A DNA stretch of 64,000 bases from a virus (Duplodnaviria > Heunggongvirae > Uroviricota > Caudoviricetes): the IMG/VR virus record IMGVR_UViG_3300029841_000009, positions 1 through 64,000 of that record, one strand, 5' to 3'. How positions within the stretch are numbered: position 1 is the first letter of the stretch; every line of letters starts with the position of its first letter. A program made the translations under genes and the position numbers. Shown here piece by piece: positions 1 through 64,000 of the stretch. Below the pieces are notes generated by a model that ran no database searches, was not told where the DNA came from, and saw only the letters and a program-made list of their open reading frames with translations.

Positions 1-46
1 AAAACGAGTATTTTTAGTCATCCTGTTTACCTCTTTCTCAGGAAGT

Positions 47-2815
47 TTAGTCTCCAGGATTCCCGGGGCGGTTCAATGGCCCAAGAATACCGGATCTATC
101 TATACCCTCAAGCACCAGCTTCTCTGGTGACCAGTCAACATTTTTCCCTTTCGATGCTTCTTTAAGCGCATAGACCAGTGAGCCAAGAGCAATCTGAAAT
201 GCAGTGCCATAATAAAATTGCGCAGTTCCTTCCTGTAACCCACCAAGTAGCGCACGGTTGTATGAAGCCGTTGTGAATGATTTAAACTGAAATATCGTTC
301 GCCCCATTGGAGTACTCGCCCATAAAGGTGTGTCACCAATACCGGGGGTGATGATAGTGTTATTAACGTCTTTCAGAACCGCTGACTGGAATACTCCGGC
401 AACGTACTGATCGTCCCATTTATCAAAGTTACCAATGTGCCATCCATCAATTACCTCACCATGTTTCTCGAACTCACTGCGAATACGCGCAGCCATATTG
501 TCGTTGATACCGAGTTTTGCCAGGCGGCGTGCAGGAAATGCACCGGACAAAATACCGTCTGAAATAACCATTCCGTTCATGGATTTGTTTATGTCATTAA
601 AGCGATCCATGAGTGTCAGCTTGCCGAAGGCATCAGTAATTCGCTCCATTCCGGCTTCGACTGCTGTTGTCCTGGAAGAGCTGTCAACAAGATCACCAAT
701 TGCACGAGAGCGTGAATGCAGTACAGTTTCCAGTCCGATACCCATCTTCAACATCTCTTCTTTGCTGGCCTTAAATGCCGGTGATTGGGATATCTGAGAA
801 GCATAGCCTTTCATGGTGTTACGGAAACCATTAACCATAACCCCTCTGGCCAGATCTGGAATAGCTGATACTGTCATTCCACCGAGTTTGGTCGTGAAGT
901 TCACATCCCGCAGAAAAGCGCCAGCACGAACAAAAAACGAAGACGGGTCATCAGGCATACCATATGTACCAACAAGACGATCGCGTAATGCTGTTATGTC
1001 TCTGAGATCATTTGCTCTTGATTTTGAAAGTCTGGACTGTTCTTTCCGTAATTCCTTTTCGTACTTTCGCATTAATGAATCGAGTTTACCCTGAGGAACA
1101 ACTTCACCATTGCTCTCATAACGTGCTTTCAGATTTGCCACACTTTCGTCATATTTCGCCTTTATTTTTTCAGGCACTTCCCGTAACAGACTGTCATATT
1201 CGTCCTCAATTAATTGCAGACGCTCTGTCATAGTTCGTTTGCCAAATGTTCTCGTCAACTCAATTTCTGCTGCCGCTTCACGGATATGACGTTGTAGAAC
1301 GTAATTCACATCACTTTCGAGATAATCCCTGATAAGACTATCAGGCACATTTAATGTTCTTTCTTTCGTACTACCTGCGGCTTTTACAGAAAATACGCTG
1401 ACAAAATCCTGTGGAACCTTAGCACCAGTAATTTTATTAATTACGATATCCGCTGCAATTTCAGCATCCTCAGGATCCAGTGTTTTATTGCCTCTCGACC
1501 ACCAGTCAACCAAAATACGTCGAAATTTATCGCGTTCACTGATTATTTTTCCAACTTTATATATACGTGGGAAATAGCTTGCCTGGCCTAATGCTTTCAG
1601 TTCTTCATCTGGCGGCAATAAACCAAGCTTTTGCATTTCAACCTTCACCCGATTTAATACAGTTCGCATCGCCTGCGCCGTTTCCTGAACAACAGGATTA
1701 GCATGCACATCACCGCTTCGCATAGCATTCCCAACCTGCTGACGAAATGAATCAAAACTCATGTCACCACCATCAGCTTTATACTTTGCGTATGCCTGTT
1801 TATTTCCGACAACAACAGCAGCTTCTTCACGCTGCCATCCACGTGTACGGGTTTCTACAGCTACCGGTGTTTCAATCCCCCTTTCATTTCCTTTAAGGGT
1901 GAAATTATTTTCGGCTAACTCCAGCGTTGTTTTTCGCACTGTCTTGGACGGAGACTCCATTAACCTTGTCAAAGGAGTAAGATAGCTCCCTGCTTTCCAT
2001 GCAGCCTTTCCAACCACCCCACCGGAAACAGGGGTTAAATCATCCAGAGTCGCTGTATCAATTTTCATAGCACCAACACTACCACCATCAGAAAGCGAAG
2101 CGGCAGCCCTGTCAGTCACTGATGTAATGCTCATATTATCAAGAGCATCAGCAACCTCACGTGTGGCTGCAGCCCGGACGGATGGCGAAAGCGCAACACC
2201 AGCACTGGCAAACACGCCGCTCATTATCGCACCCGCTGCAACGTGAGCGGCACTTTCACCCCATGAGCGTGTTATTTGCTGATTATTCAGTACAACCTCG
2301 CTTAATGCAGTACCGGCAGCACCAATCGCAATCTGTGAGCCAATACGCGCCAGTGCCCCTCCTTGAGCACCTGGGATAAACATTGACGCAACAGTAACCG
2401 GGTCAAAAAGCATCGCTGTTGCACTGGCAATTCCACCAGCTAAGCCTGCTTCAGAGATAAAACGCCGATCTTCATTTTCATCATCTATCTGCTGCTTAAT
2501 CCACGCTGTTTCTTCTGGCGAGCGGGAACCTGCAAATTTCGCACCCCAGTATTCATAGCCGTGCAACTCATTTTTATCAGCATATGGGTTATAACCCTCG
2601 ACCGGTTCAAACTGTCTGGCAGGACGGAAAAAACCAGCCAGAATATTGTTCTGTCGTATTGCTGCGGCAAGCAATGAAGGCTCTTTTTGGCGAGGCTCAG
2701 GGTTCTTACCTTCTGGCGGATGCACATCAAAACTCTGTTCATCAGGTTCAGGAATGGCGCGACCAGCAGAAATAAATCCGTTATTGTTTGATTCAGATAC
2801 AGGATAGAACGGCAT
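47..2815 (-). CDS. large internal virion / ejection protein (T7 gp16-like position)
   Basis: 922-aa ORF at the distal end of the podovirus structural operon, with Gly/Ala-rich hydrophobic stretches; assignment is by size and position only. Confidence 0.45.
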   Translation of the reverse strand: MPFYPVSESNNNGFISAGRAIPEPDEQSFDVHPPEGKNPEPRQKEPSLLAAAIRQNNILAGFFRPARQFEPVEGYNPYADKNELHGYEYWGAKFAGSRSPEETAWIKQQIDDENEDRRFISEAGLAGGIASATAMLFDPVTVASMFIPGAQGGALARIGSQIAIGAAGTALSEVVLNNQQITRSWGESAAHVAAGAIMSGVFASAGVALSPSVRAAATREVADALDNMSITSVTDRAAASLSDGGSVGAMKIDTATLDDLTPVSGGVVGKAAWKAGSYLTPLTRLMESPSKTVRKTTLELAENNFTLKGNERGIETPVAVETRTRGWQREEAAVVVGNKQAYAKYKADGGDMSFDSFRQQVGNAMRSGDVHANPVVQETAQAMRTVLNRVKVEMQKLGLLPPDEELKALGQASYFPRIYKVGKIISERDKFRRILVDWWSRGNKTLDPEDAEIAADIVINKITGAKVPQDFVSVFSVKAAGSTKERTLNVPDSLIRDYLESDVNYVLQRHIREAAAEIELTRTFGKRTMTERLQLIEDEYDSLLREVPEKIKAKYDESVANLKARYESNGEVVPQGKLDSLMRKYEKELRKEQSRLSKSRANDLRDITALRDRLVGTYGMPDDPSSFFVRAGAFLRDVNFTTKLGGMTVSAIPDLARGVMVNGFRNTMKGYASQISQSPAFKASKEEMLKMGIGLETVLHSRSRAIGDLVDSSSRTTAVEAGMERITDAFGKLTLMDRFNDINKSMNGMVISDGILSGAFPARRLAKLGINDNMAARIRSEFEKHGEVIDGWHIGNFDKWDDQYVAGVFQSAVLKDVNNTIITPGIGDTPLWASTPMGRTIFQFKSFTTASYNRALLGGLQEGTAQFYYGTAFQIALGSLVYALKEASKGKNVDWSPEKLVLEGIDRSGILGPLNRPGNPGD

Positions 2816-5523
2816 TATTTAGATCCCCACGAAAAGTAATCTTTAAATTTGTCCATACGTTCGTTATGCAGGCGCTGATACTGCTCATCCAGAGCACGAT
2901 GCTTGTCTTTGAAGTTTTGTATAGCCTGTCCACGCATAATTTCTTCCTGCTCGTGCTGCTCCCGTTCCTGCTGCATTTTCTTATAAGGTTCCCAATCTTC
3001 TAGTGATGGCCCCCAGCGCATCAGTCTTCCATGCTTGTCATAAAATAAATCATCCCTCGTAATACCATCTTTATCTTTTGTTCTGATCACAACTGAATAA
3101 AGCTTATCTCTCGGAGTTGATAAATCAGGAACAAGAATCAACTCACCTCCAACCAGTGAGCGTGGTGTATTCAGTCCCAATGCACCAGCCTCAGTTGAAG
3201 GTCGGTTAAATGAAGGAGCTGGTTTATGCAAGTCATCGCCATACATGATTTTTTCTTTTTCAGCTTTCCATTGCGCTGCAATCCAGCCTGACGGCCCATA
3301 TTGATAAAGCGCCTCCGGTGCATATTTCATAAACTGTGCTTCCCCGTTGACCTCGCTGATACTCCAGGTGCGGGCTATCTGCTGGTTGGTCATTTGCTTC
3401 GCTACGTCAGCGTTACCACCAGCAAGGCGATAGTTAACGTCATACAGCATCTGATAGTCATTGCGAAAGAGCGCTGCTTCCGGCGTCTGGTCATCCGCAG
3501 ACGGATCCCAGCGAAGCCAATGAGCCATATTGCTGACAGCAGAATTGGCTGCGCTGTCACGCTCTTTTTTGTATTCTCTTGTACTCTGAACAGATGAGAG
3601 CTGCGCCCTTAGTGCATCTGTCTGGTTGTATGTCTTACTCTGCGCTTCCACAATAGCAGCATCAGAAGACATCCCTGCATCAGTTAGTTGCTTAACAGTC
3701 AGATAAAAACCCTGCATATCCTTCGGCATATTTCCAATAGATGCATTGTCTGTTTCATATAACCGACTAAACAGTTCCGCCGCATTTTTAACCACTTCCT
3801 GATTGCTGGATCGGGATACTGCTGAAAGCTGCGTGATGACCTGCGAAGGCATTATGCCAGTCTGAGCCACAAGCCGAACAACCCCATCATGAGTGGAGGC
3901 ATCATTAATACGAAAGTTCTGCGCCATTTCTGTGTAATCAGCAGCTTTCTGCATTGACTTGTTGCTTGGGTCTAATTTTTCACCTATTGTCAGCGCCTCA
4001 TTGAATCTGCGTGAATCCCGTTGCGCCTGAATTGCTTCATTTGATCTCTGAAGCAATGCAGACAATTTTCCGTAAGCATCGAGTTTTAACGCATAGTGAG
4101 GATCGTTAACCTCAGGCTTCACTTTCTGCATTTCTTCTTGCTGCTGAGAAGGAGGCAAATACTGAATTGCCTGGAATATTCTCGCGTTATCAATCGCTAT
4201 ATCCAGTTGATTGATTATTTTATCTGCGTTTTTTCCATACCCCCTGATGATGGTCTCCTGAGCCGGTATATAATCTGGAACCTCACCGTTATATAGCTGG
4301 GCCATGGTGTTATTAATAGCTGGCTCAAGCTGTTCTAATATTAACTTCCTTTGCTTTTCTATCTGACTATTAGCAAGGTTATCTATTTGATAAATAGTCA
4401 GCGGATCCATTCCAGTTTTATTTTTTCTATATCGGGAAAGCCACCCTTGTGTTTCTGATGGAAGATTTCGGATAAATTCTTCTTCTGATATTTCACCTTT
4501 ACGCGGATCACCGACTTTGGCGATCAGTTTATCCACGTTACCCATCCCCCAGTTATATGCTGCTCCGGTCAATATTTCTGAGCCGTACTTACCATACAGT
4601 TGATTTACATAGTCACTGGCAAGCATTTCATGCTGTTGTTCGTCCGTAGGGTTGTATTCAACGCCACGTTTGGCCGCCAGTTCTTTCCCTGTGCCCGGCA
4701 TTAACTGGTATTTCCCCTGGGCCCTCTCTCCAGAAGATGTTTTCGGTCCTTCAAGAATACTACCATCAGGATTAAAGTGACGATCACCTGATTCAACAAG
4801 GCGTATGGCACGCATGTCCATGCCTCCAGAATCATTTTTCTGAAACTGACCATTTAACCATCCTTCCGGGTTAGCAGCGGCATAATTCTTCGCCCGCATT
4901 TCTGTGGCACTGCGATCATCACTTTCTATTTCTTCCAGAATGCGTTCTTGTGACCATCCCCTGGCTGCTCCATATCTGGCAATGGCTACCATTCTGGAAT
5001 TTCTGGCTAAAGTGGCAGTTTGCGGGTCATTCCAGGCATCCGCTTCATTTTGTATCCATAATTTTCTCGTTGCCTGATATTGCTCATCTTCATAGGCATT
5101 TGTCTGCCCTATCTCATGTCTGAGAACTCCAGTACTGAACTGAATTTTCTGTGTTCTGGCTTGTTGCAAAAACATATTTCTTGCTGCTTCATCAGTCAAT
5201 GAAGCAGCTATTTCTTCCACATCCTGATCAAATCCAGATATGTACTCTTGCCCCTTACCAATCGCATTTTTGCCTTGTTGTGCATAAAAACCGGTTTGAG
5301 GGTTATAAAGACGTTCATTGCTGCGCTGATTAAGCTGAAGTATGGCATCCTGAGACAATGCAACATTCGCTTTCTGCCTGGCTTCACCATATGCCACCGC
5401 ATACTGATCTGCGACATTCGCCAGCACCTGACCTGCTTGAGGAACATCGAAGATCTGAAAACCACCGGTTTGCACACCACGACTTTGCACCTGGCGTCCG
5501 GATGTAGTAGGAACAACAGGCAT
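2815..5523 (-). CDS. internal virion protein with lytic transglycosylase (SLT) domain
   Basis: 902 aa; motifs SGERAQGKYQLMPGT ... AYNWG match the E-S / GLMQ / AYNAG pattern of family 1 lytic transglycosylases; start overlaps the upstream stop. Confidence 0.65.
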   Translation of the reverse strand: MPVVPTTSGRQVQSRGVQTGGFQIFDVPQAGQVLANVADQYAVAYGEARQKANVALSQDAILQLNQRSNERLYNPQTGFYAQQGKNAIGKGQEYISGFDQDVEEIAASLTDEAARNMFLQQARTQKIQFSTGVLRHEIGQTNAYEDEQYQATRKLWIQNEADAWNDPQTATLARNSRMVAIARYGAARGWSQERILEEIESDDRSATEMRAKNYAAANPEGWLNGQFQKNDSGGMDMRAIRLVESGDRHFNPDGSILEGPKTSSGERAQGKYQLMPGTGKELAAKRGVEYNPTDEQQHEMLASDYVNQLYGKYGSEILTGAAYNWGMGNVDKLIAKVGDPRKGEISEEEFIRNLPSETQGWLSRYRKNKTGMDPLTIYQIDNLANSQIEKQRKLILEQLEPAINNTMAQLYNGEVPDYIPAQETIIRGYGKNADKIINQLDIAIDNARIFQAIQYLPPSQQQEEMQKVKPEVNDPHYALKLDAYGKLSALLQRSNEAIQAQRDSRRFNEALTIGEKLDPSNKSMQKAADYTEMAQNFRINDASTHDGVVRLVAQTGIMPSQVITQLSAVSRSSNQEVVKNAAELFSRLYETDNASIGNMPKDMQGFYLTVKQLTDAGMSSDAAIVEAQSKTYNQTDALRAQLSSVQSTREYKKERDSAANSAVSNMAHWLRWDPSADDQTPEAALFRNDYQMLYDVNYRLAGGNADVAKQMTNQQIARTWSISEVNGEAQFMKYAPEALYQYGPSGWIAAQWKAEKEKIMYGDDLHKPAPSFNRPSTEAGALGLNTPRSLVGGELILVPDLSTPRDKLYSVVIRTKDKDGITRDDLFYDKHGRLMRWGPSLEDWEPYKKMQQEREQHEQEEIMRGQAIQNFKDKHRALDEQYQRLHNERMDKFKDYFSWGSK

Positions 5524-6089
5524 CAGTAACCTCCTATTTTGAATCGGGAGTCAGAATTCATAAAACCTGAGTTAGATAACATTGGCGTGTTTCCTTGCTT
5601 ACTAATCGGATTGATACTTCCGCTACCCAACTTATATGCACCGTATGCTTTTAGTGGTGCCGTTAACAAAGTGCTGGTCATCGATGATTTAGCAGCCGAC
5701 TGAGCAGCAGCCCCCTGTGCCTGAGCATTCATTCCCTGAACCTGATACCCATATGCCTCACGCTGAGCATTATTCACTGTCGTTAACGCATCAAGAGTGC
5801 CGAACTGAGCATTATCCGCAAAAACGTCAAGAGCTGTTCCGCTACTTAATTCCGCACCGGTAGCCCCCATAGTGGCCGCCGCAGTGCCTGAGCGTTGACG
5901 CATTTCACGACGACGCTGATCCGCTTCAATATTCCCACGATTGATTGAATCCTGTGCCTGAGCTTCAGCAATTTCAGCATTCCGATCAGCTATGGCTGAC
6001 TGGTATTTTGCCTGCTTGCTCTGGCTGTACATTGACGCGGCTGTGGATGCCACTGTGACGGCAACCAAAGCGATGGCTGGGTTACACAT
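5523..6089 (-). CDS. small virion protein, Ala/Gln-rich with N-terminal hydrophobic segment
   Basis: 188 aa, low-complexity A/Q-rich, hydrophobic N-terminus (AIALVAVTVASTAAS); sits among the internal virion protein genes. Confidence 0.4.
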   Translation of the reverse strand: MCNPAIALVAVTVASTAASMYSQSKQAKYQSAIADRNAEIAEAQAQDSINRGNIEADQRRREMRQRSGTAAATMGATGAELSSGTALDVFADNAQFGTLDALTTVNNAQREAYGYQVQGMNAQAQGAAAQSAAKSSMTSTLLTAPLKAYGAYKLGSGSINPISKQGNTPMLSNSGFMNSDSRFKIGGY

Positions 6090-6553
6090 TATTTTCTCTC
6101 CATGTGAAATCTGTGGAAATTAAGACCAAGAGCACCATAAGGCGCGGCTTCTTCAAGCCTGAATCCAAGCCAGTGCAGCCATGCTTTGGCAACATGGTTT
6201 CGCTCGTCGACATAGTTTTCCAGGCGCGGATAAACTGCCAGCATCTGCTGCAATACAGGGCGGCAGTGGCGAAGAAATGTCTTCTGATATTTTTCGATAC
6301 GGCTGGTTCCGACCAGCCAGGGCGTACCATTGCCACCGATCATTGACGCCGGAGATACGCCAAACATGGTTACCAGTTCTCCGTTCGCGAACCCTGACCA
6401 GGCCATAGTCGCAGTGCGCAGACCAACACGCAGCGCATCTTTGGTAGTCATCAGCGATACCGCATACAGTTCGTCAATATCAGCCTGACGAACATCCGGC
6501 AAAATCATCTGAAGATGCTCTTCGGTTGCGGGAATAATTTGAACATCGATCAT
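6089..6553 (-). CDS. hypothetical virion-module protein
   Basis: 154-aa ORF, translationally coupled inside the structural operon; no recognisable motif. Confidence 0.35.
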   Translation of the reverse strand: MIDVQIIPATEEHLQMILPDVRQADIDELYAVSLMTTKDALRVGLRTATMAWSGFANGELVTMFGVSPASMIGGNGTPWLVGTSRIEKYQKTFLRHCRPVLQQMLAVYPRLENYVDERNHVAKAWLHWLGFRLEEAAPYGALGLNFHRFHMERK

Positions 6554-9024
6554 CAGAATCCCCCAACAGTAAGGCGAGGAATAACGGCAAGAACAGACAG
6601 CGGCAACGGATCAAGCTGACGGATTTTTACACGTCCGTTTTTGCCCCAGTTACTGTCCAGTTTCACTTCTACTTTTCCGGTAGCATCATCAACAGGATCA
6701 TCGTAGAACTCGAATTCACGCTGTGGATATTCGTACCATTTACCGCCGGGCGTAGTCGCCCAGATGCCGCGACTGGCATTCACAACCAGAGTAACGGACG
6801 GGATCACCTGTTTTTTGTCCAGCAGCGTTTCCTGTCCGTTAATGTTGATATCCAGTGTTTCGAATTCAGCAGTTATTGGCAGGCCGATGTGCACTACAGC
6901 CCCCGGTGATTCCAGCGTGACGGCACCTCCGGAAACCACTTTCTGTGGTTCCACGTTCGCATCAGAGAGAATGTTTACGGTCTGGCCTTCAAGATGAGAC
7001 AGGCCTCCAAATGTCCGGCGCGCCATCTGCCAGTTCGTGGTGGCCACATTCCTGAGGGATGGCGGGACGTTCCTGTTAGCACGAACCACTACAGCGGTAT
7101 TGCTGGTTACAGAAATAATGTCGCAACGTAATTCTTTTGACACCTCATCGCCAGTATCAGGATCAGTTCCGGTATAAGGGAACTGTAGTTGCGCGCCGAC
7201 ATCACTACTGGTGAAGTACGCACCACCAGAAACACTGATTGTATATTCCGCGCGGTAATCCCATTCGCCAGAACCACCAGTGATGATCATCGTTCTGTCA
7301 GACGTATTTCTTCCATCATAGCTAAGGCCAGAATCAACAAAGAAAGCATCTTCATCGCTGGTAAATAAACGGCTGGACAGTCGCTCGATGTATCTCACTG
7401 TTTGCCCGTTAACGGTTCGGTTAACGACGAAATACACCGCATCTTCATTGCCTTCGCTGATACTGCATGTGCTTTCATATTTTCCGGTACTGGATTGTGG
7501 TGCCCATGCAAAAACCTGCTGATCACGCAAATAGGTCATCACCAGTAATTTACCGTCATCACGGATGCAGAAGGCGCTGGAGTAAGGGACTATTGAGAAG
7601 CACCAGTCAACAATGCTGTGCTTCTGAAAAAGATGATTGGCAAGGATAGTAAGGTCGTTCCCCTGATAGCCGTCAACATCGAATGAGTAGGCCAGATCAC
7701 GGACAACACTGCCTTTCTCCTGGACGAACAGAGCAATATTCGCCACGGCAATTGGTGGGACATTGCTCGAGCCATTTGATCCCTGAGAGCTGAATGCAAA
7801 TGATGATGGGGTAAGCACTTTGTTCTGGTCGCCAGTGATGACGTACTCACCTCCGGAAGTCAGCGCCACCAGCGAACCAACATCAATCAGGTGGCGGATC
7901 TCATTAACCTGACGCCCGGCATAGGTGTAGATAATTCTGTCGTCATCCTGCGTAGGATTGCTTTTGCCAAAATCCTTATAATCCCCGGTACGGCTGGCCC
8001 AGATAGTCTGAGGAAACGCAGTCGATGCGGCGAAGTAAAGACGTTGTTGATAATAAACAACAGTGCCAGGATAACCATTAACACTGTTCCAGGCATATTT
8101 AGCCCATTTATAGCTGGCATTATCCTCGCCAACTACCTGCGAAGGGATATAGGAAATCACCTCGGCAGTTGCAGTAGTTCCATTTGCAGCAGAGATACGG
8201 GCAATGCCAAAACCACTGTGCAGATACTCCCACTCAATGCCGGTATCATCATCACCGGATCCGCCCCAGCCATCCCATGATGTGCCTTCTGTATGCGAAG
8301 GGCGCAAAGTGCCTGTTTTGCCTACTGTAACGGCGCGATAGTAGTTACTGTCTGCACGGCGAATATCGCCAATTGACGTACTCTTACTGGTTTCCCATAC
8401 CGGCACAGAATCCACTGCAGGCTGTTCCAGATAGAACAATTTGCCTACCTGCTCCGCGCCAAAAATAGAGGCGCTTGCCGTTAACGTAATTGTCCCGGTG
8501 CTGGCGCTGGCATAAACCGTCACTGACTCGTCAATATTGATATCTTCAAATGGTCCGTTCTTCGTTACCACATCAACCAGTTGCCAGTTGTCATGCGCAT
8601 AGCGACGCAACTCTTTCGGCGGGTATGCCGGATGAACAAGCGTAAGCACGTCGGCGCTTTGCGTGAATTTAATTCGGAACAGATCGGCTTCAGTATATGG
8701 CGTGGCAATTTCATAAATAACATTGCTGCTGTTCAGCACCAACGCACCATCTTTGATAACGCGCATGTACTGGTGTCCGAACTCCAGAGCATAGGTCTGA
8801 ACCGTCGAGAACTGGAACGGGATCAGGCGGCATTTCCGATTTGGGTATTTGGCGGCACCGACAAAACGCGTACCTGGTCGATTCTCAACGCCGCCATACT
8901 GCCGCACGATAAAGTTATCGCACTTGCGCAATGCCACCTGGTACTTCGCCATGTCAATACGCCCGTACAACGACGGTCCAATCTCACCACCGGCAAAGCT
9001 GGGCTGGATCCAACTGATAGCCAT
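6553..9024 (-). CDS. tail tubular protein B-like (nozzle)
   Basis: 823 aa, immediately downstream of the adaptor-like gene as in the T7 gp11-gp12 order; size and position based. Confidence 0.45.
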   Translation of the reverse strand: MAISWIQPSFAGGEIGPSLYGRIDMAKYQVALRKCDNFIVRQYGGVENRPGTRFVGAAKYPNRKCRLIPFQFSTVQTYALEFGHQYMRVIKDGALVLNSSNVIYEIATPYTEADLFRIKFTQSADVLTLVHPAYPPKELRRYAHDNWQLVDVVTKNGPFEDINIDESVTVYASASTGTITLTASASIFGAEQVGKLFYLEQPAVDSVPVWETSKSTSIGDIRRADSNYYRAVTVGKTGTLRPSHTEGTSWDGWGGSGDDDTGIEWEYLHSGFGIARISAANGTTATAEVISYIPSQVVGEDNASYKWAKYAWNSVNGYPGTVVYYQQRLYFAASTAFPQTIWASRTGDYKDFGKSNPTQDDDRIIYTYAGRQVNEIRHLIDVGSLVALTSGGEYVITGDQNKVLTPSSFAFSSQGSNGSSNVPPIAVANIALFVQEKGSVVRDLAYSFDVDGYQGNDLTILANHLFQKHSIVDWCFSIVPYSSAFCIRDDGKLLVMTYLRDQQVFAWAPQSSTGKYESTCSISEGNEDAVYFVVNRTVNGQTVRYIERLSSRLFTSDEDAFFVDSGLSYDGRNTSDRTMIITGGSGEWDYRAEYTISVSGGAYFTSSDVGAQLQFPYTGTDPDTGDEVSKELRCDIISVTSNTAVVVRANRNVPPSLRNVATTNWQMARRTFGGLSHLEGQTVNILSDANVEPQKVVSGGAVTLESPGAVVHIGLPITAEFETLDININGQETLLDKKQVIPSVTLVVNASRGIWATTPGGKWYEYPQREFEFYDDPVDDATGKVEVKLDSNWGKNGRVKIRQLDPLPLSVLAVIPRLTVGGF

Positions 9025-9629
9025 CAGGACAACCTCGCAATGGTAAACTCGTCAACCGGTGGCTGTGGTTCCTGTGATTCATTCTGGCTATGCGAGCCAG
9101 CACTAAGAATCACGCGATTGTACATATTGAGAGCAAATGTACCGAGATCCGCATTCCCAGTCAGCGCCATGTTAATGGCTGCCGCAAGACGCCAGGCCAG
9201 CGCCTCCATAAAAATGGCATCAAACATGTTTACATCTGAAACGCGAGAGACATACTTGAGCCATGCCTGCGGCTGGTCTGTGTAGATCAATTTTCCTGTT
9301 CCGTTGGTGTCTGCACCAACTTCGTACTGAACGCGCATTGCTGCTGTTGGATTGCGTACACCAGGAAGCATAATTTCAGTAATGCGCAGACAATCTGACG
9401 GGTACTGGTACGCATATTCCCAGTCAGGCGGTGGATTGCTCGTATCTGCAAGCGCCACGCGTTTGGTAGCAAAGTTCCAGTCAAAATCAGAAAGCACAGC
9501 ATCACGGCAGGCCTCAAAGTGCAGCGAACATTCCCCCGCTTCCTTGCTGGCTTCCGTCAGGCTGTTAATGCTGCGGCTGTTGCCAATATTGGACAGCGCA
9601 CGATTGCAGATCTCTACTACAGAGGCCAT
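9024..9629 (-). CDS. tail tubular protein A-like (adaptor)
   Basis: 201 aa; N-terminal pattern (ICNRALSNIG...SLTEASKEAG...WNF) resembles the architecture of T7 gp11, recalled from memory. Confidence 0.4.
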   Translation of the reverse strand: MASVVEICNRALSNIGNSRSINSLTEASKEAGECSLHFEACRDAVLSDFDWNFATKRVALADTSNPPPDWEYAYQYPSDCLRITEIMLPGVRNPTAAMRVQYEVGADTNGTGKLIYTDQPQAWLKYVSRVSDVNMFDAIFMEALAWRLAAAINMALTGNADLGTFALNMYNRVILSAGSHSQNESQEPQPPVDEFTIARLS

Positions 9630-9650
9630 AAGTTTCTATACTCCTGCAAT

Positions 9651-9672
9651 AAAGGGGCCGAAGCCCCTTGTC
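9651..9672 (-). terminator. intra-operon rho-independent terminator / attenuator
   Basis: GC hairpin AAGGGGCTTCGGCCCCTT followed by TTTATT on the minus strand, between two structural genes. Confidence 0.4.
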
Positions 9673-9685
9673 TGATTCGCGAGGC

Positions 9686-10030
9686 TTACACGCCCAGTTC
9701 TTTACGCTTATCTGCGATCTTCTCGCGTAGCGTTTCGGCTTTGGCGTTATGGTGTGGCTTCTCGTTAAAGAGCAATTCGTACTCTTCACGGAGCTTATCC
9801 AGTTCACCATCATCTGACACATCGTTGATGATTTTGGTGCTGGTTGCTGCCATTGACACCTTTCCTGCAACTTTTGCTTTTGCCTGTCTGGCTGCATCGT
9901 TAACAGGTTCCAGTGCGCTACCAGGCTCACCTTCGTATTCGATTTCTGCCCCCTCCGGCCACAGAGTGTTATGGATATGAGAGAGGCGCAGAACGCGGTA
10001 TCTTGGTTTCTCACCTGACATCGATATCAC
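9686..10030 (-). CDS. hypothetical protein
   Basis: 114-aa ORF in the head module, charged C-terminus. Confidence 0.35.
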   Translation of the reverse strand: MISMSGEKPRYRVLRLSHIHNTLWPEGAEIEYEGEPGSALEPVNDAARQAKAKVAGKVSMAATSTKIINDVSDDGELDKLREEYELLFNEKPHHNAKAETLREKIADKRKELGV

Positions 10031-10031
10031 C

Positions 10032-10469
10032 TTAACCAGTTACTTTTGAGCGGATCGGGTACGGCGTATTGGCATCAACATCCAGACTGATACCCGCAGT
10101 GAATTTGCCAGCCGTTAGTGGGCCAGTTGCGACGGAGTAGTTAACACGCAGATATCGCTGAACACCGGCAGGCACCTTTGCAGAAACAACTCGTTTACCT
10201 GCTGTCAGGGCGGTCTTTGCCAGTGCGCCACTATCATAAATAGTGGTCCATGAGCTGTTATTCTCACTCGTCTGCAACTGGATGTTTACAGTTGCATCAC
10301 CGCTTGCCGCGGCGGCTGCGTTAACCAGCGCCCAAAACTCAAGCGGGTAACCCACGCCGATATCACGACGTTTTCCGTCAATTGGACCGAGATCGATTAC
10401 GTCAGTAGAAGCCGCGGTATTCGTAACCGCCTGAGCTTCGGAGAACATCAACAGTTTGTCGGTGATCAT
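10032..10469 (-). CDS. hypothetical virion protein (possible capsid accessory)
   Basis: 145 aa, directly downstream of the capsid gene; Ala/Thr-rich, beta-rich-looking composition. Confidence 0.35.
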   Translation of the reverse strand: MITDKLLMFSEAQAVTNTAASTDVIDLGPIDGKRRDIGVGYPLEFWALVNAAAAASGDATVNIQLQTSENNSSWTTIYDSGALAKTALTAGKRVVSAKVPAGVQRYLRVNYSVATGPLTAGKFTAGISLDVDANTPYPIRSKVTG

Positions 10470-10520
10470 CTTCTTTCTCCATTAGTGGGTCTGTTACGAC
10501 CCACAGGTTAATAACAGGCG

Positions 10521-11513
10521 TTACACCACGCGGGCTTCTGTTTCCAGAAGCGCATCAGTTTCACGGATTGGTACACCACGGAATGAAGTCCACCACTCGC
10601 CTTCAGTCTCTTTTACGCTGATAGCCAGAGATGTTTTCTCCAGAGATTGCAGATCAAGAGCCTGGCCTACAGTGCGGTTCATGTAGAACACCGGGCGGCC
10701 CATGCCACGGTTTGGAATGCGATGTAGTGCTTTAACCATCAACTTCGCAATATTTGCGGCAGAGGATGGTTCTGAAATATTGCTGACATCGATGTTTGCA
10801 ATGCGAACAACATAACGCCAGTCACGCAGAGCAAGTCCGTTATCCCATTTGTAATGGGTGCGATAGCCTTCGTACTTGCCGCCATTAGCATCTTCCAGTG
10901 TCACCTGGCCTTTATCTTCCATCTGGATGCCAGCCTTCTGCCCTTTCGGGAAGATGCCATGCACGGTGTTTTCGCCCCACACCACTAACCAGATTGAGGT
11001 GTTATCTGTACCCGTGCCACCAGCATCAATGATGTTCTGAGCATTACCCGCAGACAGGCTGGAATAGCGGGAGGACAGTCCCATAAACTGCTGAGGGTTA
11101 ACGCTGGAATCACCATAAAACAGCGTCTGCGCCATCTGCTGATTCATCGCTTCAATAAATGCGCGGTCTTCAGACAGGCGGAATTCGGCGGTATTGCCGT
11201 TCAGATCAGCCAGTGACTTATCGACTTCCGCATAGGTTTCCAGCATGCCAACGGAATCGGTTACCTGCACTGTGGTTGATTTGCTTGGCTGTACGCCATA
11301 GTTCAGCAAACGCCAGGTAGCTGAAGGTAAACCAGAACGAATGGTGGTTCGGTGTCCGGTAGGAAGGTTCCCTTCGACAAAAGGCATATCCTGAAGGATC
11401 GGGTTAGTTTGACCGAGAAGCTCGATAATCTTATCGACTTTCCCGTTTGGATCGACGCGCTTACCCCAGTCAGCCAGCGTTAGCGCAGTTAAGCCTTTAA
11501 CAGCCATTGTCAT
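10521..11513 (-). CDS. major capsid protein
   Basis: 330 aa, follows the scaffold gene in the portal-scaffold-capsid order typical of T7/epsilon15-like podoviruses. Confidence 0.6.
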   Translation of the reverse strand: MTMAVKGLTALTLADWGKRVDPNGKVDKIIELLGQTNPILQDMPFVEGNLPTGHRTTIRSGLPSATWRLLNYGVQPSKSTTVQVTDSVGMLETYAEVDKSLADLNGNTAEFRLSEDRAFIEAMNQQMAQTLFYGDSSVNPQQFMGLSSRYSSLSAGNAQNIIDAGGTGTDNTSIWLVVWGENTVHGIFPKGQKAGIQMEDKGQVTLEDANGGKYEGYRTHYKWDNGLALRDWRYVVRIANIDVSNISEPSSAANIAKLMVKALHRIPNRGMGRPVFYMNRTVGQALDLQSLEKTSLAISVKETEGEWWTSFRGVPIRETDALLETEARVV

Positions 11514-11521
11514 TTCCTCTC

Positions 11522-12223
11522 TTATTTGCCATAGAGCACTTCGGCCGCACTACGCTGGCCTTCATTACCACCGGTGACCATGCCATCTTCAGACATCGCC
11601 TTTCCGATTTTCACGAACGTTTTGACCAGATCAGGGTGATTACCCAGCCCGGTGGTGTTCAGATATTCTTTGAGTTCAGGTGTCCCGAACTGGTCAAGCG
11701 CACGCTGTGCGGCGCTAAGGTTAGAAATCAACTTGTCGCCACCGATTTCTTTGTCGGCTTTTACATCCGCTGCCCACTGCTCGGTTGTTTTCTGCCAGGC
11801 TTCTGCCTGGCGCTGCTGAACACCTGCCAGAATCTTCGGATAAGCATCAACCAGCTTTTGCGCTTGCTCGTTGGTCAGGTTTAGTTCTCGCGCCACCGGC
11901 TCGAATTCCTTCAACGCTTCTGTATCCAGCTCTACGCCTTCGGCAGCCTGAAACTCGTACTTTTCAGGCGCACCCTCTGGTTTATCGCCGTCCTTTTTTT
12001 CATCCTGCTTATCGTTTTCAGGCTTTTTGTCATCAGCAGGTTTATCGCCATCAGCAACAGGTTGTGGCTTATCACCTTCCTGTTGTGATGGATCACCAAC
12101 TGGAGCAGGGTTATCACCTGCAGGCGCTGACGGTTCTGACGCAGCCGGAGCTGCTCCACCATCGACTGGTTGCTCATTGCAAAGACGGCGATACAGCAAA
12201 CGCTCAAATAAATTCATGATCAC
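11522..12223 (-). CDS. scaffolding protein
   Basis: 233 aa, highly acidic with a Pro/Asp/Lys-rich low-complexity N-terminal half; lies between portal and capsid. Confidence 0.55.
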   Translation of the reverse strand: MIMNLFERLLYRRLCNEQPVDGGAAPAASEPSAPAGDNPAPVGDPSQQEGDKPQPVADGDKPADDKKPENDKQDEKKDGDKPEGAPEKYEFQAAEGVELDTEALKEFEPVARELNLTNEQAQKLVDAYPKILAGVQQRQAEAWQKTTEQWAADVKADKEIGGDKLISNLSAAQRALDQFGTPELKEYLNTTGLGNHPDLVKTFVKIGKAMSEDGMVTGGNEGQRSAAEVLYGK

Positions 12224-12516
12224 TCCTGTTCACTGGCCTCTTTGGCCATCTTCAAATACTGTTCAGGGCAATGCGCCATAACGCGCTGAAACAGTTCCAG
12301 CGCCAGATTGCGTTGCCCCTCATTAAATGCCATTGCCATAGCGTCCATCGGTGAGATAGCGGAAAACACACGGCCTTTCTCCAGCACCGACCAGACAACG
12401 CGACGCCCCTGTTCACTGCTCATGACAAAGCGAATGTCATCAATTTCACGCTGTGCCATGTCACGTTGCTTACGGGCGTTTTCTTCTTTCAGTTGATCAT
12501 CTTCGTAATCTGTCAT
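12220..12516 (-). CDS. hypothetical protein
   Basis: 98-aa ORF overlapping the portal stop and scaffold start (translational coupling). Confidence 0.4.
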   Translation of the reverse strand: MTDYEDDQLKEENARKQRDMAQREIDDIRFVMSSEQGRRVVWSVLEKGRVFSAISPMDAMAMAFNEGQRNLALELFQRVMAHCPEQYLKMAKEASEQE

Positions 12517-14192
12517 TGTGATTGCCCACCCTGACCACTAACTGCATTCGCCATAGCTGACAAAACACTCGGATCCGAAGTTTTAGCTTCGCTTAGCGTC
12601 TTGGCACCCTGTGCCGCCGCCATCCCCATCGCCATCATTTGTTGCTGCTGTTGTTGCTGTGCCCGTTGCTGGCGAGCCTGCTCAACCTGTTCCTGCGGAA
12701 CAATGACGGTTGGAGACACTCCGGACATATCAGCGAATGCATCGATCGCCTGATCAACGTTGAGTTTGTCGAGAGCTTCTGGTTTCGCTTGCGCAAGTTG
12801 ACCAATGAAGTTAACCGTGGACGCCAGACTGGACAGGCCGATAGACTTCTGCGCCTGAGCCATGACGGAAATGTATTCGACCTTCAGGGGCATACCTTCC
12901 ATCACGTCTGGCGGTGGCGGCAGCATGTTTTTACGCACCATCATCGAGAAAGAGCGGTCAATGAGAGGATTAAGACATTCGTCGTTCAGACGCTCCAGAA
13001 CCGGCCCCAACATCAGAAGTTTTTCTTCTTTCATTTCGATCACCGCTTCAACAGGCATCGAGCGGGTATTGATGTTCTGCAACATCATGAACAGATCGAC
13101 AAAGTAGGCGCTGTTAATGATTTGACGAGTGTCCTGAATGTCTGCCACCAAATCTGCTGTACTGGGGTTAACCAGATAAGCAGGCCTGAAACCATCCTGA
13201 CCAGTAATCTGATCGATATACGTGATGTCGCCAGGAAGAAGGGAGGCACGCTGATTCTTGAGGGAAGTCGGAGCAACCATCGGCGGATTGGTGGCTTTAT
13301 CAATCAACTGCGACTTGCGCTTCTGGAGAAGCTGCAATGCCTTAACAGGTCCAAGCGCCAGCATACCCGGGCATGATGATCCATAAACATCTTCGCCGTT
13401 AACTTCCCAGCGCGGGGCCATAATTGGAAACTCATCGAATCCGGACTCACGCAACAACTTGTCGTTATCGCCACCAACCTCGTAATAAACCGATTTGAAT
13501 GGCTTGTTCTTGCTATCCAGCTTCGATGTATCGCGGTCAATGTTCGGGTAAACCGAATGCATCACTTCAATCCACTTCTCGTAGGTTCCGCTTTCCCACA
13601 TGCTTTTTACGGATTCGCTGACGTTATTTAGCCCGAACTCCTGAACAAGCTGACGAACAGTCATAGAGAACTTGCGAAAACAGGTGTCCACACTGCCACG
13701 AGGTGAGTTAGCCAGGTAGTAACTGCCTATCGGGAATGGCATTGTGCGAATGATGTCCTCGTCATCCTCCAGCACTGCCATTGCACCAGTGCTGTATGTG
13801 CCGAGGCTTCCGTATAACTGCGGCAGCGACTGATAGAGATTCGACTTATTGAACATATCGTTCATGCGGTTCTGCACCGCCTCAAGCCACAACTTAACAG
13901 GGCCATAATCCATCATTTCAGGATCTGGCGTAGCCAGGCGAAACCACGGACGCGCGGGGCTTGTGATGCCTGACATCATGCCGCTGGCGAGAGTGCGCGC
14001 CGCCATAGTCCCGGTCGAATCAATAATGCGTGTATTGCGTCGATCGTTACGGTTGACCTCAGAAGTCAGAAAGCGGGAACCACGCGGGTTGATGTAATCA
14101 CTCAACTCGCGCCAGTGCGGCTCGAACGACTGACGCTCGCTTTCAAGTTGTGCGAACTGTTTGTTCAATCGCTCTTTAGTTGTTTCCGCCAT
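12513..14192 (-). CDS. portal (head-tail connector) protein
   Basis: 559 aa, first large gene after the terminase; GGAG ribosome-binding site upstream of the ATG; Gln-rich C-terminus; size matches podovirus portals. Confidence 0.65.
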   Translation of the reverse strand: MAETTKERLNKQFAQLESERQSFEPHWRELSDYINPRGSRFLTSEVNRNDRRNTRIIDSTGTMAARTLASGMMSGITSPARPWFRLATPDPEMMDYGPVKLWLEAVQNRMNDMFNKSNLYQSLPQLYGSLGTYSTGAMAVLEDDEDIIRTMPFPIGSYYLANSPRGSVDTCFRKFSMTVRQLVQEFGLNNVSESVKSMWESGTYEKWIEVMHSVYPNIDRDTSKLDSKNKPFKSVYYEVGGDNDKLLRESGFDEFPIMAPRWEVNGEDVYGSSCPGMLALGPVKALQLLQKRKSQLIDKATNPPMVAPTSLKNQRASLLPGDITYIDQITGQDGFRPAYLVNPSTADLVADIQDTRQIINSAYFVDLFMMLQNINTRSMPVEAVIEMKEEKLLMLGPVLERLNDECLNPLIDRSFSMMVRKNMLPPPPDVMEGMPLKVEYISVMAQAQKSIGLSSLASTVNFIGQLAQAKPEALDKLNVDQAIDAFADMSGVSPTVIVPQEQVEQARQQRAQQQQQQQMMAMGMAAAQGAKTLSEAKTSDPSVLSAMANAVSGQGGQSQ

Positions 14193-14206
14193 TTCAATGA
14201 CTCCGG

Positions 14207-14413
14207 TTACTGACCAAGCAGCGTTTTACCGCTGGTATTAGCGGTTGATGTGTCGCCCTGAGAACCGGTAAGCAGCGTAGAACTACGACCAGCAGCAGCG
14301 CGACGGCGACGAGTTTCTTCGTCGCGGGCATCAACAACGGCGGCATCCTGCTCCTGTGGTGCTGCCTGAACTTCTGGTGTTGCAGGCACTGATGGTGAGC
14401 TACCCATGCACAT
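14207..14413 (-). CDS. small low-complexity ORF upstream of portal
   Basis: 68-aa Ala/Thr/Gln-rich ORF; weak coding evidence. Confidence 0.2.
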   Translation of the reverse strand: MCMGSSPSVPATPEVQAAPQEQDAAVVDARDEETRRRRAAAGRSSTLLTGSQGDTSTANTSGKTLLGQ

Positions 14414-14840
14414 ATCAATGACTCCGTACGCAATTAAATTATTACCAATTTAACCACATATGATTTATTTATCGTAGATAGTTGACATTTAACGCACAAA
14501 TTATTACCTTTCAGGTAACCAAAGAATTCATTCCGGTTACTAACCTGACTGGCTTGTCGTTAAATTGAACAGGTGGAGTGAGCTTTTATTTTGAGCAGTA
14601 CGGCGTATGGCACATGCGCCGATAGCGGTCTGGATACGTTTAAGGGGCACCCTCCCTGGCTGTGGCAAACGAACCAGGTAGCCGGAATGTGCAAGTCGAG
14701 CGGTTTTATTCCGCGCACGGGGATTCACCATCCCGGCGATTCGGTGTGACGCCTCGGAAGAGACGAGGGTACAACGATGAGAGCATTTATGGAGCCGCGA
14801 CAAAGTGTGGCGCCTTAACAGGCTAAGTGCTCTCAGCGTT

Positions 14841-14917
14841 GTGGCATTAGCTCAGTCGGACAGAGCAACCGCCTTCTAAGCGGTTGGTCGCAGGTTCGAA
14901 TCCTGCATGCCACGCCA
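14841..14917 (+). tRNA. tRNA-Arg (anticodon UCU), CCA-encoded
   Basis: Cloverleaf traced by hand: acceptor GTGGCAT/ATGCCAC, D-arm GCTC/GAGC, anticodon stem ACCGC/GCGGT with loop CTTCTAA, T-arm GCAGG-TTCGAAT-CCTGC, discriminator G and CCA; closely resembles E. coli argU. Confidence 0.85.
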
Positions 14918-15115
14918 GAATCACGCCTAAGGACCGTGATGCCAGAAGTTCCAGGTGCTTGGCGGTGATGGTTTCCCTTGAAGGACTATCACCACCCTTT
15001 TTACAGCAGGACGCCATTGCGATGACTTCATGCTGTAAACCAGTACAGCCACGGAAGGCATAACTCATTGCTTCCAGTTCGCCCGATTCGCCGGGCATTT
15101 TTTTAAGGTGAGATT

Positions 15116-15487
15116 ATGAACGACCAGCAAATCGAAAAAGAAATCGTTGAGAAAGGCAAAACGGCACCGCGCGTTACGCCAGACCATATCGAAGGCATTA
15201 TTGCTCAGGAGGCATATTTCACAGCAGAAGATGGTGCCTTTGGCAAAGCCATAAAAGAGAAACATACTGGCGGAGAGGTAAACTACCAGCCGCACGAATC
15301 ACTTTCTCTGCTGACGTTCTGCGTCCTGGTGCTGCGCAACGGCTTCACCGTCACCGGAGAGAGCGCCTGTGCAAGCCCGGAAAACTTTGATGCGGAAATT
15401 GGTCGGAAGATTGCCCGGCAGAATGCTGTAAACAAAATCTGGATGCTCGAAGGTTACTTGCTGAAGCAGAAGCTAAGCGAGCAATAA
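15116..15487 (+). CDS. conserved hypothetical phage protein (moron, same strand as tRNA)
   Basis: 123-aa ORF on the opposite strand to the flanking structural operon; followed by a hairpin plus T-run. Confidence 0.5.
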   Translation: MNDQQIEKEIVEKGKTAPRVTPDHIEGIIAQEAYFTAEDGAFGKAIKEKHTGGEVNYQPHESLSLLTFCVLVLRNGFTVTGESACASPENFDAEIGRKIARQNAVNKIWMLEGYLLKQKLSEQ

Positions 15488-15504
15488 CGCCGTGACATGT
15501 CACA

Positions 15505-15537
15505 ATCAGCCAGCCTATGAGCTGGCTTTGTTTTATC
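15505..15537 (+). terminator. rho-independent terminator
   Basis: Hairpin AGCCAGC-CTATGA-GCTGGCT followed by TTGTTTTAT just after the 123-aa ORF. Confidence 0.4.
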
Positions 15538-15577
15538 CTCACCAGAGGATATCAGCAGCATTATCCCATCCAGCGGA

Positions 15578-17053
15578 TTAAGCATAGGGATCGTAATCTG
15601 TGATGGCTTTGCCTTGCTGGTTCTGCTGCCCGGGAATTCGCAGACGCTTCGACACAGGGAACGCAAACGTCAGCAGTAGCGCATCGCCTTTACCAGGAGA
15701 ACGCCCAAGTCGCTCTTTGATATCTTCCTTCGGTTCGATAACGATTTTACCGTCCACGCGAACTTTGTACTCTGCCGTCGACAGGTCGTCCGCTGTTTCC
15801 TGGTCATCCAGCATGCCGCCGAGCCTCAGCCATGTCTTGCATGAGTTGAACATCTCCCCACGCTTGTTGAGCATCTGCGGGTCAGTAGACGCGCCACCGA
15901 ACGGAACAAGTTGCCATGTACGACCCCAGCCGTCACCGATTGACTTCAAACCGGTTCCGTAACCGAAGTCGATGAACACCGCGTCAGCCTGATACTGGTC
16001 TTCAAAGTCAGCGATACGCTTCGCCATAATCAGATCGTCGGTAGTCTTGTTGCCAGTCCACAGCACCTTACTGTGTAGCCCCTGCCGCAGGTATATCACC
16101 GCGTCATCAACGCCTGAATATGCCGGGTCAACACCGATTATCACCGGAGCATGTGCAACCTGCGCAGCGGTTACCACCCGTTTCATTGCCTCGTCAGTAA
16201 GACCGGTAGGGATAAACTGCAATTCAGATGCATCAGGGAATATGCCACGCACACGGATTTTAACGAAGTCGCTATCTTCCCCGTAGTCATCAACCCATTT
16301 CTGCAACTGCTGTTTGTTGGTGCCTTCCACCGTCCTGCTGTCAATCTGCGCAGTTTTCCAGCGGTGTTTGTATTTGCGGAAACATTCACGGAAACGCCCG
16401 GTGTTACGTGTAGGGTTTCCGAAAGCCACCCAGATAATCTCAGTGTCTTCGTCCGTTAGCGCACCCTCGGCAACTTCCCACACCAGATCCGCAATGTTCG
16501 ACGCTTCATCAAATACCACAATGATGCGTTTACGCTCGTTGTGTAGTCCGGCGAATGCCTCAGTGTTGTGCTCAGACCAGGGGATTGCGTCAGCTCGCCA
16601 CCGCTTGTCGTGCCCAGGGTCATTGCTGTACATCGCGGTAGCGGTACAGGTAAACCAGTCTTTCGTGATAGCAAGGTTTGACCACTTGATAATTTCCGGC
16701 CAGGTCTTCGTTCGTAGCTGGTTGTCGGTGTTGGCGGTCACCACGACCTTACAATCCTCGCAAGTGGACATGCCCCAGTTGATCAGCATTGAGATGAATG
16801 CGGATTTACCAATACCGTGACCAGAAGCACGTGCCAGCATAAGCGGCTGATATCGCGTCTCTGGATTCTGCAGGTGATCACGTATCTCTCGGAACGCATC
16901 AGCCTGCCACTGACGTGGGCCGGTGGCATGTGCCAGTTCAGTCCCCTCTTCCCCCCATGGGAACGCATAGAGGGCATAGCCAAGCGGATCGTGAGTGAAC
17001 CCTGCAATATCCTCGATTAACTGCTCTTCAGGAGATAACGCTGTATCTGTCAC
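15578..17053 (-). CDS. terL: terminase large subunit
   Basis: 491 aa; Walker A-like GHGIGKS, Walker B-like VVFDEAS, C-terminal nuclease-like region; overlaps the small-subunit gene. Confidence 0.8.
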   Translation of the reverse strand: MTDTALSPEEQLIEDIAGFTHDPLGYALYAFPWGEEGTELAHATGPRQWQADAFREIRDHLQNPETRYQPLMLARASGHGIGKSAFISMLINWGMSTCEDCKVVVTANTDNQLRTKTWPEIIKWSNLAITKDWFTCTATAMYSNDPGHDKRWRADAIPWSEHNTEAFAGLHNERKRIIVVFDEASNIADLVWEVAEGALTDEDTEIIWVAFGNPTRNTGRFRECFRKYKHRWKTAQIDSRTVEGTNKQQLQKWVDDYGEDSDFVKIRVRGIFPDASELQFIPTGLTDEAMKRVVTAAQVAHAPVIIGVDPAYSGVDDAVIYLRQGLHSKVLWTGNKTTDDLIMAKRIADFEDQYQADAVFIDFGYGTGLKSIGDGWGRTWQLVPFGGASTDPQMLNKRGEMFNSCKTWLRLGGMLDDQETADDLSTAEYKVRVDGKIVIEPKEDIKERLGRSPGKGDALLLTFAFPVSKRLRIPGQQNQQGKAITDYDPYA

Positions 17054-17727
17054 TGATTGCCATCCTGACGTTCTTTCAGTCTCTTCCTGGCTGCCGCTAT
17101 GCGATCAGCAATTGTCACATTCACATTAACATCCAGGCGTTCTTTGAATGCGTTGACGTCGACGTGCTTACCAATCAGTTCGAGGTTCTTCACCTTGTCA
17201 GGCCATTTAATTTTTTTGAGGATGCCAACCAGCTCTTTCTCGTCTCCACGGCCTTCGAACATGTCGGCCAGTTCGAAACCTGTCAGGTACTGCCGCCAGA
17301 CCTTAGGCCATTCCGAGACCGGCTTGATGCTCATATCGTCGTTGAGAATGTCAATCACGTCCATCTGGTCGATCTCCACCAGGCGCATGAGAACGTAATC
17401 AGCACTGACGCGCATTCGTTTGTTGCGCTCCTCCATCAACTCGGCAATCCGTTTCTGAATGCGTTCATCGCGCATCATGACACTGGCTTTAACTGCCGCT
17501 GTATTTGGGGAGAATCCTGCATTAATCGCAGCCTGAGTCTGGTTTTCAGGCGTTTTGATGTATGACTGGCAATAAGCCTCCTGCATTGCTGTTAGTGGCT
17601 TAAATTGCGTTGATTTGCGTTTATAGGTTTTAGGTTCAGCAGGCATCATAACCACCGTGGTAATAGTTACCGTTGTGGTAATAGTACCATGCAAAATAAA
17701 GCCGCCATAGTTGGCGGCAGTATTCAA
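17050..17727 (-). CDS. terS: terminase small subunit
   Basis: Motif QEAYCQSYIKTPENQTQAAINAGFSPNTAAVKAS typical of small terminase DNA-binding domains; true start may be the internal Met (MMPAEP). Confidence 0.6.
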   Translation of the reverse strand: MNTAANYGGFILHGTITTTVTITTVVMMPAEPKTYKRKSTQFKPLTAMQEAYCQSYIKTPENQTQAAINAGFSPNTAAVKASVMMRDERIQKRIAELMEERNKRMRVSADYVLMRLVEIDQMDVIDILNDDMSIKPVSEWPKVWRQYLTGFELADMFEGRGDEKELVGILKKIKWPDKVKNLELIGKHVDVNAFKERLDVNVNVTIADRIAAARKRLKERQDGNQ

Positions 17728-17767
17728 AACCCATCAAATTCATCATGCATAACCCACTCGTGACATG

Positions 17768-18121
17768 TCACAATATTAATTTCGTTTCATGCCAGCCTTT
17801 AGTCACCCAGCATTGCGAGTCACCATTACACGGGCATGAATTCACAGGAACTCTCTCGCCGCACTTACCGCAACGTTTTCTGCTGATCGATTTTATACGC
17901 CCGTGCACGCGCGCATCATCCTGGCGGATCAGTAACGCTATATACTCACCAAATTCGTAAGGCGCACGCCCGGGGCGACGTGTGGCACAGTTACGCTCCA
18001 GCATTTCAATTTCCTGAGCATCAAGCACAATCTCCAGCTTACGCACACCAGATGCAGCTTGTCTGGCTCTCTGAGCGGCTTTGCGCTCTGCTGCTGCCTT
18101 AGCCATTACCATATCCACCAA
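17768..18121 (-). CDS. hypothetical protein with Cys-rich C-terminus
   Basis: 117 aa, TTG start in the track; C-terminal CGKCGERVPVNSCPCNGDSQC looks like a zinc-ribbon. Confidence 0.35.
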   Translation of the reverse strand: MVDMVMAKAAAERKAAQRARQAASGVRKLEIVLDAQEIEMLERNCATRRPGRAPYEFGEYIALLIRQDDARVHGRIKSISRKRCGKCGERVPVNSCPCNGDSQCWVTKGWHETKLIL

Positions 18122-18191
18122 ACTTCACCAGACATGATTCTCGCAATCACTATCATCACCAAAGTGATAATCACAACTTTAACTGGCGGCA

Positions 18192-18569
18192 TCATTCACC
18201 ATCCTGCTCCGGCGGTTCTGGCAGCGGCATCCAGTGGGTTACCTCCTTGAGATACAGGTCTTCGCCACCACCGTCATCCCAAGTGGGCTTGCCATCATTA
18301 AACCAGTCGCCATATACGCCGACCTGAGTGTTGGGGATGCTTGGTGGGTAGTTGTTTTTAAAGTCAGCAGCTAACACATAGCATTGTCGCTCTCCCATTT
18401 CTGGCATTCGTTCACTACAGCTTATCCAACTCTCCGGAGTTACCGGAGAGTTGCCAGCCTCATACGCCACACGCATCCAGTGCATAAGCGTTTCAGTGCT
18501 CACACAGCCGCAATCAACATCAATTTTGCCGTGCTGCTGTTCCAGCCATTGCTCAAGCGTAGTGCTCAT
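18192..18569 (-). CDS. DUF551-like phage protein
   Basis: 125 aa; C-terminal VTHWMPLPEPP motif recalled as characteristic of DUF551. Confidence 0.45.
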   Translation of the reverse strand: MSTTLEQWLEQQHGKIDVDCGCVSTETLMHWMRVAYEAGNSPVTPESWISCSERMPEMGERQCYVLAADFKNNYPPSIPNTQVGVYGDWFNDGKPTWDDGGGEDLYLKEVTHWMPLPEPPEQDGE

Positions 18570-18799
18570 TTTTCATCCCCCCGATGATGCCATCTGCATC
18601 GCATCTCATAACACCCCCACTCAACACGAAAACCACATAGCCTGTGCAGATCCACCCACTTCTGCGCCATCGCTGGCGACGTGTAAATCACAGTGAATGC
18701 GTTATCTTCGTTGTCGATTTGCGTAAACGTCACTTTGTACAACAACCCACCGTCGACACATGCTGTGTTCAACGATTTATTGCTAATACCCTCAATCAT
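18566..18799 (-). CDS. hypothetical protein
   Basis: 77-aa ORF, 4-nt overlap with neighbours. Confidence 0.35.
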   Translation of the reverse strand: MIEGISNKSLNTACVDGGLLYKVTFTQIDNEDNAFTVIYTSPAMAQKWVDLHRLCGFRVEWGCYEMRCRWHHRGDEK

Positions 18800-19443
18800 T
18801 CGTACTCACCCCCCGCTGTTTTGAATTTGATCTCCGCTGCCTGCAATGCGTGTTCGACGTCGAAGCGGTCCAGCCATCCACCAAAGTGGTGCGGCATCAT
18901 TACCACCCGCTCACCGCTATTTATTGGGTGGCCCATACGGGGTTCGTAGCCGTCCGGTAACTCGACTTCCCGCGCTTCCAGTTCTGCTATGCGCTTCTCT
19001 GATGCTTCAAGTAACGCCTGCTTATCGCGTAGCGCTTCTTCCAGTTCAGCAACATGGCACTCACTATCAATAAGGTTGTTCTCTGCGGCTTCCAGCTCAA
19101 CACGCAGCTTCCCTACCGTTAGCGCAATATCCTCGTTCTCTTGGTCGCGGCGTTTGATGTATTGCTGGTTTCTTTCCCGTTCATCCAACAATGCCAGCAC
19201 GGTAACTGGATTGGCTGCGGCGATGAATTCAGCATTGGCCTGCTGTTCCATTTGGAAATCTTCATCGAAACCGCTTTCAGGATGCGCTCCTTCAATTCTG
19301 CAAATGGGAAGATATCCAACAACTTCACGATGAATTAGCGCATCACCAGCATCAAATCTCTCCTCTCCATATTCTAGCGACCACACACCACACGTTGCTT
19401 TTTCTGCCTTAGCACGCAGTGCCTGGTAATTAATTTCGCTCAC
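18796..19443 (-). CDS. Ead/Ea22-like protein
   Basis: N-terminus SEINYQALRAKAE and coiled-coil middle; GTG start preceded by AGGAGG. Confidence 0.6.
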   Translation of the reverse strand: MSEINYQALRAKAEKATCGVWSLEYGEERFDAGDALIHREVVGYLPICRIEGAHPESGFDEDFQMEQQANAEFIAAANPVTVLALLDERERNQQYIKRRDQENEDIALTVGKLRVELEAAENNLIDSECHVAELEEALRDKQALLEASEKRIAELEAREVELPDGYEPRMGHPINSGERVVMMPHHFGGWLDRFDVEHALQAAEIKFKTAGGEYE

Positions 19444-19684
19444 TGGCTGCCTCCTGCTTTTCTGCCTTCAACACCATGCGAGAACCATCATCCAGCTCCC
19501 ACACTATCTCACCACCTTCAGCCATGACCAGTTGCCACACCAATTGAGCAGCCTCATTGGTAACATCACGACCTGGATCATTGCCAACGCGCATACGTCC
19601 ACCTTCAACATCGCGCATTTTTGCCAGCATGATAGTTTTTGATAGCGGTGAAAAACCAAGCTGTAGTCGTGCTGAATTACTCAC
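19430..19684 (-). CDS. hypothetical protein (probable GTG start)
   Basis: Track ORF 19430..19717; AGGAGG-N6-GTG at codon 12 suggests the real start at 19684; the junction sequence is shared with the neighbouring Ea22-like genes. Confidence 0.35.
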   Translation of the reverse strand: MSNSARLQLGFSPLSKTIMLAKMRDVEGGRMRVGNDPGRDVTNEAAQLVWQLVMAEGGEIVWELDDGSRMVLKAEKQEAASERN

Positions 19685-20277
19685 TGGTTGCCTCCTTTGC
19701 GAAGCTGTTCCGCCCATTCTTCAAGGGATTTCTCCGCATATTCACCGGACAGGCCATCAATCGGATGCGCTTCATTAACCAACTCTTCTTTCGCTGACAA
19801 AATCATGCGTGTAACGTCGAAAACTTCACGCAAAGACTTATTGATAAATCCGTGATTGAACGCAGCAGCAAGACGGCTGGCGGTATAGTTAATCCCCTCG
19901 TTGCGTGCTTCCGCACGAATTTCAGCCAGAAAAGCATCGGTAGCTGGAGTTTCGCTGTGGTGTAGGGCATCATTGATAATCATTGCAGCAACACCAGCCT
20001 GCCCTGCATCCGTGACCGACACATGCTCAAGAGTTACGGCCATTGCGTGTTTCAGTCCGTCGTTCTCCACCACCAGCGCAGCGAGATTAGTCTCATACTC
20101 CGCAATTCGGCACATAGCATCGATATTTGTGTCCTCCAGCCGCTTAATTTCATCCAGTAGCGCCAGCACAACCTGCGGTGTGACCTTCATACGAAACGCG
20201 AGCAATTTTTGCGGCGTTGCCACGACTTTTATTGCTTCTGCTGCCTCACGCAGTGCCTGGTAATTAATTTCGCTCAC
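19681..20277 (-). CDS. Ead/Ea22-like protein (second paralog)
   Basis: Track ORF 19681..20307; AGGAGG-N6-GTG start at 20277 gives the N-terminus SEINYQALREAAE, paralogous to 18796..19443. Confidence 0.55.
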   Translation of the reverse strand: MSEINYQALREAAEAIKVVATPQKLLAFRMKVTPQVVLALLDEIKRLEDTNIDAMCRIAEYETNLAALVVENDGLKHAMAVTLEHVSVTDAGQAGVAAMIINDALHHSETPATDAFLAEIRAEARNEGINYTASRLAAAFNHGFINKSLREVFDVTRMILSAKEELVNEAHPIDGLSGEYAEKSLEEWAEQLRKGGNQ

Positions 20278-21034
20278 TGGTTGCCTCCTGAATACGCTTA
20301 AACTCAATTACCCATACCCACGGGTTAGATAGCCAGTTCTCTTGCCCGTAAATACCGCGCCAGATATCACCAAAGCCAACGCGATAAACAGCTTCCGGCG
20401 GTGTAATCTTGTACGTCGCCGGAGATGCGCCTTCCGCTTTAGCATCTGCCTCGCTCATGTCATGCAGCCGTTCCACACGCACGTCGGTAATTTCCAGCAA
20501 AATACGCGAAGCCCAGCGCGGCATGTGAATTGATGGACACCACCCGCCATCAAACTTTTCATTCACAGTGTGAGGTTTCCAGTCGGCATCATCGGGTATC
20601 GACCACAGGCCGTAATCACCAGGCTTTTGCTCGCAACTGGCCCGATAAATCCTTGCTGCGTTCTTCTCATCGCCACGACAAAGGTTGTCGTTCCAGTCCA
20701 CACTGCAACCATCCTCATTGCCTAATATCGCCCACGCTTCACGGACCCATATGCGATCACCAACGTTACCGAACGGACATAAACCATGTTCAGGTGCATC
20801 CATAACGTGGGTATAGACACCATTGCGTTTCTTTGTCGGTTTACGGATAACCAGGCAGTTATCGGCCCTGACATTTTTTACAGGTCGGCGAGTCTGCGTC
20901 TTCCTGCCTTCGAGGATGGCCCTGACCATCGCATCATTAAAAATCATGCCGCGCTCTTTCATCTTGCTCACTTCAACTCCTCCCGACGACGTTCCTGAAG
21001 CTCTAGCATTGCTGCTCGGAAATCCTGCCACCAT
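20264..21034 (-). CDS. hypothetical phage protein (possible ASCH/PUA-like fold)
   Basis: 256 aa; MVRAILEGRKTQTRR resembles the GxKxxExR N-terminal motif of ASCH domains; start may be an internal Met. Confidence 0.35.
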   Translation of the reverse strand: MVAGFPSSNARASGTSSGGVEVSKMKERGMIFNDAMVRAILEGRKTQTRRPVKNVRADNCLVIRKPTKKRNGVYTHVMDAPEHGLCPFGNVGDRIWVREAWAILGNEDGCSVDWNDNLCRGDEKNAARIYRASCEQKPGDYGLWSIPDDADWKPHTVNEKFDGGWCPSIHMPRWASRILLEITDVRVERLHDMSEADAKAEGASPATYKITPPEAVYRVGFGDIWRGIYGQENWLSNPWVWVIEFKRIQEATSERN

Positions 21035-21333
21035 TCCTCATCTGCAACGGGGGTGTTCCGCTCCAGCACCTTGTCCGCATCGGAGATCAGGTTTGCCAGA
21101 CTCTTGTCTGAAATCTTCGTTACCGGAGTCGTTGGTTGCTCAACCTGCCCGATAGGTTTTATCGTGCTCAAAAGGAGGCGACGGCGGGAAAGTGGTGCCC
21201 CACAACGACGGCCATCTTCCTTGCGATATGTTTCTTTCGGACCAACACACCAGGTTGTCGGCGTCTCGCGCAACTTCACTTTTTTCTCACCATCATTGGT
21301 AATGATTATTCCGGTATGGGTTTTGATGCTCAT
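20968..21333 (-). CDS. hypothetical protein
   Basis: 121-aa basic ORF; overlaps the upstream ORF in another frame, so the start is uncertain. Confidence 0.3.
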   Translation of the reverse strand: MSIKTHTGIIITNDGEKKVKLRETPTTWCVGPKETYRKEDGRRCGAPLSRRRLLLSTIKPIGQVEQPTTPVTKISDKSLANLISDADKVLERNTPVADEEWWQDFRAAMLELQERRREELK

Positions 21334-21632
21334 GCCACAGCCCCTCTCAACGGCTTAACTTTGGCTAATAAGGTGTTAAACAACATGGAGTTAGGATTCA
21401 TGCCAAATGGCAATTCCGGTTTAGCGGAGTAGTACAGGCAACCATTTATTTTCCTGGTTGTTATCTGTCCTTCGGCAACCATGCTTCTCAGTCTGCAACG
21501 CATAGAGTTCTGCGACACACCAATGTGCTCCGCGATTACGTCCACTTTTGAACATGGGTGATCGGTCAGGAAATTAATCACATCTTGGGGGTTAATAATT
21601 TTGCGTTTCATTGTCGAGGCGTCCTTATACAT
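21330..21632 (-). CDS. small hypothetical protein (possible DNA-binding)
   Basis: 100 aa; likely start at the internal Met (MKRKII, about 21611) with an AAGGA ribosome-binding site; a hairpin terminator and AT-rich motif lie upstream. Confidence 0.4.
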   Translation of the reverse strand: MYKDASTMKRKIINPQDVINFLTDHPCSKVDVIAEHIGVSQNSMRCRLRSMVAEGQITTRKINGCLYYSAKPELPFGMNPNSMLFNTLLAKVKPLRGAVA

Positions 21633-21688
21633 TTATATAAATATATAATTCTATATACGGCGGGAGACATCCCGCCGTAGGCTTACTG

Positions 21689-22756
21689 TCAGGCTTTCAA
21701 TAGCGATTCTTTCAGATATCGGGCATCAGCCAGGGCATTTGGAGTAATCTTGCGAACCCATGCATTACGGGTTGGACTCCACTTAAAGGCGCGTGATTTA
21801 AGCAGCGAACGAATGTTTGCCTCTGGTTTGCCAGGGAAATAAAACAGGATGCGGTTATCCTCTGGATCTATCTCCATAGAAAAGTCGTCGTATTCTTCGC
21901 GCTGTGCTCCTGTTACAGACTTGACCGATTCAAGCTCCTTAATACGGCTCTGTAGTCGTTTGATCTCGGCGTTATTGTTGCTCAGTGCGTATGAAGGGAA
22001 TCCGATGTGCCCACAGAAATCTCCGGCCAGTAACTCTTTGGCTTCGCTTTCTGTAAACCTGAGATCGATTAATGCAGAAAGCTGCTGTAATTGGTCTTTT
22101 TTGTATTTGCGAATGGCCTTATTTGCGGCCTTCATTTTGACGTGTGACTTCATGCAGCCTTGCAGCTTACGAAGCAACTTAAATAGCGCATCAGGATCAT
22201 CAGACGAAATTCCATTACGACCAACACCTGCGGCTTTGCTCTCGTAGTGTGATGCTTTACTTTCGCATTCAACAAACGCTTTTCTTAATAACGCATCAGC
22301 TTTAGACAAACGGCGGCGATGGCCTTTCGCGCTATAATGGTCAACTAAAATCGGCTGGCCTAACGGGATCACATCCAACAGGTCATGCGCTCGCTTATGC
22401 GCTACCGCACCTTCTTTTCTGGCTTTTTCTGCACGAGCAATATATCGGGCAAGACGCGCGTTCTGGCGTTCCTGATAGGTGTTTACGTAATCATCTCCGC
22501 GCTGCTGCTGTTCAAGCCATGCTTTGCGCAGATCTTCTGTTACGTCCACCAGCTCCGCAGGGATACAACCAGTTTGGGCTTCATAAGAGTAACCATCCTC
22601 ATAGATACGCCCATCATCTTCAACAAAGAAAAAGGTTTCGTGCTCATCGCTTTTGACCATACGACCATTAACATGGCGTAATAGGTAGCCAGTATCAGTG
22701 CTTAACAGGCTGTTAGGGTTGTTGATCCAGTCAGAAATAATTACTTGTTTATTCAT
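21689..22756 (-). CDS. conserved hypothetical protein
   Basis: 355-aa ORF driven by promoter-leader repeat copy A; followed by hairpin CGGCGGGA-N4-TCCCGCCG. Confidence 0.5.
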   Translation of the reverse strand: MNKQVIISDWINNPNSLLSTDTGYLLRHVNGRMVKSDEHETFFFVEDDGRIYEDGYSYEAQTGCIPAELVDVTEDLRKAWLEQQQRGDDYVNTYQERQNARLARYIARAEKARKEGAVAHKRAHDLLDVIPLGQPILVDHYSAKGHRRRLSKADALLRKAFVECESKASHYESKAAGVGRNGISSDDPDALFKLLRKLQGCMKSHVKMKAANKAIRKYKKDQLQQLSALIDLRFTESEAKELLAGDFCGHIGFPSYALSNNNAEIKRLQSRIKELESVKSVTGAQREEYDDFSMEIDPEDNRILFYFPGKPEANIRSLLKSRAFKWSPTRNAWVRKITPNALADARYLKESLLKA

Positions 22757-22870
22757 CAGATTTCTCCGGTTTAACCAGGGCGGGTATCGCTCGGTTTCGG
22801 GTATAACCTTAGGAAATTTTTTCCCACCTGTAAAGCACTTTTTATATAAATCTATAATTATATATTTATA
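22757..22870 (-). repeat. promoter-leader repeat, copy A (TTTACA-17-TATGGT with shared 5' leader)
   Basis: About 110 bp nearly identical to 32755-32870 and 63334-63449; lies immediately 5' of the 21689..22756 start. Confidence 0.7.
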
Positions 22871-22925
22871 GATTTTCGATGTTCCCGATGTCTACACACC
22901 ATCAAAACAGCTCAAAATGACACTT

Positions 22926-23303
22926 TTACTCTCTTCGCTTTTTCAAATAGTCGACAACATACGCCCTGGCTTTTGCCAGCTTCCGGCGATACTGTCTGAG
23001 GCTAAGAGAAAGGGCGTGGGCTTTATCAATATGCGGTGCATTTATGTCGAGGCCCCGAATCTCCCACGCCCCGTATTCAATTCGGACAACCAGCGCCGCA
23101 GTCTCATCAACTACCGTGAGGGCCGTCACCGCTCCCTCTATACTGGTTTCCAGTGAGTCATTTGGTGCGCCGCCCCCTCCGGTAAACTGGCAGCGCGTAA
23201 CCATCATCATTTCTAACATCGACGCGAAACCGCTACGGGCGTTGCAGCCATTGCGCACCCACAGCGCCCATAGCTCAAACAAGCTATCCAGATCGCGTCT
23301 CAC
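22926..23303 (-). CDS. hypothetical phage regulatory-region protein
   Basis: 125-aa ORF; no motif recognised. Confidence 0.35.
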   Translation of the reverse strand: MRRDLDSLFELWALWVRNGCNARSGFASMLEMMMVTRCQFTGGGGAPNDSLETSIEGAVTALTVVDETAALVVRIEYGAWEIRGLDINAPHIDKAHALSLSLRQYRRKLAKARAYVVDYLKKRRE

Positions 23304-23306
23304 TGT

Positions 23307-23639
23307 TCAGATCTCCCGTATCGTGACGGGATAAAGCGCCTCTACCTGCTTTTTCTTCATGATGTAGACGTCTGTTCGCACACCTTTAGTGTCGACACAA
23401 TCAATCGTCCCATCGTCATAAAACACCATGAAATCAAGTTTATAAACGACACCACCTGGCAGATGAAAAGGCACCTGCATAAGAAACGTCACAACGCGGC
23501 CAGCTTTTCTCAGTAGCTTCAGTTCGCAGTAGTAATCAGCCTCTTTTTTGCTATCAAAAGAGATATCATCGACAACAGTTTTTTTATTGCCGTATTTGCT
23601 TTTCCTGGTCGCTGGTTTGCGAAAGCCGGTATATCTCAT
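23307..23639 (-). CDS. DUF1064-like phage protein
   Basis: 110 aa; pattern YGNKKT...FDSKKEADYY...VPFHLPGG recalled as DUF1064, common in phage replication modules. Confidence 0.45.
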   Translation of the reverse strand: MRYTGFRKPATRKSKYGNKKTVVDDISFDSKKEADYYCELKLLRKAGRVVTFLMQVPFHLPGGVVYKLDFMVFYDDGTIDCVDTKGVRTDVYIMKKKQVEALYPVTIREI

Positions 23640-24040
23640 TTGGTATCCCCTGGTACTTCACCAAGACTAAGATCAAACCCAATTTCGTCTTTAACTGACT
23701 GCGGCAACAGCTCCCACGTCTGCGCACACAAAAATTCATCGGTGCCATAACGCTCAACAAAGCGAGCACAATTACTCAGGGGAGGGTGACGAACGGCAAT
23801 ATGCGGAGGCACGCGCCCACCACCAGGCACAACACCGCGATGATGTGGTGCGCACAACCCAAAGCTATGGAAGTGGCAATTCTCATCAACGCTGCCGTAA
23901 TCAGGATCGTGATGTAGCTCCGTCCACAGCTCTGGATTCTCAATTTCACGGCCATCAATAATGCAAGCTATGCAACCCACGTGAGTGAGCACCGCTTGTA
24001 TATAAAGTTTCTCTTTCTTCGTTGGTGTACGTCCGTTCAT
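23636..24040 (-). CDS. Cys/His-rich protein (NinG/HNH-like putative nuclease)
   Basis: 134 aa with CIAC ... HHD ... CHFHSFGLCAPHH metal-binding-like motifs. Confidence 0.35.
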   Translation of the reverse strand: MNGRTPTKKEKLYIQAVLTHVGCIACIIDGREIENPELWTELHHDPDYGSVDENCHFHSFGLCAPHHRGVVPGGGRVPPHIAVRHPPLSNCARFVERYGTDEFLCAQTWELLPQSVKDEIGFDLSLGEVPGDTK

Positions 24041-24273
24041 CAGCGCCCCTTACCATTGATAAAGAGGTTGAACTCGTTGATTAACTGGACATACATGCTT
24101 CTGGCCGCGTAGTTCTTTGCCAGCTCTTTACGGGATGAGATCCCGCAAAACTCACGCAGAATCACAGAGGCCTCAGAACTGTTTGAAACGTTCTTCCCTG
24201 TTTTACTGGTCAGAAAGCGCCAGAATTGGGGATTCTGGCAATGCATCGCAGCACCGCGAACATAACTACTCAT
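24040..24273 (-). CDS. hypothetical protein
   Basis: 77-aa ORF, 4-nt overlaps with both neighbours. Confidence 0.35.
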   Translation of the reverse strand: MSSYVRGAAMHCQNPQFWRFLTSKTGKNVSNSSEASVILREFCGISSRKELAKNYAARSMYVQLINEFNLFINGKGR

Positions 24274-24785
24274 TGATGGCCCCCGTCATTTCTGGTGCTT
24301 TTCACCGTGCGGCTTCTTAAAAACCTGCCATCACGAACAACAGACACTTCTCGTTTACCCAACCTCATTTCACGGCGGTAACATTCAGAAAATGCCTCGT
24401 CCGGCATCATATAAATGCGACGCTTCGCCTCCGTATCCAGAAGGGAACGGCTTGGGGTTACATATAAAAACGACTCATCAATAGGGACAAAACCACGAGC
24501 AAGAATTGCTGGCAGAATGCCAGGAAGAACGCAGAAAACAGCTCCACGATGCAGCAACATCTGGTACTCCATGACCTCCGTTATCCCCGTGACTACTGTT
24601 ACGGTGTCACGTCTGTTACGGCTGGCAACCAGTCGCTGCACACGTCCAATTTTCTGATCTACAGATAGATGTTTGCTATCGTTATCAATATGATCGATAG
24701 CAAATCCTTTAATCGTTTGATCAAGGTAGTGCACCACCTTCGATTGAATCTGGTGATTATCACCAAAGAAGGCCAGAATCATCAT
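24270..24785 (-). CDS. hypothetical early-region protein
   Basis: 171-aa ORF coupled to the Cro-like gene. Confidence 0.4.
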   Translation of the reverse strand: MMILAFFGDNHQIQSKVVHYLDQTIKGFAIDHIDNDSKHLSVDQKIGRVQRLVASRNRRDTVTVVTGITEVMEYQMLLHRGAVFCVLPGILPAILARGFVPIDESFLYVTPSRSLLDTEAKRRIYMMPDEAFSECYRREMRLGKREVSVVRDGRFLRSRTVKSTRNDGGHQ

Positions 24786-25276
24786 TCCTCAAGCCTCCCA
24801 AGTGCTGAACGCCGGGCGTTGCTAATCTCCTTATGAATCAGCTCGATATCGCTGGAATCTTTATTCTTAAGCTCCAGCACGGTAATCGCATCACGAACCT
24901 CTGAAACGGTTACGTGTGAGTGTTTCCAGCGAGCAATGAATCGCGGACCGCGTAGATTGCAACGCTCCGCAGGCATCCCCAACTCAGAGAAAACCGCTTT
25001 CAGCCTTGATAAGCAGTTAACAGGGAGATTCCCTTTGATCTTGTTCTGCCGAACCGATGTGCCATCGCTACGCTGGCGCTGACGTTCGGCAAAATCTGCC
25101 GCCCATTGCTGGACGTTAATCCGGCCTTCCGAATACGCCACCAGCAGCGTCAGGTTATCCGCACGAGGGAATCTCTCGAAGCGATACCAGGCACCAATCA
25201 GTGATGACGTAAAGCCAAACTTTCTGGCAACACCAATTTGGCCTCCATTTTCGTCAACCCACTCCTGAAAGGTCAT
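24782..25276 (-). CDS. Cro/YdaS-like HTH regulator with C-terminal extension
   Basis: 164 aa, divergent from the CI gene; N-terminal helix-turn-helix-like segment (GVARKFGFTSSLIGAWYRFERFP). Confidence 0.5.
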   Translation of the reverse strand: MTFQEWVDENGGQIGVARKFGFTSSLIGAWYRFERFPRADNLTLLVAYSEGRINVQQWAADFAERQRQRSDGTSVRQNKIKGNLPVNCLSRLKAVFSELGMPAERCNLRGPRFIARWKHSHVTVSEVRDAITVLELKNKDSSDIELIHKEISNARRSALGRLEE

Positions 25277-25289
25277 TTAACGAACTCCA

Positions 25290-25415
25290 GTTAAAACCAC
25301 GATATGTGGTATTAAAACCACATATCGTGAGTTTTTCAATGGGCAAAACAAAAAATAACCTTCTATTTGTGGTCCACCTCTCGTCTTACCATGTGAAAAC
25401 CACTAAATGTGGTAA
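25290..25415. promoter_or_regulatory. divergent operator/promoter region (OR/OL-like) with ACCAC-N5-GTGGT operators
   Basis: ACCACGATATGTGGT (perfect palindrome), ACCACATATCGTGAG and ACCACTAAATGTGGT between the Cro-like and CI genes. Confidence 0.6.
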
Positions 25416-25450
25416 TGTATAAATAACCCACCATTCACGATTGATGAGAC

Positions 25451-26107
25451 ATGAAAAGCAACGACGAGAACATCAAGAAAGAAATAGGTCTGCGCATTCA
25501 GACTCTACGGAAACAATCCGGCATGACTGCCGGAGATCTCCAGCAAGTCACTGGAATAGGCTTAAGCACCTTGCAGAACTATGAGGCCGGATTAAGACAA
25601 CCATCTATACCTGCCATCAAGAAAATCGCGCACGCCCTGAAAGCATCAGCGCCTTATATCGCGTGCTTAACAGATAACCCGTTCCCACCCCAGAATACTA
25701 ACGCTCCTGTTATTCCTGGGCTTGTAGCTATAAAAAATGACATAGCATCGCACGCCGGAGAAAAGCCAGTGCTGGCGATAGAACAGGAGATTCTACGAAG
25801 CAAGAACATCAACCCATCGTCTCTGTCAGTTCTCCAGAGCAACGATGAGTTAATGTCACCAACAATATCCCCTGGCTCCCAAGTCCTGATTGATACAGAC
25901 GATACAGAGATTCATGAGGGGATCTATGCCCTTGAAGACAGAAATGGCCTGGTTGTTTTGAGGCACTGTAGAGTCATACCGGGTGACAATGCTGTTATGC
26001 TGTCAACCGAAAGGGATGCTGAAATGAACACTAAGCATCTGAATAACGAGGAATTTAAGCGTTATAAAGTTCTGGGCCGCGTAGTTAGTGTTGTCAACTG
26101 GTTATGA
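25451..26107 (+). CDS. cI: CI-type repressor (HTH_XRE N-terminal domain plus S24 LexA-like autopeptidase domain)
   Basis: 218 aa; N-terminal HTH (LRKQSGMTAGDLQQVTGIGLSTLQNYEAG), C-terminal Ser/Lys dyad context (LMSPT ... RYKVLGRVV). Confidence 0.8.
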   Translation: MKSNDENIKKEIGLRIQTLRKQSGMTAGDLQQVTGIGLSTLQNYEAGLRQPSIPAIKKIAHALKASAPYIACLTDNPFPPQNTNAPVIPGLVAIKNDIASHAGEKPVLAIEQEILRSKNINPSSLSVLQSNDELMSPTISPGSQVLIDTDDTEIHEGIYALEDRNGLVVLRHCRVIPGDNAVMLSTERDAEMNTKHLNNEEFKRYKVLGRVVSVVNWL

Positions 26108-26199
26108 TACACAGCACGGCGAAAGCCGTGCATTTCTACGCTCAAAAAAACCACATTTTGTGGTTTTGACAACATGTGAAAGTATAAAAGAGGCTACGC

Positions 26200-26574
26200 A
26201 TGGAATTACATACAGCCAATAAAAACGAAACTCTGATCACTGCTGGAATCGAAATCCAAGCGTTGAACATAGCGATTGAGTGTATGTTATGCCAAATCAT
26301 TGATAATGAGAAAGATATCGACTGGATATCATCTACCCTTCATCTTGCTTACGAGCAAAAAGCCTGCCTCAAAACAGCCTTACAATACGATGTGCCTTCT
26401 GTATCAAAGCTGTGCCAGTCATTGATGGCATATAACAGAGCTATCATTTCTGTATGCCTCATGATTCTCGATGAGAATACCCCTCTTAGCGACCGCTCAG
26501 AAGCAGCTCTAACCCTCTCACGTAAACAGCGACAGCTAGCAAATCAACTGATATCAACGATAGCTGACCTCTGA
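26200..26574 (+). CDS. hypothetical protein downstream of cI
   Basis: 124-aa ORF preceded by an ACCACATTTTGTGGT operator-like palindrome; followed by a hairpin. Confidence 0.4.
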   Translation: MELHTANKNETLITAGIEIQALNIAIECMLCQIIDNEKDIDWISSTLHLAYEQKACLKTALQYDVPSVSKLCQSLMAYNRAIISVCLMILDENTPLSDRSEAALTLSRKQRQLANQLISTIADL

Positions 26575-26577
26575 CTG

Positions 26578-26600
26578 CAAGCGGGCTAACGCCCGCTTAT
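26578..26600 (+). terminator. hairpin terminator
   Basis: AAGCGGGC-TAAC-GCCCGCTT followed by an A/T-rich run. Confidence 0.4.
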
Positions 26601-26705
26601 ATGATTATAGATTTATATAATTATATAAAACGCTTTTCATCCGCCAAAAAGTTGGTTATGCTTACCTCGTTCTATAAATATAGATTTATAGAATTATATA
26701 ACCAA
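26585..26705. repeat. AT-rich iteron-like repeats upstream of parA (candidate centromere / par operator)
   Basis: Repeated TATAGATTTATA(T/G)AATTATATAA units; a further copy lies at 27377-27420 between the two par genes. Confidence 0.45.
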
Positions 26706-26709
26706 ACAC

Positions 26710-27378
26710 ATGGAGTCTCGACAAATGACTATCTCTGTAGGTATTTTCAACGGAAAAGGCGGCGTAACCAAATCAACAATTGCCCGTGCTTTAGCAGTTG
26801 CTTATGCAAAGGCTGGCTGGAATGTATGCCTGATCGATATGGATGTGCTTAACGGAACGGTAACGCGTTGGGTACAACGCAGAATGGCCAACAATATCGA
26901 ACCAGCAATCGCGGCGCAGCCGTGCGGCACACCATCACAAGTCCAGAAAATCATCGAATCAGAAGTATACGACCTGGTTATCGTCGATGGCGGTGCCTAC
27001 GCATCTGAATCAGTACCGAAGCTCTCTGAATTTCTGGATATGGTTATTTTGCCAACCAGATTCTCTACCGATGACCTGGAAACCACCGTTAACACAGCTC
27101 ACGGCATCGTTAAAAAGGGTGTACCAATCAAGAAAATTTGCATGGTGTTTTCCGGCGCGGCTGAAAACGAAGCTGACTATATTGAAGCCCAAGAGTACCT
27201 GGCTAATACGCCATACTTTGTTGTCGATAAGTACATTCCCCACAAGCCAGCTCTGAGCAAAGCTCAGGATAAGGGCTTAAGCCTTATTGAGTGCTCATAC
27301 GTTGCGCCACGCAAAAAGGCAGACGATGTTATCCAGGGGATTATCAATCAGCTTGAGGCTCTGACTACTGCCGCGTAA
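26710..27378 (+). CDS. parA: ParA-family partition ATPase (small type Ib-like)
   Basis: Deviant Walker A GKGGVTKST near the N-terminus, about 220 aa with no N-terminal HTH; the start may be the second ATG (26725) preceded by GGAG. Confidence 0.8.
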   Translation: MESRQMTISVGIFNGKGGVTKSTIARALAVAYAKAGWNVCLIDMDVLNGTVTRWVQRRMANNIEPAIAAQPCGTPSQVQKIIESEVYDLVIVDGGAYASESVPKLSEFLDMVILPTRFSTDDLETTVNTAHGIVKKGVPIKKICMVFSGAAENEADYIEAQEYLANTPYFVVDKYIPHKPALSKAQDKGLSLIECSYVAPRKKADDVIQGIINQLEALTTAA

Positions 27379-27421
27379 TATATAATTATAGTTTTATAGA
27401 TTTATATAAAAGGGGATACAC

Positions 27422-27670
27422 ATGGCCGCACCATCAAAACCACCGAAAAAGAACAGCAAAGGCGTACCGCCATCAATCGAACAACCGCAGGTTTTCGACC
27501 CGACTGAAACGCCGACCAGAACCAAATCAGGTGGGGCACAAATGGCGTTTAACGTCGACCCTGAATTTAAACGCGAGTACAAAACGTTCGCCAGCTCAAT
27601 GGATATGTCATTGAAAGAAGTGCTGACAAAATCTTTTGAGTTACTCAAGGCTCAATACAACCAGAAGTAA
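27422..27670 (+). CDS. ribbon-helix-helix ParG-like partition / centromere-binding protein
   Basis: 82 aa, disordered basic N-terminus then MAFNVDPEFKREYKTFASSMDMSLKEVLTKSF (beta strand plus helices), immediately downstream of parA. Confidence 0.55.
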   Translation: MAAPSKPPKKNSKGVPPSIEQPQVFDPTETPTRTKSGGAQMAFNVDPEFKREYKTFASSMDMSLKEVLTKSFELLKAQYNQK

Positions 27671-27699
27671 GAGAAGGTGACGGCCTCCAGCGCCAACTG

Positions 27700-27882
27700 T
27701 TGGCCGTCGCGACACAACAAGGGGAATTTGTTATGTCCGAGCAACAATATACACGGTTACTGAAAACTCGTCTAACCGACCTCAAACGGCTGCAAGCTGG
27801 TTGCTTATTTGCCCTGCTATCTACCAGGCCAGAATGGGTACGTGAAGCAGTTCTGAAAGGTTTAATGCGCTCCAGCGTTTAA
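27700..27882 (+). CDS. small hypothetical protein
   Basis: 60-aa ORF (likely start MSEQQY) ahead of a strong hairpin. Confidence 0.3.
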   Translation: MAVATQQGEFVMSEQQYTRLLKTRLTDLKRLQAGCLFALLSTRPEWVREAVLKGLMRSSV

Positions 27883-27894
27883 ATTCAACCATAA

Positions 27895-27925
27895 AAAAGG
27901 CCCCCGAAGGGGCCTAATCGCTACT
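27895..27925. terminator. bidirectional hairpin terminator
   Basis: AGGCCCC-GAAG-GGGCCT with an A-run 5' on plus (T-run on minus). Confidence 0.5.
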
Positions 27926-28043
27926 TGCTGCTAATGTTTATCGTCACATTCAGAGCGTTATCAGTAATCTTCCAACCCTCCCCATGTGGCGTAAACAAAG
28001 CTCCAGTAACAACGATAAAAATACACATACAGTATTTTTTCAT
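27921..28043 (-). CDS. small hydrophobic peptide (about 40 aa)
   Basis: Internal Met of track ORF 27921..28103 gives MKKYCMCIFIVVTGALFTPHGEGWKITDNALNVTINISSK; ends at the terminator hairpin. Confidence 0.35.
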   Translation of the reverse strand: MKKYCMCIFIVVTGALFTPHGEGWKITDNALNVTINISSK

Positions 28044-28539
28044 TGTATGGCCCTTACAGGCCGTTTCACGGCATCCCCACCGACGAAAACAACGCGAGAG
28101 CAAGCACGGCTGCTTGTGCTTGCATGTACGGCAACGGAGAATCCTCCCCTAAAGTCGGTGCCCGGGTGCGAATCGGCGGGAAGGTCCACAGGTATTTTAC
28201 GATTATTTTAAGATTAGTTATAGGAAAGAAATTAAACGAAAAAACTCGTTTATTTTCACAAAATCAGTAACCTACCCACAATCTGTGAGTTTGCAGGCAC
28301 AACAAGAACCACAATTTTATGAAGCATAATAGTGGACTATTATTACCTTTTGGGTAAAATTAACTTGCTGCTTGTGCTTGCGTGGTTGTTTATACAACAA
28401 CGTAATGCTGAAAGGACCGCGAATCCGATCAGCACGAAAGAACCGTCCTCAATAGGGCGGTTTTTTTGTTTCTGCCTACCAATAAACCCACACTATGTGG
28501 TTGTCTCTGTTAAAATCCCGCCGTATTGACATAAATGCG

Positions 28540-28640
28540 CCATTGGTGGACACTTTCCGAGCCGTAGCAAAATCTACGGTCGGGATTGGAACCCCGATAA
28601 TCATCATGGCGCATACCGCGTTAGCGGTTTTTTTATGCGT
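28540..28640 (+). ncRNA. candidate structured regulatory RNA upstream of the antirepressor operon (immI/c4-like antisense RNA)
   Basis: ORF-free; successive hairpins (CCGTAG-caaaat-CTACGG; CGGG-ATTGGAA-CCCG) ending in ACCGC-GTTA-GCGGT plus T7; loop ATTGGAA is complementary to the downstream loop GTTCCAAC. Confidence 0.35.
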
Positions 28641-28799
28641 AAAGCACTGCTACACCCAAATTATGGTGGGGCGTGCGGGGGAGTCGTAAGACTCGCCGGA
28701 TTCCATGGTGACCGGTAGTTCCAACCCTGTACGTCTCACCACCCAATGATTGGAACCAGACGGTGGTGAGTATCCTTAACCTTTAAGGGAACTATCACC

Positions 28800-28991
28800 A
28801 TGACAAACCTACCCCATGACTATTACGTCAACCTCGTAAAGATCCTTCTCAAGAAAGCCTCATACGCCGATAAATTCCGCCTGGCTGAAATCATCGAGCG
28901 CGAAGCTATGCGCATCGCCAGCAACGATAACGCTGTTTCTGTCGCAAAAATCTCCCTCGTAACCAAAGTAGTTATGGGAGGTGCAAAATGA
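28800..28991 (+). CDS. small ORF translationally coupled to the antirepressor (icd-like position)
   Basis: 63 aa; stop overlaps the antirepressor ATG. Confidence 0.4.
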   Translation: MTNLPHDYYVNLVKILLKKASYADKFRLAEIIEREAMRIASNDNAVSVAKISLVTKVVMGGAK

Positions 28992-30169
28992 AAACGCTTC
29001 CGACCGTTAACACCCTACAGCCTATCCTGCATAACCAGCTCCCCGTTATCACTACTGAACTACTGGCGCAATTGTATGGAACCGAGCGCCAACGTCTGAC
29101 AAACAATTTCAATAGAAACAAGGAACGTTTTATAGAAGGTAAACACTTTTTTAGGATAGAAGGTAAAGAGTTACGAGAGTTGAAGAACAAAAACTCTTTA
29201 AGAGTTCCTGTGAGAGTAGTTAACGAACCATCTTTAAGAGGGTTACAAATTCCCCCGAAAGTTCGCTCCCTCATCCTCTGGACAGAACGCGGGGCTGCAC
29301 GTCACGCCAAAATGCTTGAAACTAACCAAGCGTGGGATGTGTTCGAACGGCTGGAAGACAGCTACTTCAACCAGAACGCACAAACGGCCGCGACCGTAAC
29401 CGTCTCACCAAACAATGCTCGTGAGGTTGTCGATACGCTCAACGCCAAACCAATGTATTACGTTAAGGTGTGCAACAACGAGCCACTCACAACCTCAGCC
29501 GATGTTGCCCAAGCATTCAGCACCACAAACAATTCCATCGTTATGGCCATCGATGCGTTACGCATTCCTCGCACGGCTGCGGCGCGTCACTTCTTTAAAG
29601 AACAACGACCGCTGGAAGGAAGCGACCGCGAAATAACAATCTATCGCATGACAAAAGACGGATTTACCTTGCTCATGGAAAGTATCGACGGTCCAGGCGT
29701 GAAGGATATCAAGCTGGCCTACATTGAAGCCTTTAACGCTATCAGCAGCGTGTTAAAGGCAGAATACGAGCGAATGCTATACAACCGACTGTATCAGGAA
29801 ACAAAGATTATCCGAACGGCAACAGAACATCATCGGCTATTAACGGAACCAAACTACCGCAAGACACTAATCAAAGAGTTTGACAAGGCGACGGAGAAAA
29901 CTAAAGCGGCACTAAATCTACCAACAATGACTAAAGATGATGTGATATCAGCCTTACTTCTTGATCTGCTCAGAAACGCCAGAGCACTTATCAGTTTTGA
30001 CGAAAACCTGAATCCTCAGCTCAAGCTACTACCACCGACAGGCAAAGTAGTCGACCAAGCAGATCACAACAGCATACTCAGCGTACTGGATGCAAACCTG
30101 CCAGCCAGGACACTACAGGAGCTGATAAAAATATCTGCGGATAAACTGGCCGCAGGTGCAAAACCATAA
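28988..30169 (+). CDS. ant: phage antirepressor (AntA/ORF6N-like N-terminal domain)
   Basis: 393 aa; N-terminal VITTELLAQLYGTERQRLTNNFNRNKERFIEGKHFFRIEGKELREL resembles antirepressor N-domains; sits downstream of the RNA-like region. Confidence 0.55.
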   Translation: MKTLPTVNTLQPILHNQLPVITTELLAQLYGTERQRLTNNFNRNKERFIEGKHFFRIEGKELRELKNKNSLRVPVRVVNEPSLRGLQIPPKVRSLILWTERGAARHAKMLETNQAWDVFERLEDSYFNQNAQTAATVTVSPNNAREVVDTLNAKPMYYVKVCNNEPLTTSADVAQAFSTTNNSIVMAIDALRIPRTAAARHFFKEQRPLEGSDREITIYRMTKDGFTLLMESIDGPGVKDIKLAYIEAFNAISSVLKAEYERMLYNRLYQETKIIRTATEHHRLLTEPNYRKTLIKEFDKATEKTKAALNLPTMTKDDVISALLLDLLRNARALISFDENLNPQLKLLPPTGKVVDQADHNSILSVLDANLPARTLQELIKISADKLAAGAKP

Positions 30170-30203
30170 AACAAAGCGCCCGATTTGGGCGCTTCTTCAA
30201 TTC

Positions 30204-30839
30204 TTAATATTTCGGTGTAATCAGTAGCGATACATGCCCTGATTTGTCACGAGAAACGTAATACTCGCCTCTCTTAGTCTTGAACTCAGCTTTCTGCATA
30301 TCTGATTTAACAATCTGCTCTAACTGCGCAATCACGGTGTCTCTTTCACTTGACGCATCCAAGACTTCAACTGCTACGGCCATAGAAAGCAAGGAATCAG
30401 AGTTAGGCTTGGATACTCGCCATAATAACTCAGAAATCTTCCCATCCTTATCAACTCTAGCCCGACCGTTAACAGATGAGTTGATGGCAAATTCAACGGT
30501 GTTATTACCTTGTTTAACAGACTTAATTCTTATAGTGGAGGTGGCTTTTCCTGATGTAACGATGCCTTCAAGGTCATCATTATATAACTGCTTAAACTTA
30601 TCTACGGTCACACCATCAAAAGCAGCTCCGGTAGTAGCCGCAGTGTTGGAGTCTTCTGGGATCAAGGTCACAGCCGCAAGAGTATTAACAACTACAAAAG
30701 TAGCAATCCCGAGAAAGCCACTCACTAAAACAGCTTTGAACTTACCACCAGAAGACGAGGCACATTGTTTCCGATATGCGCCACGAACTACGAAGAAACA
30801 CAAAATCAGGCTAATAATAAACGCCACCAGCATCCCCAT
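30204..30839 (-). CDS. membrane protein (two N-terminal transmembrane helices), unknown function
   Basis: 211 aa; hydrophobic segments LVAFIISLILCFFVV and VLVSGFLGIATFVVV followed by a soluble domain; convergent with ant. Confidence 0.45.
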   Translation of the reverse strand: MGMLVAFIISLILCFFVVRGAYRKQCASSSGGKFKAVLVSGFLGIATFVVVNTLAAVTLIPEDSNTAATTGAAFDGVTVDKFKQLYNDDLEGIVTSGKATSTIRIKSVKQGNNTVEFAINSSVNGRARVDKDGKISELLWRVSKPNSDSLLSMAVAVEVLDASSERDTVIAQLEQIVKSDMQKAEFKTKRGEYYVSRDKSGHVSLLITPKY

Positions 30840-31399
30840 AGAAATCTCCTTTTAGATATAAGGGTAAAGCAATATCGTATTAGATCTTCCTTAAGACACA
30901 ACCCCCCCTCCCCCCATACAGGGTGCCCTTTACCGGAGTTCCGGCCCCTTCTCAAAAGCATCAAAAAAAGCTCGAGATCGAGTACCGGAACTCATGCCAC
31001 CAGATAGCTCCACATCGTTTCCAATGCTTCGCCGCCGTGTGCGCCCTGTGGCCCACAATCATGCCATTGGTCGTCTGATATACCTTCTTCTGCTCATTGA
31101 GCACAGGCGAGTTGTCGCACTCCTGCCTTTCTCAGACTCGACTTAGTTTAGATCGCTGTTCCTGGCTTGCGTCAGCACACTTTCCCCTTGTACGCATACC
31201 CGCGCGCCACTTCGCCCAAAAACACCGAACCCAACGAAGTAGCAAAGACAACGACGCGAGCGTGAGTCTGAAACGTGCACCAGTAAAAAAGGGGTTGCAG
31301 GCGCAAAAAGATTTGATTATCTTTAGACGCAAGAAAGCCGCCCCAATCAAGAGGTGTCTTTTTAAATCCAGCCTACCAAGCAAGATTTAAATTTCAGAC

Positions 31400-31432
31400 T
31401 GAAAACCGCCCGGCAAGGCGGTTTTTGTCTTT
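31400..31432 (+). terminator. rho-independent terminator
   Basis: AAACCGCC-CGGCAA-GGCGGTTT followed by TTGTCTTT, at the end of an ORF-poor stretch. Confidence 0.45.
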
Positions 31433-31474
31433 CTGGCGCTTACATTACACCACCAGAAAACGATCCGTAAAGGA

Positions 31475-31747
31475 TCATTTGATCCCTTGTTCCAATTCTG
31501 CCGACACTTTAACCTTTTCCCATACAAGGGTTTGCAGCCTTAACAGAATCGCATCTTTATCAAGGTGTGAAAGATCCTTAACCATATCGTCAAACGACAG
31601 AACGCGAATGGCCATCTCAATGACCCTCGGCGGCTCCCCCTTCTCATATCGCTTATATGTAGCCAACGATATCCCAAACTCTTCGGCTGCTCGCTCCTGC
31701 GTCCAGTTCATCCCACGACGCCATAATTTCAATTCGTAACCCGTCAT
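31475..31747 (-). CDS. HTH XRE-family transcriptional regulator
   Basis: 90 aa with LKLWRRGMNWTQERAAEEFGISLATYKRYEKG helix-turn-helix. Confidence 0.55.
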   Translation of the reverse strand: MTGYELKLWRRGMNWTQERAAEEFGISLATYKRYEKGEPPRVIEMAIRVLSFDDMVKDLSHLDKDAILLRLQTLVWEKVKVSAELEQGIK

Positions 31748-31848
31748 TACATCCTCTACCTTTCCCTAGATATTCAATAAATTAGACATAGCCACTCACG
31801 ACAAAATAAGATGTATTAACAATCCAATCTTTAGGCTTTAGGTAAAAA

Positions 31849-32274
31849 ATGAGTTCATCTGCTTTTGTCACCGTGGTCACTGGTGTAAGTGTTTTTGTTC
31901 TAGGCCAACTCATCGTCAAAGGAGCTATTGAGCCTTACATTTCATTCAGGGAACAACTAGGGAAAATATCCAATCTGTTATTATGTAACCAAGCAAAAAT
32001 AGTGAATCCTAGCTCGAACTTAAAGCCAGAAATCATTCATGATCTAAAAGATTCCGCAGCACAGTTAATGGCAAAATATTCCACTTTACCTTTCTATATC
32101 AAAAAGTTACATATCGGCTTTCGTCTTGTTCCATCAGCCACCGAGATTCTTGGGGCAGCTCGAAATTTGAACTATATAGCGTCAATACATGAAGGTAAGA
32201 CTGGGGAGAATCCATCTAAGCATCTCGAAGAGATTGGCCATATGCTCAAAATACCAACTACCTATTCAAGCTAA
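31849..32274 (+). CDS. membrane-anchored hypothetical protein
   Basis: 141 aa; N-terminal transmembrane helix (FVTVVTGVSVFVLGQLIV); divergent from the HTH gene. Confidence 0.4.
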   Translation: MSSSAFVTVVTGVSVFVLGQLIVKGAIEPYISFREQLGKISNLLLCNQAKIVNPSSNLKPEIIHDLKDSAAQLMAKYSTLPFYIKKLHIGFRLVPSATEILGAARNLNYIASIHEGKTGENPSKHLEEIGHMLKIPTTYSS

Positions 32275-32376
32275 CCCAATGTAAGTTATCGGCTTGCCCC
32301 ACAATAAGTTATCTATCTTCAAACGCCCCTATATTAACACTCGCAAAGTGTCAAAATGACACTTTGCGCATTGTGT

Positions 32377-32757
32377 TTACTTAACGAGGAATAAAAATGG
32401 TTTATCGTTCGGCGGTGTACTCGGGGCTGGCTCGCTTTTGCTCATACGATCAGTGTACCAGGCCAGCTCCTTGTCAAAGTAAGCCTGATTAAAATAGGCC
32501 ATGAATGTGGTTTCAAATCCATAACGACCGCTAATACGCAGCATCTGATTGCCGTTCTCTGTTTCCAGATATACCTGGGCACGTTCCTGATTCTCCTTCA
32601 GCCAAGTTAAAGCCTCGTCGCACGAGGACACACGATACTCATCATCGTAGCCGTCATCGATGCGGCTTGAAGAAGAACGGCAAATCACGCCAACAGAACC
32701 AGCCAGGATAGTTTGAATTTTAAGGAAAGCGTTTTTGCGGATTTTAATCATGCTCAT
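32377..32757 (-). CDS. hypothetical protein (cargo of promoter-leader repeat copy B)
   Basis: 126-aa ORF starting right at the repeat. Confidence 0.45.
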   Translation of the reverse strand: MSMIKIRKNAFLKIQTILAGSVGVICRSSSSRIDDGYDDEYRVSSCDEALTWLKENQERAQVYLETENGNQMLRISGRYGFETTFMAYFNQAYFDKELAWYTDRMSKSEPAPSTPPNDKPFLFLVK

Positions 32758-32870
32758 CGGGTTATCTCCGGTTTAACCAGGGCGGGTATCGCTCGGTTTC
32801 GGGTATAACCATAGGAAATTTTTTCCCACCTGTAAAGCACTTTTATATAAATCTATAATTATATAATTCT
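32755..32870 (-). repeat. promoter-leader repeat, copy B
   Basis: Nearly identical to 63334-63449 and about 95 percent to 22757-22870; contains TTTACA-17nt-TATGGT and a GGAGA ribosome-binding site. Confidence 0.7.
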
Positions 32871-32919
32871 ATGAGCACAAAAAAGCCCCTTTGCAACAGG
32901 GGCTTATCATTCGTTCTGA

Positions 32920-33219
32920 TCAGATGTTAAACGCTATTCGTTTTCCTGTGGGAAGCTCAACATCCAGGCTTAATTTGCCTCCCATAGCTTCAACGTAACG
33001 CTTTAATGTCGCCAGCTTTAAATCATTTCCGCGCTGCTCCAGCTTTGTTACTGCTGGCTGGCTTATACCCATCGCCTCAGCAACCTGCTTTTGTGATAAC
33101 TGGAGTTCTTCACGCATCATCTGCAAGCCGACCTCAAGAATCATCTCATCTGCCATTTCTTTAATTCGCGCCTGGCTTTCCGGTAAACGGCTGGCAATCA
33201 CCTCATCTAATGTTCTCAT
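32920..33219 (-). CDS. higA: HigA-like antitoxin (HTH XRE)
   Basis: 99 aa with helix-turn-helix LSQKQVAEAMGISQPAVTKLEQ; immediately downstream of, and coupled to, the toxin gene. Confidence 0.6.
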   Translation of the reverse strand: MRTLDEVIASRLPESQARIKEMADEMILEVGLQMMREELQLSQKQVAEAMGISQPAVTKLEQRGNDLKLATLKRYVEAMGGKLSLDVELPTGKRIAFNI

Positions 33220-33572
33220 TACTTGCTCTCCAGTGTGTTCAGATGTGCTGCAAACTCATCCTCAGCTATACGCACCAGTTTTTTATAAAACCGCTTATCG
33301 TTACTTTTGTCTCCTGCACAAAGAACGATAGCCCGGCGAATCGGATCGAACGCATAAAAGGCTCTTATCGGACGGCCAGAAAACTGAACGCGAAGCTCTT
33401 TCATATTTTTGTACCGAGAACCTTTTACGGTATCGGCATATGGCCTGGGTAACTCAGGTCCGTAAACCTGTAGCTTTTTCAAATCAGCCAAAACCTTTTC
33501 CTGAAGAGCGTCTTCTTGCTCATTTAGCCAGCCGTCAAATCGCTGGCTAAAAAGTACCGTCCACATGCTCAA
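33219..33572 (-). CDS. higB: HigB/RelE-family toxin (Gp49-like addiction module killer)
   Basis: 117 aa; ELRVQFSGRPIRAFYAFDPIRRAIVLCAGDKSNDK matches the conserved core of this toxin family; toxin-first gene order; TATAACCTGT-type palindromes upstream. Confidence 0.65.
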   Translation of the reverse strand: MSMWTVLFSQRFDGWLNEQEDALQEKVLADLKKLQVYGPELPRPYADTVKGSRYKNMKELRVQFSGRPIRAFYAFDPIRRAIVLCAGDKSNDKRFYKKLVRIAEDEFAAHLNTLESK

Positions 33573-33810
33573 TCCTATAACCTGTAGTTTATATCACTAA
33601 CTATATAACCTGTGAGTTATAATTTCAAGAAAAACGGGGCCATTTAACATAATGGACGTTATCGGCACCACCGGATCACCGTTCATTGTCGGATCTAAAA
33701 AATCCGCTCAAAAGATCATGTTTTCCTGGGCGTTTTCCACCGTTTTTTATGTTGCTTATTTGTTAATGAAATCTCGTTTTCAGTTTCGCCTCATTTTCGA
33801 CGCGAAAGCC

Positions 33811-34101
33811 CTATTTTTGTGACTTTACTCCTGGCATATGGACTTCCCAGCGACGAATCCCCATAGCTGCGCAAAAATCAGCCACATAATTCAATCCCGC
33901 CCATTCGCGGATACCACCACGGGCTTTTTCAATGAAAACGGCAATCCCTTTTTTATTGAGAGCAAAAAGCCGCCAGCTTTTTGTCACTTCGTCCTGGGTA
34001 GCCACAACACAAGTGAAAGCTCCCATGCGATACAGGTCCAAGAACTCTTTGCGTGTTTTGCGTACAAGTTCCATAACAAACCTCATATTTGCATGTTTCA
34101 A
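33811..34101 (-). CDS. hypothetical protein (downstream partner of a two-gene module)
   Basis: 96 aa; 4-nt overlap with the upstream gene. Confidence 0.4.
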   Translation of the reverse strand: MKHANMRFVMELVRKTRKEFLDLYRMGAFTCVVATQDEVTKSWRLFALNKKGIAVFIEKARGGIREWAGLNYVADFCAAMGIRRWEVHMPGVKSQK

Positions 34102-34397
34102 ACATCTGTTTTGTTATCAATGAAGATTAACCCTAACCCAGCGAAGTAACACAGCAGCGCCCAGGCTGCATACGGAATGCTGGATCTGGATGTGGACTCC
34201 TTTAACATCTGCCAGTTGCGAACATTGCGACTATCTTTTAAGCCTAGTTTTTTGGCTAACTGCGAGCCGCTCATTCCGGTCAGGCCAATGACTGCCCGAA
34301 CTTCTCCACATGTAGGAGATTCCCATTCATCCGCTTTTTTTAAACAAGCCGGATTCAACATTTTTAAAACAGTATCTTTATCCATAACCATCTCCAT
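34098..34397 (-). CDS. HTH-like protein with C-terminal hydrophobic helix
   Basis: 99 aa; helix-turn-helix-like GLTGMSGSQLAKKLGL and C-terminal transmembrane-like AAWALLCYFAGLGLIF. Confidence 0.4.
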   Translation of the reverse strand: MEMVMDKDTVLKMLNPACLKKADEWESPTCGEVRAVIGLTGMSGSQLAKKLGLKDSRNVRNWQMLKESTSRSSIPYAAWALLCYFAGLGLIFIDNKTDV

Positions 34398-34779
34398 TTA
34401 TTATATCTACGATGATAGGAAATCTTTTCCTATGTGGCAATAGAAATTTACTACATTGCGTATAAGACAAGTTTTCTATGTCTAATAGGAAATGATGTTT
34501 CTTACATTTTATCGCGTTCTGATGGCTACTGTGTGCGTATTTATCGACGTTTATTGATAAGGCTCGCCCCTTCCTCCTGCAAAGCCCGGCCGTAGGCCTT
34601 ATTTCGGCCTTATATAAATTGATTTTGTATAGTTCGAAACGTGCCGTTTCGAAAAGGATGATCAGGCTGCTCCATGCCTCCGGCAAGTGCCGGAGGAGGT
34701 ATATTTGAGCGTAGCGACTCGAACCGGCGCGAGCTTTAGCTCGCTGCAAGGGCGAACATATTCACAGGCAAAGCCTGTG

Positions 34780-35028
34780 TAAGTTAAATAAAGAAAGTCT
34801 TAATAAAAGAAAGTGATTTTGCATTTATTTGTTTAGTGCATCTATTATAAAAAACCATTTGCATATACATATCAGAACTGTGGATAACTTTATTAGCCGA
34901 TGCCTGTAAAGGCGATATTTTTGCTGTGTTCAGGTTTAGAGAAAATTAATTTAGATTGTTTTTTGAACAGATATTTTATTGCGACGTAGATAATCCTCCG
35001 GTAAAACCGGATTCATCATTCAGGTGGG
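34780..35028. other. putative plasmid origin (oriR-like): AT-rich region with a DnaA box downstream of repA
   Basis: TGTGGATAA (DnaA box) at about 34879-34887 roughly 150 bp downstream of the repA stop; AT-rich, ORF-free, several palindromes. Confidence 0.45.
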
Positions 35029-35877
35029 TTAATGTTGGAGTGATTTCCAGGTCTTTCTTAACCTGTTATAACGCTGCTCAACGAGGGATCGTAAATATGC
35101 AAGGTCAGCACCAGGATACATGCCATCAGCAAATTCCTGACTAACCTCTCTGGTGATTTGATGACGAAGTTCGGCCTCTCCCTTTTCCCGAACAAGACGC
35201 GCAGCTCTCTCCGCTGCTTTCTGTTTTGCCTTTATCTCTCTGGCCGTCTTCCTCTGACGCCATACATTCTCCATCTGCTCCTGAATAACAATACGCTTAT
35301 AATCAGCCTCCGTTATCGCTTTTTTAAGCCGTTCGCTATTCTTCGCATTGAAGTAATTAAGTTTCTGGCTAACCGCACGTCTCCATGCTTGTTCAGTAAT
35401 ACCAACGGTTTCCAGCAGTTGATCACGAATCTCTATTTTCGCTGGCCAATACTGTTTATTCACCCGATCCCAGCGACGTTCATAATCAATAAAACCTAAC
35501 GCTTTCAGTTGCGACAACGCCCTTGTACAGCGCGTTATAGACTTGTTCCCAGCTTCGGATACGGTAGACAGGCCGCAAAAATCAGCCAACGCCTCAGCAC
35601 TAGCCAGAACCCGCTTAGAAATGATGTTTACATGGTGCAAAATCGCAGCGATCACAGCATTAATCGCCCGACGACGATGCTCGTTTATCCGGCGCTTCCG
35701 CTCTGACGGTTGATTAACGTAGAACGCAACCTCACACGTAAGATCACGCCCATTAATGCGCTGTAAAGCATCAGATAACACCAGCGGCAGCTTGTGCGTA
35801 TGGTGCTTTGGAGGCTGGAACTCCGGCGACAAATTACAAACGTAAGCTGAACGTAGAGACGGCATTGGTCTATCCAT
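35029..35877 (-). CDS. repA: IncFII-type replication initiator RepA (RepA1-like)
   Basis: 282 aa from the internal Met (MDRPMPSLR); SITRCTRALSQLKALGFIDYE and an Arg/Lys-rich C-terminus closely match R100/R1 RepA1 as recalled from memory. Confidence 0.75.
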   Translation of the reverse strand: MDRPMPSLRSAYVCNLSPEFQPPKHHTHKLPLVLSDALQRINGRDLTCEVAFYVNQPSERKRRINEHRRRAINAVIAAILHHVNIISKRVLASAEALADFCGLSTVSEAGNKSITRCTRALSQLKALGFIDYERRWDRVNKQYWPAKIEIRDQLLETVGITEQAWRRAVSQKLNYFNAKNSERLKKAITEADYKRIVIQEQMENVWRQRKTAREIKAKQKAAERAARLVREKGEAELRHQITREVSQEFADGMYPGADLAYLRSLVEQRYNRLRKTWKSLQH

Positions 35878-35964
35878 ATGTTCGCTCTTGCGTCCACGGA
35901 AAACCAACGTATAATGGGAGTTGTCGAGGCGCCCATGGATTGTTGTTGTTGGTTTTCCGTGGAT

Positions 35965-36005
35965 GTCGCAAGAAGCCCGCAGATTTATCTGCGGGCTTTT
36001 TGTTT
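35965..36005 (+). terminator. rho-independent terminator on the strand antisense to the repA leader (CopA-like antisense RNA 3' end)
   Basis: AAGCCCGCAGA-TTTA-TCTGCGGGCTT followed by TTTTGTTT about 100 nt upstream of the repA start, on the opposite strand. Confidence 0.45.
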
Positions 36006-36372
36006 CCATATCTGGTCACTTTCCAACCAGACACCCACAATCATAACCACGTTACGTGGTTTTAAGAGAACTCTACCACAACACTTTCGGTCATGCACGA
36101 AGTCTCTCACTGATCGAACGATAATCCACCAGTAAAAGGATCTAAATTGGATCTCGTTTTGCGAGCATCATACTACTGGCCTAACTCCAGTCAATGATTC
36201 CCAGCCAGAAACCTGCGGTAAACTCATCGTTCAGCAATATGCTGTCCGGCTTCAAAGATAAGGTGACATCATCCCTTAACAGCGCGGCCAGCTCCGTTAA
36301 AGGGTTGTTTTGACTTAATGCAAAACCGCTAATAAACATATTGGCGGTTTTGTTCCTTAAATCATCTTGCCT

Positions 36373-36948
36373 TTACACTAATTCTGGCCATTCGATATCA
36401 GGGGCATTTTCCGGCTGAACGCGATTCAGTAGCACACGGTATTTTTTCCAGTGTGTCAGGCTTAACTTTTCTTCCTCGGTAGCCATATCTAAATCGACAG
36501 CATCCTGCAGAGTGGCAATAATTTCACCTGCATATGCAATCAGCTCTTTCTTCTGAGAGTCAGCCGCTCTGACAAGCGCATCACGCTCTGCATTCTCATC
36601 ATTCACCCACGCATTGCCGTTCCATTTCTGATAATCCCCCTCCGGGGAAATGGCTGTCACGTCTGGAGGTAATACGCCAAGTTCAGAAATATAAATGGCT
36701 GCTCCCGTTTTCGTTTCATAGACGGTCTTTCCGCGATGGTCTTCCATCAGTTCCCATTTCATTTCATCTGCATTGAAAACGGCTGCATAACCCGCCGGAA
36801 TATCAGGCGGTGCAATATCTGTACTGTTTGCAGGCAGGCCAGTATACGGTGGGATATATGCGTCACTTTCGCCAATAAATTCATTGGTTCCATCAAGTAA
36901 ATTGAAAACGCGGATAGTTTGTGCTTCTGCACTCATTCTGAAAGCCAT
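36373..36948 (-). CDS. tfa: tail fiber assembly protein (lambda Tfa-like chaperone)
   Basis: 191 aa; MAFRMS...NEFIGE...[22 protein letters not shown]...[11 protein letters not shown]...APDIEWP matches lambda Tfa nearly residue for residue in conserved blocks. Confidence 0.85.
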
Positions 36949-39752
36949 TATGCAAGCCTCACAATATAGTTAAATGCGATGTTTTTGACGGTGTTTTCGG
37001 TATTACCCGTAGCATTTACCGTGATGGTGTGTCCGTGCGCACCTAATGCTACAGTGTGTGCATGGGCACCAATACCTACAGTGTGGTTATGCTGACCAAT
37101 ATCCACCGTATGGGCGTGCGCTCCGGCGGTGCTGGACACCTGATTGTTTCCTGAAGCCTGTACACGCTGTTTTCCACCGACAGAGTCGCCGCCATAAACA
37201 CCACCGACAGTGTGCGTATGATTGCCCGTATTGTTCGTTGATTTTGTGCCATGATTAAACGTACTGACCGTCTTCGTGCCGTAATCAAACGAACTGGTTG
37301 TTTTCGTTCCCAAATCCGTATTTGACGCACTGGCACTGTGAGTATGCGATTTAATCCCGTCCTGTTCCTGTGACAATACGGCACGCCCACTGGCGGGTTT
37401 GCCCTTGATTGTCCAGCCGCGCATATCTGGAATAACACCAGAAGGATAGGCTATAGCCAGTTTCGGATATGCTGCCTTATCAAACGTCTGCCCCTGCATA
37501 ATTGCATAGCCCGCAGGTGGTGTATCTGATGGCCACGGCAACGGAACACCTGGCGGAAATGCTTCAATATTTGCCGAGCCGTCAAATTTTACGCCGTTAA
37601 TTGTCCTTGCCGTTTTCAGCTTTGTAGCTGTAGCCGCATTGCCGGACAGTTCACCAGAAAGACCACCGCTGAATGTCTGTTTCGCCGCCCATGTCTGAGC
37701 TTCGTCGATAATTGGCACACGTCTTGTCGTGATCGTGCGGCTTCCCGGATTTCCTGAAATACGCACCATAAAAAAGCGGTAATTCGCTTTACTTACAGTG
37801 CTGCGCCATACATGCATTGAGCGCCCCGTACCGGAATCATCACTCGGACCAACTGCGATGTTTATCAGGTTGCCATCAATGACGCCCCAGTCCATACCGT
37901 CGGGAATGTTGGTCATGTTATCAAGCCGAACGGTTATCAGACTGCCCGGCACAAAGTCGTGGGTCTGCCAGTCCAGGCTGGTGAGCTTTGCCACTGCACC
38001 GCCGATACCCAGATTCAGGGGAAGTGAATACGAGGTGTAGACTTCCCGCCATTCGCTCCATGAGCTGCCGGTAAAAACGCGCTCAAACGTGCGACCTTTA
38101 AGGGTTGTACCTGTTCCGGCAGTTGTATAACGCTGCCATACGTTAACACCATCAAAGCGCCTCAACACTTCCAGAATACCGAGGACTGTCACGCCGTTTC
38201 CGTCCAGTATTGGACCATTGGTCGCTTTACCTGTAACGCTGTAAATACCTGGTGAAGTCACATCATTCAAATCCCCGTCGTAATAACGACTCTCTGACTG
38301 ATGACCGACTCTTAACCACGGTTCCCACTGCGGATTTGATGCATCCCAGCTTGCCGCAAGGCAGCGGACATACATATTTCCACGGCGAGTGGTATAACGT
38401 TGCGTTCTTCCATAATTCCCGCCTTCGAGGATCTCAAGCGTCCCCTGAGCAAAGCCGCCTTCCTCTGGATAATTGCGTTCATATGAAGCTATAGCCGAGC
38501 TACTGTTACGCCATAAACCAAGATGCTCGGCGGCTCCAAGCGTATTCAGGTCTATAGTCGTACTCAAAGGGCGGGTAGCAGATTGAGTGTGACGCCATAC
38601 GCCCCACGGACCATCAGTGCCATTCCACTTACTGGCGAGTTTACGCATGTATACATTGCCGTCTCCCGTGGTAAAGCGTTGAGTACCTGCAAAATTGCCG
38701 GCAGCAAAAACCTCAAGCACACCGACAGCATTATCTTCCGGGAAATTTTTCTCCAGTGTTGCGTTAGTTGAGGTAGCTTTAGACCAGATCCCCAGATAAG
38801 CCTTAACGGGACCAAATGTATTCAGGTCGGCATCAACCGGCATTTCGCCATTGTTTTTCATAAACGTCAGGCTAGTAACGCCAACATTGTCCAGAAAAGC
38901 TGATTTATCCTGGATATCTGCACCGTTCTGATTTTTCGCCAGACGTGAATTTGCGTTGTCATTTGCTGCCTTGACCGCTTTTGGCGTTGCCGCCTGCGTT
39001 TCAGACGTACTGTTAGTGGCACTACTGAGCTGAACAATCCCTTTTCGCGCCGTGGTAGCGTCCTGTGCGGTGTATTTAGCGTTAGCCAGGTCATATGCAG
39101 CCTTAACAGCCTTAGGCGTCGCTGCGAGCTTTTCAGACGTGCTATTGGTGGCATTACTGAGTTGAACAATGCCTTTTGATGTTAAAGTTGCATCAGGATG
39201 ATTACGTGATTGCTCATGTTTTACAATAGCTTGCTTAAGCCGCTTTGCTGAAACAGCCAGGGAATCATCTGTACCTGCATCAATTTCTTGTTCATTAGCA
39301 AATCTTGCTACTCCAACAACAGTTTCGGTTGCGGGAGGGTTAATAAACTCAACATCACCAAATGTAATGTTTTTAGTATCAAGATTTTTAATTGCTATAT
39401 CACTTGATATTAAAGCAATTGTAGAAGATGCTTTATTTATTATTACTTGTTCTTGCGAGTATACAGCAAACAATGTTCCTTTATTTGTATACAAACCTAT
39501 TGTATGGACAACATACTCATCTTTACTATCATCCTTCGCAGTTACATGAATGGTATCAGGAGAAACGACTTTGCCTCCTATTGTGGTAAGTCGCTTTATT
39601 TCATCTGTTATTTTTGTTTGTGTGGTTGATGTGGCATAATATCTACTACCTAAACCAACAGAAACGATCTCAACTTTATTTGTTCCAGTCTTGTTGGCAT
39701 TAACCAGCGCCTTACGCCCGGCGTCAGTCATCGTAAATAATAATTTACTCAC
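36948..39752 (-). CDS. tail fiber protein (receptor-binding)
   Basis: 934 aa; two tandem about 35-aa fiber repeats (GIVQLS[NS][17 protein letters not shown]), three tandem about 80-aa domains, C-terminal HxH-rich region ending [11 protein letters not shown]. Confidence 0.7.
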
Positions 39753-39782
39753 GCTTAATTCCTTGGATTAACAAATCGCAAA

Positions 39783-40364
39783 TTAGCACTCACCAATTAA
39801 TCGTACATAAGACACAGGCTGGAAAGCACCGACAATACCAACACCACCTGAAACATTGGTTGCTTGCGAAAATGTAAATAGTGTTCTTGCCGACTTTGCA
39901 CTCTTGATACTTCTTAACGTATCCTCCAACATCTCTTTCGAAGGAACAGCACCATCAAAAGAGTTAATCGAAGCAACAATTGAGGCTGTATATGGTTCGC
40001 CAGGTGGTGATGTTTCAAACCATTCTGTTATGTTTACCTCTCCACCCAAGCTATTTACTACATCTTCAACCGCTGCCCTTGTACCCTTTATTCGCTTTGT
40101 TCGTATTATTGATTTAAAAACAGAACGCTTTAACGATACAGGCCAACTATCCCTCCATGTATCAGCATTCCATTGCCAAGCTAAATGATCGAGAACAACT
40201 GAGTCCAGGTTATCAACAACGCTATATATTTCTGTCTTATATATTAAATTGTTAATTGCTTGTAGTTCATCATCAATAGCTTTCGACATAGCTATCACGT
40301 TGGGATCGCTAGCTAAGTTAGGAGGTAAAACATCCAACAAGCTAACATTAAAGATATCAGCCAT
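39783..40364 (-). CDS. baseplate protein (P2 gpI-like)
   Basis: 193 aa, between the gpJ-like and fiber genes. Confidence 0.45.
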   Translation of the reverse strand: MADIFNVSLLDVLPPNLASDPNVIAMSKAIDDELQAINNLIYKTEIYSVVDNLDSVVLDHLAWQWNADTWRDSWPVSLKRSVFKSIIRTKRIKGTRAAVEDVVNSLGGEVNITEWFETSPPGEPYTASIVASINSFDGAVPSKEMLEDTLRSIKSAKSARTLFTFSQATNVSGGVGIVGAFQPVSYVRLIGEC

Positions 40365-41481
40365 CCTCTAACCCCGCATACTGGCAATTTATATTTCTCT
40401 CTCTGGCGACCTGTGTCTCTCCAACCACATTAAAAACAGGACTTGATATTTCTAATCTTTTAGCCCCAGCATTTTTTAAACGTTGAATAATTTCATCTGG
40501 ATTTATATCTCTTCCCATAACCGAACGTTGCCATTGTTTATACTCATCAATAGCTTTCTCAACCTCACTTTGAATTAAAGTTGTTCTGTTTTTGTCCGAT
40601 GAGTTAATCCAGTATTTAATTATTATATCGTATTCAATGCTCTCTGGTTTCTTAACAAGAACTTTATCTGTGAATGGTCGAATATTAGTTGCAGAGAGAA
40701 CGCTATTTATCTGCTCTAATAGTTCATCAGAAGGTATATCTCCGTTCTCTAACAAAGAACGGATTTCTACAATTCCGGGCGATGGTGTATATACATTCAC
40801 ATCTTTTATATTCTGATTGGCTGTTCTTGTCCAATATTTATAAGAATCCTCCGGCCCTGCTGTAGACAGTTTTTCCGGCGACAGTTTTATTCTTTCAGCA
40901 TAATTATCATCTGACTCCGTATCAGCACCAGAATTAGATGTTGTTACATTCCTTACTCTGGAAACATACGGCAACGGAGTCACCAACTCATTTATTTGCC
41001 CTGGTAAAAAGCCATTCCCAGATAAACCAGGTATAACAGCATATCCTGAGACTGTACCAACTGTTTTCCCAGCAGGTATTTCCAACAAAATATCTGTTTG
41101 GAAAATAACACCATTTCCAGTTGAAACTTGAGTGCCAGCAGGTATTGTATATATCCCCGATAATTTTGTTGACAGATTAAACTCAAATGTAGTCAAGGCA
41201 GATTGAGCTTCCAGCCTAGGCGTATCCGTCAGATAGCCTATATGGTCGAGATATTCACCTTCACCATATGTAAGAAGGTTTTGTTTTGCAGAAAAATCGA
41301 TAGCTTTTCTTTGCTGTATAATAATCTCACACAATGATAAGATGAATAATCTACGTGGATCAGCAGGTGCTAATGTTTCACCTGTTATACTCTCAAAAGC
41401 CCTGATTGAACGAGTTGTTATATCAGTCGGGTTAGAATCTGCGAAAGTAATATCTGGCAAACCACCACGCGGCAACGTCAT
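40357..41481 (-). CDS. baseplate wedge protein (P2 gpJ-like)
   Basis: 374 aa, follows the gp25-like gene; size and order match the Baseplate_J family. Confidence 0.5.
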   Translation of the reverse strand: MTLPRGGLPDITFADSNPTDITTRSIRAFESITGETLAPADPRRLFILSLCEIIIQQRKAIDFSAKQNLLTYGEGEYLDHIGYLTDTPRLEAQSALTTFEFNLSTKLSGIYTIPAGTQVSTGNGVIFQTDILLEIPAGKTVGTVSGYAVIPGLSGNGFLPGQINELVTPLPYVSRVRNVTTSNSGADTESDDNYAERIKLSPEKLSTAGPEDSYKYWTRTANQNIKDVNVYTPSPGIVEIRSLLENGDIPSDELLEQINSVLSATNIRPFTDKVLVKKPESIEYDIIIKYWINSSDKNRTTLIQSEVEKAIDEYKQWQRSVMGRDINPDEIIQRLKNAGAKRLEISSPVFNVVGETQVARERNINCQYAGLEDG

Positions 41482-41798
41482 TCTCTAACTCCTATCACAA
41501 GTTTTGGCCTAATAAAACCATCAGAAACGTCCGTTCTTTCAAAAGTAACAGAATGGATAATCGCTCTAGGCTCAAACTCACTAATTTTTTGAATTATTTC
41601 TCGTGTTGCTGTAGCAATAAAAATTGGACTAGAGCTATCAACAAGACTTGAATTAATTCCTAATTTTCTGGCATATGGTACAGTGCCAATTTGAGTATTA
41701 ATAATAGTAGAGACATTTTGCAAAACTTCTTCTACAACTGTTTTGGGCGACCAATCAATCGAGTAAGAAGGTGATGATATGGTAAACGTATTATTCAT
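41478..41798 (-). CDS. baseplate wedge protein (GPW/gp25-like)
   Basis: 106 aa with an EPR motif (FEPRA) as in P2 gpW / T4 gp25. Confidence 0.55.
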   Translation of the reverse strand: MNNTFTISSPSYSIDWSPKTVVEEVLQNVSTIINTQIGTVPYARKLGINSSLVDSSSPIFIATATREIIQKISEFEPRAIIHSVTFERTDVSDGFIRPKLVIGVRE

Positions 41799-42262
41799 AA
41801 TAATTTACCTAACGCACTTCTAGTTTTTGACTCTATATTGCCAGCAATATCAACTAATGCTTCTTTCAGAGAGGTCTGTCCGACTTCCTGTAATTTAATG
41901 CCGACGATAATCACTCGTGGATTCCCAGTTGGACCGAAATAAGTCCATGATTCCTCTATATCTGTAATTATAAAATTACCAAAATACTGAATACCAATTA
42001 CAACAGGATTTACTTCCTGAATTGATTGCATTGTCCTAAGTAATGAAAGCGCAGCCAATGGAACAATGCCAAGTGTTGTATCCAACCGCATATTAAAACT
42101 AACTTCATCCAGATCTGGACCTATATCCTCCAGAACAGGTTTAAGCCCAATAACATCATGGCGCGCTACACGACGCTTTGACGTCCTTTTAAAATTGTTG
42201 AACGTATTCACCACTATTGATGAGGCAACAAAAGGCATTGTACCAAGCATACCCACAATCAT
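41795..42262 (-). CDS. hypothetical baseplate-module protein
   Basis: 155 aa, coupled between the spike and gp25-like genes. Confidence 0.35.
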   Translation of the reverse strand: MIVGMLGTMPFVASSIVVNTFNNFKRTSKRRVARHDVIGLKPVLEDIGPDLDEVSFNMRLDTTLGIVPLAALSLLRTMQSIQEVNPVVIGIQYFGNFIITDIEESWTYFGPTGNPRVIIVGIKLQEVGQTSLKEALVDIAGNIESKTRSALGKLL

Positions 42263-42879
42263 GCCTGAGCCTCCGTTGTCGGAGCGTATTCCCCCTGAGC
42301 TGTGTGATGGTGGCCTTTAGATTTAATCCCATCAACATCTATATCACCACCAACAACCTTAACATTCCCAGAAATTGTAGCTGCAACACCTCCAGCAGAA
42401 GATCCTTTCATTCCACCTTTGAAGGTTAGTAATCCTTCAACTGTAGCATTTCCGGTAATGATGGTTTCTGGAGCATCAATAGTTACGGTTCCTGTAGCCT
42501 TAATGGTTACATCTCCGACAGCATCAACAAGGAGTAAATTAGATTCTCTGTCTATCTCAATACGAGTTCCGTTATTAAATCTAATGACGCGTTTATTAAC
42601 AGTATTAGATGGCGGCTTCTGTGTTTCATCATAAAAACTACCAAGAATAAAACCTTGTTGCGGCCCCGCGGGATGAAAGATACACAAAACTTGCTCACCA
42701 ATATCTGGCATCCAGTAATCAGCATTCTTATCTGTATTTTTCACAATAACTGATAACTTTGCCGAAGTGACGCTATCCTGATCATCGAAAGTAACTCTTG
42801 CTGTAACATCACCATCATCAATATCAGAAACAACGCCAACTCTTATAGTCTGACGTAATAATGTTTCTAAATCATTCAT
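42259..42879 (-). CDS. baseplate spike protein (P2 gpV-like)
   Basis: 206 aa; IGEQVLCIF and a C-terminal beta-helix-like G-rich region with an HHH cluster, resembling P2 gpV. Confidence 0.65.
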   Translation of the reverse strand: MNDLETLLRQTIRVGVVSDIDDGDVTARVTFDDQDSVTSAKLSVIVKNTDKNADYWMPDIGEQVLCIFHPAGPQQGFILGSFYDETQKPPSNTVNKRVIRFNNGTRIEIDRESNLLLVDAVGDVTIKATGTVTIDAPETIITGNATVEGLLTFKGGMKGSSAGGVAATISGNVKVVGGDIDVDGIKSKGHHHTAQGEYAPTTEAQA

Positions 42880-42881
42880 AA

Positions 42882-43883
42882 TTAATACCCATTAATTACT
42901 CTTCGGACATCAATCGAGGTGGTATAACCACTAGTCCCAATTGAATGCACAGCTTTCGATATAAGATATTTTCCAGAAAATGAACCGAATCCCTCCAGAT
43001 TTATAGTTACACCAGCTACCAATCTGGTGTCTCCAACCAATACTAAAGATCCGGTATTTTGATATCTATTTTTAAGCCGCAAAGCAGCCTTTGCCTTACG
43101 TTTTGCTTCATCTAAATTAGCTACCAGTTTTCTTATCTTAAGATTCGACCCTTCTTCTACGGATGGATCTACCCAAGTATACGAAAGCGACTTTCTTTTT
43201 TTAGGTACGCGATATTTGCACGTGCAACTTTTATACAAATCTGTAGATTGTGTGCTAAAGCTATATCTGATTATCTCATCAATACCTAACGTAAGCGTAG
43301 CGATAGGATCTTTTTGCTCAAACATCTCTTGAGCAAATATTATTAATTGGCTATCAGTGACCTTTAACGACAACCCTTCATCCTGGCAAAGTCGATGGAG
43401 AAATTTTAAATCGCTTTCCTCCATTTGATCTTCACGCGCATAATATGGATTACTATCACCATCAATAAGAAACAACAGTTCAAGGTTAGCTAATTTAGCT
43501 ATAGAAGTTGCTATATCTTTAAGAGTTGTTTTTTCCCATGCATTACTTTTTAAATCACGTCTAATGCCTGATGAAACAGGAACAGAAACAGCAGTTACCT
43601 CAACCACAGAAGGTGGTCCAGAGCAAGTTATGCCATCTACCTGGAATTTCCCGCACTCAAGGACGATTTGATTTATAGGCTTAAAGCTCAAATCAATAAA
43701 ATCACCCTTTTTAGGTGTCCAGTCTCCAGACCATTTCCCATCATCATTTTTTAATATAATAGAAATATCATCGACCTGACCATCTTCATTATCTGTATAA
43801 GACATTGACAAAACATCAGGTGACATATGAGCGGTAATATTTACATTCTGATATATAACATCAAAAAGCGTTTTACGTAACAC
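42882..43883 (-). CDS. baseplate hub protein (P2 gpD / Mu gpP-like)
   Basis: 333 aa, position between the tail-X-like and spike genes. Confidence 0.45.
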   Translation of the reverse strand: MLRKTLFDVIYQNVNITAHMSPDVLSMSYTDNEDGQVDDISIILKNDDGKWSGDWTPKKGDFIDLSFKPINQIVLECGKFQVDGITCSGPPSVVEVTAVSVPVSSGIRRDLKSNAWEKTTLKDIATSIAKLANLELLFLIDGDSNPYYAREDQMEESDLKFLHRLCQDEGLSLKVTDSQLIIFAQEMFEQKDPIATLTLGIDEIIRYSFSTQSTDLYKSCTCKYRVPKKRKSLSYTWVDPSVEEGSNLKIRKLVANLDEAKRKAKAALRLKNRYQNTGSLVLVGDTRLVAGVTINLEGFGSFSGKYLISKAVHSIGTSGYTTSIDVRRVINGY

Positions 43884-44091
43884 TATTGCGTCTCCACGGA
43901 GGAAAATTGTTTACTGATATTGGCATAACCGGAGCATCAGGAACTTTAAGAATAATTCCCGCAGAAAAAAGCACCGTAAAGCGGTGCTCAGTATTAGCAT
44001 CAATAAGAAGATAAGACAGGTACTCATTACCATACAACTTTAAAGCGATACTATCCCATGAGTCCCCTTGAACCGTTCTATAATCATCCAA
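43873..44091 (-). CDS. tail protein X-like (LysM-like)
   Basis: 72 aa; YRTVQGDSWDSIALKLYGN matches the LysM-like pattern of P2 gpX. Confidence 0.55.
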   Translation of the reverse strand: MDDYRTVQGDSWDSIALKLYGNEYLSYLLIDANTEHRFTVLFSAGIILKVPDAPVMPISVNNFPPWRRNSVT

Positions 44092-46876
44092 AACTTAATC
44101 TCCGTTGTTGGAACATATGAGCACTCAATTTCTTCTCAAAATCAGAATATCCCGCATCTAATGCTCTTTTAGCTGCCGCCTCAGTTTCCTTTGGTGAACC
44201 AGCCGGAAGATTGATTACAGGTGAATAGGTTATTCCACCAGTCACAGCGTTAACGTTCTGGCGAGGTCCAGAAGTCCCAGCGGCAGATATCCCGTGAGGT
44301 GATAAATTTGATTGCCCGAACTTGCTTGCTATTGCATTCTGTAAGCTGTTATTCCTGCTAACACCTGATGCCAGAGTAGTCATTATTGCACCACCTGACT
44401 TTGTTAGCTGTGAGAATGGACCTTTTTTCGCGTCAGAGAACGGTAAATACTCACGTACAGAAGAAAAAACGCCTTTCACTTCATTAATTAAAGCATTTGC
44501 TTTTGATTTTATCCCAGTGATTAACGTCTCAATTATTTTTGCGCCTGACTCACTCCAGTTTATTCCAGATAAATAAGTCGTTACAGATTGGAATGCTCTT
44601 ATAAAGAGTCCAACTGGTGAAAAACGCATAAAAACAGATACCAGTGTATCTATGATTTTCTTTCCTGTTTCGCTCCAGTTAATGCCAGAAAGGTAATTTG
44701 TTGTAATTTTAAATGCTTTAATTAAGAACGGAAGCGGAGACATCCATTTAAAAGCACTAATTAATGTACTGTAAATTCTTACTCCTGCCGAACTCCAGTT
44801 TATGTTGGAAAGATAATCCCATGCTTTACCAAACATAGATATAATCCATCCATTGAGGTCAAAGTTTAAGATAAAGTTTTTTATAGCCTCAAATGATTTA
44901 ACTGTATATTCCTTAACAGAAGGCCAAACTCTGACAGCATAATCTCTGATCTTATCCCAATTCTGATAGAGCAATATTCCTGCGGCAACCAGCGCAGATA
45001 TAGCCATCTGAATCCACCCGAAGGGTGTTAGCTTTGTCGCTACAGATAAAGCCAGCATAGCTACCCTACACGCTATAACCACACTTTTCATGGTTAGAAA
45101 CGCACCTGCCGCCATCACTATCTGAGACACAAAATTGGGGTTGTTAGCTACAAATTCACTAATTTTTGTAATCAGCGGAACCAAAACACTAAGCGCGGCA
45201 TTCAAAGCAGGTTGCAAGGCCTGACCAAAACTTAATGATGCATTGCTAGCCTGAATACGTAATTGTTTCAATCGCTCCGCATTATCTTTCGTTATGTTGG
45301 CAAAATCGCGGTCAATAACAGCACTTCCAGCTCCAAGAGATGTTGCTTTGATTCTCTGGTATTCCTTCCAGTTTTGAATCATCGGACGAACAAAGTTCTG
45401 AACCTGCATATCGCCAAATAGTTCACCAAGTAACTTCTGATCTCCGTTCTTAGTCATTTTCATGACAGAATGCATTGCAGCTTCGAATGGATTCTTCCCT
45501 TTTTTCTGCGCTGTTGTAACAATTTTATATAAATCTACACCGAAATTTTTCTTTGCTTTTTTTAGTGTTTCAGGGGAAAGTATTTTTGCCAAAAAGTTGT
45601 TCATATTATTAGCAGCCTCATCCGAAGTTGCAGCCCCCTTGCGAGCTATCTGCAAAGCTGCACCCATCGTCGCGGCTGCTTCTTTACCTCCCATTTTTAA
45701 TGCCTGGAACTGAGCACCAAGCACAGGAAGATTTTTGGCCATATCTTTAAATTCAAAGTTCCCCTCTTTCCCTGCCTGAACCAGAATCCCCATTGCAGAC
45801 TTCATTTGAGATGGATCAATCTTCAATGAGTCACTTAATGTAAATGATGCTTTCGAGACATCGAGGATATCAGAGCCAGTAGCTGTAGCTGTTCGCCCAA
45901 TAGTTAGTAGATTCGCCTGAGCCTCTTTATAATCCTGCCCAGCAGCGACGAGAAAACCCTGAGCGGCCTGAATATCAGATGCAAACTGGTTGGTAGCCGT
46001 TCCGGTAACAAGCATCGCCTGCCCCATCGCCTGAACTTCTTCCGGCTTCATATCTGCCGTAAGACCAATCATTTTGTTTTCACGATTGAAATTTGCTGCA
46101 TTGTTAGCAGCAGCAAATGCACCAGCCGCTACAGCACCAGTTTGTAATCCTGACCTTACAAGTTGACTCTTTGCCTCACCAAGATGCTCTCGCTTCAATT
46201 CACGCTGCCTTTCCAACGCGCGGTTTAACTCCTCCTGAGCACGTTTTACTGCAAGAACATTTTTCCGTGCTTCAGCCAACGCATTTTTATAGCTGTTAAT
46301 TTTATCAATACGTTGTTTTTCTAATGCCCGGTTAAGTTCCTCCTGCTGTTTTTTCACTTGCTGAACATTTGCTCTGGCTAAAGCCAAAGCCGTTCTGTAG
46401 CGGTTAACCTGCTCAACGCTACGGGCCTGAGCCTCACGATTACGATCAATGCTGGCTTTAAGCTCTTTCTCTCTTGAGGCCAAAGCTCTGGCAGATGTAT
46501 CAGCTCCCTGATAGGCAGACTTTAAAGCGGCCAGTTCTTCACGCTGAGAACGTAGTGATGCTCGTAAATTTGATGAATGTGTTTTTGCCTTCTCAAAGTC
46601 ACGAAGCATCGCTCTGGTTGGATTGGCCGTGTTTTTTATTTGCTTCTGTAACTCTTCAACGCGAGCGGCAGCTTTATGATATTCGAGGGCAGTCTGTCCA
46701 ACCTTTACTTTTACAGATTGTAGCTTTTGAATTTCCCCATGTTCTTTCGTTAACCCAGCAAGCTCTGCATTTAATTTAGCAACAGCCTGATTAGCTGTAG
46801 TAAAACTTTTGGGGAGAGAGGCGGCAACTTTGCCGCCAATTTCAAAAGCCAGCTTAAAGTTCTTATTGCTGGCCAT
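44084..46876 (-). CDS. tail tape measure protein
   Basis: 930 aa; long coiled-coil N-terminal half, hydrophobic central segments, downstream of the chaperone frameshift pair. Confidence 0.75.
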   Translation of the reverse strand: MASNKNFKLAFEIGGKVAASLPKSFTTANQAVAKLNAELAGLTKEHGEIQKLQSVKVKVGQTALEYHKAAARVEELQKQIKNTANPTRAMLRDFEKAKTHSSNLRASLRSQREELAALKSAYQGADTSARALASREKELKASIDRNREAQARSVEQVNRYRTALALARANVQQVKKQQEELNRALEKQRIDKINSYKNALAEARKNVLAVKRAQEELNRALERQRELKREHLGEAKSQLVRSGLQTGAVAAGAFAAANNAANFNRENKMIGLTADMKPEEVQAMGQAMLVTGTATNQFASDIQAAQGFLVAAGQDYKEAQANLLTIGRTATATGSDILDVSKASFTLSDSLKIDPSQMKSAMGILVQAGKEGNFEFKDMAKNLPVLGAQFQALKMGGKEAAATMGAALQIARKGAATSDEAANNMNNFLAKILSPETLKKAKKNFGVDLYKIVTTAQKKGKNPFEAAMHSVMKMTKNGDQKLLGELFGDMQVQNFVRPMIQNWKEYQRIKATSLGAGSAVIDRDFANITKDNAERLKQLRIQASNASLSFGQALQPALNAALSVLVPLITKISEFVANNPNFVSQIVMAAGAFLTMKSVVIACRVAMLALSVATKLTPFGWIQMAISALVAAGILLYQNWDKIRDYAVRVWPSVKEYTVKSFEAIKNFILNFDLNGWIISMFGKAWDYLSNINWSSAGVRIYSTLISAFKWMSPLPFLIKAFKITTNYLSGINWSETGKKIIDTLVSVFMRFSPVGLFIRAFQSVTTYLSGINWSESGAKIIETLITGIKSKANALINEVKGVFSSVREYLPFSDAKKGPFSQLTKSGGAIMTTLASGVSRNNSLQNAIASKFGQSNLSPHGISAAGTSGPRQNVNAVTGGITYSPVINLPAGSPKETEAAAKRALDAGYSDFEKKLSAHMFQQRRLSFG

Positions 46877-46881
46877 TAGTA

Positions 46882-47064
46882 TTAATCCTCATTAAACACG
46901 TCAATCCATGCGACGATTCGCCTCAACCGAAGAGAAAGCCAGTAGGATATAGGTGTTGATTGAGATGATTGAGATAGAGAACTCGCGGCCCTCATTATTT
47001 GCTTATCAATAGGTTTTTGCTCATCAAAACCTACGAGAGCAAAAAATTCTGTACCTTTTGACAA
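46882..47064 (-). CDS. tail assembly chaperone, -1 frameshift extension
   Basis: Overlaps the 3' end of 47031..47312 in the -1 frame; slippery TTTTTTG at 47040-47046. Confidence 0.5.
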   Translation of the reverse strand: MSKGTEFFALVGFDEQKPIDKQIMRAASSLSQSSQSTPISYWLSLRLRRIVAWIDVFNED

Positions 47065-47312
47065 ACTTTAACAAAGTCTTTCGCTGGTAATCCATTCAGA
47101 TACTCTATTGGACGACCAATACAGCGAGCAGCCAAGGCTGCATGGACTTTATTATCAAGTGATGTTTGAACTGAAACATGCCCTTGAGATTGCAGTAAGT
47201 CCGATACCTCTAAAATATCACTGCCTTTTAGGTTGTCTAAATCAAGGTTGAGTTCAGTCACCGGCTCAAAGTCTTCAAAACGATATTCTTTACTTAATTT
47301 AACGGTTTCCAT
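47031..47312 (-). CDS. tail assembly chaperone
   Basis: 93 aa between the tube and tape measure genes; the ORF ends just after a slippery heptamer. Confidence 0.6.
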   Translation of the reverse strand: METVKLSKEYRFEDFEPVTELNLDLDNLKGSDILEVSDLLQSQGHVSVQTSLDNKVHAALAARCIGRPIEYLNGLPAKDFVKVCQKVQNFLLS

Positions 47313-47321
47313 TTTGTCACC

Positions 47322-47843
47322 TTATAAACCTAAATCATCACGAACGCTTTTTAATATATCTTCACCATCAAAGATACAAATAAAGTTCAACTTATCAATT
47401 TCCAGGACTTCTTTTCCATCAATAAATAATTTGATATAGAGAACTTCAAATTCATTCTCTGAATCAGTAGCCTTTGCCACCTGTAGCGAACCTAAATCCA
47501 GTTTTTTAGGGTTTAGCTTCATTGAAGCCCGAATAGGAACCGTTTTATATTTTCCTGTTCCTGCATCATAAACCTGCTGGCTACCGCGAAAATCTACCTG
47601 ATGCGATGAGGATAGAAATAATTTTGTACCAGCAGAGGTCAGAGTTCGCCATTTAAGAGAGACAGTCATTGGTTTGAAATGCCCCAGCGTTCCGCTCTCA
47701 AGCTCTCCAGCGATACCTGCACCACTAACAGTTTCTGTCATCATCTCAATTGATGGCAGCTTTGCGTCAGCAACACCGATAATACGGTTTCCTTCACCGT
47801 ATACTGTAAAGTTAATAAGTCTCTCAGGAATTTGATTGCTCAA
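47322..47843 (-). CDS. tail tube protein
   Basis: 173 aa immediately downstream of the sheath gene. Confidence 0.6.
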   Translation of the reverse strand: MSNQIPERLINFTVYGEGNRIIGVADAKLPSIEMMTETVSGAGIAGELESGTLGHFKPMTVSLKWRTLTSAGTKLFLSSSHQVDFRGSQQVYDAGTGKYKTVPIRASMKLNPKKLDLGSLQVAKATDSENEFEVLYIKLFIDGKEVLEIDKLNFICIFDGEDILKSVRDDLGL

Positions 47844-47859
47844 AGCAACCTCCTATTAT

Positions 47860-49323
47860 TTATTCAGAAAACAAGTTCAGCAGATAATCAGGATTATATT
47901 CCATGACGAACTCTATATCTCTGGCAGGTGAGAATGGTGTCATTTTTACATGGAATTTAACAATCCCGTCCATCAATGACGTAATCGTGTTTTCAGACTG
48001 ATCAAAGGTAACAACACCACCTGCAATATCCTGATTACCAGTGAGGCCGTTAAGCCAAATATTCGCACTAGTAACAATCGATTCAATTAATCGACGGTTT
48101 GCAGGATTGTCTATTTTTGACCAATGCGAAAGAATTAACGTATTACCCACCCAGTTAAACATACGTCGGCAAACACGAAATGCGTCTTTGGGGTCTGTAG
48201 ATGTTGGATAAATAGCATTACGGTTTCCCCATGATTTCCAACCATCAAAATTAAGGCTTGTTACAATCCCCTGTCCATTTAAGTAGTTTGCCTGGCTAAT
48301 GTTAAGCCATACCTCACTGCCATCTTTACGTACAGCACCGTCCATCTGTAGTTTTATATTTGACGGAGAACGTGATGGAATATCACCATACTGACTATCC
48401 AGCAAGCATGTTGCTGCAGCTAAATGGGTTGAGTGATGGTAAATATTGTCACCAAGTTTCACCATCGGCCAGCACACTGTCTGGTTAGCTGCCATATGAT
48501 TATTGTTCTGCTTCCATTCAGGAACAGCAGAATAATCACTGATAGTAGATTTATCAGTCGGCGCATCGGTGATAGCTTCTGCTTTGAACAATTCACTAAT
48601 CAGCGCAGCTTTAGCCGCCATTAGCTGGCCAACTTCACTATCAGAACTAAATCCAGGCGCAATCACTTGTCCAGGAACCAACTTGAAGCGGGGATACACA
48701 TCAGACAGTAACTCAAGCCCTGTATTGGCTTTAGTGTTGGAATCCACACCACCGATAATGTCATTTTTAGTTACGGCACCGGGATCAAGATGCGTATAAC
48801 TAACCTTAAGAGTAGCGTCTTTTTCGGTAATTTTTCCTCCGCTAATAGCGGTAATGACCGTATAGCCATTATCATCCAGCGCCAGCACATAATCGGTGTC
48901 AACCGTTAATCCTGCCGAATCACCATCTGCTTTTTTCACAACAACAGATTTATATAAGACACCATCGTTAGAGAGCGTACCTTTCCCGCCAGAAAGTTTT
49001 ACTACCTCATCAGGTACGTCTTTCTTATGCTTTGCTGGATCAAGCACATTAATAAATACAACTGGCGCAACACCATATATTCCAAATGCGACTTTAATTA
49101 CTTCGCTTAAAGTATATTTCTCGAAGTTTGTGCTATATCCTATTTTAGATACGGCCTCTGCGTATGTATAAGCAATGATAGGTTTATTTACCGCTGAGGC
49201 TGGATCTTCTAACTGATTAACAGGAGCTGTACCAAATGCGACAATCAACCCAGCACTAACTTGTACTGGAGGAGTTATAGATGTAGCCAGCTCAGATATA
49301 TAAATACCGTGGCGATATCCCAT
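47860..49323 (-). CDS. contractile tail sheath protein
   Basis: 487 aa, first gene of the sheath-tube-chaperone-tape measure block; size typical of P2 FI / Mu gpL. Confidence 0.65.
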   Translation of the reverse strand: MGYRHGIYISELATSITPPVQVSAGLIVAFGTAPVNQLEDPASAVNKPIIAYTYAEAVSKIGYSTNFEKYTLSEVIKVAFGIYGVAPVVFINVLDPAKHKKDVPDEVVKLSGGKGTLSNDGVLYKSVVVKKADGDSAGLTVDTDYVLALDDNGYTVITAISGGKITEKDATLKVSYTHLDPGAVTKNDIIGGVDSNTKANTGLELLSDVYPRFKLVPGQVIAPGFSSDSEVGQLMAAKAALISELFKAEAITDAPTDKSTISDYSAVPEWKQNNNHMAANQTVCWPMVKLGDNIYHHSTHLAAATCLLDSQYGDIPSRSPSNIKLQMDGAVRKDGSEVWLNISQANYLNGQGIVTSLNFDGWKSWGNRNAIYPTSTDPKDAFRVCRRMFNWVGNTLILSHWSKIDNPANRRLIESIVTSANIWLNGLTGNQDIAGGVVTFDQSENTITSLMDGIVKFHVKMTPFSPARDIEFVMEYNPDYLLNLFSE

Positions 49324-49613
49324 TATTTAATCTCCATGATAGAAGAAGAAACTCTAGAGTACATTACATACTCGACACTGGTTTTATCAGAAAGTCTTTT
49401 TTCTGCATCTGCAAAATCACTGGTTGCCACAAACAAACACTTTGCACCAGGAATATGTGATATTAATTTTTTACACTCTGGAGATAAACCATTCTTAAAT
49501 AGTTTATGCTTCAAAATTGAGAGTTGAGGGATTGTTGGTCCTATATATACAAATGTTTGAGCAACATCTTCCTTCTTTTCTATATCTTCTTTACTACTTT
49601 TCTTATTAGCCAT
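49323..49613 (-). CDS. hypothetical head-tail joining module protein
   Basis: 96-aa ORF. Confidence 0.35.
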   Translation of the reverse strand: MANKKSSKEDIEKKEDVAQTFVYIGPTIPQLSILKHKLFKNGLSPECKKLISHIPGAKCLFVATSDFADAEKRLSDKTSVEYVMYSRVSSSIMEIK

Positions 49614-50099
49614 TTAGATAAACTCCTGAGACTGAATATTCTGAGGCTTTAATACTAGCCACGTTCCAGTTGCTTCCGTTATCCAATATGGATATGGTTG
49701 ATCATCAAACATTCGCCATCTGATATCACCCTGAAAGAGAAATTTCTCTTCAAGTAAAGGCTTCTCCTGAAAATGAAACATCATCCTTTCAAGAAGAGCC
49801 ATTACCCATTCATATCCAGTATGGTCCTCACAAAAACCACCTAGAAGAAACTTAACCTTAACTTCATCCGTTTCAGGCTGCATTCCTCCTTCCGTGGGCC
49901 TGATAATCACATGAGGAAATTCTGGCGGTTTATCTGGAGATGGTTGTGATTTAGGAGGCAAGTACCCTTTAAATATTGTTGGAACAAACAATTTAATATC
50001 GCTGTCTGTTTCATCATAAGGAGGCCCCTGCACTAATAAATCATGGAAAACCTCATGTTCCAACCGATTTTTTATTGCATCTATCAAAAGATTAATCAA
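49614..50099 (-). CDS. hypothetical neck / tail completion protein
   Basis: 161-aa ORF between the head and tail modules. Confidence 0.35.
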   Translation of the reverse strand: MINLLIDAIKNRLEHEVFHDLLVQGPPYDETDSDIKLFVPTIFKGYLPPKSQPSPDKPPEFPHVIIRPTEGGMQPETDEVKVKFLLGGFCEDHTGYEWVMALLERMMFHFQEKPLLEEKFLFQGDIRWRMFDDQPYPYWITEATGTWLVLKPQNIQSQEFI

Positions 50100-50440
50100 A
50101 TCGGCATTCCTCTGTTAGTATTAACAGTGAGAGTTATTTCCAATACACCAACATTATCTGATACTTCATCAATAATATAATTTTTACCGTTGATTTTCAT
50201 TGACTGGTCTTTGACAGGGAGAACAGGAAAATCTTTTCTTGAAACAAATAATATTATTTGCCCCTGATTTATTCCCTCTGCAAACTCAGCATATGAGCGT
50301 TTATTCCGCTCATGAATAAGGTCTGTATCAATAACGGCAAGGATATCCTTGCCGTCTATGTTATATGTATCGGCAAACTCTTTTTCATTGAGGAATATTG
50401 CAGAAATATCTTGCGCTATAACCTCTTTGAAGGAGTTCAT
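50096..50440 (-). CDS. head-tail connector protein (lambda FII-like position)
   Basis: 114 aa, matches lambda gpFII in size and position. Confidence 0.4.
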   Translation of the reverse strand: MNSFKEVIAQDISAIFLNEKEFADTYNIDGKDILAVIDTDLIHERNKRSYAEFAEGINQGQIILFVSRKDFPVLPVKDQSMKINGKNYIIDEVSDNVGVLEITLTVNTNRGMPI

Positions 50441-50832
50441 TACTTCTTATTACCTTTTTTTTGCGTTGATTTTTTCGCATTACTGGTATCAGAAGTAGCT
50501 ACAGATTCAGATGAATCATCAGCAACCGTTTCCTCATTGCCGCCATCATCCTCAAACTCAACCTCGAATACACAGCTACCCGCCTCCGTTCGCGTAATCA
50601 ACCCCGCGTCCACAGCATCATTAACAGCAGATGCGTATCCATGCTCAAAAGCTAACTTAGCAGCATCATAGCCCCCGGCCGATGCCAAATCACCATCCTC
50701 TTCGGTGGCAATAGCATGTCCTGACGCAATCAGTTCGGCAATTCTGGAGTTATCCATTAGCCCATTAAGCAAACGGCCCGCTTTTAGCGAGCCGTGGCTT
50801 ATCGTATCAATGTTTTTAATCAGTCTGGCCAT
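50440..50832 (-). CDS. hypothetical head protein (lambda FI-like position)
   Basis: 130 aa with an acidic, low-complexity C-terminal half; follows the capsid gene. Confidence 0.35.
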   Translation of the reverse strand: MARLIKNIDTISHGSLKAGRLLNGLMDNSRIAELIASGHAIATEEDGDLASAGGYDAAKLAFEHGYASAVNDAVDAGLITRTEAGSCVFEVEFEDDGGNEETVADDSSESVATSDTSNAKKSTQKKGNKK

Positions 50833-51876
50833 TTAAACCACCTTAGCCACCAGATAGGCATCAGCCACACCAGGATTAGGCAGTGGAGATGACTTCATGG
50901 CAACATAACGGCCAGCCGGCTTACGAGTTACCCAGGTGTCTGGAACTCGTGGTGACTCAACAATCGTTAGAGTCTTTTCGGCGTCATCTACAAGCTCTAC
51001 AGCACCATACAGCATCGTTCCTCGACCAGGAGAGCCAAAGAGGATCTTATCTTCCGGTACTAATGGTTCTGGTTTTCCTGTTTTATCATTGCGAATAAGT
51101 TCGTCGTAACCATAAAAATCGACACCTTCAAGATTGCCATAATGAGTTACGCCTTCTTCTAACTCCTTAGGCTCAATATACCCAAGCTCTTTTCGGCGAT
51201 TATCAAGATATTTAGTTACTGCTTCATTTTTAACGAAAGCATCAACAACTTTTGCGCCCATTACGGCAACACGAGGTGTAAAACCTGAAGTTAGTGATAC
51301 CCGACGTTTCCAGTTGCGAACATTGACCAACGGATCTGATTTTGCAGCACTCCATAAATCATCACCTGTCAGTTCAAGATATGGTTTATCTCCTTCCTCT
51401 TCAGGCCAAAAATAAACTGTGTCATCCACACCTTCACCAACAATATCAACCTGCCCCGTAAACAAGACTTGTGCACACATCCATTCTTCACGGCGGTTAA
51501 CCATTTCATCAAGCTCAAGCAAATCTTTACCTAATTGCTCGGCGGCTCGTTCTGCTGGCGATTTTGCGTTGTAAATATTCTCACCCGGAAGCCTGTTTAA
51601 AAGCAGCTCTGCTGTTGTTACCAAATCAGGTGCAACAAGTGGTGGCTCCAGAGTTCTCGTTACAAAGCCGCGTCGCTCAACGGTTTTTGAGCCAAAACCT
51701 TTACCAACAAACGGAGCCATAGTACGGCCACCGCGAACAAAATCCAGATCAACTTTCTTTGTATTAAAGGTCTGAACACCAGGAAAAAAGGTACGAAGAA
51801 GAAAACGACGAGCCTTGAAATTCTGAATAACAGGCTCAAGCATTGTACGTCGTTCAAAAATATCAATATTCGGCAT
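50833..51876 (-). CDS. major capsid protein (lambda gpE-like)
   Basis: 347 aa; N-terminal FKARRFLLRTFFPGVQTF resembles the lambda gpE N-terminus; gene order W-B-C-D-E. Confidence 0.7.
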   Translation of the reverse strand: MPNIDIFERRTMLEPVIQNFKARRFLLRTFFPGVQTFNTKKVDLDFVRGGRTMAPFVGKGFGSKTVERRGFVTRTLEPPLVAPDLVTTAELLLNRLPGENIYNAKSPAERAAEQLGKDLLELDEMVNRREEWMCAQVLFTGQVDIVGEGVDDTVYFWPEEEGDKPYLELTGDDLWSAAKSDPLVNVRNWKRRVSLTSGFTPRVAVMGAKVVDAFVKNEAVTKYLDNRRKELGYIEPKELEEGVTHYGNLEGVDFYGYDELIRNDKTGKPEPLVPEDKILFGSPGRGTMLYGAVELVDDAEKTLTIVESPRVPDTWVTRKPAGRYVAMKSSPLPNPGVADAYLVAKVV

Positions 51877-51896
51877 AAAAATACGACCTCTTTATA

Positions 51897-52280
51897 TTAT
51901 GCAGATGGATTTTGTTGTGCGGTGTTAAGGAATATCCCAACCTTCCGGCAAGCCAGATATACATCGGCAATCTTTGCTGATTCAGGAAGGATAACCGCAT
52001 GTGCATTGAACATTCCGGTCAGCCATGCTGTTCCAACTTGCGCTGAATCAGTCGCATCAATACTGTGTTGAGCGATACAATACGGTTCTTTTGCCACCCC
52101 CTCACCAGAGAGATTTATTGGTGCTACAGTGACAACATTTGTTGTCTGATCAATACTGACAAAAGCAAGCAACTCACCTCGATTTACTTTACCGCTGGCA
52201 AGTTTAATACTTGTTGTAATTGCTGGCATACCACCAGAAATAATCAGATTATCTGGTTCAAATGAAAAAGACTCTCGCAT
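51897..52280 (-). CDS. head decoration protein (putative)
   Basis: 127 aa between the protease and capsid genes (lambda gpD position). Confidence 0.45.
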   Translation of the reverse strand: MRESFSFEPDNLIISGGMPAITTSIKLASGKVNRGELLAFVSIDQTTNVVTVAPINLSGEGVAKEPYCIAQHSIDATDSAQVGTAWLTGMFNAHAVILPESAKIADVYLACRKVGIFLNTAQQNPSA

Positions 52281-52289
52281 AAACTCACC

Positions 52290-53378
52290 TTAATTTTTAT
52301 CGCGGTTTTTAAATACTGACCCAATAACATTTTTTACTACTTCAGCTTGTTTATCTCCGTTGTTTTCTGGTTGATTAACATCAACTGAATCATTCACCTC
52401 ATTTGCGTCTTCTTGCCGTTGATTAAGAAAGTTTTTGTTACGCGCTCGCTCTGCATTCATAATTTCCAAAGCAAGTTCAGCCGCAGAAACTCCCGTTTTG
52501 AATTTTGCATTCTTAACCAGGTCGTCATGACCTGGAATCACGCTATTCTCGATTGTTTCAATGCGCTCGCGTTCTGATTTAACGCCCTCGTCTTTACCAG
52601 CATTAAAAACCTGATTGTATAATTCTGGATGTTTATTTTTTAATTCATCAAGAGTCACAACATCGTCCTCATTTTGTTCATTTAATTCAGTAGATAATTC
52701 ATTTTTATTTTGTGGCAACTTTGCGAGCGAATCAGGTAATTTTGAAAACCTTGATGCTTCAAAAGTTATTCCATTGAGCGAAAGCATCCCTTCCTTTATA
52801 GAAGCGGATAAGCGCATTGGTTTTTCAACTTCGTCAGCAAATCCAAGCTCTACAGCCTCTTCTGCATTTAGCCATGTTTCCTGATCCATTAGTTCAATTA
52901 ATTTATCCTCAGAAAGCCCTGTTTTCTCCTTATATGCAGATAAAATACTATCTCGTATCTTATCCATCATCTCAGCAATATCACGTAGTTCATCCGCATC
53001 ACCAGCAGCAAATGTCCACGGATTATGGATCATCATCATAGCATTAGATGGGATAACAACTTTATCACCTGCCATTGCAATAATGGTTGCAGCCGATGCA
53101 GCAATACCATCAATATAAACAGTAATATTAGCCTTATGACGTTTTAATGAAGAAAGAATAGCTTGAGCAGTAAAAACAGAACCACCATAACTATTAATTT
53201 TTACGTTGATAGCATTTGATGATATATCCTTTAATTTATTAACTATGTCAGAAGAAGAAACCTCATCAAATTCGCCAATATATCCGTAGATTAAAAGTTC
53301 AGCCGGAGAGTCATCTTCACCCGTGCTATTTTTTATTTCCCACCAATTAGGCATCATCTGTCTCCATATTTTGTTCAT
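52290..53378 (-). CDS. prohead protease / scaffold (ClpP/S49-like, lambda gpC-like)
   Basis: 362 aa; KINSYGGSVFTAQAIL...IDGIAASAATIIAMAGDKVV is typical of S49/ClpP-type prohead proteases; acidic C-terminal half. Confidence 0.7.
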   Translation of the reverse strand: MNKIWRQMMPNWWEIKNSTGEDDSPAELLIYGYIGEFDEVSSSDIVNKLKDISSNAINVKINSYGGSVFTAQAILSSLKRHKANITVYIDGIAASAATIIAMAGDKVVIPSNAMMMIHNPWTFAAGDADELRDIAEMMDKIRDSILSAYKEKTGLSEDKLIELMDQETWLNAEEAVELGFADEVEKPMRLSASIKEGMLSLNGITFEASRFSKLPDSLAKLPQNKNELSTELNEQNEDDVVTLDELKNKHPELYNQVFNAGKDEGVKSERERIETIENSVIPGHDDLVKNAKFKTGVSAAELALEIMNAERARNKNFLNQRQEDANEVNDSVDVNQPENNGDKQAEVVKNVIGSVFKNRDKN

Positions 53379-54921
53379 TTACCTCAGAAACAGGAGGCGT
53401 AATCAGCCCCAACTCACGGCGAGCATTCTCTTCTCTGCCACAAATTTGTGCGGTTTCTTCCCAGTTAAGACCTGACATTTCAGCCGCTTCCTTTTCACGG
53501 GTAGAGAATGTTTCCTCAACACGCAGTTTTGCAGCTTTGACTTCTTTAAGGGGATCTAATTGGCCTTGTGATGGGCCATACCATTGAGCGCCACTCCATG
53601 CAGCGCGATATTCAGGCCCATAAAAAAAACCAGGGGCAATAACACGACCTTTAGCAACGGCTTCGGCCAACCATTCCTCATAGATCGGTTGGCAAAATGA
53701 CTGAACCATCCAGTCACGTCGCATACGGAACATTTTCCAGGCTTCAAGTAATGCGGCCCTGCTTGCGCTATAACTTGCTGTAAAATGCTTTACCAAGAGT
53801 TCGTAAGGGAGTTCTAAAGCAGCCCCAATTTGACGGCATATGGCGACAACAAAACCATCAAATGCCGTATTTGGTCGCCCGGGATTTGCTGTATCTATCG
53901 ACTCACCTTCACCCAAACTTACTATGGAGCCATTCCCCATTTCTTGGGTGTTATCATCATGGTTATCGATCTGCTCGTACTGAGGGATACCCGATTCACC
54001 GACTGGTCCATCAGGAGCGTCTGTTTTAATAAAGACAGTAAACATCCCTGACACAACCGCAGCAACCAATTCAGCATCGGTGTATCGTCCTAACTGCTTC
54101 AATGCTTCAATAACAGGAGCAAGGACAGGAACGCCACGACGTTGCCCAGGCCTTTCAAAATCCTGCATGACATGCAGAATATTTCTTCTTCCTGTTTTAC
54201 TCCCATATGCGGGAATACGTTCCCACTTGCGGGTTACAAAACCAGAAGTCCCGGCTGGGTGATGTTTTGCAACCCAGTACGCCACAGGCTCGCTAAATTC
54301 ACCAACCTCTACGCCACCGTAAAGATTTGGTATAAAACGATCCTCTGGATTGCAAACACGATCACCTTCAATTAAATAGACGCACAAATCATATATAACA
54401 CCCTTACGCTTAATAACTGGTAGCGCAGCAAATATATCGCCAGATGTTAACGCAGATATTTGGACCAATGATTGCAATTGTCCAAAAGTACACATTCTTG
54501 ATGCATCACAATTTGGAGAATCAGCCCATAATCTAAACTCACGCTCAACATGCTTTTCCCATGCTCGCGCTTCTTCCTGCGTCATCCCCAAGAAATCGGC
54601 ATCAATGTTCGCATTTAGTTTTAAACCGGAACCAACAACGTTTGTCCTGATAGTTTTTATTGCGCCAACCGATAGCGGGTTTCCCATGAAGAGATCACGA
54701 GAACGCTCACGCAATTTATCTATATTTTTAACAATATCATCATCAGGAGAACCAGCTTTACTAAACCAACCCCTTAATGATTTTTTATGAGTGCTTGCAC
54801 CATGACGTGAATATCCAAGGTTATTAATACCTTCAAGTGCTTCTAACCGTTTTCTTGCCAAAGCTCGATTTAATGCCCTCTGAGGTGAAAACGGCGCAAT
54901 AACTCGATCAAGAATATTCAT
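53347..54921 (-). CDS. portal protein (lambda gpB-like)
   Basis: 524 aa between the gpW-like and protease genes. Confidence 0.7.
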   Translation of the reverse strand: MNILDRVIAPFSPQRALNRALARKRLEALEGINNLGYSRHGASTHKKSLRGWFSKAGSPDDDIVKNIDKLRERSRDLFMGNPLSVGAIKTIRTNVVGSGLKLNANIDADFLGMTQEEARAWEKHVEREFRLWADSPNCDASRMCTFGQLQSLVQISALTSGDIFAALPVIKRKGVIYDLCVYLIEGDRVCNPEDRFIPNLYGGVEVGEFSEPVAYWVAKHHPAGTSGFVTRKWERIPAYGSKTGRRNILHVMQDFERPGQRRGVPVLAPVIEALKQLGRYTDAELVAAVVSGMFTVFIKTDAPDGPVGESGIPQYEQIDNHDDNTQEMGNGSIVSLGEGESIDTANPGRPNTAFDGFVVAICRQIGAALELPYELLVKHFTASYSASRAALLEAWKMFRMRRDWMVQSFCQPIYEEWLAEAVAKGRVIAPGFFYGPEYRAAWSGAQWYGPSQGQLDPLKEVKAAKLRVEETFSTREKEAAEMSGLNWEETAQICGREENARRELGLITPPVSEVNEQNMETDDA

Positions 54922-55157
54922 AAATCTCTTATCACCACTCGTTTAATTCGTGGGCCTCGGCGTATACCTGCTGATAATCTTTCTACTTCATTACGCCAGT
55001 AATCCATCTCTTTTCTGACTTCTGATAAATCCGCACGAGTTAACTGCCGCGTACCAAATTTATATGACTGACCGCCAATAGCAATAGCGCGATATGCTTC
55101 CCGCCAGACAGATAACATCTCTCTGGCTTCAGTCAGAGAAAATGCTTCATTGTTCAT
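54918..55157 (-). CDS. head-tail joining protein gpW-like
   Basis: 79 aa; IGGQSYKFGTRQLTRADLSEVRKE ... RRGPR aligns with the pattern of lambda gpW. Confidence 0.6.
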   Translation of the reverse strand: MNNEAFSLTEAREMLSVWREAYRAIAIGGQSYKFGTRQLTRADLSEVRKEMDYWRNEVERLSAGIRRGPRIKRVVIRDL

Positions 55158-55168
55158 TTATATTTCCT

Positions 55169-57025
55169 CTATATGGTTACGCCTTTACTTATAACTCTAC
55201 GGCGTCTTCTACGTATACCTGACGAGTTCTGCACATACACATTACCTCGCATTTCCTGTTCGGCAAGCCAGTTAAAATTAGGGTTCAGAATTTCCATCGC
55301 GGCAGTTGCATAGTTACGGCAATCAAGAGGCTCGTTACGCTCGTAGACTTTCACCCACTTTTCTTTTGTCTGCCCATTTTTATATTCAAATATTTTCTTC
55401 TCTGATAATAATCCTTTAAAGTATTCGGTATCATATCCTCTGTCAGAATCTAATGGGAAATGCATATAACCAGGACCAGGATCATGTAGTTTAATTCTTG
55501 CCATGATGGTCCCTTTACCATCATCAACCCCCAAATTAAACAACATAGCACCCACACGGTTATTATTACTTGGCTTTCCTATAAATGGTAAACCTACCCC
55601 ACCACGCCCCCTGATAGAGTATATTCGCCTTGATTCTCTCGGCTTAGTAAAGCGATATACCTCTGTCGTAAAATGCCCACCAGAGTCAATACAAACGGAA
55701 GAAATCTGTAATTTTCGACCGTCACGGAATGACCAGCTACGGAGTAAGTATTCATCAAGTTGTTTCCAGACAACATCTTGTGCGGGATCACCTGGGAATA
55801 TTTTATATTCTATCCCCCATGACTCCTTACCTTTTCCCCAACCGACCAATTCACAAACTAAATACGTGTCCTGTACGTCAACACCAGCACTTAACAATAA
55901 AACATCATCTGGTAAAAACTCTTCAAACCTTATTCTGCGTTGCAACAAGTATTCAGGATCGATATCGTCTTTAGCATCCTCTTTCCATGGCTCACCCAGC
56001 TTAAGGTTAATAAACTCCATTAATCCATTTTTATCGCGGTTTCTGGTTGCTTCCGTAAATTCTTCAACCAGCTCTGACAATGCAACCCACGGGGAGTAAA
56101 GACTGTTAATATGAAAACCAACAATACCTTTAACTCCAGTATGTTCAGCTATCCATACCCCCTTCGCCAACCAATCAACGTCTGGTTTACCAGATCCGCG
56201 CATAATCCCGCCGCACTCACAGCACTCATATCTGGCCGTTTCCGGTAACGCCTCACCTGAATCGCTCTTATCCCATCTGACTTGCGACCATTTCATCACC
56301 TGCATGGTGCCACAACATGGGCAAGGAACATGGTAGTAACGCTGATCGGAGAGCTTAAACCACTTGTGGATTTTGCTCGTTTCCTCCAAAACAGGAGTAG
56401 AAACAAAAACTTTCTTACGATTATGAAAGTTGGTAGTACGCTGAATACCTAGTTTTAGTGGGTCGCCCTCCTGCGTCACACCGTAACGATCAATCTCATC
56501 AGCTAACAGTATTCGAATTGGCCTGGATGCAAGACCTGCTGGGGAATTAGCACCAACAAGTGCTATATATCCACCAGCGTAATGCTTCATACGTATAGTC
56601 GTGCTGGACTTTTTGGCTGCACCGCGCCCCTCTTTCCCTTCATGCAGCTTGTGTTTCAAACCAGGGGAATATTTGAACGTCGGATCAATACGCTCTTTTG
56701 AAAAAGCCTCAGCCGCCTCTACCGTTGGATAAATCATCAACTGAGGAGATGGCTCCTGATCTGCAAAGTAACCCATAACATTTAGCTGTAATTCGGATTT
56801 ACCAATTTGCGAGCTACATTGCATCACTACTGTTTCTGTATCAGCGTCACCAATAACATCCATTGGTTCACGCAAATATGGCACTCGGCTTGTACGCCAC
56901 GGCCCTGGCTCTGGAGACGTTCCCGGCGCTACATGACGATACTTATCAGCCCATTCGGAAACAGTTAGCCGTGATTTAGGGCGAAGCGCACGGAAAAAAG
57001 CGGTGCTCCATACTGTTTCGCCCAT
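55169..57025 (-). CDS. terL: terminase large subunit (lambda gpA-like)
   Basis: 618 aa; ATPase motifs (QIGKSE ... ILLADEIDRY) and a zinc-ribbon-like CPCCG ... CCECGG as in the GpA family. Confidence 0.8.
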   Translation of the reverse strand: MGETVWSTAFFRALRPKSRLTVSEWADKYRHVAPGTSPEPGPWRTSRVPYLREPMDVIGDADTETVVMQCSSQIGKSELQLNVMGYFADQEPSPQLMIYPTVEAAEAFSKERIDPTFKYSPGLKHKLHEGKEGRGAAKKSSTTIRMKHYAGGYIALVGANSPAGLASRPIRILLADEIDRYGVTQEGDPLKLGIQRTTNFHNRKKVFVSTPVLEETSKIHKWFKLSDQRYYHVPCPCCGTMQVMKWSQVRWDKSDSGEALPETARYECCECGGIMRGSGKPDVDWLAKGVWIAEHTGVKGIVGFHINSLYSPWVALSELVEEFTEATRNRDKNGLMEFINLKLGEPWKEDAKDDIDPEYLLQRRIRFEEFLPDDVLLLSAGVDVQDTYLVCELVGWGKGKESWGIEYKIFPGDPAQDVVWKQLDEYLLRSWSFRDGRKLQISSVCIDSGGHFTTEVYRFTKPRESRRIYSIRGRGGVGLPFIGKPSNNNRVGAMLFNLGVDDGKGTIMARIKLHDPGPGYMHFPLDSDRGYDTEYFKGLLSEKKIFEYKNGQTKEKWVKVYERNEPLDCRNYATAAMEILNPNFNWLAEQEMRGNVYVQNSSGIRRRRRRVISKGVTI

Positions 57026-57030
57026 GAGGT

Positions 57031-57591
57031 TTATTCTTCCTGCTTAATAAATCGGGATTCCTGGAGCGCCTGAAGCGCAAAATTAATCTCGTCTTCAATA
57101 ATGCGTTCGATCTCCCTGGCTGTTTTGCCTTCACAACGGGGAGCTGCTCTTGGAGCAATACTAAATAAGCGGCTACGCAATTCATTAGCTGCCAGAAATG
57201 CATCATCCCTGACCGCATCTTTAGCGATGAGAGAGCCTTCCTTTTCTTCAAATTCAAGGCGTTTCAGCTTTGCCTGATAAATTTTTTCTGCGGTCTTAGC
57301 CTTGTTGAATTGCACCGCAACACCGGAAGTACCACCAGCTAATCCGGCATCATCAGCGGGTAACTCTGGTTGTTCCGAAGATATCCCATGCCCTCTTTTT
57401 CCATTTTCAGCAGATACCTCACGACCAACCTGTCGGCTCGCTTCATAAGCCGCACTGGCTTTATCAAAATCCAGCTTGCCGCTTTTCAGCACTGGAATGC
57501 GACCGGAACGACAGAGCTTCGTAACCATTGCCGGAGAAATACCTTTCCGGCGAGCAAACTCTGACTTACTGACGATGGCCATTACTTGCAA
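57031..57591 (-). CDS. terS: terminase small subunit (HTH DNA-binding)
   Basis: 186 aa; N-terminal helix-turn-helix (SKSEFARRKGISPAMVTKLCRSGRIP) immediately upstream of terL. Confidence 0.6.
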   Translation of the reverse strand: MQVMAIVSKSEFARRKGISPAMVTKLCRSGRIPVLKSGKLDFDKASAAYEASRQVGREVSAENGKRGHGISSEQPELPADDAGLAGGTSGVAVQFNKAKTAEKIYQAKLKRLEFEEKEGSLIAKDAVRDDAFLAANELRSRLFSIAPRAAPRCEGKTAREIERIIEDEINFALQALQESRFIKQEE

Positions 57592-58172
57592 CCATTAGCA
57601 AGATACTGAACAAATCCCTCATGCGTTTCATGCGCGTCGTGGTACTGACGATAAACATCCAGCAACAATGCAATTTCCATATCCGTCGCGGGAATACGTT
57701 CTTTATCAATAGCCAGGTACTTAATTTGAACAACAGGGGAAGAATTATCGTCTTCTTCCTGCGGCTGTTCATCGCTTAACATTTCGTCAAGCTCTGCATC
57801 ATTAAACCCAAGCAGATCAATATCAAAATCATCATCCATTAACTCTTTGACTTCTTCGGCCAGAAGCTGCATATCCCAGCCAGCATTTAAGGCCAGCTTG
57901 TTATCTGCAATCCTGTAAGCCTTCTTCTGTTTTTCAGAAAGGTTACTCAACCGAATCGCCGGAACTTTATCCATTTCCAGAATTTCGGCTGCTGCAAGCC
58001 GACCATGCCCCGCAATCAGTTCATTCTTTTCATCGATCAGCACAGGATTAGTGAAACCGAACTCACGGATACTGTTCACCAACTGTTCAACCTGCTCATC
58101 TGAATGAGTCCGTGAATTTTTGGCGTATCTGAGCAGCTTACCGACTGGTAAATATTCGATTTTTAGAGCCAT
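57582..58172 (-). CDS. ParB-like nuclease N-terminal domain protein
   Basis: 196 aa; ParB/Srx-type motif ...NPVLIDEKNELIAGHGRLAAA...; paralog of 60839..61462. Confidence 0.6.
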   Translation of the reverse strand: MALKIEYLPVGKLLRYAKNSRTHSDEQVEQLVNSIREFGFTNPVLIDEKNELIAGHGRLAAAEILEMDKVPAIRLSNLSEKQKKAYRIADNKLALNAGWDMQLLAEEVKELMDDDFDIDLLGFNDAELDEMLSDEQPQEEDDNSSPVVQIKYLAIDKERIPATDMEIALLLDVYRQYHDAHETHEGFVQYLANGCK

Positions 58173-58729
58173 TTTTTAACCGCCATAACACAACAGGTTA
58201 AAGAAAACTGTTTAACTTATTGATACTAAAAGAGAAAAATGACGATCTTTTTACTCATAAAAAATCACACAAACCAGCATAATCATCTGATTTTATTAAG
58301 TTTTTATAAGTAAAAAGGATCTTGAGATGGTGTTTTGGTTAAAAGATTGGATGTATTTGCATGATTTATAACGATTTTTATCAGAACAACATCACATTGG
58401 TTAAAGATCTGCGCGTATCTTGATGATCTAAAAGAAAATTTTCTACTTTCTTTTTACCAGCACAAATACAGCAAAAAATCACGTTTTCCCGATATTTTTC
58501 AATGAGATGAGTAAATTTCTTTTACCGCAACTTTTAACCTAACTTTTTTCACGTTTAGCTAGCCGAACATCGGGGTTCGAATGACCCGCATCCAACGCTT
58601 TTGTCCAGAAGGACCCAATTCTGCCGGACGATGAAACGATGCTCGTGCACCCCCACAGACAGCCAGCGAGCGACGCTACAGAACACAGTGAATACACTCT
58701 GCATAACAACACCATCAACCACACGATGA

Positions 58730-59449
58730 TTAACGAGAGAAGGTCTTGGAAAGAATGTCATCAATAGCCTTTGTGACTTCATCAGCAAACGCATCCTCAC
58801 CAGCACGCAGCGCCACGCCATGCCAATCAAGACGCTGCGAATAGTTAGGTTGCTGGATAAACGTAAGGATCAACGTAGGACGCCGCCCAACGCGCTGCCA
58901 GACGCCTGGTTGAAGCGGGTTACTTGTACCAGGTCGAACAACAAAAAACTCCGTAGGCTTGCCCTGACGGCGATTTTGATGCGCATCTCGCTGAACTCTT
59001 AGGCCAGATAAGACCTGCTGTAATTGCCCCCGCGAAATATTCCCGTATTTGTCCAGCTTTGCGCCGGGACCAGGAGCAATCTGCCAGCCGTTAGGCAAAT
59101 ATCCACCAGCCCTTAGCGCCCCTTCTGAGCGTTTGTACTGTCGTTGGCCACCTTCGATTTGCGGAGTCAACGTTACAGGGGCTGGCGTTCCTCCCCATTC
59201 ACGAGCATACACAATGGCTGTAGGATCACTCTTCTTTGCGGCCAAAACGTAAGTAGAGTTCTGAATCCACGGCGTGGGCCTGTCAAATACCCGATTAATT
59301 TCATTCTTAATCGCAGCCTGAGAAGCCTTTGCCGTTCTGGTTGCCGCAAGCGCCATTGCGAACGGCAATTCGCGTTCTTCAAGGCGCTGGAGTTGTCGTT
59401 GAATATCCTGAGAAGAAAAATCCATCTTTATCTCAATTCTGTCAGCCAC
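58730..59449 (-). CDS. hypothetical protein
   Basis: 239-aa ORF between the ParB-like genes. Confidence 0.4.
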   Translation of the reverse strand: MADRIEIKMDFSSQDIQRQLQRLEERELPFAMALAATRTAKASQAAIKNEINRVFDRPTPWIQNSTYVLAAKKSDPTAIVYAREWGGTPAPVTLTPQIEGGQRQYKRSEGALRAGGYLPNGWQIAPGPGAKLDKYGNISRGQLQQVLSGLRVQRDAHQNRRQGKPTEFFVVRPGTSNPLQPGVWQRVGRRPTLILTFIQQPNYSQRLDWHGVALRAGEDAFADEVTKAIDDILSKTFSR

Positions 59450-59465
59450 CAGCGCCTCCTACACA

Positions 59466-60845
59466 CTACTTAATCAACGGCCGGAAAGCCGCCAGCACAT
59501 CATCAGATCGTCCGATTGTTGAACCACCAGGCAACGGCAACTCAAACTCAAAACGAACAGCTTTCTCCAGACTCGCCCAACTAAGGGAATCATCGTTAAT
59601 GACGTGCAAATACCAGCTCTTACAGTTGAATATTGACCGCTTAATCCTGAAACCATGTACACGACACAACTGCTTCACTTCCTCATCAGAGTGAAACTTC
59701 TGGTAAAACCAGTGCCCCTTCCGGTACAACGCGGTAAAACCGTCATGATCAATAAAATAAAGCCGGCTTTTGGAACTCGCCGCTTGTGTTTGCTTCAGGA
59801 CTGTTTCCAGTTCTCCACGGCTACGGCCAGAAAAGAATATTGACCCACCAGCTTTACACAGGCCTTTCAGAACCGTCAGAACGGACCATTCAGCCTCGAC
59901 ACTATCGACCGAGTTCAAAACGCTATCGCAAATCACGTAGTCGTAACGCCCTCGCGTTTTTAAGTCGTCCACCAGCGTATCAATCATCCGGTTTGTTGCG
60001 GCCCTATCCAGAGTGTTTCCAGCGCCCTTACGGCGGAAAAGCTCGAGATCATGCAGGTTATATCCCTTTGCCCTGAGCATTCGCGCGTAGTCTCCCTGCC
60101 CCGAACCAAAATCAATTCCTCTTGGCGTCTTGGCAATGATCGGGAGGATCAACGACTCATACAGATTTGATTTCAGGCTGCCACCATTACGCAACCGCAT
60201 AAGCTGCGCATACGTCTGGATGTATGTTGTTTTCTCCAGATGAGAATACTCAAATACACCATAAGTTTTATTCAGATAACTTTGGTATTTTTCCTTCTCA
60301 ACATCAGGGATCACAAACACCGTTAGCGGTGTGCGCGTCATTTTCGCTGCTAATGCATACTGAGCACAGTGAATAACCTCACCAGACTGAGTAGCAACAC
60401 AACCACCCCACGGACCATACTTGATAACCAGTTCCGCTATGTTCTTTCGAACATATGCCATTTTCGCGCGCATATTGCCTGAGATCTGGCTTGCCGATAC
60501 CTGAACAAAACCATGCTTATCTTCCAGACCGGACACCCTGCAACGCTCATCTCCGCTATCAAAATCCGTTCCGTTATGCAGTTGGTTAAACCGTACTTCG
60601 TCGTATACCGTCGTTTCACAGGGCAACACATACACCGCAGCACGCGTTATTCCCAACTTACGTAGCGCCTTCGTCCTTTGGTGTCCCGCCACCAGCAAAT
60701 CGCCGCGCACTATCAATGGCTTCACAAGCCCCAGCTCCCTGACGCTTTCCGCCAGCCTCGCAAGATCATCCTCACCGATAAAACGCGGGTTATATTCCGC
60801 GCCGCGTAGGTGCGTTATGTCGTAATTGAGGTGAAGCATCAGCAC
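59466..60845 (-). CDS. ParB-like N-terminal domain fused to a class I SAM-dependent methyltransferase
   Basis: 459 aa; N-terminal ParB motif (LIVRGDLLVAGHQRTKAL), C-terminal motif I IDFGSGQGDY and acidic post-I residues; no DPPY/NPPY motif, so the substrate is unclear. Confidence 0.6.
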   Translation of the reverse strand: MLMLHLNYDITHLRGAEYNPRFIGEDDLARLAESVRELGLVKPLIVRGDLLVAGHQRTKALRKLGITRAAVYVLPCETTVYDEVRFNQLHNGTDFDSGDERCRVSGLEDKHGFVQVSASQISGNMRAKMAYVRKNIAELVIKYGPWGGCVATQSGEVIHCAQYALAAKMTRTPLTVFVIPDVEKEKYQSYLNKTYGVFEYSHLEKTTYIQTYAQLMRLRNGGSLKSNLYESLILPIIAKTPRGIDFGSGQGDYARMLRAKGYNLHDLELFRRKGAGNTLDRAATNRMIDTLVDDLKTRGRYDYVICDSVLNSVDSVEAEWSVLTVLKGLCKAGGSIFFSGRSRGELETVLKQTQAASSKSRLYFIDHDGFTALYRKGHWFYQKFHSDEEVKQLCRVHGFRIKRSIFNCKSWYLHVINDDSLSWASLEKAVRFEFELPLPGGSTIGRSDDVLAAFRPLIK

Positions 60846-61462
60846 ACCTCCCCAGCCAGCAATGCGGATACAAATCCGATATAGCTGCCATTATCATCAA
60901 CATAACGAGACACCGCGCAGTCAAAACGATCCGCTTCCTCATCCGTTGCCGGGATTTTATGACCTCCAAATGACAGGTACTGAACTTTTACGCCTGATTT
61001 GGCCTCATCCTTCTCAAATGGGATATCCATACCCTCTGTGTCATCGTAGACTGCCGCACTCAATAAGTTATCCAGTTCGCGCTGAGTAAAACCAATTGAG
61101 TCCAGAGCAAAATCATCGGCCGCAAGATCTGCAAGCTCCGCGCTTAACAACTCTTCATCCCAACCAGCATTCAGCGGAATACGGTTGTCGGCCAGACGAT
61201 ATGCCTTCTTCTGATTCTCCGTTAGCCCAGCCAGAACAATGCAGGGAACATCATCCATCCCCAACTGAGTGGCCGCAGCAATTCGACCATGACCAGCAAT
61301 TACAACGTTGTTCTCGTCTATCAGGATCGGATTAGTCCATCCGTACTCCTGTATGCTGGCAACAATCTGATCTACCTGCTCCACGGAGTGTGTGCGAGCG
61401 TTCTTTTCATAACCAATCAACACAGAAAGTGGTAAAGAAACCACATTAAGATGTTTTGTCAT
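60839..61462 (-). CDS. ParB-like nuclease N-terminal domain protein
   Basis: 207 aa; ...NPILIDENNVVIAGHGRIAAA...; about 60 percent identical to 57582..58172 over the N-terminal domain. Confidence 0.6.
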   Translation of the reverse strand: MTKHLNVVSLPLSVLIGYEKNARTHSVEQVDQIVASIQEYGWTNPILIDENNVVIAGHGRIAAATQLGMDDVPCIVLAGLTENQKKAYRLADNRIPLNAGWDEELLSAELADLAADDFALDSIGFTQRELDNLLSAAVYDDTEGMDIPFEKDEAKSGVKVQYLSFGGHKIPATDEEADRFDCAVSRYVDDNGSYIGFVSALLAGEVC

Positions 61463-61696
61463 GCCGTTTATCCGCTAAAATCCCCTCGCTTGTGCAAGCA
61501 AGTGGGCCTCGGTTTGTATCCACGGCACCCTGTGGGTATGAATGACTGTCGTCAGGTCGCAACTGACGGCGGTCGCCCACCTTCCAGTAATAAAAAAGCC
61601 ACCAGCATTAACTCCACAGCGAGCAGGAGTTAATGAGGCAGCTTTGGTTTGCGCATTATCGCAGCCCCTGATTAGCACAAGAGCTGCTGTAATGCG

Positions 61697-62107
61697 TTAC
61701 GCAGGGATCAAACAGATGTGGCCGTTATTTACCTCAATACGGGAATATTCCGGCTTACCATCCACGATTCCGGTAATGACAAGTTCGCCATCAGGCGACC
61801 ATTCTTCTTTGTCGTCTTCAAGTACCGCGCCTTCTGGCAAATCAATACAGGCAAAAACAGGGCAGCCAGGATGACGTTTATCCTCCATCGCAATCAGCAT
61901 CGACTCACCGAACCACTCTGTGGTAGCACGGCCATCAGCCGCCTGATAGTGAATCAGATACTGGTTTTCGCCATTTGCATACTGAGCACGGGCTTGAACT
62001 TCTCCCCACTCTTCACTGATACGCATTGTTACCAGTTGGGATAATTCAAACTTAAACGGAACAGACTCTGCACCAATGGCAATCGGTTTATCTTCTTTCT
62101 TTTCCAT
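61697..62107 (-). CDS. hypothetical protein
   Basis: Internal Met (MEKKEDKP) with an AGGTGA ribosome-binding site, inside track ORF 61697..62176; a hairpin terminator lies upstream. Confidence 0.4.
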   Translation of the reverse strand: MEKKEDKPIAIGAESVPFKFELSQLVTMRISEEWGEVQARAQYANGENQYLIHYQAADGRATTEWFGESMLIAMEDKRHPGCPVFACIDLPEGAVLEDDKEEWSPDGELVITGIVDGKPEYSRIEVNNGHICLIPA

Positions 62108-62156
62108 AACATCACCTGAAAATAAAAAGCCCCGCGACACCGCGAGGCTGTAAGAG

Positions 62157-62309
62157 TTACTTTCGATATAAATCAAGGCGCATTTGCTCCCGCTTAAGCC
62201 GAAAAGCCCTCTGCGCCACTAAGATGCGCCACAGGACACCAGCGATAACCACCAGCGAGATACAAAAACACACGGCCACAACCATCAGAAAAATGCCAAC
62301 ACCATTCAT
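62157..62309 (-). CDS. small membrane protein (50 aa, not in ORF track)
   Basis: Hand translation gives MNGVGIFLMVVAVCFCISLVVIAGVLWRILVAQRAFRLKREQMRLDLYRK; ATGA start/stop overlap with the upstream 70-aa membrane ORF. Confidence 0.35.
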   Translation of the reverse strand: MNGVGIFLMVVAVCFCISLVVIAGVLWRILVAQRAFRLKREQMRLDLYRK

Positions 62310-62518
62310 GAAACTATCCATTCTTCAATGAATATCTCCAGTAATGTCAAGAGATACGCCGTCCCCAGCGCGGTTCCTACCGATATAGCTAAGACAAACC
62401 TCAAAGATAACGAGGTGTCTTTCGCTTTTCTCCAGACGTAAGCGCCAGCTAGAAATACCAACAAATCTCTTATTGGAAGCGGAAACCAGAACAAATCACT
62501 CGGCATAAGCACGATCAT
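62306..62518 (-). CDS. small membrane protein (70 aa, two predicted transmembrane segments)
   Basis: Hydrophobic segments LLVFLAGAYVW and FVLAISVGTALGTAYLLTLL. Confidence 0.4.
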   Translation of the reverse strand: MIVLMPSDLFWFPLPIRDLLVFLAGAYVWRKAKDTSLSLRFVLAISVGTALGTAYLLTLLEIFIEEWIVS

Positions 62519-62795
62519 CTTCCGCTGCTGATTTACATGCCGCAGTTACTGATATATTGATAACCGGTGCGCTAATCGTGATGGACGACGCTGTCGGTTG
62601 ACGCGATATAACTGAACGATGGCTATCAATGAAGTCCACAATCTCATTCAGGCACTCTTTAGCTGCCTCATCGTGACTTTTTCCGTATGCTTCATGGAGG
62701 ACTTTCATCCTCATCATTGCTCCGTCACATATAGTCGAAAGCGCGTAAAGCACATCACTAACCGCCATTTCTTTTTTGGTGCTTGTCGAAGGCAT
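62496..62795 (-). CDS. hypothetical protein
   Basis: 99-aa ORF preceded by a hairpin terminator of the upstream operon. Confidence 0.4.
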   Translation of the reverse strand: MPSTSTKKEMAVSDVLYALSTICDGAMMRMKVLHEAYGKSHDEAAKECLNEIVDFIDSHRSVISRQPTASSITISAPVINISVTAACKSAAEDDRAYAE

Positions 62796-62869
62796 CCCAT
62801 GTTCTCCTTTGTCTGGATGTAAAAAAGCCCCGGCAATTGCCGAGGCTCGTTGTTCGTTATCGTTACGGT

Positions 62870-63070
62870 TTAATGCTCGCGTCGTCCGGCGACAACTTCG
62901 GATTTGTATTTCAGGTCGCCCAGCAAGAATTGCAGTTTAAGCATCTTTGCCGCCGTGTAGTTCCCTGATTCCACAACCTCTTTCATGAGGTCATAAACGG
63001 CCGCTACATCATCAGCCAGGAACTCTTTGCGTTGCTGCTCAGTCGCACGTTTGAAGGAAATACGCATCAC
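62870..63070 (-). CDS. hypothetical protein (second gene of repeat-C cassette)
   Basis: 66 aa; ATGA overlap with the upstream gene; hairpin plus T-run downstream. Confidence 0.4.
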   Translation of the reverse strand: MMRISFKRATEQQRKEFLADDVAAVYDLMKEVVESGNYTAAKMLKLQFLLGDLKYKSEVVAGRREH

Positions 63071-63336
63071 TCATCATCTCCTGCCGCACATACAACCTCA
63101 CAAAAAAAATCAGCAGAATGTTTCTCCTTGAACGAATGACGCTCAAAACCGCACTCAATATCAGGCGCAAAAACATCCACCACATACGGTCTTTCAGAAT
63201 GTTTGTTTTCCCAACGATAAACCGTAGTGACGTTGAAATGTTTTAACGCTTCACGGAACTCAACGCTGCCAGTCAGGTTTTTTGAGGTCAGGTATTGCAG
63301 GAGGTTTTTTACTACTTCACGGTCTTGTACTTTCAT
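63067..63336 (-). CDS. hypothetical protein (first gene of repeat-C cassette)
   Basis: 89-aa ORF starting at the repeat. Confidence 0.45.
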   Translation of the reverse strand: MKVQDREVVKNLLQYLTSKNLTGSVEFREALKHFNVTTVYRWENKHSERPYVVDVFAPDIECGFERHSFKEKHSADFFCEVVCAAGDDE

Positions 63337-63449
63337 CGGGTTATCTCCGGTTTAACCAGGGCGGGTATCGCTCGGTTTCGGGTATAACCATAGGAAATTT
63401 TTTCCCACCTGTAAAGCACTTTTATATAAATCTATAATTATATAATTCT
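63334..63449 (-). repeat. promoter-leader repeat, copy C
   Basis: Nearly identical to copy B across about 115 bp including the start-codon context. Confidence 0.7.
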
Positions 63450-64000
63450 ATACCACTTGCCAGAGAGCATCATGCAACTGGATACTTCCATTGCACTGGT
63501 TGCCCCAGCCATGCCAACCATCAGGTAAATCACCGCGAGCAAACAGCTCAATACGAGGAACATCACCTAACAGCCTTACCAGCTTGTCACGAACCACATC
63601 AGGCTTCCGAGAATGCTCCAGACGAGGCGATGTAAACGACTGAATGATCCCCGCATCAAGGCGGGTCGGCAATTTGCCTTTTACCGCAAACAAGCAATCT
63701 TCACTGTTTGCACGAGTCATATGCCCCATCCCCATCACCAGCTTATCTGGTTGTCGGCTACCACATTTGTTCCATGTGAAGCCCTTCATGGTCATAAGCC
63801 TGAATCCCCATGCTTTCACCACCAGCAACGCTTCTTCTGGCTGAGTCGGAACCCACCACATGGCCAACAAACACGATTCAGGATTAGCAAGCTGCCAGAC
63901 AGGAATACGAGCAATATCCTCAGCTTTCATCGTTGGATACTTAAAACCAGCTCCACGATTCCCATCCTTACACTTATCTTTGTATTCCCAGGGGGGATCT
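63448..64000 (-). CDS. MT-A70-family N6-adenine DNA methyltransferase (5' end beyond window)
   Basis: Track ORF 63448..63930 stays open in frame to the window edge, where the upstream codons read DPPWEYKDK (the catalytic DPPW motif). Confidence 0.6.
   Translation of the reverse strand, partial: DPPWEYKDKCKDGNRGAGFKYPTMKAEDIARIPVWQLANPESCLLAMWWVPTQPEEALLVVKAWGFRLMTMKGFTWNKCGSRQPDKLVMGMGHMTRANSEDCLFAVKGKLPTRLDAGIIQSFTSPRLEHSRKPDVVRDKLVRLLGDVPRIELFARGDLPDGWHGWGNQCNGSIQLHDALWQVV

Follow-up and report, generated by a model that had tools for sequence, protein, structure and literature searches.

The divergent regulator and membrane-protein genes of an Escherichia coli phage-plasmid are probably two unrelated units joined by insertion

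In the stretch of phage-plasmid DNA analysed here, a 90-aa helix-turn-helix (HTH) gene and a 141-aa gene for a protein with a single transmembrane (TM) helix are transcribed away from each other. The best overall explanation of this layout, to which we assign a probability of about 0.6, is that two unrelated units have been joined by an insertion and that the 141-aa gene is a solitary accessory gene of the moron type. The alignments indicate that the divergent arrangement is a by-product of that insertion, which was made into a conserved two-gene operon. The window, by which we mean the whole 64,000-nt stretch (IMGVR_UViG_3300029841_000009, positions 1–64,000), had previously been read from its letters only. 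That sequence-only reading placed two divergent open reading frames at 31475–31747 (minus strand, 90 aa) and 31849–32274 (plus strand, 141 aa), and both are present as described. It also took the HTH protein and the membrane protein to be a regulator-controlled pair, a proposal that did not survive comparison with related elements, in which the HTH gene is found in 72 of 72 records and the 141-aa gene in 13 of 72. The adjacency of regulator and effector is likewise not kept across independent genomes; the conserved partner of the HTH gene is a gene for a 126-aa protein. The features of the region are collected in Table 1.

Table 1. Features of the region and of the element discussed in the text, with positions in the window.
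Feature	Position	Strand	Remarks
HTH_3 + Peptidase_S24 protein, 218 aa	25451–26107		candidate for the main repressor of the element; distinct from the 90-aa HTH protein
GC-rich hairpin with T/A runs on both sides	31400–31427		directly downstream of the HTH gene
XRE/Cro-type HTH protein, 90 aa	31475–31747	−	second gene of the 126-aa → HTH operon
Insert carrying the 141-aa gene, 583 bp	31748–32330		from alignment with vB_YpM_39, pZ0117EC0148-4 and vB_YpM_41
Sigma-70-like promoter candidate, TAGACA-18-TAAGAT	31783–31812	+	consensus scan; 5′ of the 141-aa gene, inside the insert
141-aa protein, phrog_7512 member	31849–32274	+	N-terminal TM helix followed by a helical domain
Perfect palindrome with 12-bp arms, CGCAAAGTGTCA AAA TGACACTTTGCG	32342–32368		backbone, between the 126-aa stop codon and the insertion point
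126-aa protein, phrog_8090 (function unassigned)	32377–32757	−	conserved upstream partner of the HTH gene
Promoter (TTTACA-17-TATGGT, 32836–32808), AT-rich repeat block and 50-nt leader	32754–32872	−	for the 126-aa/HTH operon
Gp49/HigB-HTH pair (HigBA-like)	32920–33572		adjoins the 126-aa/HTH operon

The element that hosts both genes is, judged from its matches, a ~48-kb circular E. coli phage-plasmid. The 1.1-kb query region matched 72 E. coli records at an identity of at least 95%, in 72 places on plasmids and in 1 on a chromosome, and the matching E. coli plasmids among those listed are 47–57 kb in size. The same region also matches three Yersinia pestis phages, vB_YpM_39, vB_YpM_41 and vB_YpM_44. 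By annotation, p48 (strain 1428), pN10e and the Yersinia phages are circular plasmid prophages. They carry a replication and partition set (an IncFII-type repA, parA and two ParB-domain genes), a Hin-type invertase, holins, an endolysin and a myovirus-type structural set comprising sheath, tube, tape-measure and baseplate genes. The segment 31475–32274 lies in the accessory and maintenance region of this temperate element, where repA also adjoins the 126-aa/HTH operon. The earlier description of the setting as a prophage accessory region was thus right about an accessory region of a temperate element, but the prophage is a plasmid and not an integrated one. The pSLy3 group was considered as a name for the element and dropped; pSLy3 belongs to the ~100-kb SSU5 supergroup. 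Literature searches returned nothing specific on the protein accession, the Yersinia vB_YpM phages or this group of phage-plasmids, and an Rfam scan of 30000–36500 gave no match near any gathering score.

The boundaries of the insertion emerge from alignment with relatives that lack the 141-aa gene. The whole query is covered in only 13 of the 72 E. coli records, the remainder matching its two flanks only, and the gene is absent from 59. In vB_YpM_39 and pZ0117EC0148-4, the HTH gene stands directly 3′ of the 126-aa gene, on the same strand and across a gap of 63 bp. The 583-bp insert substitutes for 17 bp (AGCATCCTCCTCGCACA) of this gap in the relatives inspected, the insertion site having been inspected in 7 of the 59 records without the cassette. 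Its first base is the base next to the HTH start codon, and it still provides a GAGGA-type ribosome-binding site for the HTH gene. The composition of the insert differs from that of its surroundings: its GC content is 38.4%, versus 45.9% for the window and 46–47% for the flanking genes, and its GC3 is 35%, versus 51–53% in those genes. The 101 bp between the HTH and 141-aa genes (31.7% GC) lie entirely within it. Target-site duplications and terminal repeats were looked for around the insert and none were seen. An independent insertion into the same gap is seen in vB_YpM_41: the element there is 318 bp long, is bounded by terminal inverted repeats of 27 bp and is accompanied by a duplication of 5 bp (ATAGC).

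The HTH gene, found in every one of the 72 related E. coli records, is a core gene. Its product is 69–99% identical in relatives, reaching 99% in two that lack the 141-aa gene and 69% in a Salmonella relative. In the latter, the 126-aa protein is 65% identical and the HTH gene again follows, 72 bp downstream, so that E. coli, Yersinia-phage and Salmonella relatives all keep the two genes adjacent on one strand, 63–72 bp apart. Because of the 63-bp pairing, the foreign GC content of the insert and the conservation of the HTH gene where the insert is absent, we regard the 126-aa and HTH genes as the conserved unit and the 141-aa gene as the intruder. That a foreign one-gene cassette sits inside a conserved 126-aa/HTH operon is, on these alignments, very probable.

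The 90-aa protein had been called an XRE-type HTH protein, and profile searches bear this out: it passes the Pfam gathering scores of HTH_3 (29.8 bits versus 23; E = 6.1e-07) and HTH_31 (27.6 versus 27), and it matches phrog_6962 at E = 1.5e-45. Like other members of the XRE/Cro-C1 group (HTH_3, PF01381), it has an N-terminal HTH followed by a short C-terminal helical tail, but it remains below the cut-offs of the specific subfamilies, its matches to RstR (2.6e-08), MqsA (1e-05) and HipB-type proteins (4.7e-04) all falling far short of the curated thresholds. The promoter and leader ahead of the 126-aa gene, ~115 bp in length, occur in three copies in the window: those at 32754–32872 and 63333–63451 are 100% identical, and that at 22752–22870 is 94–95% identical. 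Identity among the copies ends close to the start codon, and the other two drive operons unrelated to 126-aa/HTH. The 14-mer TTATATAAWTCTAT of the promoter block has 22 copies in the window at no more than two mismatches, versus 1.2 expected, and these cluster at the three repeated promoters and around parA. Because of the repeated promoter/leader and the clustered 14-mer, the HTH gene is best placed in one operon of a phage-plasmid regulon. The minus-strand operon is likely to end at the hairpin that directly follows the HTH gene. A search of 31748–31848 for close-spaced palindromes gave none; candidate binding sites for the HTH protein are the backbone palindrome and the AT-rich repeats at 32843–32872.

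This operon might instead be a toxin-first type II toxin–antitoxin or addiction pair, with the 141-aa cassette as a passenger that splits it. Such a reading would fit a conserved bicistronic operon of two small genes situated beside repA and a Gp49/HigB-HTH pair, and gene order and size class are indeed those of HigBA and MqsRA. AT-rich promoter repeats are also as found in autoregulated operons, and the HTH protein has sub-threshold matches to antitoxin-type families (MqsA, HipB-type and RstR). Those matches all lie far below the curated cut-offs, however, and the proposed toxin resembles none that we could find: the 126-aa protein has no match in Pfam, NCBIfam or PADLOC, and its AlphaFold2 (AF2) model (pLDDT 79, an alpha/beta fold) returned nothing informative from the PDB with Foldseek, the best match having E = 0.057 and TM = 0.26, so that none fell below E = 0.05 and no toxin family or toxin fold was matched. 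In one relative, an IS110-family element occupies the place of the HTH gene and leaves a 43-aa open reading frame, yet the 126-aa gene is intact. Moreover, a promoter and leader common to two unrelated operons suggest a phage regulon and not a self-contained unit. We therefore consider a toxin–antitoxin pair unlikely.

The intruding 141-aa open reading frame, like that of the HTH protein, is a real gene and not a chance one. Its product aligns with phrog_7512 from end to end, and the family profile recovers 693 representative clusters. The match to phrog_7512, a family of unassigned function, has E = 1.3e-73 and joins residues 1–141 to a profile of 141 positions; the protein is not a piece of a known gene, be it one of metabolism or of transport. 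A longer N-terminus is ruled out because TAA stands in frame at 31843–31845, upstream of the start. A plausible ribosome-binding site, AGGT, lies at 31840–31843, with 5 nt between it and the ATG. Promoter-like sites occur in the region at chance density (4 found, 3.6 expected), and it is position alone that supports the candidate ahead of the gene. On the 3′ side, the backbone palindrome lies in a hairpin region that folds with z = −2.7 and looks like a plus-strand terminator for the 141-aa transcript. Relatives without the insert have it too, and it could also serve the 126-aa/HTH operon itself, as an operator or a hairpin.

The predicted topology of the 141-aa protein is simple. One strongly hydrophobic 19-mer spans residues 5–23 (mean Kyte–Doolittle value 2.23), with no second comparable segment in the protein, and this segment is kept in 65 of 65 aligned relatives (median 2.2, minimum 1.64); the single N-terminal TM helix proposed earlier is thereby confirmed. 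Over the 65 members, lysine and arginine average 0.15 before the TM helix versus 2.4 in the 15 residues that follow it. By the positive-inside rule, and on this charge bias only, the remaining helical domain of ~115 residues is probably cytoplasmic. Positions G12, Q20, P29, L45, P95, N108 and L133 are near-invariant across the wide family, and a C-terminal I-P-T-T-Y motif is common to close relatives.

Structure prediction, which had been proposed as a check on the protein, gave an all-helical AF2 model (pLDDT 80, pTM 0.72), with helices at residues 4–46, 60–78, 97–114 and 123–133 and short helices at 48–52 and 82–86, but the model did not lead to a known fold: Foldseek searches of the PDB and BFVD returned only generic helical bundles, none below E = 0.2. 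Against PDB sequences, the family profile scored nothing below E = 0.001. A C-type lectin at 1.1e-03 was set aside, as it offered no qualifying stretch, and Mediator subunit 9 and RsgI2 were non-significant. The protein itself has no match in Pfam, NCBIfam or PADLOC; among its 65 relatives, none has a Pfam match and the single PADLOC match is spurious. Across PADLOC, Pfam, PHROGs, the PDB and BFVD, no profile or fold likeness to described defence, abortive-infection or exclusion families was found.

All 65 aligned relatives match phrog_7512, the sole PHROG common to them, and the close relatives, at 56–81% identity, come from E. coli, Salmonella, Serratia and Leclercia. Searched with the family profile, 1.84 billion representatives yielded 693 clusters at E ≤ 0.001, almost all of 135–160 aa, whose named sources include Pseudoalteromonas, Chromohalobacter, Atlantibacter, Acidobacteriota and Margulisiibacteriota; the names given by the sources are all 'hypothetical protein'. 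By tblastn, the family occurs in 347 of 72,556 plasmid records (264 of these plasmids are conjugative); the only phage records matched were two of phage D6. A related-locus search with the narrow family alignment returned 5 and 8 loci.

The individual contexts are varied. In three lambdoid prophages (from Leclercia, Atlantibacter and a metagenome), the family gene is flanked by the replication genes on one side and ninB (DUF1367) on the other and runs antiparallel to the early operon. A P2-like Chromohalobacter prophage has it, together with two other small genes, in the interval that separates the tail-fibre and sheath genes; its orientation is again opposite, and we take this interval to be the one in which P2 carries Z/fun. 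Another copy sits at a prophage end, adjoining the integrase, and another adjoins a gene with a ThsA_Macro domain. The member in phage D6 is orf109, between humD and phd/doc. On Salmonella plasmids, the gene follows a Phd/ParE or Abi_2 gene, and further plasmid copies are found on microcin-C-type plasmids and near sitABCD on F-type plasmids. Between contexts, the nucleotide sequences are alike only within the coding sequence, and a Pfam search of eight neighbouring proteins gave no match. Members of the family nearly always stand alone, as accessory genes of prophages or plasmids, set against the flow of the operon or in accessory spots.

These contexts bear on a further alternative, in which the 141-aa protein serves the mobile element as a membrane tether or modulator for maintenance, the SOS response, lysis timing or a host membrane protein. 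The copies on plasmids and phage D6 do stand repeatedly beside partition, Phd/Doc or Phd/ParE, and umuD-like or umuDC-like genes, and the preponderance of conjugative plasmids among the carriers (264 of 347) would suit such a role. The gene is nonetheless dispensable to the present element, being absent from 59 of 72 close relatives; the lambdoid and P2-like copies face against the lytic operons in accessory positions; and the family has no conserved partner gene. A role in the service of the element is improbable, although the neighbours on plasmids make maintenance a fair rival to defence.

The closest parallel for a solitary accessory gene is found among temperate phages, whose morons or lysogenic-conversion genes include HK97 gp15 and P2 Z/fun. 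Like a moron, the 141-aa gene is single and small, lies in an insert of lower GC content and is variably present among syntenic relatives; it runs against the neighbouring operon, with a promoter-like site 5′ and a hairpin 3′, both consensus matches only; and members of phrog_7512 occupy accessory positions in lambdoid and P2-like prophages. The likeness is incomplete, in that the protein has no sequence or fold similarity to characterized moron products, most copies of the family are on plasmids and not on phages, and expression of the 141-aa gene in the carrier state is a prediction only.

A second comparison concerns what such a protein might do. SieA of P22, an inner-membrane protein of superinfection exclusion, is alone sufficient to block DNA injection (PMC10883804), and exclusion by one small inner-membrane protein is therefore plausible for the 141-aa protein, which is also a small, single, prophage-borne protein predicted to lie in the inner membrane. 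The two differ in that there is no detectable homology between them, the 141-aa protein matching no exclusion family in PHROGs, Pfam or PADLOC, and in that this protein has a single TM helix with its bulk predicted to be cytoplasmic.

The 141-aa gene behaves as a variable accessory gene, of a kind that often encodes exclusion or defence functions. Since the protein has no match in PADLOC, Pfam, NCBIfam, the PDB or BFVD, it is the genomic context that would point to a protective function, which we put forward as possible but short of probable. The wider proposal that phrog_7512 is a new and widespread single-gene family for superinfection exclusion or anti-phage defence, acting at the inner membrane on incoming phage or plasmid DNA, is one that we hold to be rather doubtful; its protein, of ~145 aa with one membrane anchor and a cytoplasmic helical domain, would be supplied by a solitary gene on phage-plasmids, on prophages of the lambdoid and P2-like types and on several hundred conjugative plasmids from Enterobacteriaceae.

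Neighbouring accessory genes are commonly controlled by XRE-type regulators. This general knowledge, together with the divergent genes, the AT-rich 101-bp region between them (31.7% GC) and the promoter-like site that faces the 141-aa gene, would fit an HTH protein that is a dedicated repressor or activator of its neighbour in a regulator-controlled abortive-infection or exclusion module, but that module is very unlikely, given that the HTH gene is universal among records in which the 141-aa gene is mostly missing and shows 99% identity to its counterparts in two cassette-free relatives, that its conserved neighbour is the 126-aa gene, that no HTH gene is an immediate neighbour of the family in about a dozen other contexts and eight neighbour proteins have no Pfam match, that the intergenic region is wholly insert and has no sequence in common with those contexts, and that the repeated operator-like 14-mer TTATATAAWTCTAT is absent from it. 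Nothing in these comparisons supports a specific tie between the HTH protein and the 141-aa gene.

On the preferred reading of two unrelated units joined by insertion, events at the locus may be pictured as follows. A 583-bp AT-rich segment entered the 63-bp gap of the operon, where it abuts the HTH start codon with its gene pointing the opposite way. The 141-aa gene would probably be transcribed from its own promoter (31783–31812) during carriage of the element as a plasmid prophage, its transcript probably ending at the palindrome of the backbone (32342–32368), and dedicated control by the neighbouring HTH protein is probably absent. The product would be anchored in the inner membrane by its one N-terminal helix. 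Its likeliest role would be to protect the carrier cell or the element at the inner membrane, and it might do so by keeping out the DNA of competing phages or as a sensor or effector tethered to the membrane.

As first framed, the regulator–effector pair is ordinary and largely coincidental, and the locus offers a caution: an HTH gene divergent from a gene for a small membrane protein does not by itself show a regulatory module. The 141-aa gene, by contrast, is a clean candidate for testing, consisting of one gene of 0.43 kb with an insertion point that is mapped exactly. The phrog_7512 family to which it belongs occurs frequently on plasmids of E. coli and Salmonella and at accessory positions of prophages, and it is without annotation in the libraries searched. 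If its members prove to be exclusion or defence factors, the family would add a compact single-protein system and would help to explain the competition among phage-plasmids, prophages and conjugative plasmids.

The window contains both a podovirus-type structural module (Table) and a myovirus-type module (~36373-58172). The region occupied by the podovirus-type module is 96-98% identical to chromosomal E. coli prophages, and genes of this module are absent from the annotation of the related cassette-positive plasmid pN10e. The window therefore derives either from a recombinant element that carries both virion modules or from an assembly that is chimeric. In the 57-kb pN10e itself, identical protein accessions are listed twice, from the head protease through the baseplate genes (16356-28945 versus 28914-41887), which points to ~12.5 kb of the structural module being duplicated in tandem, or else to an artefact of assembly.

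Between repA and the operon formed by the 126-aa gene and the 90-aa HTH gene (the 126-aa/HTH operon) sits a standard HigBA-type toxin–antitoxin pair, whose toxin and antitoxin genes overlap by 1 base. A 211-aa protein with no Pfam family is encoded in the interval that separates the Rha/ORF6N gene from the HTH gene. The stretch containing this gene (~30151-30888) is unmatched in p48 of strain 1428, another cassette-positive plasmid, and may be a further variable accessory spot.

Changes at the 126-aa/HTH operon were also observed in relatives. In Yersinia phage vB_YpM_41, a non-coding 318-bp element (6452-6769) occupies the same 63-bp gap as the window's 141-aa insert. The element exhibits 27-bp terminal inverted repeats starting with GGGG (26/27 matching) and is flanked by a 5-bp target duplication, ATAGC; it looks like a miniature element derived from the Tn3 family, in which case insertions would have hit this gap repeatedly. 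In a second relative (L046, 4453-5878), an IS110-family transposase gene is found at the position expected for the HTH gene; the 126-aa gene is intact, its product being 70% identical to that of the window, and only a 43-aa ORF lies downstream.

In the plasmid loci of Salmonella and E. coli listed in the Table, the homologue of phrog_7512, the uncharacterised family of the 141-aa protein, has a gene for a small serine recombinase (Resolvase) no more than ~1-1.5 kb away. A 2026 paper (PMC13552941) puts such recombinases forward as markers of anti-phage defence loci.

Table. Coordinates of features in the window and in plasmid loci with a phrog_7512 homologue
Feature	Sequence	Coordinates	Strand	Details
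Podovirus-type structural module	Window	1-20261		Terminase, T7-type portal, GP7-type capsid, T7 gp14-like protein, SLT-domain internal virion protein
Promoter/leader copy	Window	22752-22870	-	Drives 355-aa DUF3560 gene (21689-22756)
Promoter/leader copy	Window	32754-32872	-	Drives 126-aa/HTH operon
Promoter/leader copy	Window	63333-63451	-	Drives 89-aa ORF (63067-63336)
211-aa protein	Window	30204-30839	-	phrog_23465; hydrophobic N-terminal segments
HigBA-type pair	Window	32920-33572	-	Gp49/HigB-like toxin, 117 aa (PF05973, 6.5e-23); HTH_3 antitoxin, 99 aa
TTATATAAWTCTAT site regions	Window	21627-21654, 22842-22855, 26607-26701, 27396-27409, 32843-32872, 63422-63451		
Resolvase neighbour	L003	7802-8458		
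Resolvase neighbour	L004, L006	7948-8604		
Resolvase neighbour	L010-L013	6288-6932		

A promoter and leader of ~115 bp occur in three copies in the window, all on the minus strand, with identities of 100% and 94-95%. Every copy comprises an AT-rich repeat block, TTTACA-17-TATGGT, a conserved 50-nt leader, which is possibly structured, and an ATG; identity among the copies stops near the start codon. This arrangement looks like a co-regulated phage-plasmid regulon. A scan of the window for the 14-mer TTATATAAWTCTAT returned 22 occurrences at ≤2 mismatches versus 1.2 expected; they cluster to either side of parA (26710-27378) and at all three promoter copies. The 14-mer may be recognised by a protein that binds centromeres or acts as a global regulator, as in type Ib partition systems.

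Follow-up and report, generated by a model that had tools for sequence, protein, structure and literature searches.

In the kil-kor system of the IncP-1 plasmids RK2/RP4, klcA, kleA, and kleC are repressed by KorC acting at OC together with KorA. [quoted passage not shown] In IncP/IncU plasmids, KorB combines the roles of partition protein and global regulator (PMC7414963). Small partition proteins of the ribbon-helix-helix type bind repeat arrays that overlap promoters, with four contiguous repeats as the functional minimum (PMC9499535), and ParG binds 4-bp boxes with 4-bp spacers that serve as centromere and as operator (PMC3130281). Here, we describe three promoter-leader repeats of a phage-plasmid that carry putative operators of both kinds. 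The literature search found no paper on these cassettes, on the related Yersinia phages, or on KorC in phage-plasmids, and the regulation of phage-plasmids of this type (~47 kb) is essentially undescribed.

The repeats are three direct copies of ~119 bp each in the window, i.e. the whole 64-kb stretch of DNA that was analyzed, and were delimited by self-BLAST and by reading the sequence:

22753-22872, minus strand: cassette 1 (array, promoter with putative operator, leader, and start codon)
32754-32873, minus strand: cassette 2, the copy singled out in the original prediction
63333-63452, minus strand: cassette 3

Comparison of the window against itself returned these promoter-leader copies as its top repeats and bore out their near-identity, which had been noted over ~115 bp: 32754-32872 and 63333-63451 are 100% identical over 119 bp, and the copy at 22753-22870 is 94% identical to each of the other two. 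A 43-nt core has exactly three exact occurrences in the window, compared to 0 expected by chance. The copies had been thought to be spread over three parts of the window, but all of them lie within one element, a ~47-kb myovirus-type phage-plasmid at ~19.1-64 kb. The window from position 1 to ~19.1 kb is a different phage. As no complete E. coli genome was found across the junction at ~19 kb, the window itself may be chimeric. Assignment of the element to the pSLy3 phage-plasmid group proved wrong, with pSLy3 belonging to the SSU5 supergroup.

The search against other phage and plasmid genomes identified 62 sequenced related plasmids that keep all three copies at the same three positions. The genomes of three Yersinia phages have them at equal positions too, as do contigs from IMG/VR and metagenomes. 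A total of 65 records matched, which are assigned to Escherichia (n = 61), Salmonella (n = 3), and Klebsiella (n = 1), the three positions being kept across the Escherichia, Salmonella, and Klebsiella aerogenes lineages, and ~60 complete plasmids in PLSDB contain the cassettes. Scans of IMG/VR and metagenomes with the promoter pattern yielded matches almost only from already known cassette lineages. The single match of the leader core in a collection of species-representative genomes, in Actinokineospora, was taken as chance, and a truncated cassette of a conjugative plasmid was rejected as an independent functional site; IS26 cuts inside its spacer, and the plasmid lacks a korC-like gene.

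All three cassettes have the same order of elements. Read 5' to 3' on the minus strand, four 8-bp TATA units are followed by a -35 box (TTTACA), a 17-bp spacer, a -10 box (TA(T/A)GGT), a leader of ~45 nt, GGAGA, and ATG, with a palindrome in the spacer that overlaps the -10 box. The promoter cores were assigned from the sequence, and that of cassette 2 also from its conservation pattern:

22806-22834, minus strand: cassette 1 promoter core, TTTACA-17-TAAGGT
32808-32836, minus strand: cassette 2 promoter core, TTTACA-17-TATGGT
63387-63415, minus strand: cassette 3 promoter core, TTTACA-17-TATGGT
32758-32801, minus strand: cassette 2 leader (5' UTR), with the GGAGA ribosome-binding site at 32765-32769
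22757-22799 and 63337-63380, minus strand: equivalent leaders of cassettes 1 and 3

Across lineages, the -35 box is essentially fixed and the spacing is always 17 bp, while the -10 box occurs as TATGGT, TAAGGT, TAATGT, TATGAT, TAGTGT, or TAGTAT. These variants differ only at positions 3-5, and such confinement to the middle three positions is the pattern expected of a working sigma-70 -10 box. Each copy is a good predicted sigma-70 promoter with a fixed leader of ~45 nt and a ribosome-binding site, and transcription would start ~7 nt past the -10 box. The promoter-leader cassette of the original prediction is supported, with two corrections. The shared TTTACA-17-TATGGT applies to copies 2 and 3, whereas the -10 box of copy 1 is TAAGGT. 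The leader is indeed identical in all three copies, but the start-codon context is not: the stretch from the ribosome-binding site to the ATG reads GGAGATAACCCGATG in copies 2 and 3 and GGAGAAATCTGATG in copy 1.

Copies inside one genome differ at 0-2 of 72 nt, compared to 7-10 between lineages. Sequence variants hop among the copy positions, and the end-points of conversion shift. The copies undergo gene conversion, which results in concerted evolution and provides a clean natural case of this process acting on regulatory DNA within a small replicon. Of the suggestion that the repeats are recombination hot spots used for module exchange, the recombination between copies is retained; gene conversion is its only form, and no module exchange was seen.

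Each cassette precedes a single gene, with a hairpin or terminator after it:

21689-22756, minus strand: cassette 1 cargo, 355-aa DUF3560 protein (Pfam DUF3560, E = 7.6e-31)
21658-21677, minus strand: GC-rich hairpin after the cassette 1 gene, with a further TATA array directly behind it
32377-32757, minus strand: cassette 2 cargo, 126-aa protein
32342-32368, no strand assigned: hairpin with a 12-bp stem in the interval between the cassette 2 gene and the convergent gene
63067-63336, minus strand: cassette 3 cargo, 89-aa protein
62825-62848, minus strand: intrinsic terminator after the cassette 3 gene (10-bp stem and T-run)

As predicted, the three copies front three different minus-strand genes, and their anatomy (own promoter, single gene, hairpin or terminator) is moron-like. 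The hairpins behind the cassette 1 and 2 genes lack a good T-run, leaving a clear terminator only for cassette 3. The DUF3560 protein belongs to PHROG 6744 and partially matches a PHROG annotated as 'primase'. Searching the cargo proteins with PADLOC, Pfam, and NCBIfam gave no informative match, and none of the three proteins matched a known defense or anti-defense family. The proposed portability of the cassette is supported by a diverged relative, in which a DUF4942 gene takes the place of the DUF3560 gene behind the cassette, and by the homologous operator, -10 box, and leader of klcA in an IncP-1-type plasmid.

The original prediction, although correct in part on the cassette, its moron anatomy, portability, and recombination, overlooked both operator-like elements. 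The first of these, the TATA array, also occurs at the partition locus of the element:

22841-22872, minus strand: cassette 1 upstream array, four 8-bp units (TCTATAAA TATATAAT TATAGATT TATATAAA)
32842-32873, minus strand: cassette 2 upstream array, four 8-bp units (CATAGAAT TATATAAT TATAGATT TATATAAA)
63421-63452, minus strand: cassette 3 upstream array, four 8-bp units (TATAGAAT TATATAAT TATAGATT TATATAAA)
26598-26629, plus strand: par-locus array distal to parA, 4 x 8 bp
26671-26702, plus strand: par-locus array adjoining the parA start, 4 x 8 bp
26725-27378, plus strand: parA, Walker-type partition ATPase of 217 aa (Pfam CbiA/ParA/MipZ)
27379-27410, plus strand: array between parA and the parG-like gene, 4 x 8 bp
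27422-27670, plus strand: gene for the ParG-like partition protein of 82 aa (basic disordered tail and ribbon-helix-helix)
21624-21655, minus strand: stand-alone array just upstream of a 100-aa MarR-like winged-helix ORF (21330-21632)

The pattern TATA-N4-TATA-N4-TATA is present at 7 loci in the window, compared to 0.09 expected, and at 8 in one complete relative. All array loci consist of exactly four 8-bp units in equal orientation relative to the downstream gene. The cassette arrays have the unit type and orientation of the par locus, where three array loci flank parA and the parG-like gene. On the upstream side of the cassette promoters, the array ends 5-6 bp from the -35 box and spans roughly -40 to -72. 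The stop codon of a methyltransferase gene overlaps the first unit of the cassette 3 array.

The ParA protein is of the small Walker type and lacks an N-terminal DNA-binding domain. For the 82-aa protein, AlphaFold2 predicted a disordered N-terminus (residues 1-40) followed by an extended segment and two helices (residues 47-59 and 64-80) with pLDDT >90. The top Foldseek matches of this model are nearly all ribbon-helix-helix proteins, including ParG (1P94), CopG, and Arc, with TM-scores of at most 0.87 versus the target and E-values that are weak owing to the small size of the domain. Pfam RHH_10 matches 16 of the 46 members of the family of this 82-aa protein, while the window protein itself matches no Pfam family, ParG included, and the comparison of the family profile with ParG 1P94 (E = 0.88) is not significant alone. 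'ParG-like' therefore denotes an architecture and not membership of the ParG family.

We infer that the 82-aa protein binds the TATA arrays, as suggested by their joint occurrence and co-variation. A non-phage conjugative plasmid encodes diverged ParA (45% identity) and ParG-like (39% identity) proteins and has matching arrays at the matching par positions, with others dispersed. In relatives with more diverged ParG-like proteins, arrays of the same 8-bp period are built on other boxes (TACA/TGTA, CTTTA, or AGCGA), and the cassette array changes in step with the par-locus arrays. The CTTTA lineage, for example, has a CTTTA-type array before the gene at the cassette 1 position and retains the promoter and the palindrome. 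Control by a CI-like repressor was considered and rejected; its operators (ACCAC-N5-GTGGT) are located at 25296, 25399, 26150, 28487, and 36046, with none in the cassettes.

The second operator-like element is the palindrome in the promoter spacer, which resembles the KorC operator:

22810-22826, no strand assigned: KorC-operator-like palindrome of cassette 1, 17 bp (TGGGAAA-AAA-TTTCCTA), in the spacer and overlapping the -10 box
32812-32828, no strand assigned: KorC-operator-like palindrome of cassette 2
63391-63407, no strand assigned: KorC-operator-like palindrome of cassette 3
34416-34432, no strand assigned: perfect palindrome TAGGAAA-AGA-TTTCCTA inside the promoter of the korC-like gene (TTGCCA-17-TATCAT)
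34098-34385, minus strand: gene for a 95-aa helix-turn-helix protein, a KorC homologue (52-53% identity to IncP-1-type KorC)

The three cassette palindromes are imperfect (TGGG in the left arm versus CCTA), whereas the copy before the korC-like gene is perfect and is kept as such in the Salmonella and Klebsiella aerogenes relatives. The pattern T(A/G)GGAAA-N3-TTTCCTA is found at four promoters per genome, compared to 0.21 expected. A chance match was considered and discarded, as only the loose pattern alone is not significant, while the full 17-mer is. In an IncP-1-type backbone, the protein encoded at the korC position, between klcB and kleE/korA/incC/korB, shares 52-53% identity (E = 8.6e-15 and 3.9e-21) with the 95-aa protein, which also matches the C-terminal helix-turn-helix domain of AcrIF24 (E = 1.4e-5). 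This KorC homologue is the predicted binder of the palindrome, with the three cassettes and the promoter of its own gene as candidate targets. The klcA promoter of the IncP-1-type plasmid contains TAGGGCATTATGCCCTA, with 7-3-7 geometry and TAGG...CCTA ends, at the equivalent position relative to the -10 box. Moreover, the klcA leader is homologous to the cassette leader (score 31; 2000 shuffles averaged 13.4 and peaked at 28, so that none reached the observed score).

The reading we favor, and regard as fairly probable, is that the three repeats are one regulated cassette and form a kil-kor-like regulon under double repression, with gene conversion maintaining its uniformity. The repeats would be conserved because they carry two operator-like elements, the par-type array of four 8-bp units and the KorC-type palindrome. 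The KorC homologue would repress at the palindrome over the -10 box of the cassette promoters and likewise at its own gene, and the ribbon-helix-helix partition protein would coat the TATA array abutting the -35 box, much as omega of pSM19035, ParG at its operator, and KorB of IncP/IncU plasmids are regulators as well as partition proteins. These protein-site pairings draw on position, co-variation, and homology, and with the array lying upstream of the -35 box, a protein bound there could be an activator or a repressor. The cassette promoters would be active upon entry of the DNA into a repressor-free cell, and accumulation of the KorC-like and ParG-like proteins in the plasmid-prophage state would then shut the cassettes down. 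The arrays in the cassettes might additionally be used as partition sites, and gene conversion, combined with selection for cassettes that respond alike to both proteins, would keep the copies nearly identical. By analogy, the three cargo proteins are candidate establishment or anti-defense ('kil'-like) factors.

A more far-reaching version is offered tentatively and may well turn out to be wrong. The phage-plasmid would have taken over the global regulation of a broad-host-range plasmid, so that a KorC-type repressor and the partition protein jointly clamp the three cassettes, the array is a dispersed centromere and an operator at once, and a burst of cargo expression follows arrival in a naive cell before silencing sets in with the plasmid-prophage.

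Among the alternatives, the cassette arrays could merely be extra partition (centromere) sites, as in N15, with their adjacency to promoters incidental and the KorC-like repressor alone in control. We consider this unlikely, although several observations agree with it. The cassette arrays are the par-locus element, and their four contiguous units equal the minimum that activates ParA in pSM19035 (PMC9499535). The conjugative plasmid has dispersed arrays in its type IV secretion operon, where the cassette promoter is absent, and the title of a study cited in PMC11652158 (ref. 39) indicates dispersed centromere sites in N15. However, incidental placement does not predict that the arrays are uniformly oriented and tightly fixed relative to the downstream promoter or start codon, nor that the CTTTA lineage, after changing its array type, kept the exact position 5-6 bp from the -35 box. 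Furthermore, known ribbon-helix-helix systems combine the centromere with an operator (PMC3130281, PMC9499535).

Less probable still is that the cassettes are middle or late phage promoters for lytic growth, with an activator bound at the array or the palindrome. At roughly -40 to -72, the arrays occupy a place where UP elements or class I activators are classically found. Cassettes 1 and 3 sit within a long co-directional run of lytic genes, and the title of PMC4627068 describes omega as activating in addition to repressing. Yet with a near-consensus -35 box, 17-bp spacing, and the key -10 positions in place, an activator should be unnecessary, and a palindrome over the -10 box is a repressor arrangement, found exactly so in IncP-1 klcAp (PMC7314908). 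The strong terminator behind the 89-aa gene and before the structural genes also rules out cassette 3 as the head of the late (terminase-to-tail) operon.

We give an equally low probability to the leader being an RNA element that co-regulates the three mRNAs after transcription initiation, either as the target of a translational repressor, a small RNA, or an Aca2-like RNA-binding helix-turn-helix protein, or as a processive antitermination signal. Strong conservation of the leader is left unexplained by repression through the KorC-like and ParG-like proteins, and the core ACCGAG...AAACCGGAGA is common to the IncP-1-type klcA leader and thus to very different replicons. The G residues of the ribosome-binding site are able to pair in a small hairpin, and the 95-aa protein resembles helix-turn-helix domains of the Aca type. 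The minimum-free-energy structure of the leader is, however, weak and not significant (z = -1.3), its consensus fold of -5 kcal/mol has a covariation term of ~0 and hence no net covariation, and the Rfam search with the leader gave chance-level matches only. The C4 antisense RNA of the element was rejected as a partner, its duplex energies with the leader being no better than those of shuffled sequences, and the CTTTA lineage has a mostly diverged leader.

It is very improbable that the repeats are neutral duplications or recombination substrates without a common regulatory role. Gene conversion between the copies is evident, and one metagenome contig (locus L037) fuses a cassette 1-type upstream flank to the cassette 2 gene, but neutrality is difficult to reconcile with three positions kept from Escherichia to Klebsiella aerogenes, substitutions that follow the pattern of a working promoter, and operator-like elements that are also found away from the repeats, namely at the par locus and the korC-like gene. 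A vector or assembly artifact, which the original prediction had named as a caveat and for which the foreign left ~19 kb and its unspanned junction might speak, can practically be dismissed, as all copies lie in the phage-plasmid part and are found again at their positions in phage genomes and in dozens of complete plasmids that were sequenced independently.

E. coli of clinical and animal origin commonly carries phage-plasmids of this ~47-kb type; strain ATCC 25922, for example, is a natural carrier of a 48.5-kb relative (NZ_CP009073). If our interpretation is true, conjugative plasmids and a phage have exchanged 'kor'-type circuitry together with its promoter-leader module, and a partition protein also regulates the transcription of phage accessory genes. 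The three uncharacterized cargo genes would then be a tightly controlled set, making them candidates for a role in establishment or anti-defense.

Compared to known systems, the cassettes resemble phage morons in that each single gene has a predicted strong promoter to itself, with a hairpin or terminator behind it. As in Aca-controlled anti-CRISPR promoters, a small helix-turn-helix protein and putative autorepressor is paired with an inverted repeat in the promoter, and the 95-aa protein matches the helix-turn-helix (Aca) domain of AcrIF24 (PMC9001735). Unlike in morons and anti-CRISPR operons, the cargo has no match to known defense or anti-defense families.

The IncP-1 kil-kor system shares with this element a KorC homologue (52-53%), a 17-bp palindrome of 7-3-7 geometry with TAGG...CCTA ends that overlaps the -10 box, a homologous klcA leader, and several near-identical promoters under one repressor, which is predicted here. 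In contrast, the replicon is a tailed phage-plasmid instead of a conjugative plasmid, the inner operator bases are GAAA instead of GGCA, the cargo is unrelated to klc/kle, and the korC-like gene has its own promoter. The KorA operator OA (GTTTAGCTAAAC) is absent next to the palindrome and anywhere in the window, and no KorA-like gene turned up among the scanned neighboring proteins; a ribbon-helix-helix-type array upstream of the -35 box is found instead.

The omega system of pSM19035 likewise encodes a small ribbon-helix-helix partition protein beside a small ParA and has contiguous short-repeat arrays at several promoters, with four repeats as the minimum there (PMC9499535) and exactly four here. 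It differs in its units (7 bp, compared to 8 bp here), the sequences are unrelated, and the proteins have no detectable sequence relation. The replicon here is Gram-negative and also a phage, and the binding is predicted.

ParF/ParG/parH of TP228 (type Ib) is similar in its small ParA and in a centromere-binding protein with a flexible N-terminal tail and a ribbon-helix-helix. Its sites, 4-bp boxes with 4-bp AT-rich spacers and an 8-bp period as here, are a centromere and an operator upstream of the operon (PMC3130281). The box is TATA here versus ACTC in TP228, each array has 4 units compared to 12 and 8, and the protein is not a member of Pfam ParG. An extra array lies between parA and the parG-like gene, and arrays are dispersed at non-par promoters.

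Finally, the phage-plasmid N15 reportedly has SopB-binding centromere sites scattered among its phage genes and linked to phage gene expression, which parallels the putative partition-protein sites scattered among phage genes here. N15 partition is of type Ia, with the helix-turn-helix protein SopB and inverted repeats, whereas partition here resembles type Ib and pairs a ribbon-helix-helix protein with direct-repeat arrays, some of them placed within a repeated promoter cassette.

Reading of the three sites and a BLAST of the window against itself reveal three direct copies of the promoter-leader repeat (cassettes 1-3) on one strand, which are the strongest repeats within the 64 kb. Copies 2 and 3 (32754-32872 and 63333-63451) share 100% identity over 119 bp and copy 1 (22753-22870) is 94% identical to both, bearing out the original prediction of three near-identical repeats. 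A 43-nt core occurs exactly three times in the window, with no occurrence expected by chance, and the likeness between the copies stops at the start codon, beyond which each copy runs into a different minus-strand ORF. Two details need correction: the -10 hexamer TATGGT, thought common to all, is found in copies 2 and 3 and reads TAAGGT in copy 1, and the start-codon context is not identical throughout, the junction of ribosome-binding site and ATG in copy 1 being unlike that of the other two.

Cassette 2 elements (in transcription order), cargo genes and the hairpins behind them
32873-32842, minus: array, units CATAGAAT TATATAAT TATAGATT TATATAAA; 5 bp from the -35
32836-32831, minus: -35, TTTACA; 17-bp spacer to the -10
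32828-32812: palindrome TGGGAAA-AAA-TTTCCTA, in the spacer and first bases of the -10
32813-32808, minus: -10, TATGGT
32758-32801: leader, ~45 nt
32769-32765, minus: ribosome-binding site, GGAGA
32757-32755, minus: ATG
21689-22756, minus: cassette 1 cargo, 355 aa, DUF3560
21658-21677: GC-rich hairpin after cassette 1 cargo
32377-32757, minus: cassette 2 cargo, 126 aa
32342-32368: 12-bp-stem hairpin after cassette 2 cargo
63067-63336, minus: cassette 3 cargo, 89 aa
62848-62825, minus: strong terminator after the 89-aa gene

Because a hairpin follows every cargo gene, the cassettes probably drive single-gene, moron-like units. Cassette 3 had also been considered as the head of the late operon, which is wrong given the strong terminator behind the 89-aa gene.

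The window from ~19.1 to 64 kb represents most of a ~47-49 kb circular phage-plasmid encoding contractile-tail structural genes, an IncFII-type repA, parA, a HigB/HigA-like toxin-antitoxin pair, a CI-like repressor with an S24 peptidase domain, and a P1-like region in which a C4 antisense RNA adjoins an ORF6N/Rha antirepressor. Its close relatives are about 60 complete plasmids of E. coli, Salmonella, and Klebsiella and three Yersinia pestis phages. An artefactual origin of the repeat does not hold: all copies lie in the phage-plasmid part, and each close relative has them at the same three positions. The first ~19.1 kb come from another phage, whose portal, terminase, major capsid, and Bbp16 cement genes are of podovirus type; this part is 97-98% identical to the 41-kb E. 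coli plasmids NZ_CP079768 and NZ_CP079771. Since the junction near 19.1 kb, among ead/Ea22-like genes, is not crossed in any complete genome or plasmid of E. coli, the window could be a hybrid of natural origin or else an assembly chimera. Near this junction, the ends of two neighbouring ead/Ea22-like ORFs carry a 55-bp direct repeat (19402-19456 and 20236-20290, 89% identity). The tape-measure gene contains three 42-nt segments at 120-bp spacing (44535-44816, 71% identity). Rfam matches above the gathering threshold to ryfA (27893-28189, minus), isrK (28561-28634, plus), and C4 antisense RNA (28659-28746, plus) lie just upstream of the antirepressor gene (28988-30169); the region is thus an immI module of the P1/P7 type, here in a phage-plasmid other than P1. 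A third dispersed site family, ACCAC-N5-GTGGT, has 10 matches at ≤1 mismatch (1.07 expected). Five are intergenic (25296, 25399, 26150, 28487, and 36046), falling into the gap that separates the CI-like repressor gene from the divergent early operon, behind the repressor gene, and ahead of isrK/C4 and of repA; these look like operators of the CI-like repressor, dispersed over the genome as in P1.

A generic promoter scan alone was not significant for the cassette promoter. In 62 cassettes drawn from plasmids, phages, and metagenomes, a single TTTACG is the only departure from the -35 and the spacing never deviates from 17 bp, while the -10 varies (TATGGT, TAAGGT, TAATGT, TATGAT, TAGTGT, TAGTAT) and is invariant only at positions 1, 2, and 6, the positions most important for sigma-70. 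It is this comparative pattern, not the generic scan, that is the real evidence for the predicted promoter.

Over the 72-73 nt that run from the -35 as far as the ribosome-binding site, copies of the same genome differ at 0-2 positions, vs. 7-10 between E. coli-type and Salmonella-type lineages irrespective of the copy positions compared. Which copy positions carry the TATGGT/TAAGGT variant changes from genome to genome, spacer or -10 variants specific to one genome are common to its copies, copies 2 and 3 of the window share a private 1-bp deletion, and the junction of ribosome-binding site and ATG of one copy is found on the gene of another. This distribution points to ongoing gene conversion among the copies. 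The recombination originally proposed is supported only in the sense of homogenisation of the copies, not in that of module exchange at the cassette sites. In metagenome contig OJJP01000130.1 (~5856), a cassette-1-type upstream array and flank are joined to the cassette-2 gene, reflecting conversion over a long tract or else a rearrangement involving two cassettes.

The palindromic 17-mer occurs four times per genome (0.21 expected). The fourth copy (34416-34432) is perfect (TAGGAAA-AGA-TTTCCTA) and lies in the spacer of a promoter (TTGCCA-17-TATCAT) ahead of a 95-aa helix-turn-helix ORF, where it is kept in Salmonella and Klebsiella aerogenes relatives despite diverged flanks. AcrIF24 gives a match to the 95-aa protein (E = 1.4e-5) through its C-terminal helix-turn-helix domain, an Aca-type autorepressor domain (PMC9001735). 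Among the database homologues of the 95-aa protein, the most distant (52-53% identity) is encoded in an IncP-1-type backbone between klcB and kleE-korA-incC-korB, the position of korC. The klcA promoter of the IncP-1-type plasmid (GTTTAGCTAAAC-TAGGGCATTATGCCCTA-TAAT) contains a KorA operator followed by a 7-3-7 palindrome that overlaps the -10 and has the same TAGG...CCTA ends, suggesting that the cassette palindrome is a KorC-type operator. KorC acts as a global repressor in RP4, where KorA and KorC keep klcA under strong repression and entry into a recipient induces it >100-fold (PMC7314908); kil genes are harmful if unrepressed (PMC10871194). On the upstream side the phage-plasmid has a ribbon-helix-helix array in place of the KorA operator, and a search of the window sequence found no KorA operator in the phage-plasmid. 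An 87-aa ORF of unknown function (33811-34074) is apparently co-transcribed with the korC-like gene; behind it comes a toxin-antitoxin pair, the toxin Gp49/HigB-like and the antitoxin of helix-turn-helix type (32920-33566).

The klcA leader also aligns with the cassette leader (ACCC-GA-ACCGAGC...AAACCGGAGA...CCGATG), with a score of 31 that was reached by none of 2000 shuffles (mean 13.4, SD 2.2, maximum 28). The core ACCGAG...AAACCGGAGA is common to 32758-32801 of the window and the IncP-1-type klcA leader at 8697-8751 of locus L053. The operator/-10/leader part of the cassette is therefore homologous to an IncP-1 "kil" promoter. The leader has no significant fold, covariation, Rfam match, or known motif.

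The array pattern TATA-N4-TATA-N4-TATA (≤1 mismatch) is found at eight loci in a complete relative and at only seven in the window (0.09 expected), these seven being the three cassettes, two upstream of parA, one between parA and the next gene, and one before a MarR-like ORF. Each consists of exactly four TATA(G/T)AWT units in the same orientation relative to the downstream gene. The array at the MarR-like winged-helix ORF (100 aa, 21330-21632) spans 21624-21655 and ends ~14 nt before the start codon; the ORF has no recognisable -35. The eighth array, in NZ_CP103471 (34896-34931), is located just past the window's right end, with ambiguous orientation, between lysis genes and a tRNA-Met gene (35065-35140).

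The product of the gene that follows parA is an 82-aa protein with a basic, disordered N-terminal half and a C-terminal half predicted as an extended segment and two helices (pLDDT >90). Foldseek groups it almost exclusively with ribbon-helix-helix proteins, ParG, CopG, Arc, and ParD among them. The family (62 representatives; 46 sequences aligned, including the window protein) has a ribbon-helix-helix sequence pattern and weak Pfam matches, and a Pfam search did not place the protein in the ParG family. The conjugative, non-phage plasmid NZ_CP037908 encodes a ParA and a ParG-like protein 45% and 39% identical to those of the phage-plasmid and has TATA arrays at the same par positions and in its type IV secretion operon. 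In this cfr plasmid, which has no korC-like gene, arrays directly precede virB10 and a small ORF (11985-12012 and 13762-13787), and a cassette is cut by IS26 within the promoter spacer (1469-1490). More diverged family members keep 8-bp-period arrays around their par genes with other boxes (TACA/TGTA in locus L025, CTTTA in L027, and AGCGA/TCGCT in L026). At the cassette 1 position, L027 has a cassette with TTTACA, the palindrome TAGGAAA-GAA-TTTCCTA, and the -10 TAGTAT, in which the upstream array is of the CTTTA type and a DUF4942 gene, itself followed by a further CTTTA array, replaces DUF3560. With promoter and palindrome unchanged, the array thus co-varies with the par system, the best available non-experimental evidence that the ParG-like protein may bind the cassette arrays. 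The array design matches what is known for partition proteins of the ribbon-helix-helix type: the sites of ParG are 4-bp boxes set apart by 4-bp spacers, in centromere and operator alike (PMC3130281), and omega binds 7-bp repeat arrays overlapping three promoters, with at least four contiguous repeats needed (PMC9499535).

The anatomy, conservation, co-variation, homology, and gene conversion are demonstrated, whereas we infer binding, sign and timing of regulation, and cargo role as follows. Three identical strong promoters would be under double negative control, exerted at the -10 by the KorC-like repressor and, from the array adjoining the -35, by the ParG-like protein. The same operator lies in the promoter of the KorC-like repressor gene and the same arrays in the control region of the par operon. 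If the kor regulon is a guide, entry of the DNA into a naive cell would trigger a burst of cargo expression, with silencing thereafter, and the arrays may serve as extra partition sites. We consider this doubly repressed cassette model reasonably probable overall; it leaves the leader, homologous across replicons, unexplained.

The cassette repeat is a real, functional-looking feature. Our literature search, of incomplete coverage, found no description of such a combined cassette. What is new is that one repeated cassette unites a KorC-type operator with a ribbon-helix-helix array, that a tailed phage-plasmid carries it, and that IncP-1-type plasmids and a phage share a promoter-leader module. 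All principles of its control are already known, the closest systems including the IncP-1 kil-kor (KorC/OC) regulon, the dual-function ribbon-helix-helix partition proteins omega and ParG, KorB, which is both a partition protein and a global regulator (PMC7414963), and the phage-plasmid N15 with its dispersed centromeres.

What the first reader, a model, noticed from the sequence alone, without database searches (positions are those of the whole stretch)
35878..36372. IncFII-like copy-control leader: antisense terminator hairpin opposite the repA leader
About 100 nt upstream of the repA start, on the opposite strand, a perfect hairpin (AAGCCCGCAGA-TTTA-TCTGCGGGCTT) plus T-run forms a terminator. 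This is the geometry of CopA antisense RNA in R1/R100 replicons. The in-frame 44-codon extension upstream of the probable repA Met could correspond to a tap-like leader peptide.
Basis: partly seen in the sequence, partly recalled or inferred. Interest (0 to 1): 0.45.

Follow-up and report, generated by a model that had tools for sequence, protein, structure and literature searches.

The report
Antisense-RNA copy-control switch upstream of repA
The hairpin is real and most likely ends a small antisense RNA that controls the replication gene of a 48-kb E. coli phage-plasmid, but the RNA is not CopA, there is no tap-like leader peptide, and the leader seems to work as a three-way RNA switch closer in logic to IncB/IncI plasmids.

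Summary
A perfect 11-bp hairpin with a T-run lies at 35973-36005 (+), 96 nt upstream of the repA ATG at 35877. Shuffled sequence almost never gives such a hairpin, and it is conserved with a compensated base pair.

It closes a predicted ~83-nt plus-strand RNA (about 35921-36005). This RNA has an invariant promoter (TTGCGT-16-TATAAT) and a 5' stem-loop with a hypervariable loop. Its helices are 100% paired on the plus strand but only 83% on the mirror strand, which argues that the plus-strand RNA is the selected fold.

The CopA/tap interpretation fails. Rfam CopA gives no hit at E<=10, while the R100 control scores 106 bits. RepA is only 40% identical to R100 RepA1 over 97 aa. The 44-codon extension is not conserved: its ATG is absent in relatives and loop indels break the frame.

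Instead, the antisense target is also complementary to a 22-nt segment just 5' of the repA ribosome-binding site, and three of those pairs show compensatory changes. When the target is blocked in silico, that segment pairs with the start region.

This is a new variant of a known kind of control. No RNA or function has been tested experimentally.

The parts
35973..36005 (+). Rho-independent terminator of the predicted antisense RNA: stem 35973-35983 / loop TTTA 35984-35987 / stem 35988-35998, then a T-run to 36005
   Evidence: Sequence. One of 4 perfect hairpins in the window against 0.03 expected. Invariant in 15 leader variants except one pair, A-U to G-C, compensated in 5 variants. The U-run is present only on the + strand in both leader types.
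35888..35915 (+). Predicted antisense promoter: -35 TTGCGT 35888-35893, 16-nt spacer, -10 TATAAT 35910-35915
   Evidence: Both hexamers are invariant in all 16 type-1 leaders, and the spacer has no indels. Type-2 relatives keep TATAAT, with TTGCAT and an 18-nt spacer. It is below the scan's -35 threshold at 3 of 6 matches. No transcript data.
35921..36005 (+). Predicted antisense RNA, about 83 nt (5' end inferred within +/-3 nt). It has a conserved 5' tail, then SL-I (outer stem 35928-35931/35964-35967, inner stem 35933-35939/35956-35962, loop 35940-35955), then the terminator
   Evidence: MFE -41.1 kcal/mol, z -6.2. The RNAalifold consensus gives the same two hairpins. Cells paired: 100% on the + strand against 82.6% for the mirror helices on the - strand.
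35940..35955 (+). Hypervariable recognition loop, UUGUUGUUGUUGGUUU (the target loop on the sense strand is AAACCAACAACAACAA)
   Evidence: There are 15-16 different loop alleles among otherwise near-identical leaders, including CAA-repeat number changes and replacements.
35948..35972 (-). 5' arm of the repA leader, CUUGCG-ACA-UCCACGGAAAACCAAC. It is the antisense target and also the partner of the 3' arm
   Evidence: The MFE of the 311-nt leader contains this 22-bp long-range helix. The exact 16-nt inverted repeat has only these 2 matches in the window.
35887..35908 (-). 3' arm, GUUGGUUUUCCGUGGA-CGCAAG. Its first 16 nt are identical to part of the antisense RNA loop and stem. It pairs either with the 5' arm or with the start region
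   Evidence: Long-range helix: 95.7-97.1% of cells paired against 28-43% when slid. Pairs with double compensatory changes: GC/AU/CG, AU/GC and AU/UA. The helix is also present, with an unrelated sequence, in type-2 leaders.
35863..35909 (-). Predicted sequestering hairpin. CGUUGGUUUUCCGUG (35909-35895) pairs with UAUGGA-U-AGACCAAUG (35878-35863), covering both candidate start codons and the GGA Shine-Dalgarno-like bases
   Evidence: Constraint folds with the antisense-complementary part blocked give -16 to -22 kcal/mol in 13 type-1 variants and -20 to -29 in type 2. Against shuffled start regions, p is 0.003-0.07 per lineage, and there is no cognate specificity. Inferred, not shown.
35029..35865 (-). 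repA (IncFII_repA family). The probable start is ATG 35865 (MPSLRS...), or ATG 35877, which is in frame only in this lineage and in L046
   Evidence: Pfam PF02387, E 1.3e-43. Relatives are annotated at 277 aa, starting 2-3 codons before the conserved LRS motif.
35878..36009 (-). The 44-codon in-frame extension (the 326-aa annotation). Non-coding leader, not a tap-like ORF
   Evidence: The ATG at 36009 is not conserved, and the frame is broken by loop indels in L010, L021, L003, L004 and others.
36167..36194 (-). Predicted repA promoter, TTGACT-16-TATGAT
   Evidence: 10 of 12 consensus matches. TTGACT is invariant and the -10 is TATGAT or TATCAT in nine leaders from six lineages. Similarity to relatives ends just upstream.
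34775..34924 (.). Probable origin: an AT-rich stretch (GC 0.29) containing a consensus DnaA box, TTATCCACA, at 34879-34887 (- strand), about 140 nt downstream of the repA stop
   Evidence: The layout matches R1/R100 oriR as I recall it. Not tested further.

Best explanation
This is the copy-number control region of an IncFII_repA-family replicon carried by a ~47-49-kb phage-plasmid of Escherichia, Salmonella and Klebsiella; a 99%-identical replicon is also in Yersinia pestis-infecting phage genomes.

Anatomy. The RNA has a 5' stem-loop with a 13-19-nt variable loop, followed by the terminator.

Target. The RNA is complementary to a stretch of the repA leader, 35922-36004, that stops 44-56 nt before the start codon. 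It therefore cannot mask the ribosome-binding site directly.

Switch. The targeted segment (the 5' arm) is also complementary to a 22-nt segment (the 3' arm) that lies immediately 5' of the start region.
- Without antisense RNA, the two arms pair and the start region stays single-stranded, so RepA is made.
- With antisense RNA bound to the nascent 5' arm, the 3' arm is left free. It folds back onto the start region, covering the GGA bases and both ATGs, so RepA translation is blocked.

The variable loop would set which replicons inhibit one another, that is, incompatibility.

What is shown in silico: the hairpins, the conserved promoter, the strand asymmetry, the long-range helix with covariation, and the lack of a leader ORF.

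What is inferred: that the RNA is made, the direction of regulation, the sequestering hairpin, and the co-transcriptional timing.
For: 1. RepA belongs to the IncFII_repA family. The leader is found only on plasmids, in 71 of 5426 complete E. coli genomes with 0 chromosomal places, and in 47-49-kb phage-plasmid records that carry tail genes.
2. The + strand RNA folds at -41.1 kcal/mol, z -6.2. The RNAalifold consensus is identical.
3. Strand asymmetry: 100% of cells are paired on the + strand against 82.6% for the mirror helices, and 69% for SL-I alone. The cause is invariant G.U pairs, which would be A.C on the other strand.
4. Both promoter hexamers and the terminator are invariant. The terminator pair A-U to G-C is compensated in 5 variants.
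5. Variation is concentrated in the loop, with at least 15 alleles.
6. Long-range helix: it is part of the MFE of the leader, is 95.7-97.1% paired against 28-43% when slid, and has three pairs with double changes. L046 keeps a perfect 16 bp with three compensations in one sequence.
7. The same three-part architecture, with completely different arm sequences, occurs in leaders whose RepA is ~60% identical. These were found with my covariance model at E 5e-9.
8. With the target blocked, all 16 tested variants fold the 3' arm onto the start region.
9. No + strand gene lies upstream of the hairpin that would need this terminator.
Against: - There is no transcript evidence. The -35 hexamer matches the consensus at only 3 of 6 positions and failed the scan's filter.
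- The sequestering hairpin has only modest statistical support (p 0.003-0.07 per lineage). Swapping arms between lineages shows no cognate preference.
- The sequence set has few independent lineages, about 6 of type 1 and 3 distinct type-2 leader sequences. Shuffle controls therefore overstate significance.
- The true start codon is uncertain. The Shine-Dalgarno-like AAGAG before ATG 35877 would be half-paired in the proposed ON state.
- In several lineages a conserved ATG just upstream is out of frame with repA, and its role is unexplained.
- Covarying inverted-repeat half-sites could also reflect a dimeric DNA-binding protein.
Confidence: 0.65

Rival explanations
1. A CopA/CopT-tap system as in R1/R100. 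The antisense RNA blocks translation of a leader peptide whose translation is needed, by coupling, for repA translation.
For: The RepA family and the position of the antisense gene are similar. In R100, CopA lies 85-175 nt upstream of the repA ATG; here the predicted RNA lies 44-139 nt upstream. In relatives L034 and L035 a 14-codon TTG ORF ends with ATGA on the repA start. Type-2 relatives do have a leader ORF ending with ATGA.
Against: No CopA model hit, with the positive control working. No ORF is conserved in start, frame or stop across type-1 leaders. The extension has no stop of its own, its ATG is missing in relatives, and indels shift its frame. The TTG ORF has no Shine-Dalgarno sequence and is in frame with repA in other lineages.
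Confidence: 0.08
2. An IncB/IncI-type activator. The long-range pairing itself stimulates ribosome binding at a weak repA ribosome-binding site, as the pseudoknot does in ColIb-P9 and pMU720. The antisense RNA inhibits simply by preventing that contact, and no sequestering hairpin is needed.
For: The topology is the same: the target loop pairs with a segment just 5' of the ribosome-binding site. The Shine-Dalgarno-like bases before the conserved ATG are weak. A sister replicon, L006 (RepA 63% identical), carries a true IncB-type leader, scoring 49.3 bits on Rfam PK-repBA against a threshold of 45. The published mechanism is summarised in PMC8053102.
Against: The helix is 16+6 bp and consumes the 5' strand of the target stem, so it is an alternative helix rather than a pseudoknot. 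There is no leader peptide to open a structure III. There is no PK-repBA or PK-repZ hit in the window. The 3' arm's complementarity to the start region is kept in every lineage although that region has diverged.
Confidence: 0.17
3. The hairpin is only a terminator or insulator between the tail-fibre module and repA, and the 16-bp inverted repeat is a DNA-level protein-binding site. There is no regulatory antisense RNA.
For: No transcript data. Half-sites of a dimer-binding operator would also covary. The hairpin is a perfect palindrome, so it forms on both strands.
Against: The U-run exists only on the + strand in both leader types; on the sense strand the stem is followed by CUUCUUGCG or CUCUGCGG. 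No + strand gene ends there. G.U pairs give a 100% against 83% strand asymmetry. The arms are 39 nt apart, and in type 2 they contain internal loops and bulges of varying size, which is atypical for an operator. A conserved TATAAT sits at the right distance from the hairpin.
Confidence: 0.07
4. Countertranscript-driven transcriptional attenuation, as in pT181 or pIP501. Antisense binding makes the leader terminate before repA.
For: The logic of mutually exclusive helices is the same. The weak Rfam resemblances are to attenuators: Thr_leader at 31 bits and Trp_leader.
Against: The hairpin formed by the freed 3' arm is followed by GCCGUCUCUACGUU with no U-run, and it contains the start codons themselves. 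The Rfam hits are on the + strand, below threshold, and reflect the terminator.
Confidence: 0.03

Closest known systems
CopA/CopT-tap-repA control of IncFII plasmids R1/R100 (Rfam RF00042)
   Same: The initiator belongs to the same Pfam family. A small antisense RNA gene with its own promoter and terminator sits inside the repA leader. There is a probable origin with a DnaA box downstream of repA. Control is expected to be post-transcriptional.
   Different: The RNA has no sequence or structure homology to CopA. The recognition loop is in the 5' hairpin, and the terminator is a separate perfect hairpin. There is no UUGGCG-type loop in the target, no tap ORF and no copB. RepA is only 40% identical to R100 RepA1, over 97 aa. 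The target is also complementary to a segment next to the ribosome-binding site.
Pseudoknot-dependent control of IncB (pMU720 repBA), IncI-alpha (ColIb-P9 repYZ) and IncL/M plasmids (Rfam RF01089, RF01087)
   Same: The antisense RNA and a cis segment just 5' of the rep ribosome-binding site compete for the same target loop. That cis segment can alternatively sit in a structure with the ribosome-binding site. A sister replicon (L006) is a real member of this family.
   Different: The contact is a 22-bp alternative helix that unzips the target stem, not a 4-8-bp pseudoknot. No leader peptide is needed or conserved. There is no covariance-model hit. The target loop is AAACCAAC..., not UUGGCG.
Countertranscript attenuators of pT181, pIP501 and pAMbeta1
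   Same: Antisense binding to the nascent leader decides between two mutually exclusive downstream helices.
   Different: The output here is predicted to be ribosome-binding-site and start-codon sequestration, not termination. The Rep family and the hosts are unrelated.

Membership tests
IncFII CopA/tap/repA control (R1/R100) | Initiator of the IncFII_repA protein family | tested here: met
   Pfam PF02387, E 1.3e-43. However, BLASTP against R100 RepA1 gives only 40% identity over 97 aa.
IncFII CopA/tap/repA control (R1/R100) | Antisense RNA homologous to CopA (Rfam RF00042) | tested here: not met
   No hit at E<=10 in 2.5-kb and 351-nt searches. R100 CopA scores 106.3 bits in the same tool.
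IncFII CopA/tap/repA control (R1/R100) | Short leader ORF (tap) between the target and repA, ending at the repA start | tested here: not met
   No ORF is conserved in start, frame or stop. The 44-codon extension is in frame without a stop, and its ATG and frame are not conserved.
IncFII CopA/tap/repA control (R1/R100) | Small antisense RNA gene with its own promoter and terminator inside the repA leader | tested here: inconclusive
   Supported in silico by conserved TTGCGT-16-TATAAT, the terminator, the fold z-score of -6.2 and the strand asymmetry. No transcript data are available.
IncFII CopA/tap/repA control (R1/R100) | copB repressor gene upstream of the leader | tested here: not met
   Similarity to relatives ends just upstream of the -35. 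Upstream lie tail-fibre-assembly, invertase or transferase genes, depending on the relative.
IncB/IncI/IncL-M pseudoknot control (Rfam PK-repBA, PK-repZ) | Match to the PK-repBA or PK-repZ covariance models | tested here: not met
   No hit at E<=10 in the window. The sister locus L006 scores 49.3 bits against a threshold of 45.
IncB/IncI/IncL-M pseudoknot control (Rfam PK-repBA, PK-repZ) | Target-loop bases pair with a segment immediately 5' of the rep ribosome-binding site | tested here: met
   The helix between 35948-35972 and 35887-35908 is 95.7-97.1% paired and has three pairs with double compensatory changes. It is an extended helix, not a pseudoknot.
IncB/IncI/IncL-M pseudoknot control (Rfam PK-repBA, PK-repZ) | Leader peptide (repB/repY) whose translation opens the structure holding the ribosome-binding site | tested here: not met
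   No conserved leader ORF in type-1 leaders. Type-2 relatives have a coupled leader ORF, but it lies downstream of the switch.
Countertranscript transcriptional attenuation (pT181/pIP501) | Antisense-induced terminator (hairpin plus U-run) upstream of rep | tested here: not met
   The induced hairpin has no U-run after it and contains the start codons.

The most novel reading that the evidence does not exclude
This is a leader-peptide-free translational switch in IncFII-family replicons of phage-plasmids. A cis segment that copies the antisense RNA's loop and stem acts as an anti-sequestor for the repA start site, and the antisense RNA works by out-competing that copy on the nascent leader. 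The recognition loop evolves fast, partly by UUG/CAA repeat slippage. That would generate many mutually compatible replicon types within one phage-plasmid family. The same architecture persists in a second leader type in which the arm sequences have been completely replaced.
Probability: 0.5. Interest if true: 0.55.

Novelty: new variant of a known kind. Interest (0 to 1): 0.4.

Why it matters
Antisense-RNA control of IncFII and I-complex plasmids is a textbook model, so the general principle is not new. Three points would interest plasmid and phage-plasmid researchers:

1. This replicon, present in about 1.3% of complete E. coli genomes, appears to have no description in the papers I could search.
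2. It seems to dispense with the leader peptide that all the classical relatives need. It replaces the short pseudoknot with a long alternative helix, and so offers a simpler, testable version of the same competition.
3. The hypervariable loop offers a sequence-based way to predict incompatibility among these phage-plasmids.

It also corrects a widespread annotation. The 326-aa RepA in the E. coli records is probably about 48 codons too long.

Tried and rejected
- Rfam at permissive thresholds gave only sub-threshold, terminator-driven hits: Thr_leader, CsrC, Trp_leader and others.
- The first genome-contig scan, with the RepA protein, found nothing. The exact-hairpin scan found two unrelated MAG hits that share only the 26-mer.
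- Aligning the leaders of the 60%-identical RepA homologues directly was uninformative. Their relationship appeared only with a covariance model.
- I tested whether 3'-arm/start-region pairing is lineage-specific. It is not, so I treat the sequestering hairpin as inferred.
- I looked for a second copy or a trans target of the 16-nt arm in the window. There is none beyond the inverted repeat itself.
- I checked whether the antisense RNA could be translated from GAGG-N5-AUG at 35935. The AUG is lost in L037 and L039 and no stop codon precedes the terminator, so I rejected this.
- Literature searches on phage-plasmids, pSLy3, vB_YpM phages and accession numbers found nothing on this replicon. pSLy3 turned out to belong to the ~100-kb SSU5 supergroup and is not this element. 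One possibly relevant 2026 preprint on phage-plasmid heteroresistance could not be opened.
- R100 coordinates 21.5-24.5 kb were searched by mistake before the real rep region was located.

Full report
**Context**

The ORF at 35029-36009 (-) is an IncFII_repA family protein (Pfam PF02387, E 1.3e-43). The 1.5 kb around it is 97-100% identical to 47-52-kb non-mobilizable plasmids of E. coli, E. albertii, E. fergusonii and Klebsiella. It is also 99% identical to three 49-kb Yersinia myophage genomes.

Tail-fibre and tail-fibre-assembly genes lie directly upstream, and a RelE/ParE toxin-antitoxin pair lies downstream. The element is therefore a phage-plasmid.

The leader occurs in 71 of 5426 complete E. 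coli genomes, always on a plasmid. About 140 nt downstream of repA there is an AT-rich stretch with a consensus DnaA box at 34879-34887. This matches the IncFII-type origin layout as I recall it.

**The observation**

- The hairpin is exactly as described, at 35973-35998 (+), with a T-run to 36005.
- Perfect hairpins of this size are expected 0.03 times in shuffled sequence. The window has four.
- No + strand gene lies upstream of it.
- On the sense strand the stem is followed by CUUCUUGCG, not a U-run. It can therefore only terminate a transcript that starts inside or antisense to the repA leader.

**The antisense RNA**

- Promoter: 58 nt upstream of the hairpin, on the + strand, there is TTGCGT (35888-35893), a 16-nt spacer, and TATAAT (35910-35915).
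- Predicted product: transcription from about 35921 would give an ~83-nt RNA. It folds into a 5' stem-loop (SL-I) and the terminator at -41.1 kcal/mol, z = -6.2.
- Sequence set: I collected 15, later 16, distinct versions of this leader from plasmids, viral contigs, metagenomes and assemblies.
- Conservation: both promoter hexamers, the spacer length, the terminator and the 5' tail are invariant. Nearly all variation falls in the SL-I loop, as changes in CAA/UUG repeat number, small insertions, or complete replacement.
- Consensus fold: RNAalifold predicts the same two hairpins.
- Pairing: on the + strand 100% of cells are paired, with compensated pairs in SL-I (G-C/A-U/G.U) and in the terminator (A-U to G-C in five sequences).
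- Strand asymmetry: the mirror-image helices on the sense strand are only 82.6% paired, and SL-I alone 69%. Several invariant G.U pairs become A.C on that strand. This asymmetry is hard to explain unless the + strand RNA is the selected molecule.

**Not CopA, and no tap**

- Rfam finds no CopA, PK-repBA or PK-repZ match at E<=10 in either a 2.5-kb or a 351-nt search. The same tool finds R100 CopA at 106 bits.
- RepA aligns with R100 RepA1 only over 97 residues, at 40% identity.
- The 44-codon extension begins at an ATG (36009) that is ATC or ACC in the relatives.
- Loop indels of +2, -1, -2 and -7 nt shift the extension's frame.
- An exhaustive ORF listing shows no leader ORF with a conserved start, frame or stop.
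- The conserved start is the ATG two to three codons before the LRS motif, which is 35865 here. The ATG at 35877 is in frame only in this lineage and in L046.
- The 326-aa annotation is therefore probably too long.

**The leader as a switch**

The antisense RNA is complementary to 35922-36004. That stretch ends 44-56 nt before the start codons, so the RNA cannot mask the ribosome-binding site itself.

*The long-range helix.* The targeted segment is CUUGCG-ACA-UCCACGGAAAACCAAC (35972-35948). It is also complementary to GUUGGUUUUCCGUGGA-CGCAAG (35908-35887), which lies just 5' of the start region.

- This 22-bp helix is part of the minimum-energy fold of the leader (-118 kcal/mol, z = -7.4).
- Across the variants it is 95.7-97.1% paired, against 28-43% when the partners are slid.
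- Three pairs show changes on both sides: G-C/A-U/C-G, A-U/G-C and A-U/U-A.
- L046 has a RepA only 62% identical, yet keeps a perfect 16 bp with three compensations.

*The blocked state.* When the antisense-complementary part is blocked in a constrained fold, the freed 3' arm pairs with UAUGGA-U-AGACCAAUG (35878-35863). This buries both candidate ATGs at -19.7 kcal/mol.

- The equivalent hairpin forms in all 13 type-1 variants tested (12, plus L046), although the start region differs strongly between lineages.
- Its support is only moderate. Against shuffled start regions p is 0.003-0.07 per lineage, and there is no lineage-specific matching.

**A second leader type**

A covariance model built from the antisense alignment also hits leaders of ~60%-identical RepA genes from Citrobacter and metagenomes, at E 5e-9.

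These keep the following features:
- the terminator;
- a 14-nt block, GCCUCGACAACUCC;
- the TATAAT box;
- a long-range helix;
- a start-site hairpin of -20 to -29 kcal/mol.

The arm sequences, however, are entirely different: UUGUCAGCC..GCCACAC pairs with GUGUGGC..GGCUGACAA. In that type the switch precedes a conserved leader ORF of variable length (42 codons in L043, 162 in L005/L007). In L005, L007 and L043 it ends with ATGA on the repA start; in L042 no such overlap is seen.

Another sister, L006 (RepA 63% identical), instead carries a genuine IncB-type leader. It scores 49.3 bits on Rfam PK-repBA against a threshold of 45, and has a UUGGCGG loop, a distal CCGCCA, and a 15-codon coupled ORF. 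The RepA clade therefore uses several interchangeable control modules.

**Mechanism proposed**

- Without antisense RNA, the two arms pair and the start region is free, so RepA is made.
- With antisense RNA bound to the nascent target before the 3' arm is transcribed, the 3' arm sequesters the start site, so RepA is not made.

This follows the competition logic described for IncI1 and IncB/O plasmids, where the antisense RNA prevents a pseudoknot needed for initiation (PMC8053102). Here it works with a long alternative helix and without a leader peptide.

What is shown in silico: the structures, the conservation, the covariation and the strand asymmetry.

What is inferred: expression of the RNA, the sign of regulation, the sequestering step and the timing.

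**Rivals**

1. A pure activator role for the long helix, with no sequestering hairpin.
2. A tap-like coupling mechanism.
3. A terminator plus a DNA operator, with no antisense RNA.
4. Transcriptional attenuation.

None fits the data as well as the switch. The first is not excluded.

**Novelty and literature**

Searches for this replicon, its accessions and its phage relatives found no description of its control region. One 2026 preprint could not be opened.

I rate this a new variant of a known kind. Interest is moderate.

Noticed in passing
L006:1363-1500 (Logan SRR15533060 contig; RepA P0009, 63% identical to the window's RepA): This sister replicon has a classical IncB-type leader. It scores 49.3 bits on Rfam PK-repBA (threshold 45) and 34 bits on the CopA-like model. 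The loop is UUGGCGG, the distal segment is CCGCCA, and a 15-codon leader ORF ends with GTGA on the repA start. Closely related RepA genes therefore carry non-homologous control modules.
   Followed up: partly
L005:871-1016, L007:871-1016, L042:1177-1330, L043:187-340: These are 'type-2' leaders. They have the same terminator / TATAAT / long-range helix / start-site hairpin architecture, but unrelated arm sequences. They control a conserved leader ORF (MENHTPKLRPG..., 42 codons in L043, 162 in L005/L007) that ends with ATGA on the repA start in L005, L007 and L043, but not in L042.
   Followed up: partly
window 35919-35932 (sense GCCUCGACAACUCC; 5' end of the predicted antisense RNA, GGAGUUGUCGAGGC): This 14-nt block is unchanged between the window and the type-2 leaders (two type-1 variants, L034 and L046, differ at one base) even though the arms around it differ completely. 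It contains Shine-Dalgarno-like and anti-Shine-Dalgarno-like motifs. Its role is unexplained; a protein site, duplex nucleation or a promoter-proximal element are possibilities.
   Followed up: no
window 36138-36153 (- strand): There are two GATC (Dam) sites, arranged as GATCC-N6-GATCC, just downstream of the predicted repA transcription start. Both GATC sites are present in most related leaders; the first is conserved in all nine aligned and the second is lost in L046 (GAGCTC).
   Followed up: no
window 36045-36061 (- strand): The palindrome AACCACG-N3-CGTGGTT in the early leader is conserved in the window lineage and L046, and imperfectly (one arm altered) in the other lineages. It could be an RNA hairpin or an operator.
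   Followed up: no
window 35878-36009 and records such as NZ_CP032259 (WP_224158527.1): The E. coli records annotate RepA as 326 aa from ATG 36009, while Salmonella relatives are annotated as 277 aa. Comparative data favour the short form, so the long annotation is probably about 48 codons too long.
   Followed up: yes
window 36181-36339 and 36222/36321: Similarity to two groups of relatives stops at 36222 or 36321. Upstream, the relatives carry either a hin-type DNA invertase or a transferase gene, where the window has a 52-codon remnant ORF and a tail-fibre-assembly gene. The replicon thus abuts a variable, invertible tail-fibre region.
   Followed up: partly
window 36407-36605 (-): There is a sub-threshold Rfam IS009 match (52 bits, threshold 117) inside the tail-fibre-assembly gene.
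   Followed up: no
window 32342-32368, 25298-25329, 18427-18453: These are the three other perfect palindromic hairpins (stems of 11-13 bp) in the window, where shuffles give almost none. They are possible operators or terminators elsewhere in the phage-plasmid.
   Followed up: no
window, whole: The window is 64 kb, while the related plasmids are 47-52 kb. It is not a wrapped circle: only repeats of about 110 bp or less were found (starting at 32832/63411, and a ~46-bp one at 22762/32764). This copy is therefore larger, or sits in a longer contig.
   Followed up: partly

Follow-up and report, generated by a model that had tools for sequence, protein, structure and literature searches.

A programmed -1 ribosomal frameshift very probably operates in the tail assembly chaperone gene of a contractile-tailed phage-plasmid; on the comparative sequence evidence, we put the probability of this reading at about 0.9. 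The DNA that we analysed (the window; 64,000 nucleotides, positions 1 to 64,000 of the IMG/VR virus record IMGVR_UViG_3300029841_000009) contains a chaperone ORF of 93 amino acids (aa), the 3' end of which reads GTA CAG AAT TTT TTG CTC TCG TAG. The third base of AAT, together with TTT (Phe90) and TTG (Leu91), forms the slippery heptamer T_TTT_TTG, and the zero-frame stop codon follows two codons later. Most ribosomes would read Phe90-Leu91-Leu92-Ser93-stop and release the 93-aa chaperone. A minority would slip while UUU occupies the P site and UUG the A site: both tRNAs would move back by one base and re-pair with UUU and UUU, with the wobble position of the A-site tRNA as the sole mismatch, and the slipped ribosomes would continue with GCU CUC GUA GGU and onwards for 52 codons in the -1 frame, yielding a 143-aa fusion. 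By analogy with G/GT of lambda and E/E+E' of P2, we would expect the tape measure protein to be bound by the N-terminal part that the two products have in common and the tube protein to be recruited by the extension, and tail assembly to depend on the long product being made at a fixed, low ratio to the short one. The sequences themselves show the anatomy of the site, its family membership, the exact-phase conservation of the heptamer and the conservation of the -1 frame as protein; from them we infer the slippage itself, its efficiency and the roles of the two products.

Tail operon and overlapping frames

The minus strand carries all of the features at issue (chaperone, heptamer, -1 extension and tape measure). 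The 5' to 3' gene order on this strand is sheath, tube, chaperone, -1 extension, tape measure, X-like and D-like, with the following coordinates:

47860..49323, minus strand: tail sheath gene, 487 aa, named from related records
47322..47843, minus strand: tail tube gene, 173 aa, directly upstream of the chaperone; PF04985 Phage_tube (FII), E 3.5e-44
47031..47312, minus strand: tail assembly chaperone ORF in the zero frame, 93 aa, ATG at 47312 and TAG at 47033..47031; gpE/gpG analogue
47040..47046, minus strand: slippery heptamer T_TTT_TTG in X_XXY_YYZ phase; P site Phe90 UUU, A site Leu91 UUG
46882..47040, minus strand: -1 extension (E'/T-domain analogue), 52 codons from GCT 47040..47038 to GAT 46887..46885, with TAA at 46884..46882
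join(complement 47312..47040, complement 47040..46882), minus strand: predicted fusion CDS, 143 aa, made up of 91 shared N-terminal residues and 52 from the -1 frame
44084..46876, minus strand: tape measure gene, 930 aa, ATG at 46876; PF10145 PhageMin_Tail, E 1e-20
43873..44091, minus strand: tail-X-like gene, 72 aa; PF05489 at 21.1 bits, just under the 22-bit cut-off
42882..43883, minus strand: gpD-like gene, 333 aa; PF05954

Records that are about 99% identical over this region name the 487-aa product 'tail sheath protein FI' or 'phage tail sheath family protein'; in Pfam, the sheath protein (47860..49323, minus strand) had no match above threshold and returned only noise (E 0.31). A Shine-Dalgarno-like AAGGTG lies 6 nt upstream of the chaperone start codon at 47312. 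Between the chaperone stop codon and the tape measure ATG there is a gap of 154 nt. Fifty of the 52 extension codons lie past the zero-frame stop, the TAA that closes them falls 5 nt before the tape measure ATG, and the GAGGA Shine-Dalgarno sequence of the tape measure gene sits within the final codons of the extension. The -1 frame is open from 47064, and a 60-codon ORF that starts with TTG is listed at 46882..47064 (minus strand); the +1 frame at the site shuts after two codons. Within the 11-codon zone in which the chaperone ORF overlaps the open -1 frame, T_TTT_TTG is the sole in-phase X_XXY_YYZ heptamer, and both overlapping frames are placed between the tube and tape measure genes, as in the conserved chaperone-frameshift class. 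The peptide encoded by the -1 extension is ALVGFDEQKPIDKQIMRAASSLSQSSQSTPISYWLSLRLRRIVAWIDVFNED. The predicted junction peptide of the 143-aa fusion is VQNFLALVGFDEQK, and AASSLSQSSQSTPISYWLSLR is a predicted peptide from within the extension.

Profile searches place the short ORF among tail assembly chaperones. It passes PF10109 (Phage_TAC_7) narrowly, with 25.4 bits against a gathering cut-off of 25 over profile positions 1-78 of 79; this is the family of the tail assembly chaperones E, gp41 and gp14. All 13 of the family members in the chaperone alignment match PF10109 (best E 3.3e-09), and P2 gpE does so at 47.8 bits. The match of the 93-aa ORF to phrog_3140 'tail assembly chaperone' is much stronger than that to Pfam (E 8.7e-43), and RefSeq names the identical 93-aa ORF 'phage tail assembly protein'. 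Against phrog_3140, the 143-aa fusion scores 162.4 bits over residues 1-137 and the short ORF 147.7 bits; as the fusion outscores the short ORF and aligns to residue 137, the profile includes frameshift-extended members. The extension on its own matches phrog_30074 (E 1.7e-31). The fusion had no match to PF06528 (Phage_P2_GpE) at E <= 1, whereas P2 E+E' scores 76.3 bits against that family, and we therefore place the extension in phrog_30074 and not in PF06528. A sequence search of the PDB with the family profile returned nothing meaningful.

An earlier note on this DNA, which was made from the sequence alone, had proposed a -1 frameshift here. Its coordinates for the heptamer, 47040-47046, are exact and the X_XXY_YYZ phase is correct, and the chaperone ORF does end just past the heptamer, at a TAG two codons on (47033..47031). 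The site is real; the note left its strand unstated, and every feature concerned is on the minus strand. It had also described a -1 frame that continues for about 55 codons to the tape measure gene; the frame indeed stays open until 5 nt before the tape measure ATG, but its length is 52 codons.

Conservation of the site and its alternative explanations

Taken by itself, the window offers little contrast with chance. TTTTTTG occurs 21 times on both strands, compared with 24.7 +/- 4.6 in shuffled sequences, and is thus neither rarer nor commoner than expected; the chance of a 50-codon open frame at the composition of the window is about 0.05. Statistics from the window alone are only suggestive, because the heptamer is not enriched and an open frame of this length has that probability. 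Of the mechanical ORFs in the window, 43% have 40 or more open codons in the -1 frame, since a neighbouring gene is often found there. Scanning every window ORF for an in-phase heptamer followed by an open -1 frame does not single out the chaperone site. One other ORF passes the same mechanical filter: the 130-aa ORF at 50440-50832 (minus strand) has a lysine-rich tail with an in-phase A_AAA_AAA within its last ten codons, and the -1 frame past its stop is open for 115 codons, where the next ORF (50440..50096) lies. This is probably an ordinary arrangement of adjacent genes.

We assembled relatives from 43 IMG/VR loci, found by a scan with the alignment of chaperone homologues, and from the phages X29, KLER1-1 and P2; X29 and KLER1-1 were picked up by tblastn among GenBank phages, and P2 was fetched directly. 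Removal of duplicates left 21 distinct sequences in which the chaperone-to-tape-measure region is intact; the most distant share about 30% amino-acid identity. A scan of genome contigs yielded no confirmed relatives. T_TTT_TTN is present in the same phase in all 21 distinct intact relatives, P2 included. The A-site codon is mostly TTG and otherwise TTT, TTC or TTA, and the zero-frame stop lies two codons past the heptamer in most relatives and 4-15 codons past it in a few. In each of the 21, the -1 frame extends for 52-67 codons from the shift (47-65 past the zero-frame stop) and ends just before the tape measure start, whereas the +1 frame past the stop runs for 2-56 codons and is in most relatives much shorter. 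Conservation of the downstream frame in homologous phages, on which the earlier note had made its proposal depend, is therefore found for the heptamer, its phase and the extension alike.

Codon choice at the heptamer is restricted beyond what the encoded residues ask for. The base that precedes TTT is always T even though the codon to which it belongs varies (AAT, AGT, GAT, CCT and GCT, with GGT in P2), and none of the 21 relatives uses TTC for the P-site phenylalanine or a CTN leucine codon in the A site. In this alignment, such synonymous-site constraints are not explained by selection on the protein. These comparative data lift the pattern far above chance, with the phase of the heptamer held exactly across relatives that share only about 30% protein identity.

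The extensions align from the first residue past the shift. Immediately past it there is a [LIV]-G or G-[LF] motif, and TP[IV]xYW-like and P-[LI]-x-[ED]-L-x-x-[WYF] blocks come after it. In most relatives the zero-frame stop is formed from the last two bases of a hydrophobic -1 codon and the next base (xTA|Gxx, giving TAG), and this overlap of the stop with the [LIV]-G codons is an ordinary dual-coding arrangement. We compared the window with the clade of IMG/VR locus L009, to which it is 69-77% identical. In the extension we counted 9, 6 and 23 substitutions at the first, second and third codon positions of the -1 frame; 14 of the codon changes are synonymous and 14 are non-synonymous. The chaperone body, read in frame 0, has 24, 11 and 40 substitutions at the three positions. 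From the third-position bias of its substitutions, the -1 frame evolves like translated sequence. Together, the aligned motifs and the substitution counts indicate that the -1 frame is under protein-level conservation and purifying selection.

A conserved -1 frame could also be a separate small gene with its own start, either an internal ATG that gives MRAASS... or the TTG at 47064. The TTG-started 60-codon ORF does exist in the ORF list, the KLER1-1 record has a separate 'hypothetical protein' at the corresponding place, and phrog_30074 stands alone as a family of about 62 positions. We nevertheless consider such a gene very improbable. No start is conserved: the methionine at extension position 16 is missing from X29 and KLER1-1, and the extensions of two IMG/VR loci (L032 and L033) lack any methionine. 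Amino-acid conservation starts at the first codon past the heptamer, upstream of any candidate start; no Shine-Dalgarno sequence precedes either the TTG at 47064 or the internal ATG; and an independent gene leaves the exact-phase conservation of the heptamer unexplained. That conservation also bears on slippage of RNA polymerase on the T6 run, which would produce mRNAs one base longer or shorter, with the fusion made from the edited transcripts. Productive transcriptional slippage in bacteria generally needs longer runs, of about 8-9 A/T or more, and the T6 run is short, although a homopolymer of 6-7 T is found in every relative. This route is documented as an alternative in other systems (reviewed in PMC5009743), but the X_XXY_YYZ phase that is kept in 21 of 21 relatives is needed by tandem slippage of the ribosome and not by transcriptional slippage. 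The argument from phase is weakened in that the conserved Phe-Leu residues constrain the phase as well. The P2 site has the same sequence and is described as a translational frameshift in the passages of PMC3091744 that cite Christie et al. 2002, and we hold a transcriptional origin of the fusion to be highly unlikely.

Sequencing and assembly could in principle have created the overlap, through a homopolymer miscall that splits one ORF, and a chance heptamer beside an open spacer or a decaying gene would look similar. The chance frequency of TTTTTTG in the window and the roughly 5% expectation for a 50-codon open frame leave room for such an origin, and homopolymer indel errors are clear in two relatives: the IMG/VR loci L029 and L031 carry multiple such indels through the chaperone gene, with T7 and T5 at the slip site. 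Yet at least 24 independent IMG/VR contigs and five phage genomes have exactly the same T6G run, and 71 complete E. coli plasmids, compared at the level of overall identity, carry the region at 95-100%. L029 and L031 are probably noisy assemblies and not counter-examples. In a third departing locus, L008, the sequence is unrelated right after the chaperone stop, and no tape measure homologue is present in the 1.5 kb of downstream sequence examined. None of the three is a counter-example. Coincidence, decay and assembly error are effectively refuted by the phrog_30074 match of the extension, by conservation across the 21 relatives, with the -1 frame kept as protein down to about 30% identity, and by the third-position bias of the substitutions; the chance that any of them accounts for the site is minimal. 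We therefore retain a programmed -1 ribosomal frameshift as the explanation.

Known frameshift systems and candidate stimulators

P2 offers the clearest parallel. According to the passages of PMC3091744 that cite Christie et al. 2002, ribosomes shift to the -1 frame at TTTTTTG in its FETUD tail operon. In its RefSeq record, E has 91 aa and E+E', a joined CDS, has 142 aa, and a 'site of -1 translational frameshift' is marked at GGT TTT TTG. The order of sheath FI, tube FII, chaperone, -1 extension and tape measure is the same as here, the T_TTT_TTG heptamer is identical and in the same phase (GGT TTT TTG in P2, AAT TTT TTG in the window), the product lengths are close (91/142 aa and 93/143 aa) and both short proteins match PF10109. 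The two extensions share a C-terminal M/L-P/S-L-x-E/R-L-x-x-W-like motif. Similarity between the P2 and window proteins is marginal (hhalign probability 3.9%, E 0.011), with the slip-site FL and the C-terminal motif lined up in the aligned columns. The systems differ in that P2 E' matches PF06528 and the window extension instead matches phrog_30074; that the zero-frame stop follows the heptamer by six codons in P2 and by two here; that the P2 extension overlaps the start of the T gene whereas the window extension ends 5 nt before the tape measure ATG; and that the genes past the tape measure are U then D in P2 and X-like then D-like here.

The closest annotated homologue is Vibrio phage X29 (NC_024369.2), with 45% chaperone identity. 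Its record annotates a 'lambda gpG analog' and a joined 'gpGT analog' CDS at AAT TTT TTG, the same codons as in the window, with the stop likewise two codons later, and its 57-codon -1 extension aligns with that of the window, TPIxYW included. X29 belongs to another host and another phage lineage, and the hairpin that starts about 8 nt past its heptamer is markedly more stable than that of the window (-24.8 versus -11.6 kcal/mol over 60 nt).

The lambda pair gpG and gpGT resembles the window pair in its shared N-terminus, in its location between the major tail and tape measure genes and in a low-level -1 shift near the end of the short ORF, from which the long product arises. The lambda heptamer is G_GGA_AAG, in a siphovirus, and is unlike the site here; lambda-type families were absent from the Pfam and PHROG matches of the chaperone and the fusion, and no sequence similarity was detected. 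In lambda, gpG and gpGT are made at a ratio of about 30:1, and neither product is found in the mature virion (PMC5009743); the underlying work is that of Levin et al. 1993 and Xu, Hendrix & Duda 2004, 2013 and 2014, in the summary given by PMC5009743. Because gpG and gpGT are absent from lambda virions, virions would be a poor sample in which to look for the fusion peptide by mass spectrometry, and infected-cell lysate is the right one; the earlier note had named both. Its assignment of the site to the G/GT or E/E' arrangement is borne out by gene order, by membership in PF10109 and phrog_3140 and by the identical in-phase heptamer of P2.

Downstream of the heptamer we found one candidate structure:

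47010..47033, minus strand: candidate hairpin with an 8-bp stem UAGGUUUU/AAAACCUA and an 8-nt loop, starting 7 nt past the heptamer

A 97-nt fold at the site has a predicted free energy of -21.8 kcal/mol (z -2.19), and the stability of the window hairpin is average, at percentile 0.40 among 50-nt windows of its own locus. Across the 21 relatives, the 50 nt downstream of the heptamer show no enrichment of structure (median percentile 0.40, Wilcoxon p 0.12), and the predicted structures are not homologous between clades. The hairpin at 47010..47033 is probably not a selected stimulator, and the ordinary percentile, the lack of family-wide enrichment and the non-homologous folds lead us to reject a conserved downstream RNA stimulator. 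Four IMG/VR loci, L003 (1776-1815), L032, L042 and L043, have unusually stable hairpins just past the heptamer (percentile 0-0.02 in their own loci), and the use of a stimulator may differ between lineages.

P2-like Burkholderia phages are described as conserving the site without downstream hairpins in the passages of PMC3091744 that cite Christie et al. 2002 and Xu et al. 2004, and in E. coli reporters many heptamers shift above background without a stimulator (PMC4066793); the lack of a conserved stimulator here agrees with both. The same reporter data rank UUN A-site codons among the more shift-prone and find weaker shifting at heterogeneous ZZN codons, of which UUG is one, than at homogeneous ones (PMC4066793). 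The heterogeneous UUG suggests a site of low efficiency, which would fit a chaperone made in small amounts.

Two local features might still modulate the shift. In most relatives GG(T) lies 6-7 nt upstream of the heptamer, where it coincides with the invariant Val87 codon after a codon that ends in G. Its action as an internal Shine-Dalgarno-like stimulator is a possibility; the Shine-Dalgarno stimulator of dnaX has a spacing of about 10 nt, longer than that of GG(T) here. We think it unlikely, although worth stating, that the stop two codons past the heptamer is itself part of the shift signal and tunes efficiency in a lineage without conserved RNA structure. The efficiency might in this way be set by slow termination, for example, or by the 8-bp hairpin that starts 7 nt past the heptamer.

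The host element and its annotation

The element that carries the site spans about 19.1-64 kb of the window. In complete E. coli genomes it occurs on plasmids only (about 39-57 kb; 75 places, none chromosomal), and the stretches of it that were compared share about 97-99% identity with Escherichia phage vB_EcoM-613R2 and with Yersinia phages vB_YpM_39, 41 and 44. This combination of plasmid-only occurrence and near-identical phages makes it look like a phage-plasmid. The records of plasmid pECO-b75 (NZ_CP009861.1; L049 in our set) and vB_EcoM-613R2 (ON470591.1; L001) contain the 93-aa ORF only and leave the 154-nt stretch unannotated, with no fusion CDS. Seventy-one complete plasmids match the region, and no extra CDS is annotated among the matches listed. 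The Yersinia phage records (OR545053-55) have only a 'hypothetical protein' over this stretch. A joined 143-aa CDS would correct the annotation of these near-identical records, and the main value of the result lies in annotation. An enterobacterial phage-plasmid clade thereby joins the elements with a P2-type T_TTT_TTG site; the case is an ordinary, well-conserved and unannotated one of a textbook tailed-phage mechanism, and it raises no new biological question.

The window is composite. Positions 1-19400 are about 97% identical to structural genes of TL-2011b/phiV10-like podoviruses, positions 19100-64000 match E. coli phage-plasmids of about 48 kb (the pECO-b75 type), vB_YpM_39 and vB_EcoM-613R2, and the switch between the two parts lies near ea22-like genes. 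This could reflect genuine recombination, two elements lying side by side or a chimeric assembly. An AT-rich repeat of about 119 bp is present three times in the phage-plasmid part, at 22752-22870, 32754-32872 and 63333-63451; the copies are 94-100% identical and may be repeated promoter or operator regions. Rfam matches above the gathering score in the same part comprise a ryfA-like RNA (27893-28189, minus strand), isrK (28561-28634, plus strand) and C4 antisense RNA (28659-28746, plus strand), the immunity RNA of the P1/P7 type. In the podovirus-like part, a tRNA lies at 14841-14914 on the plus strand, also above the Rfam gathering score.
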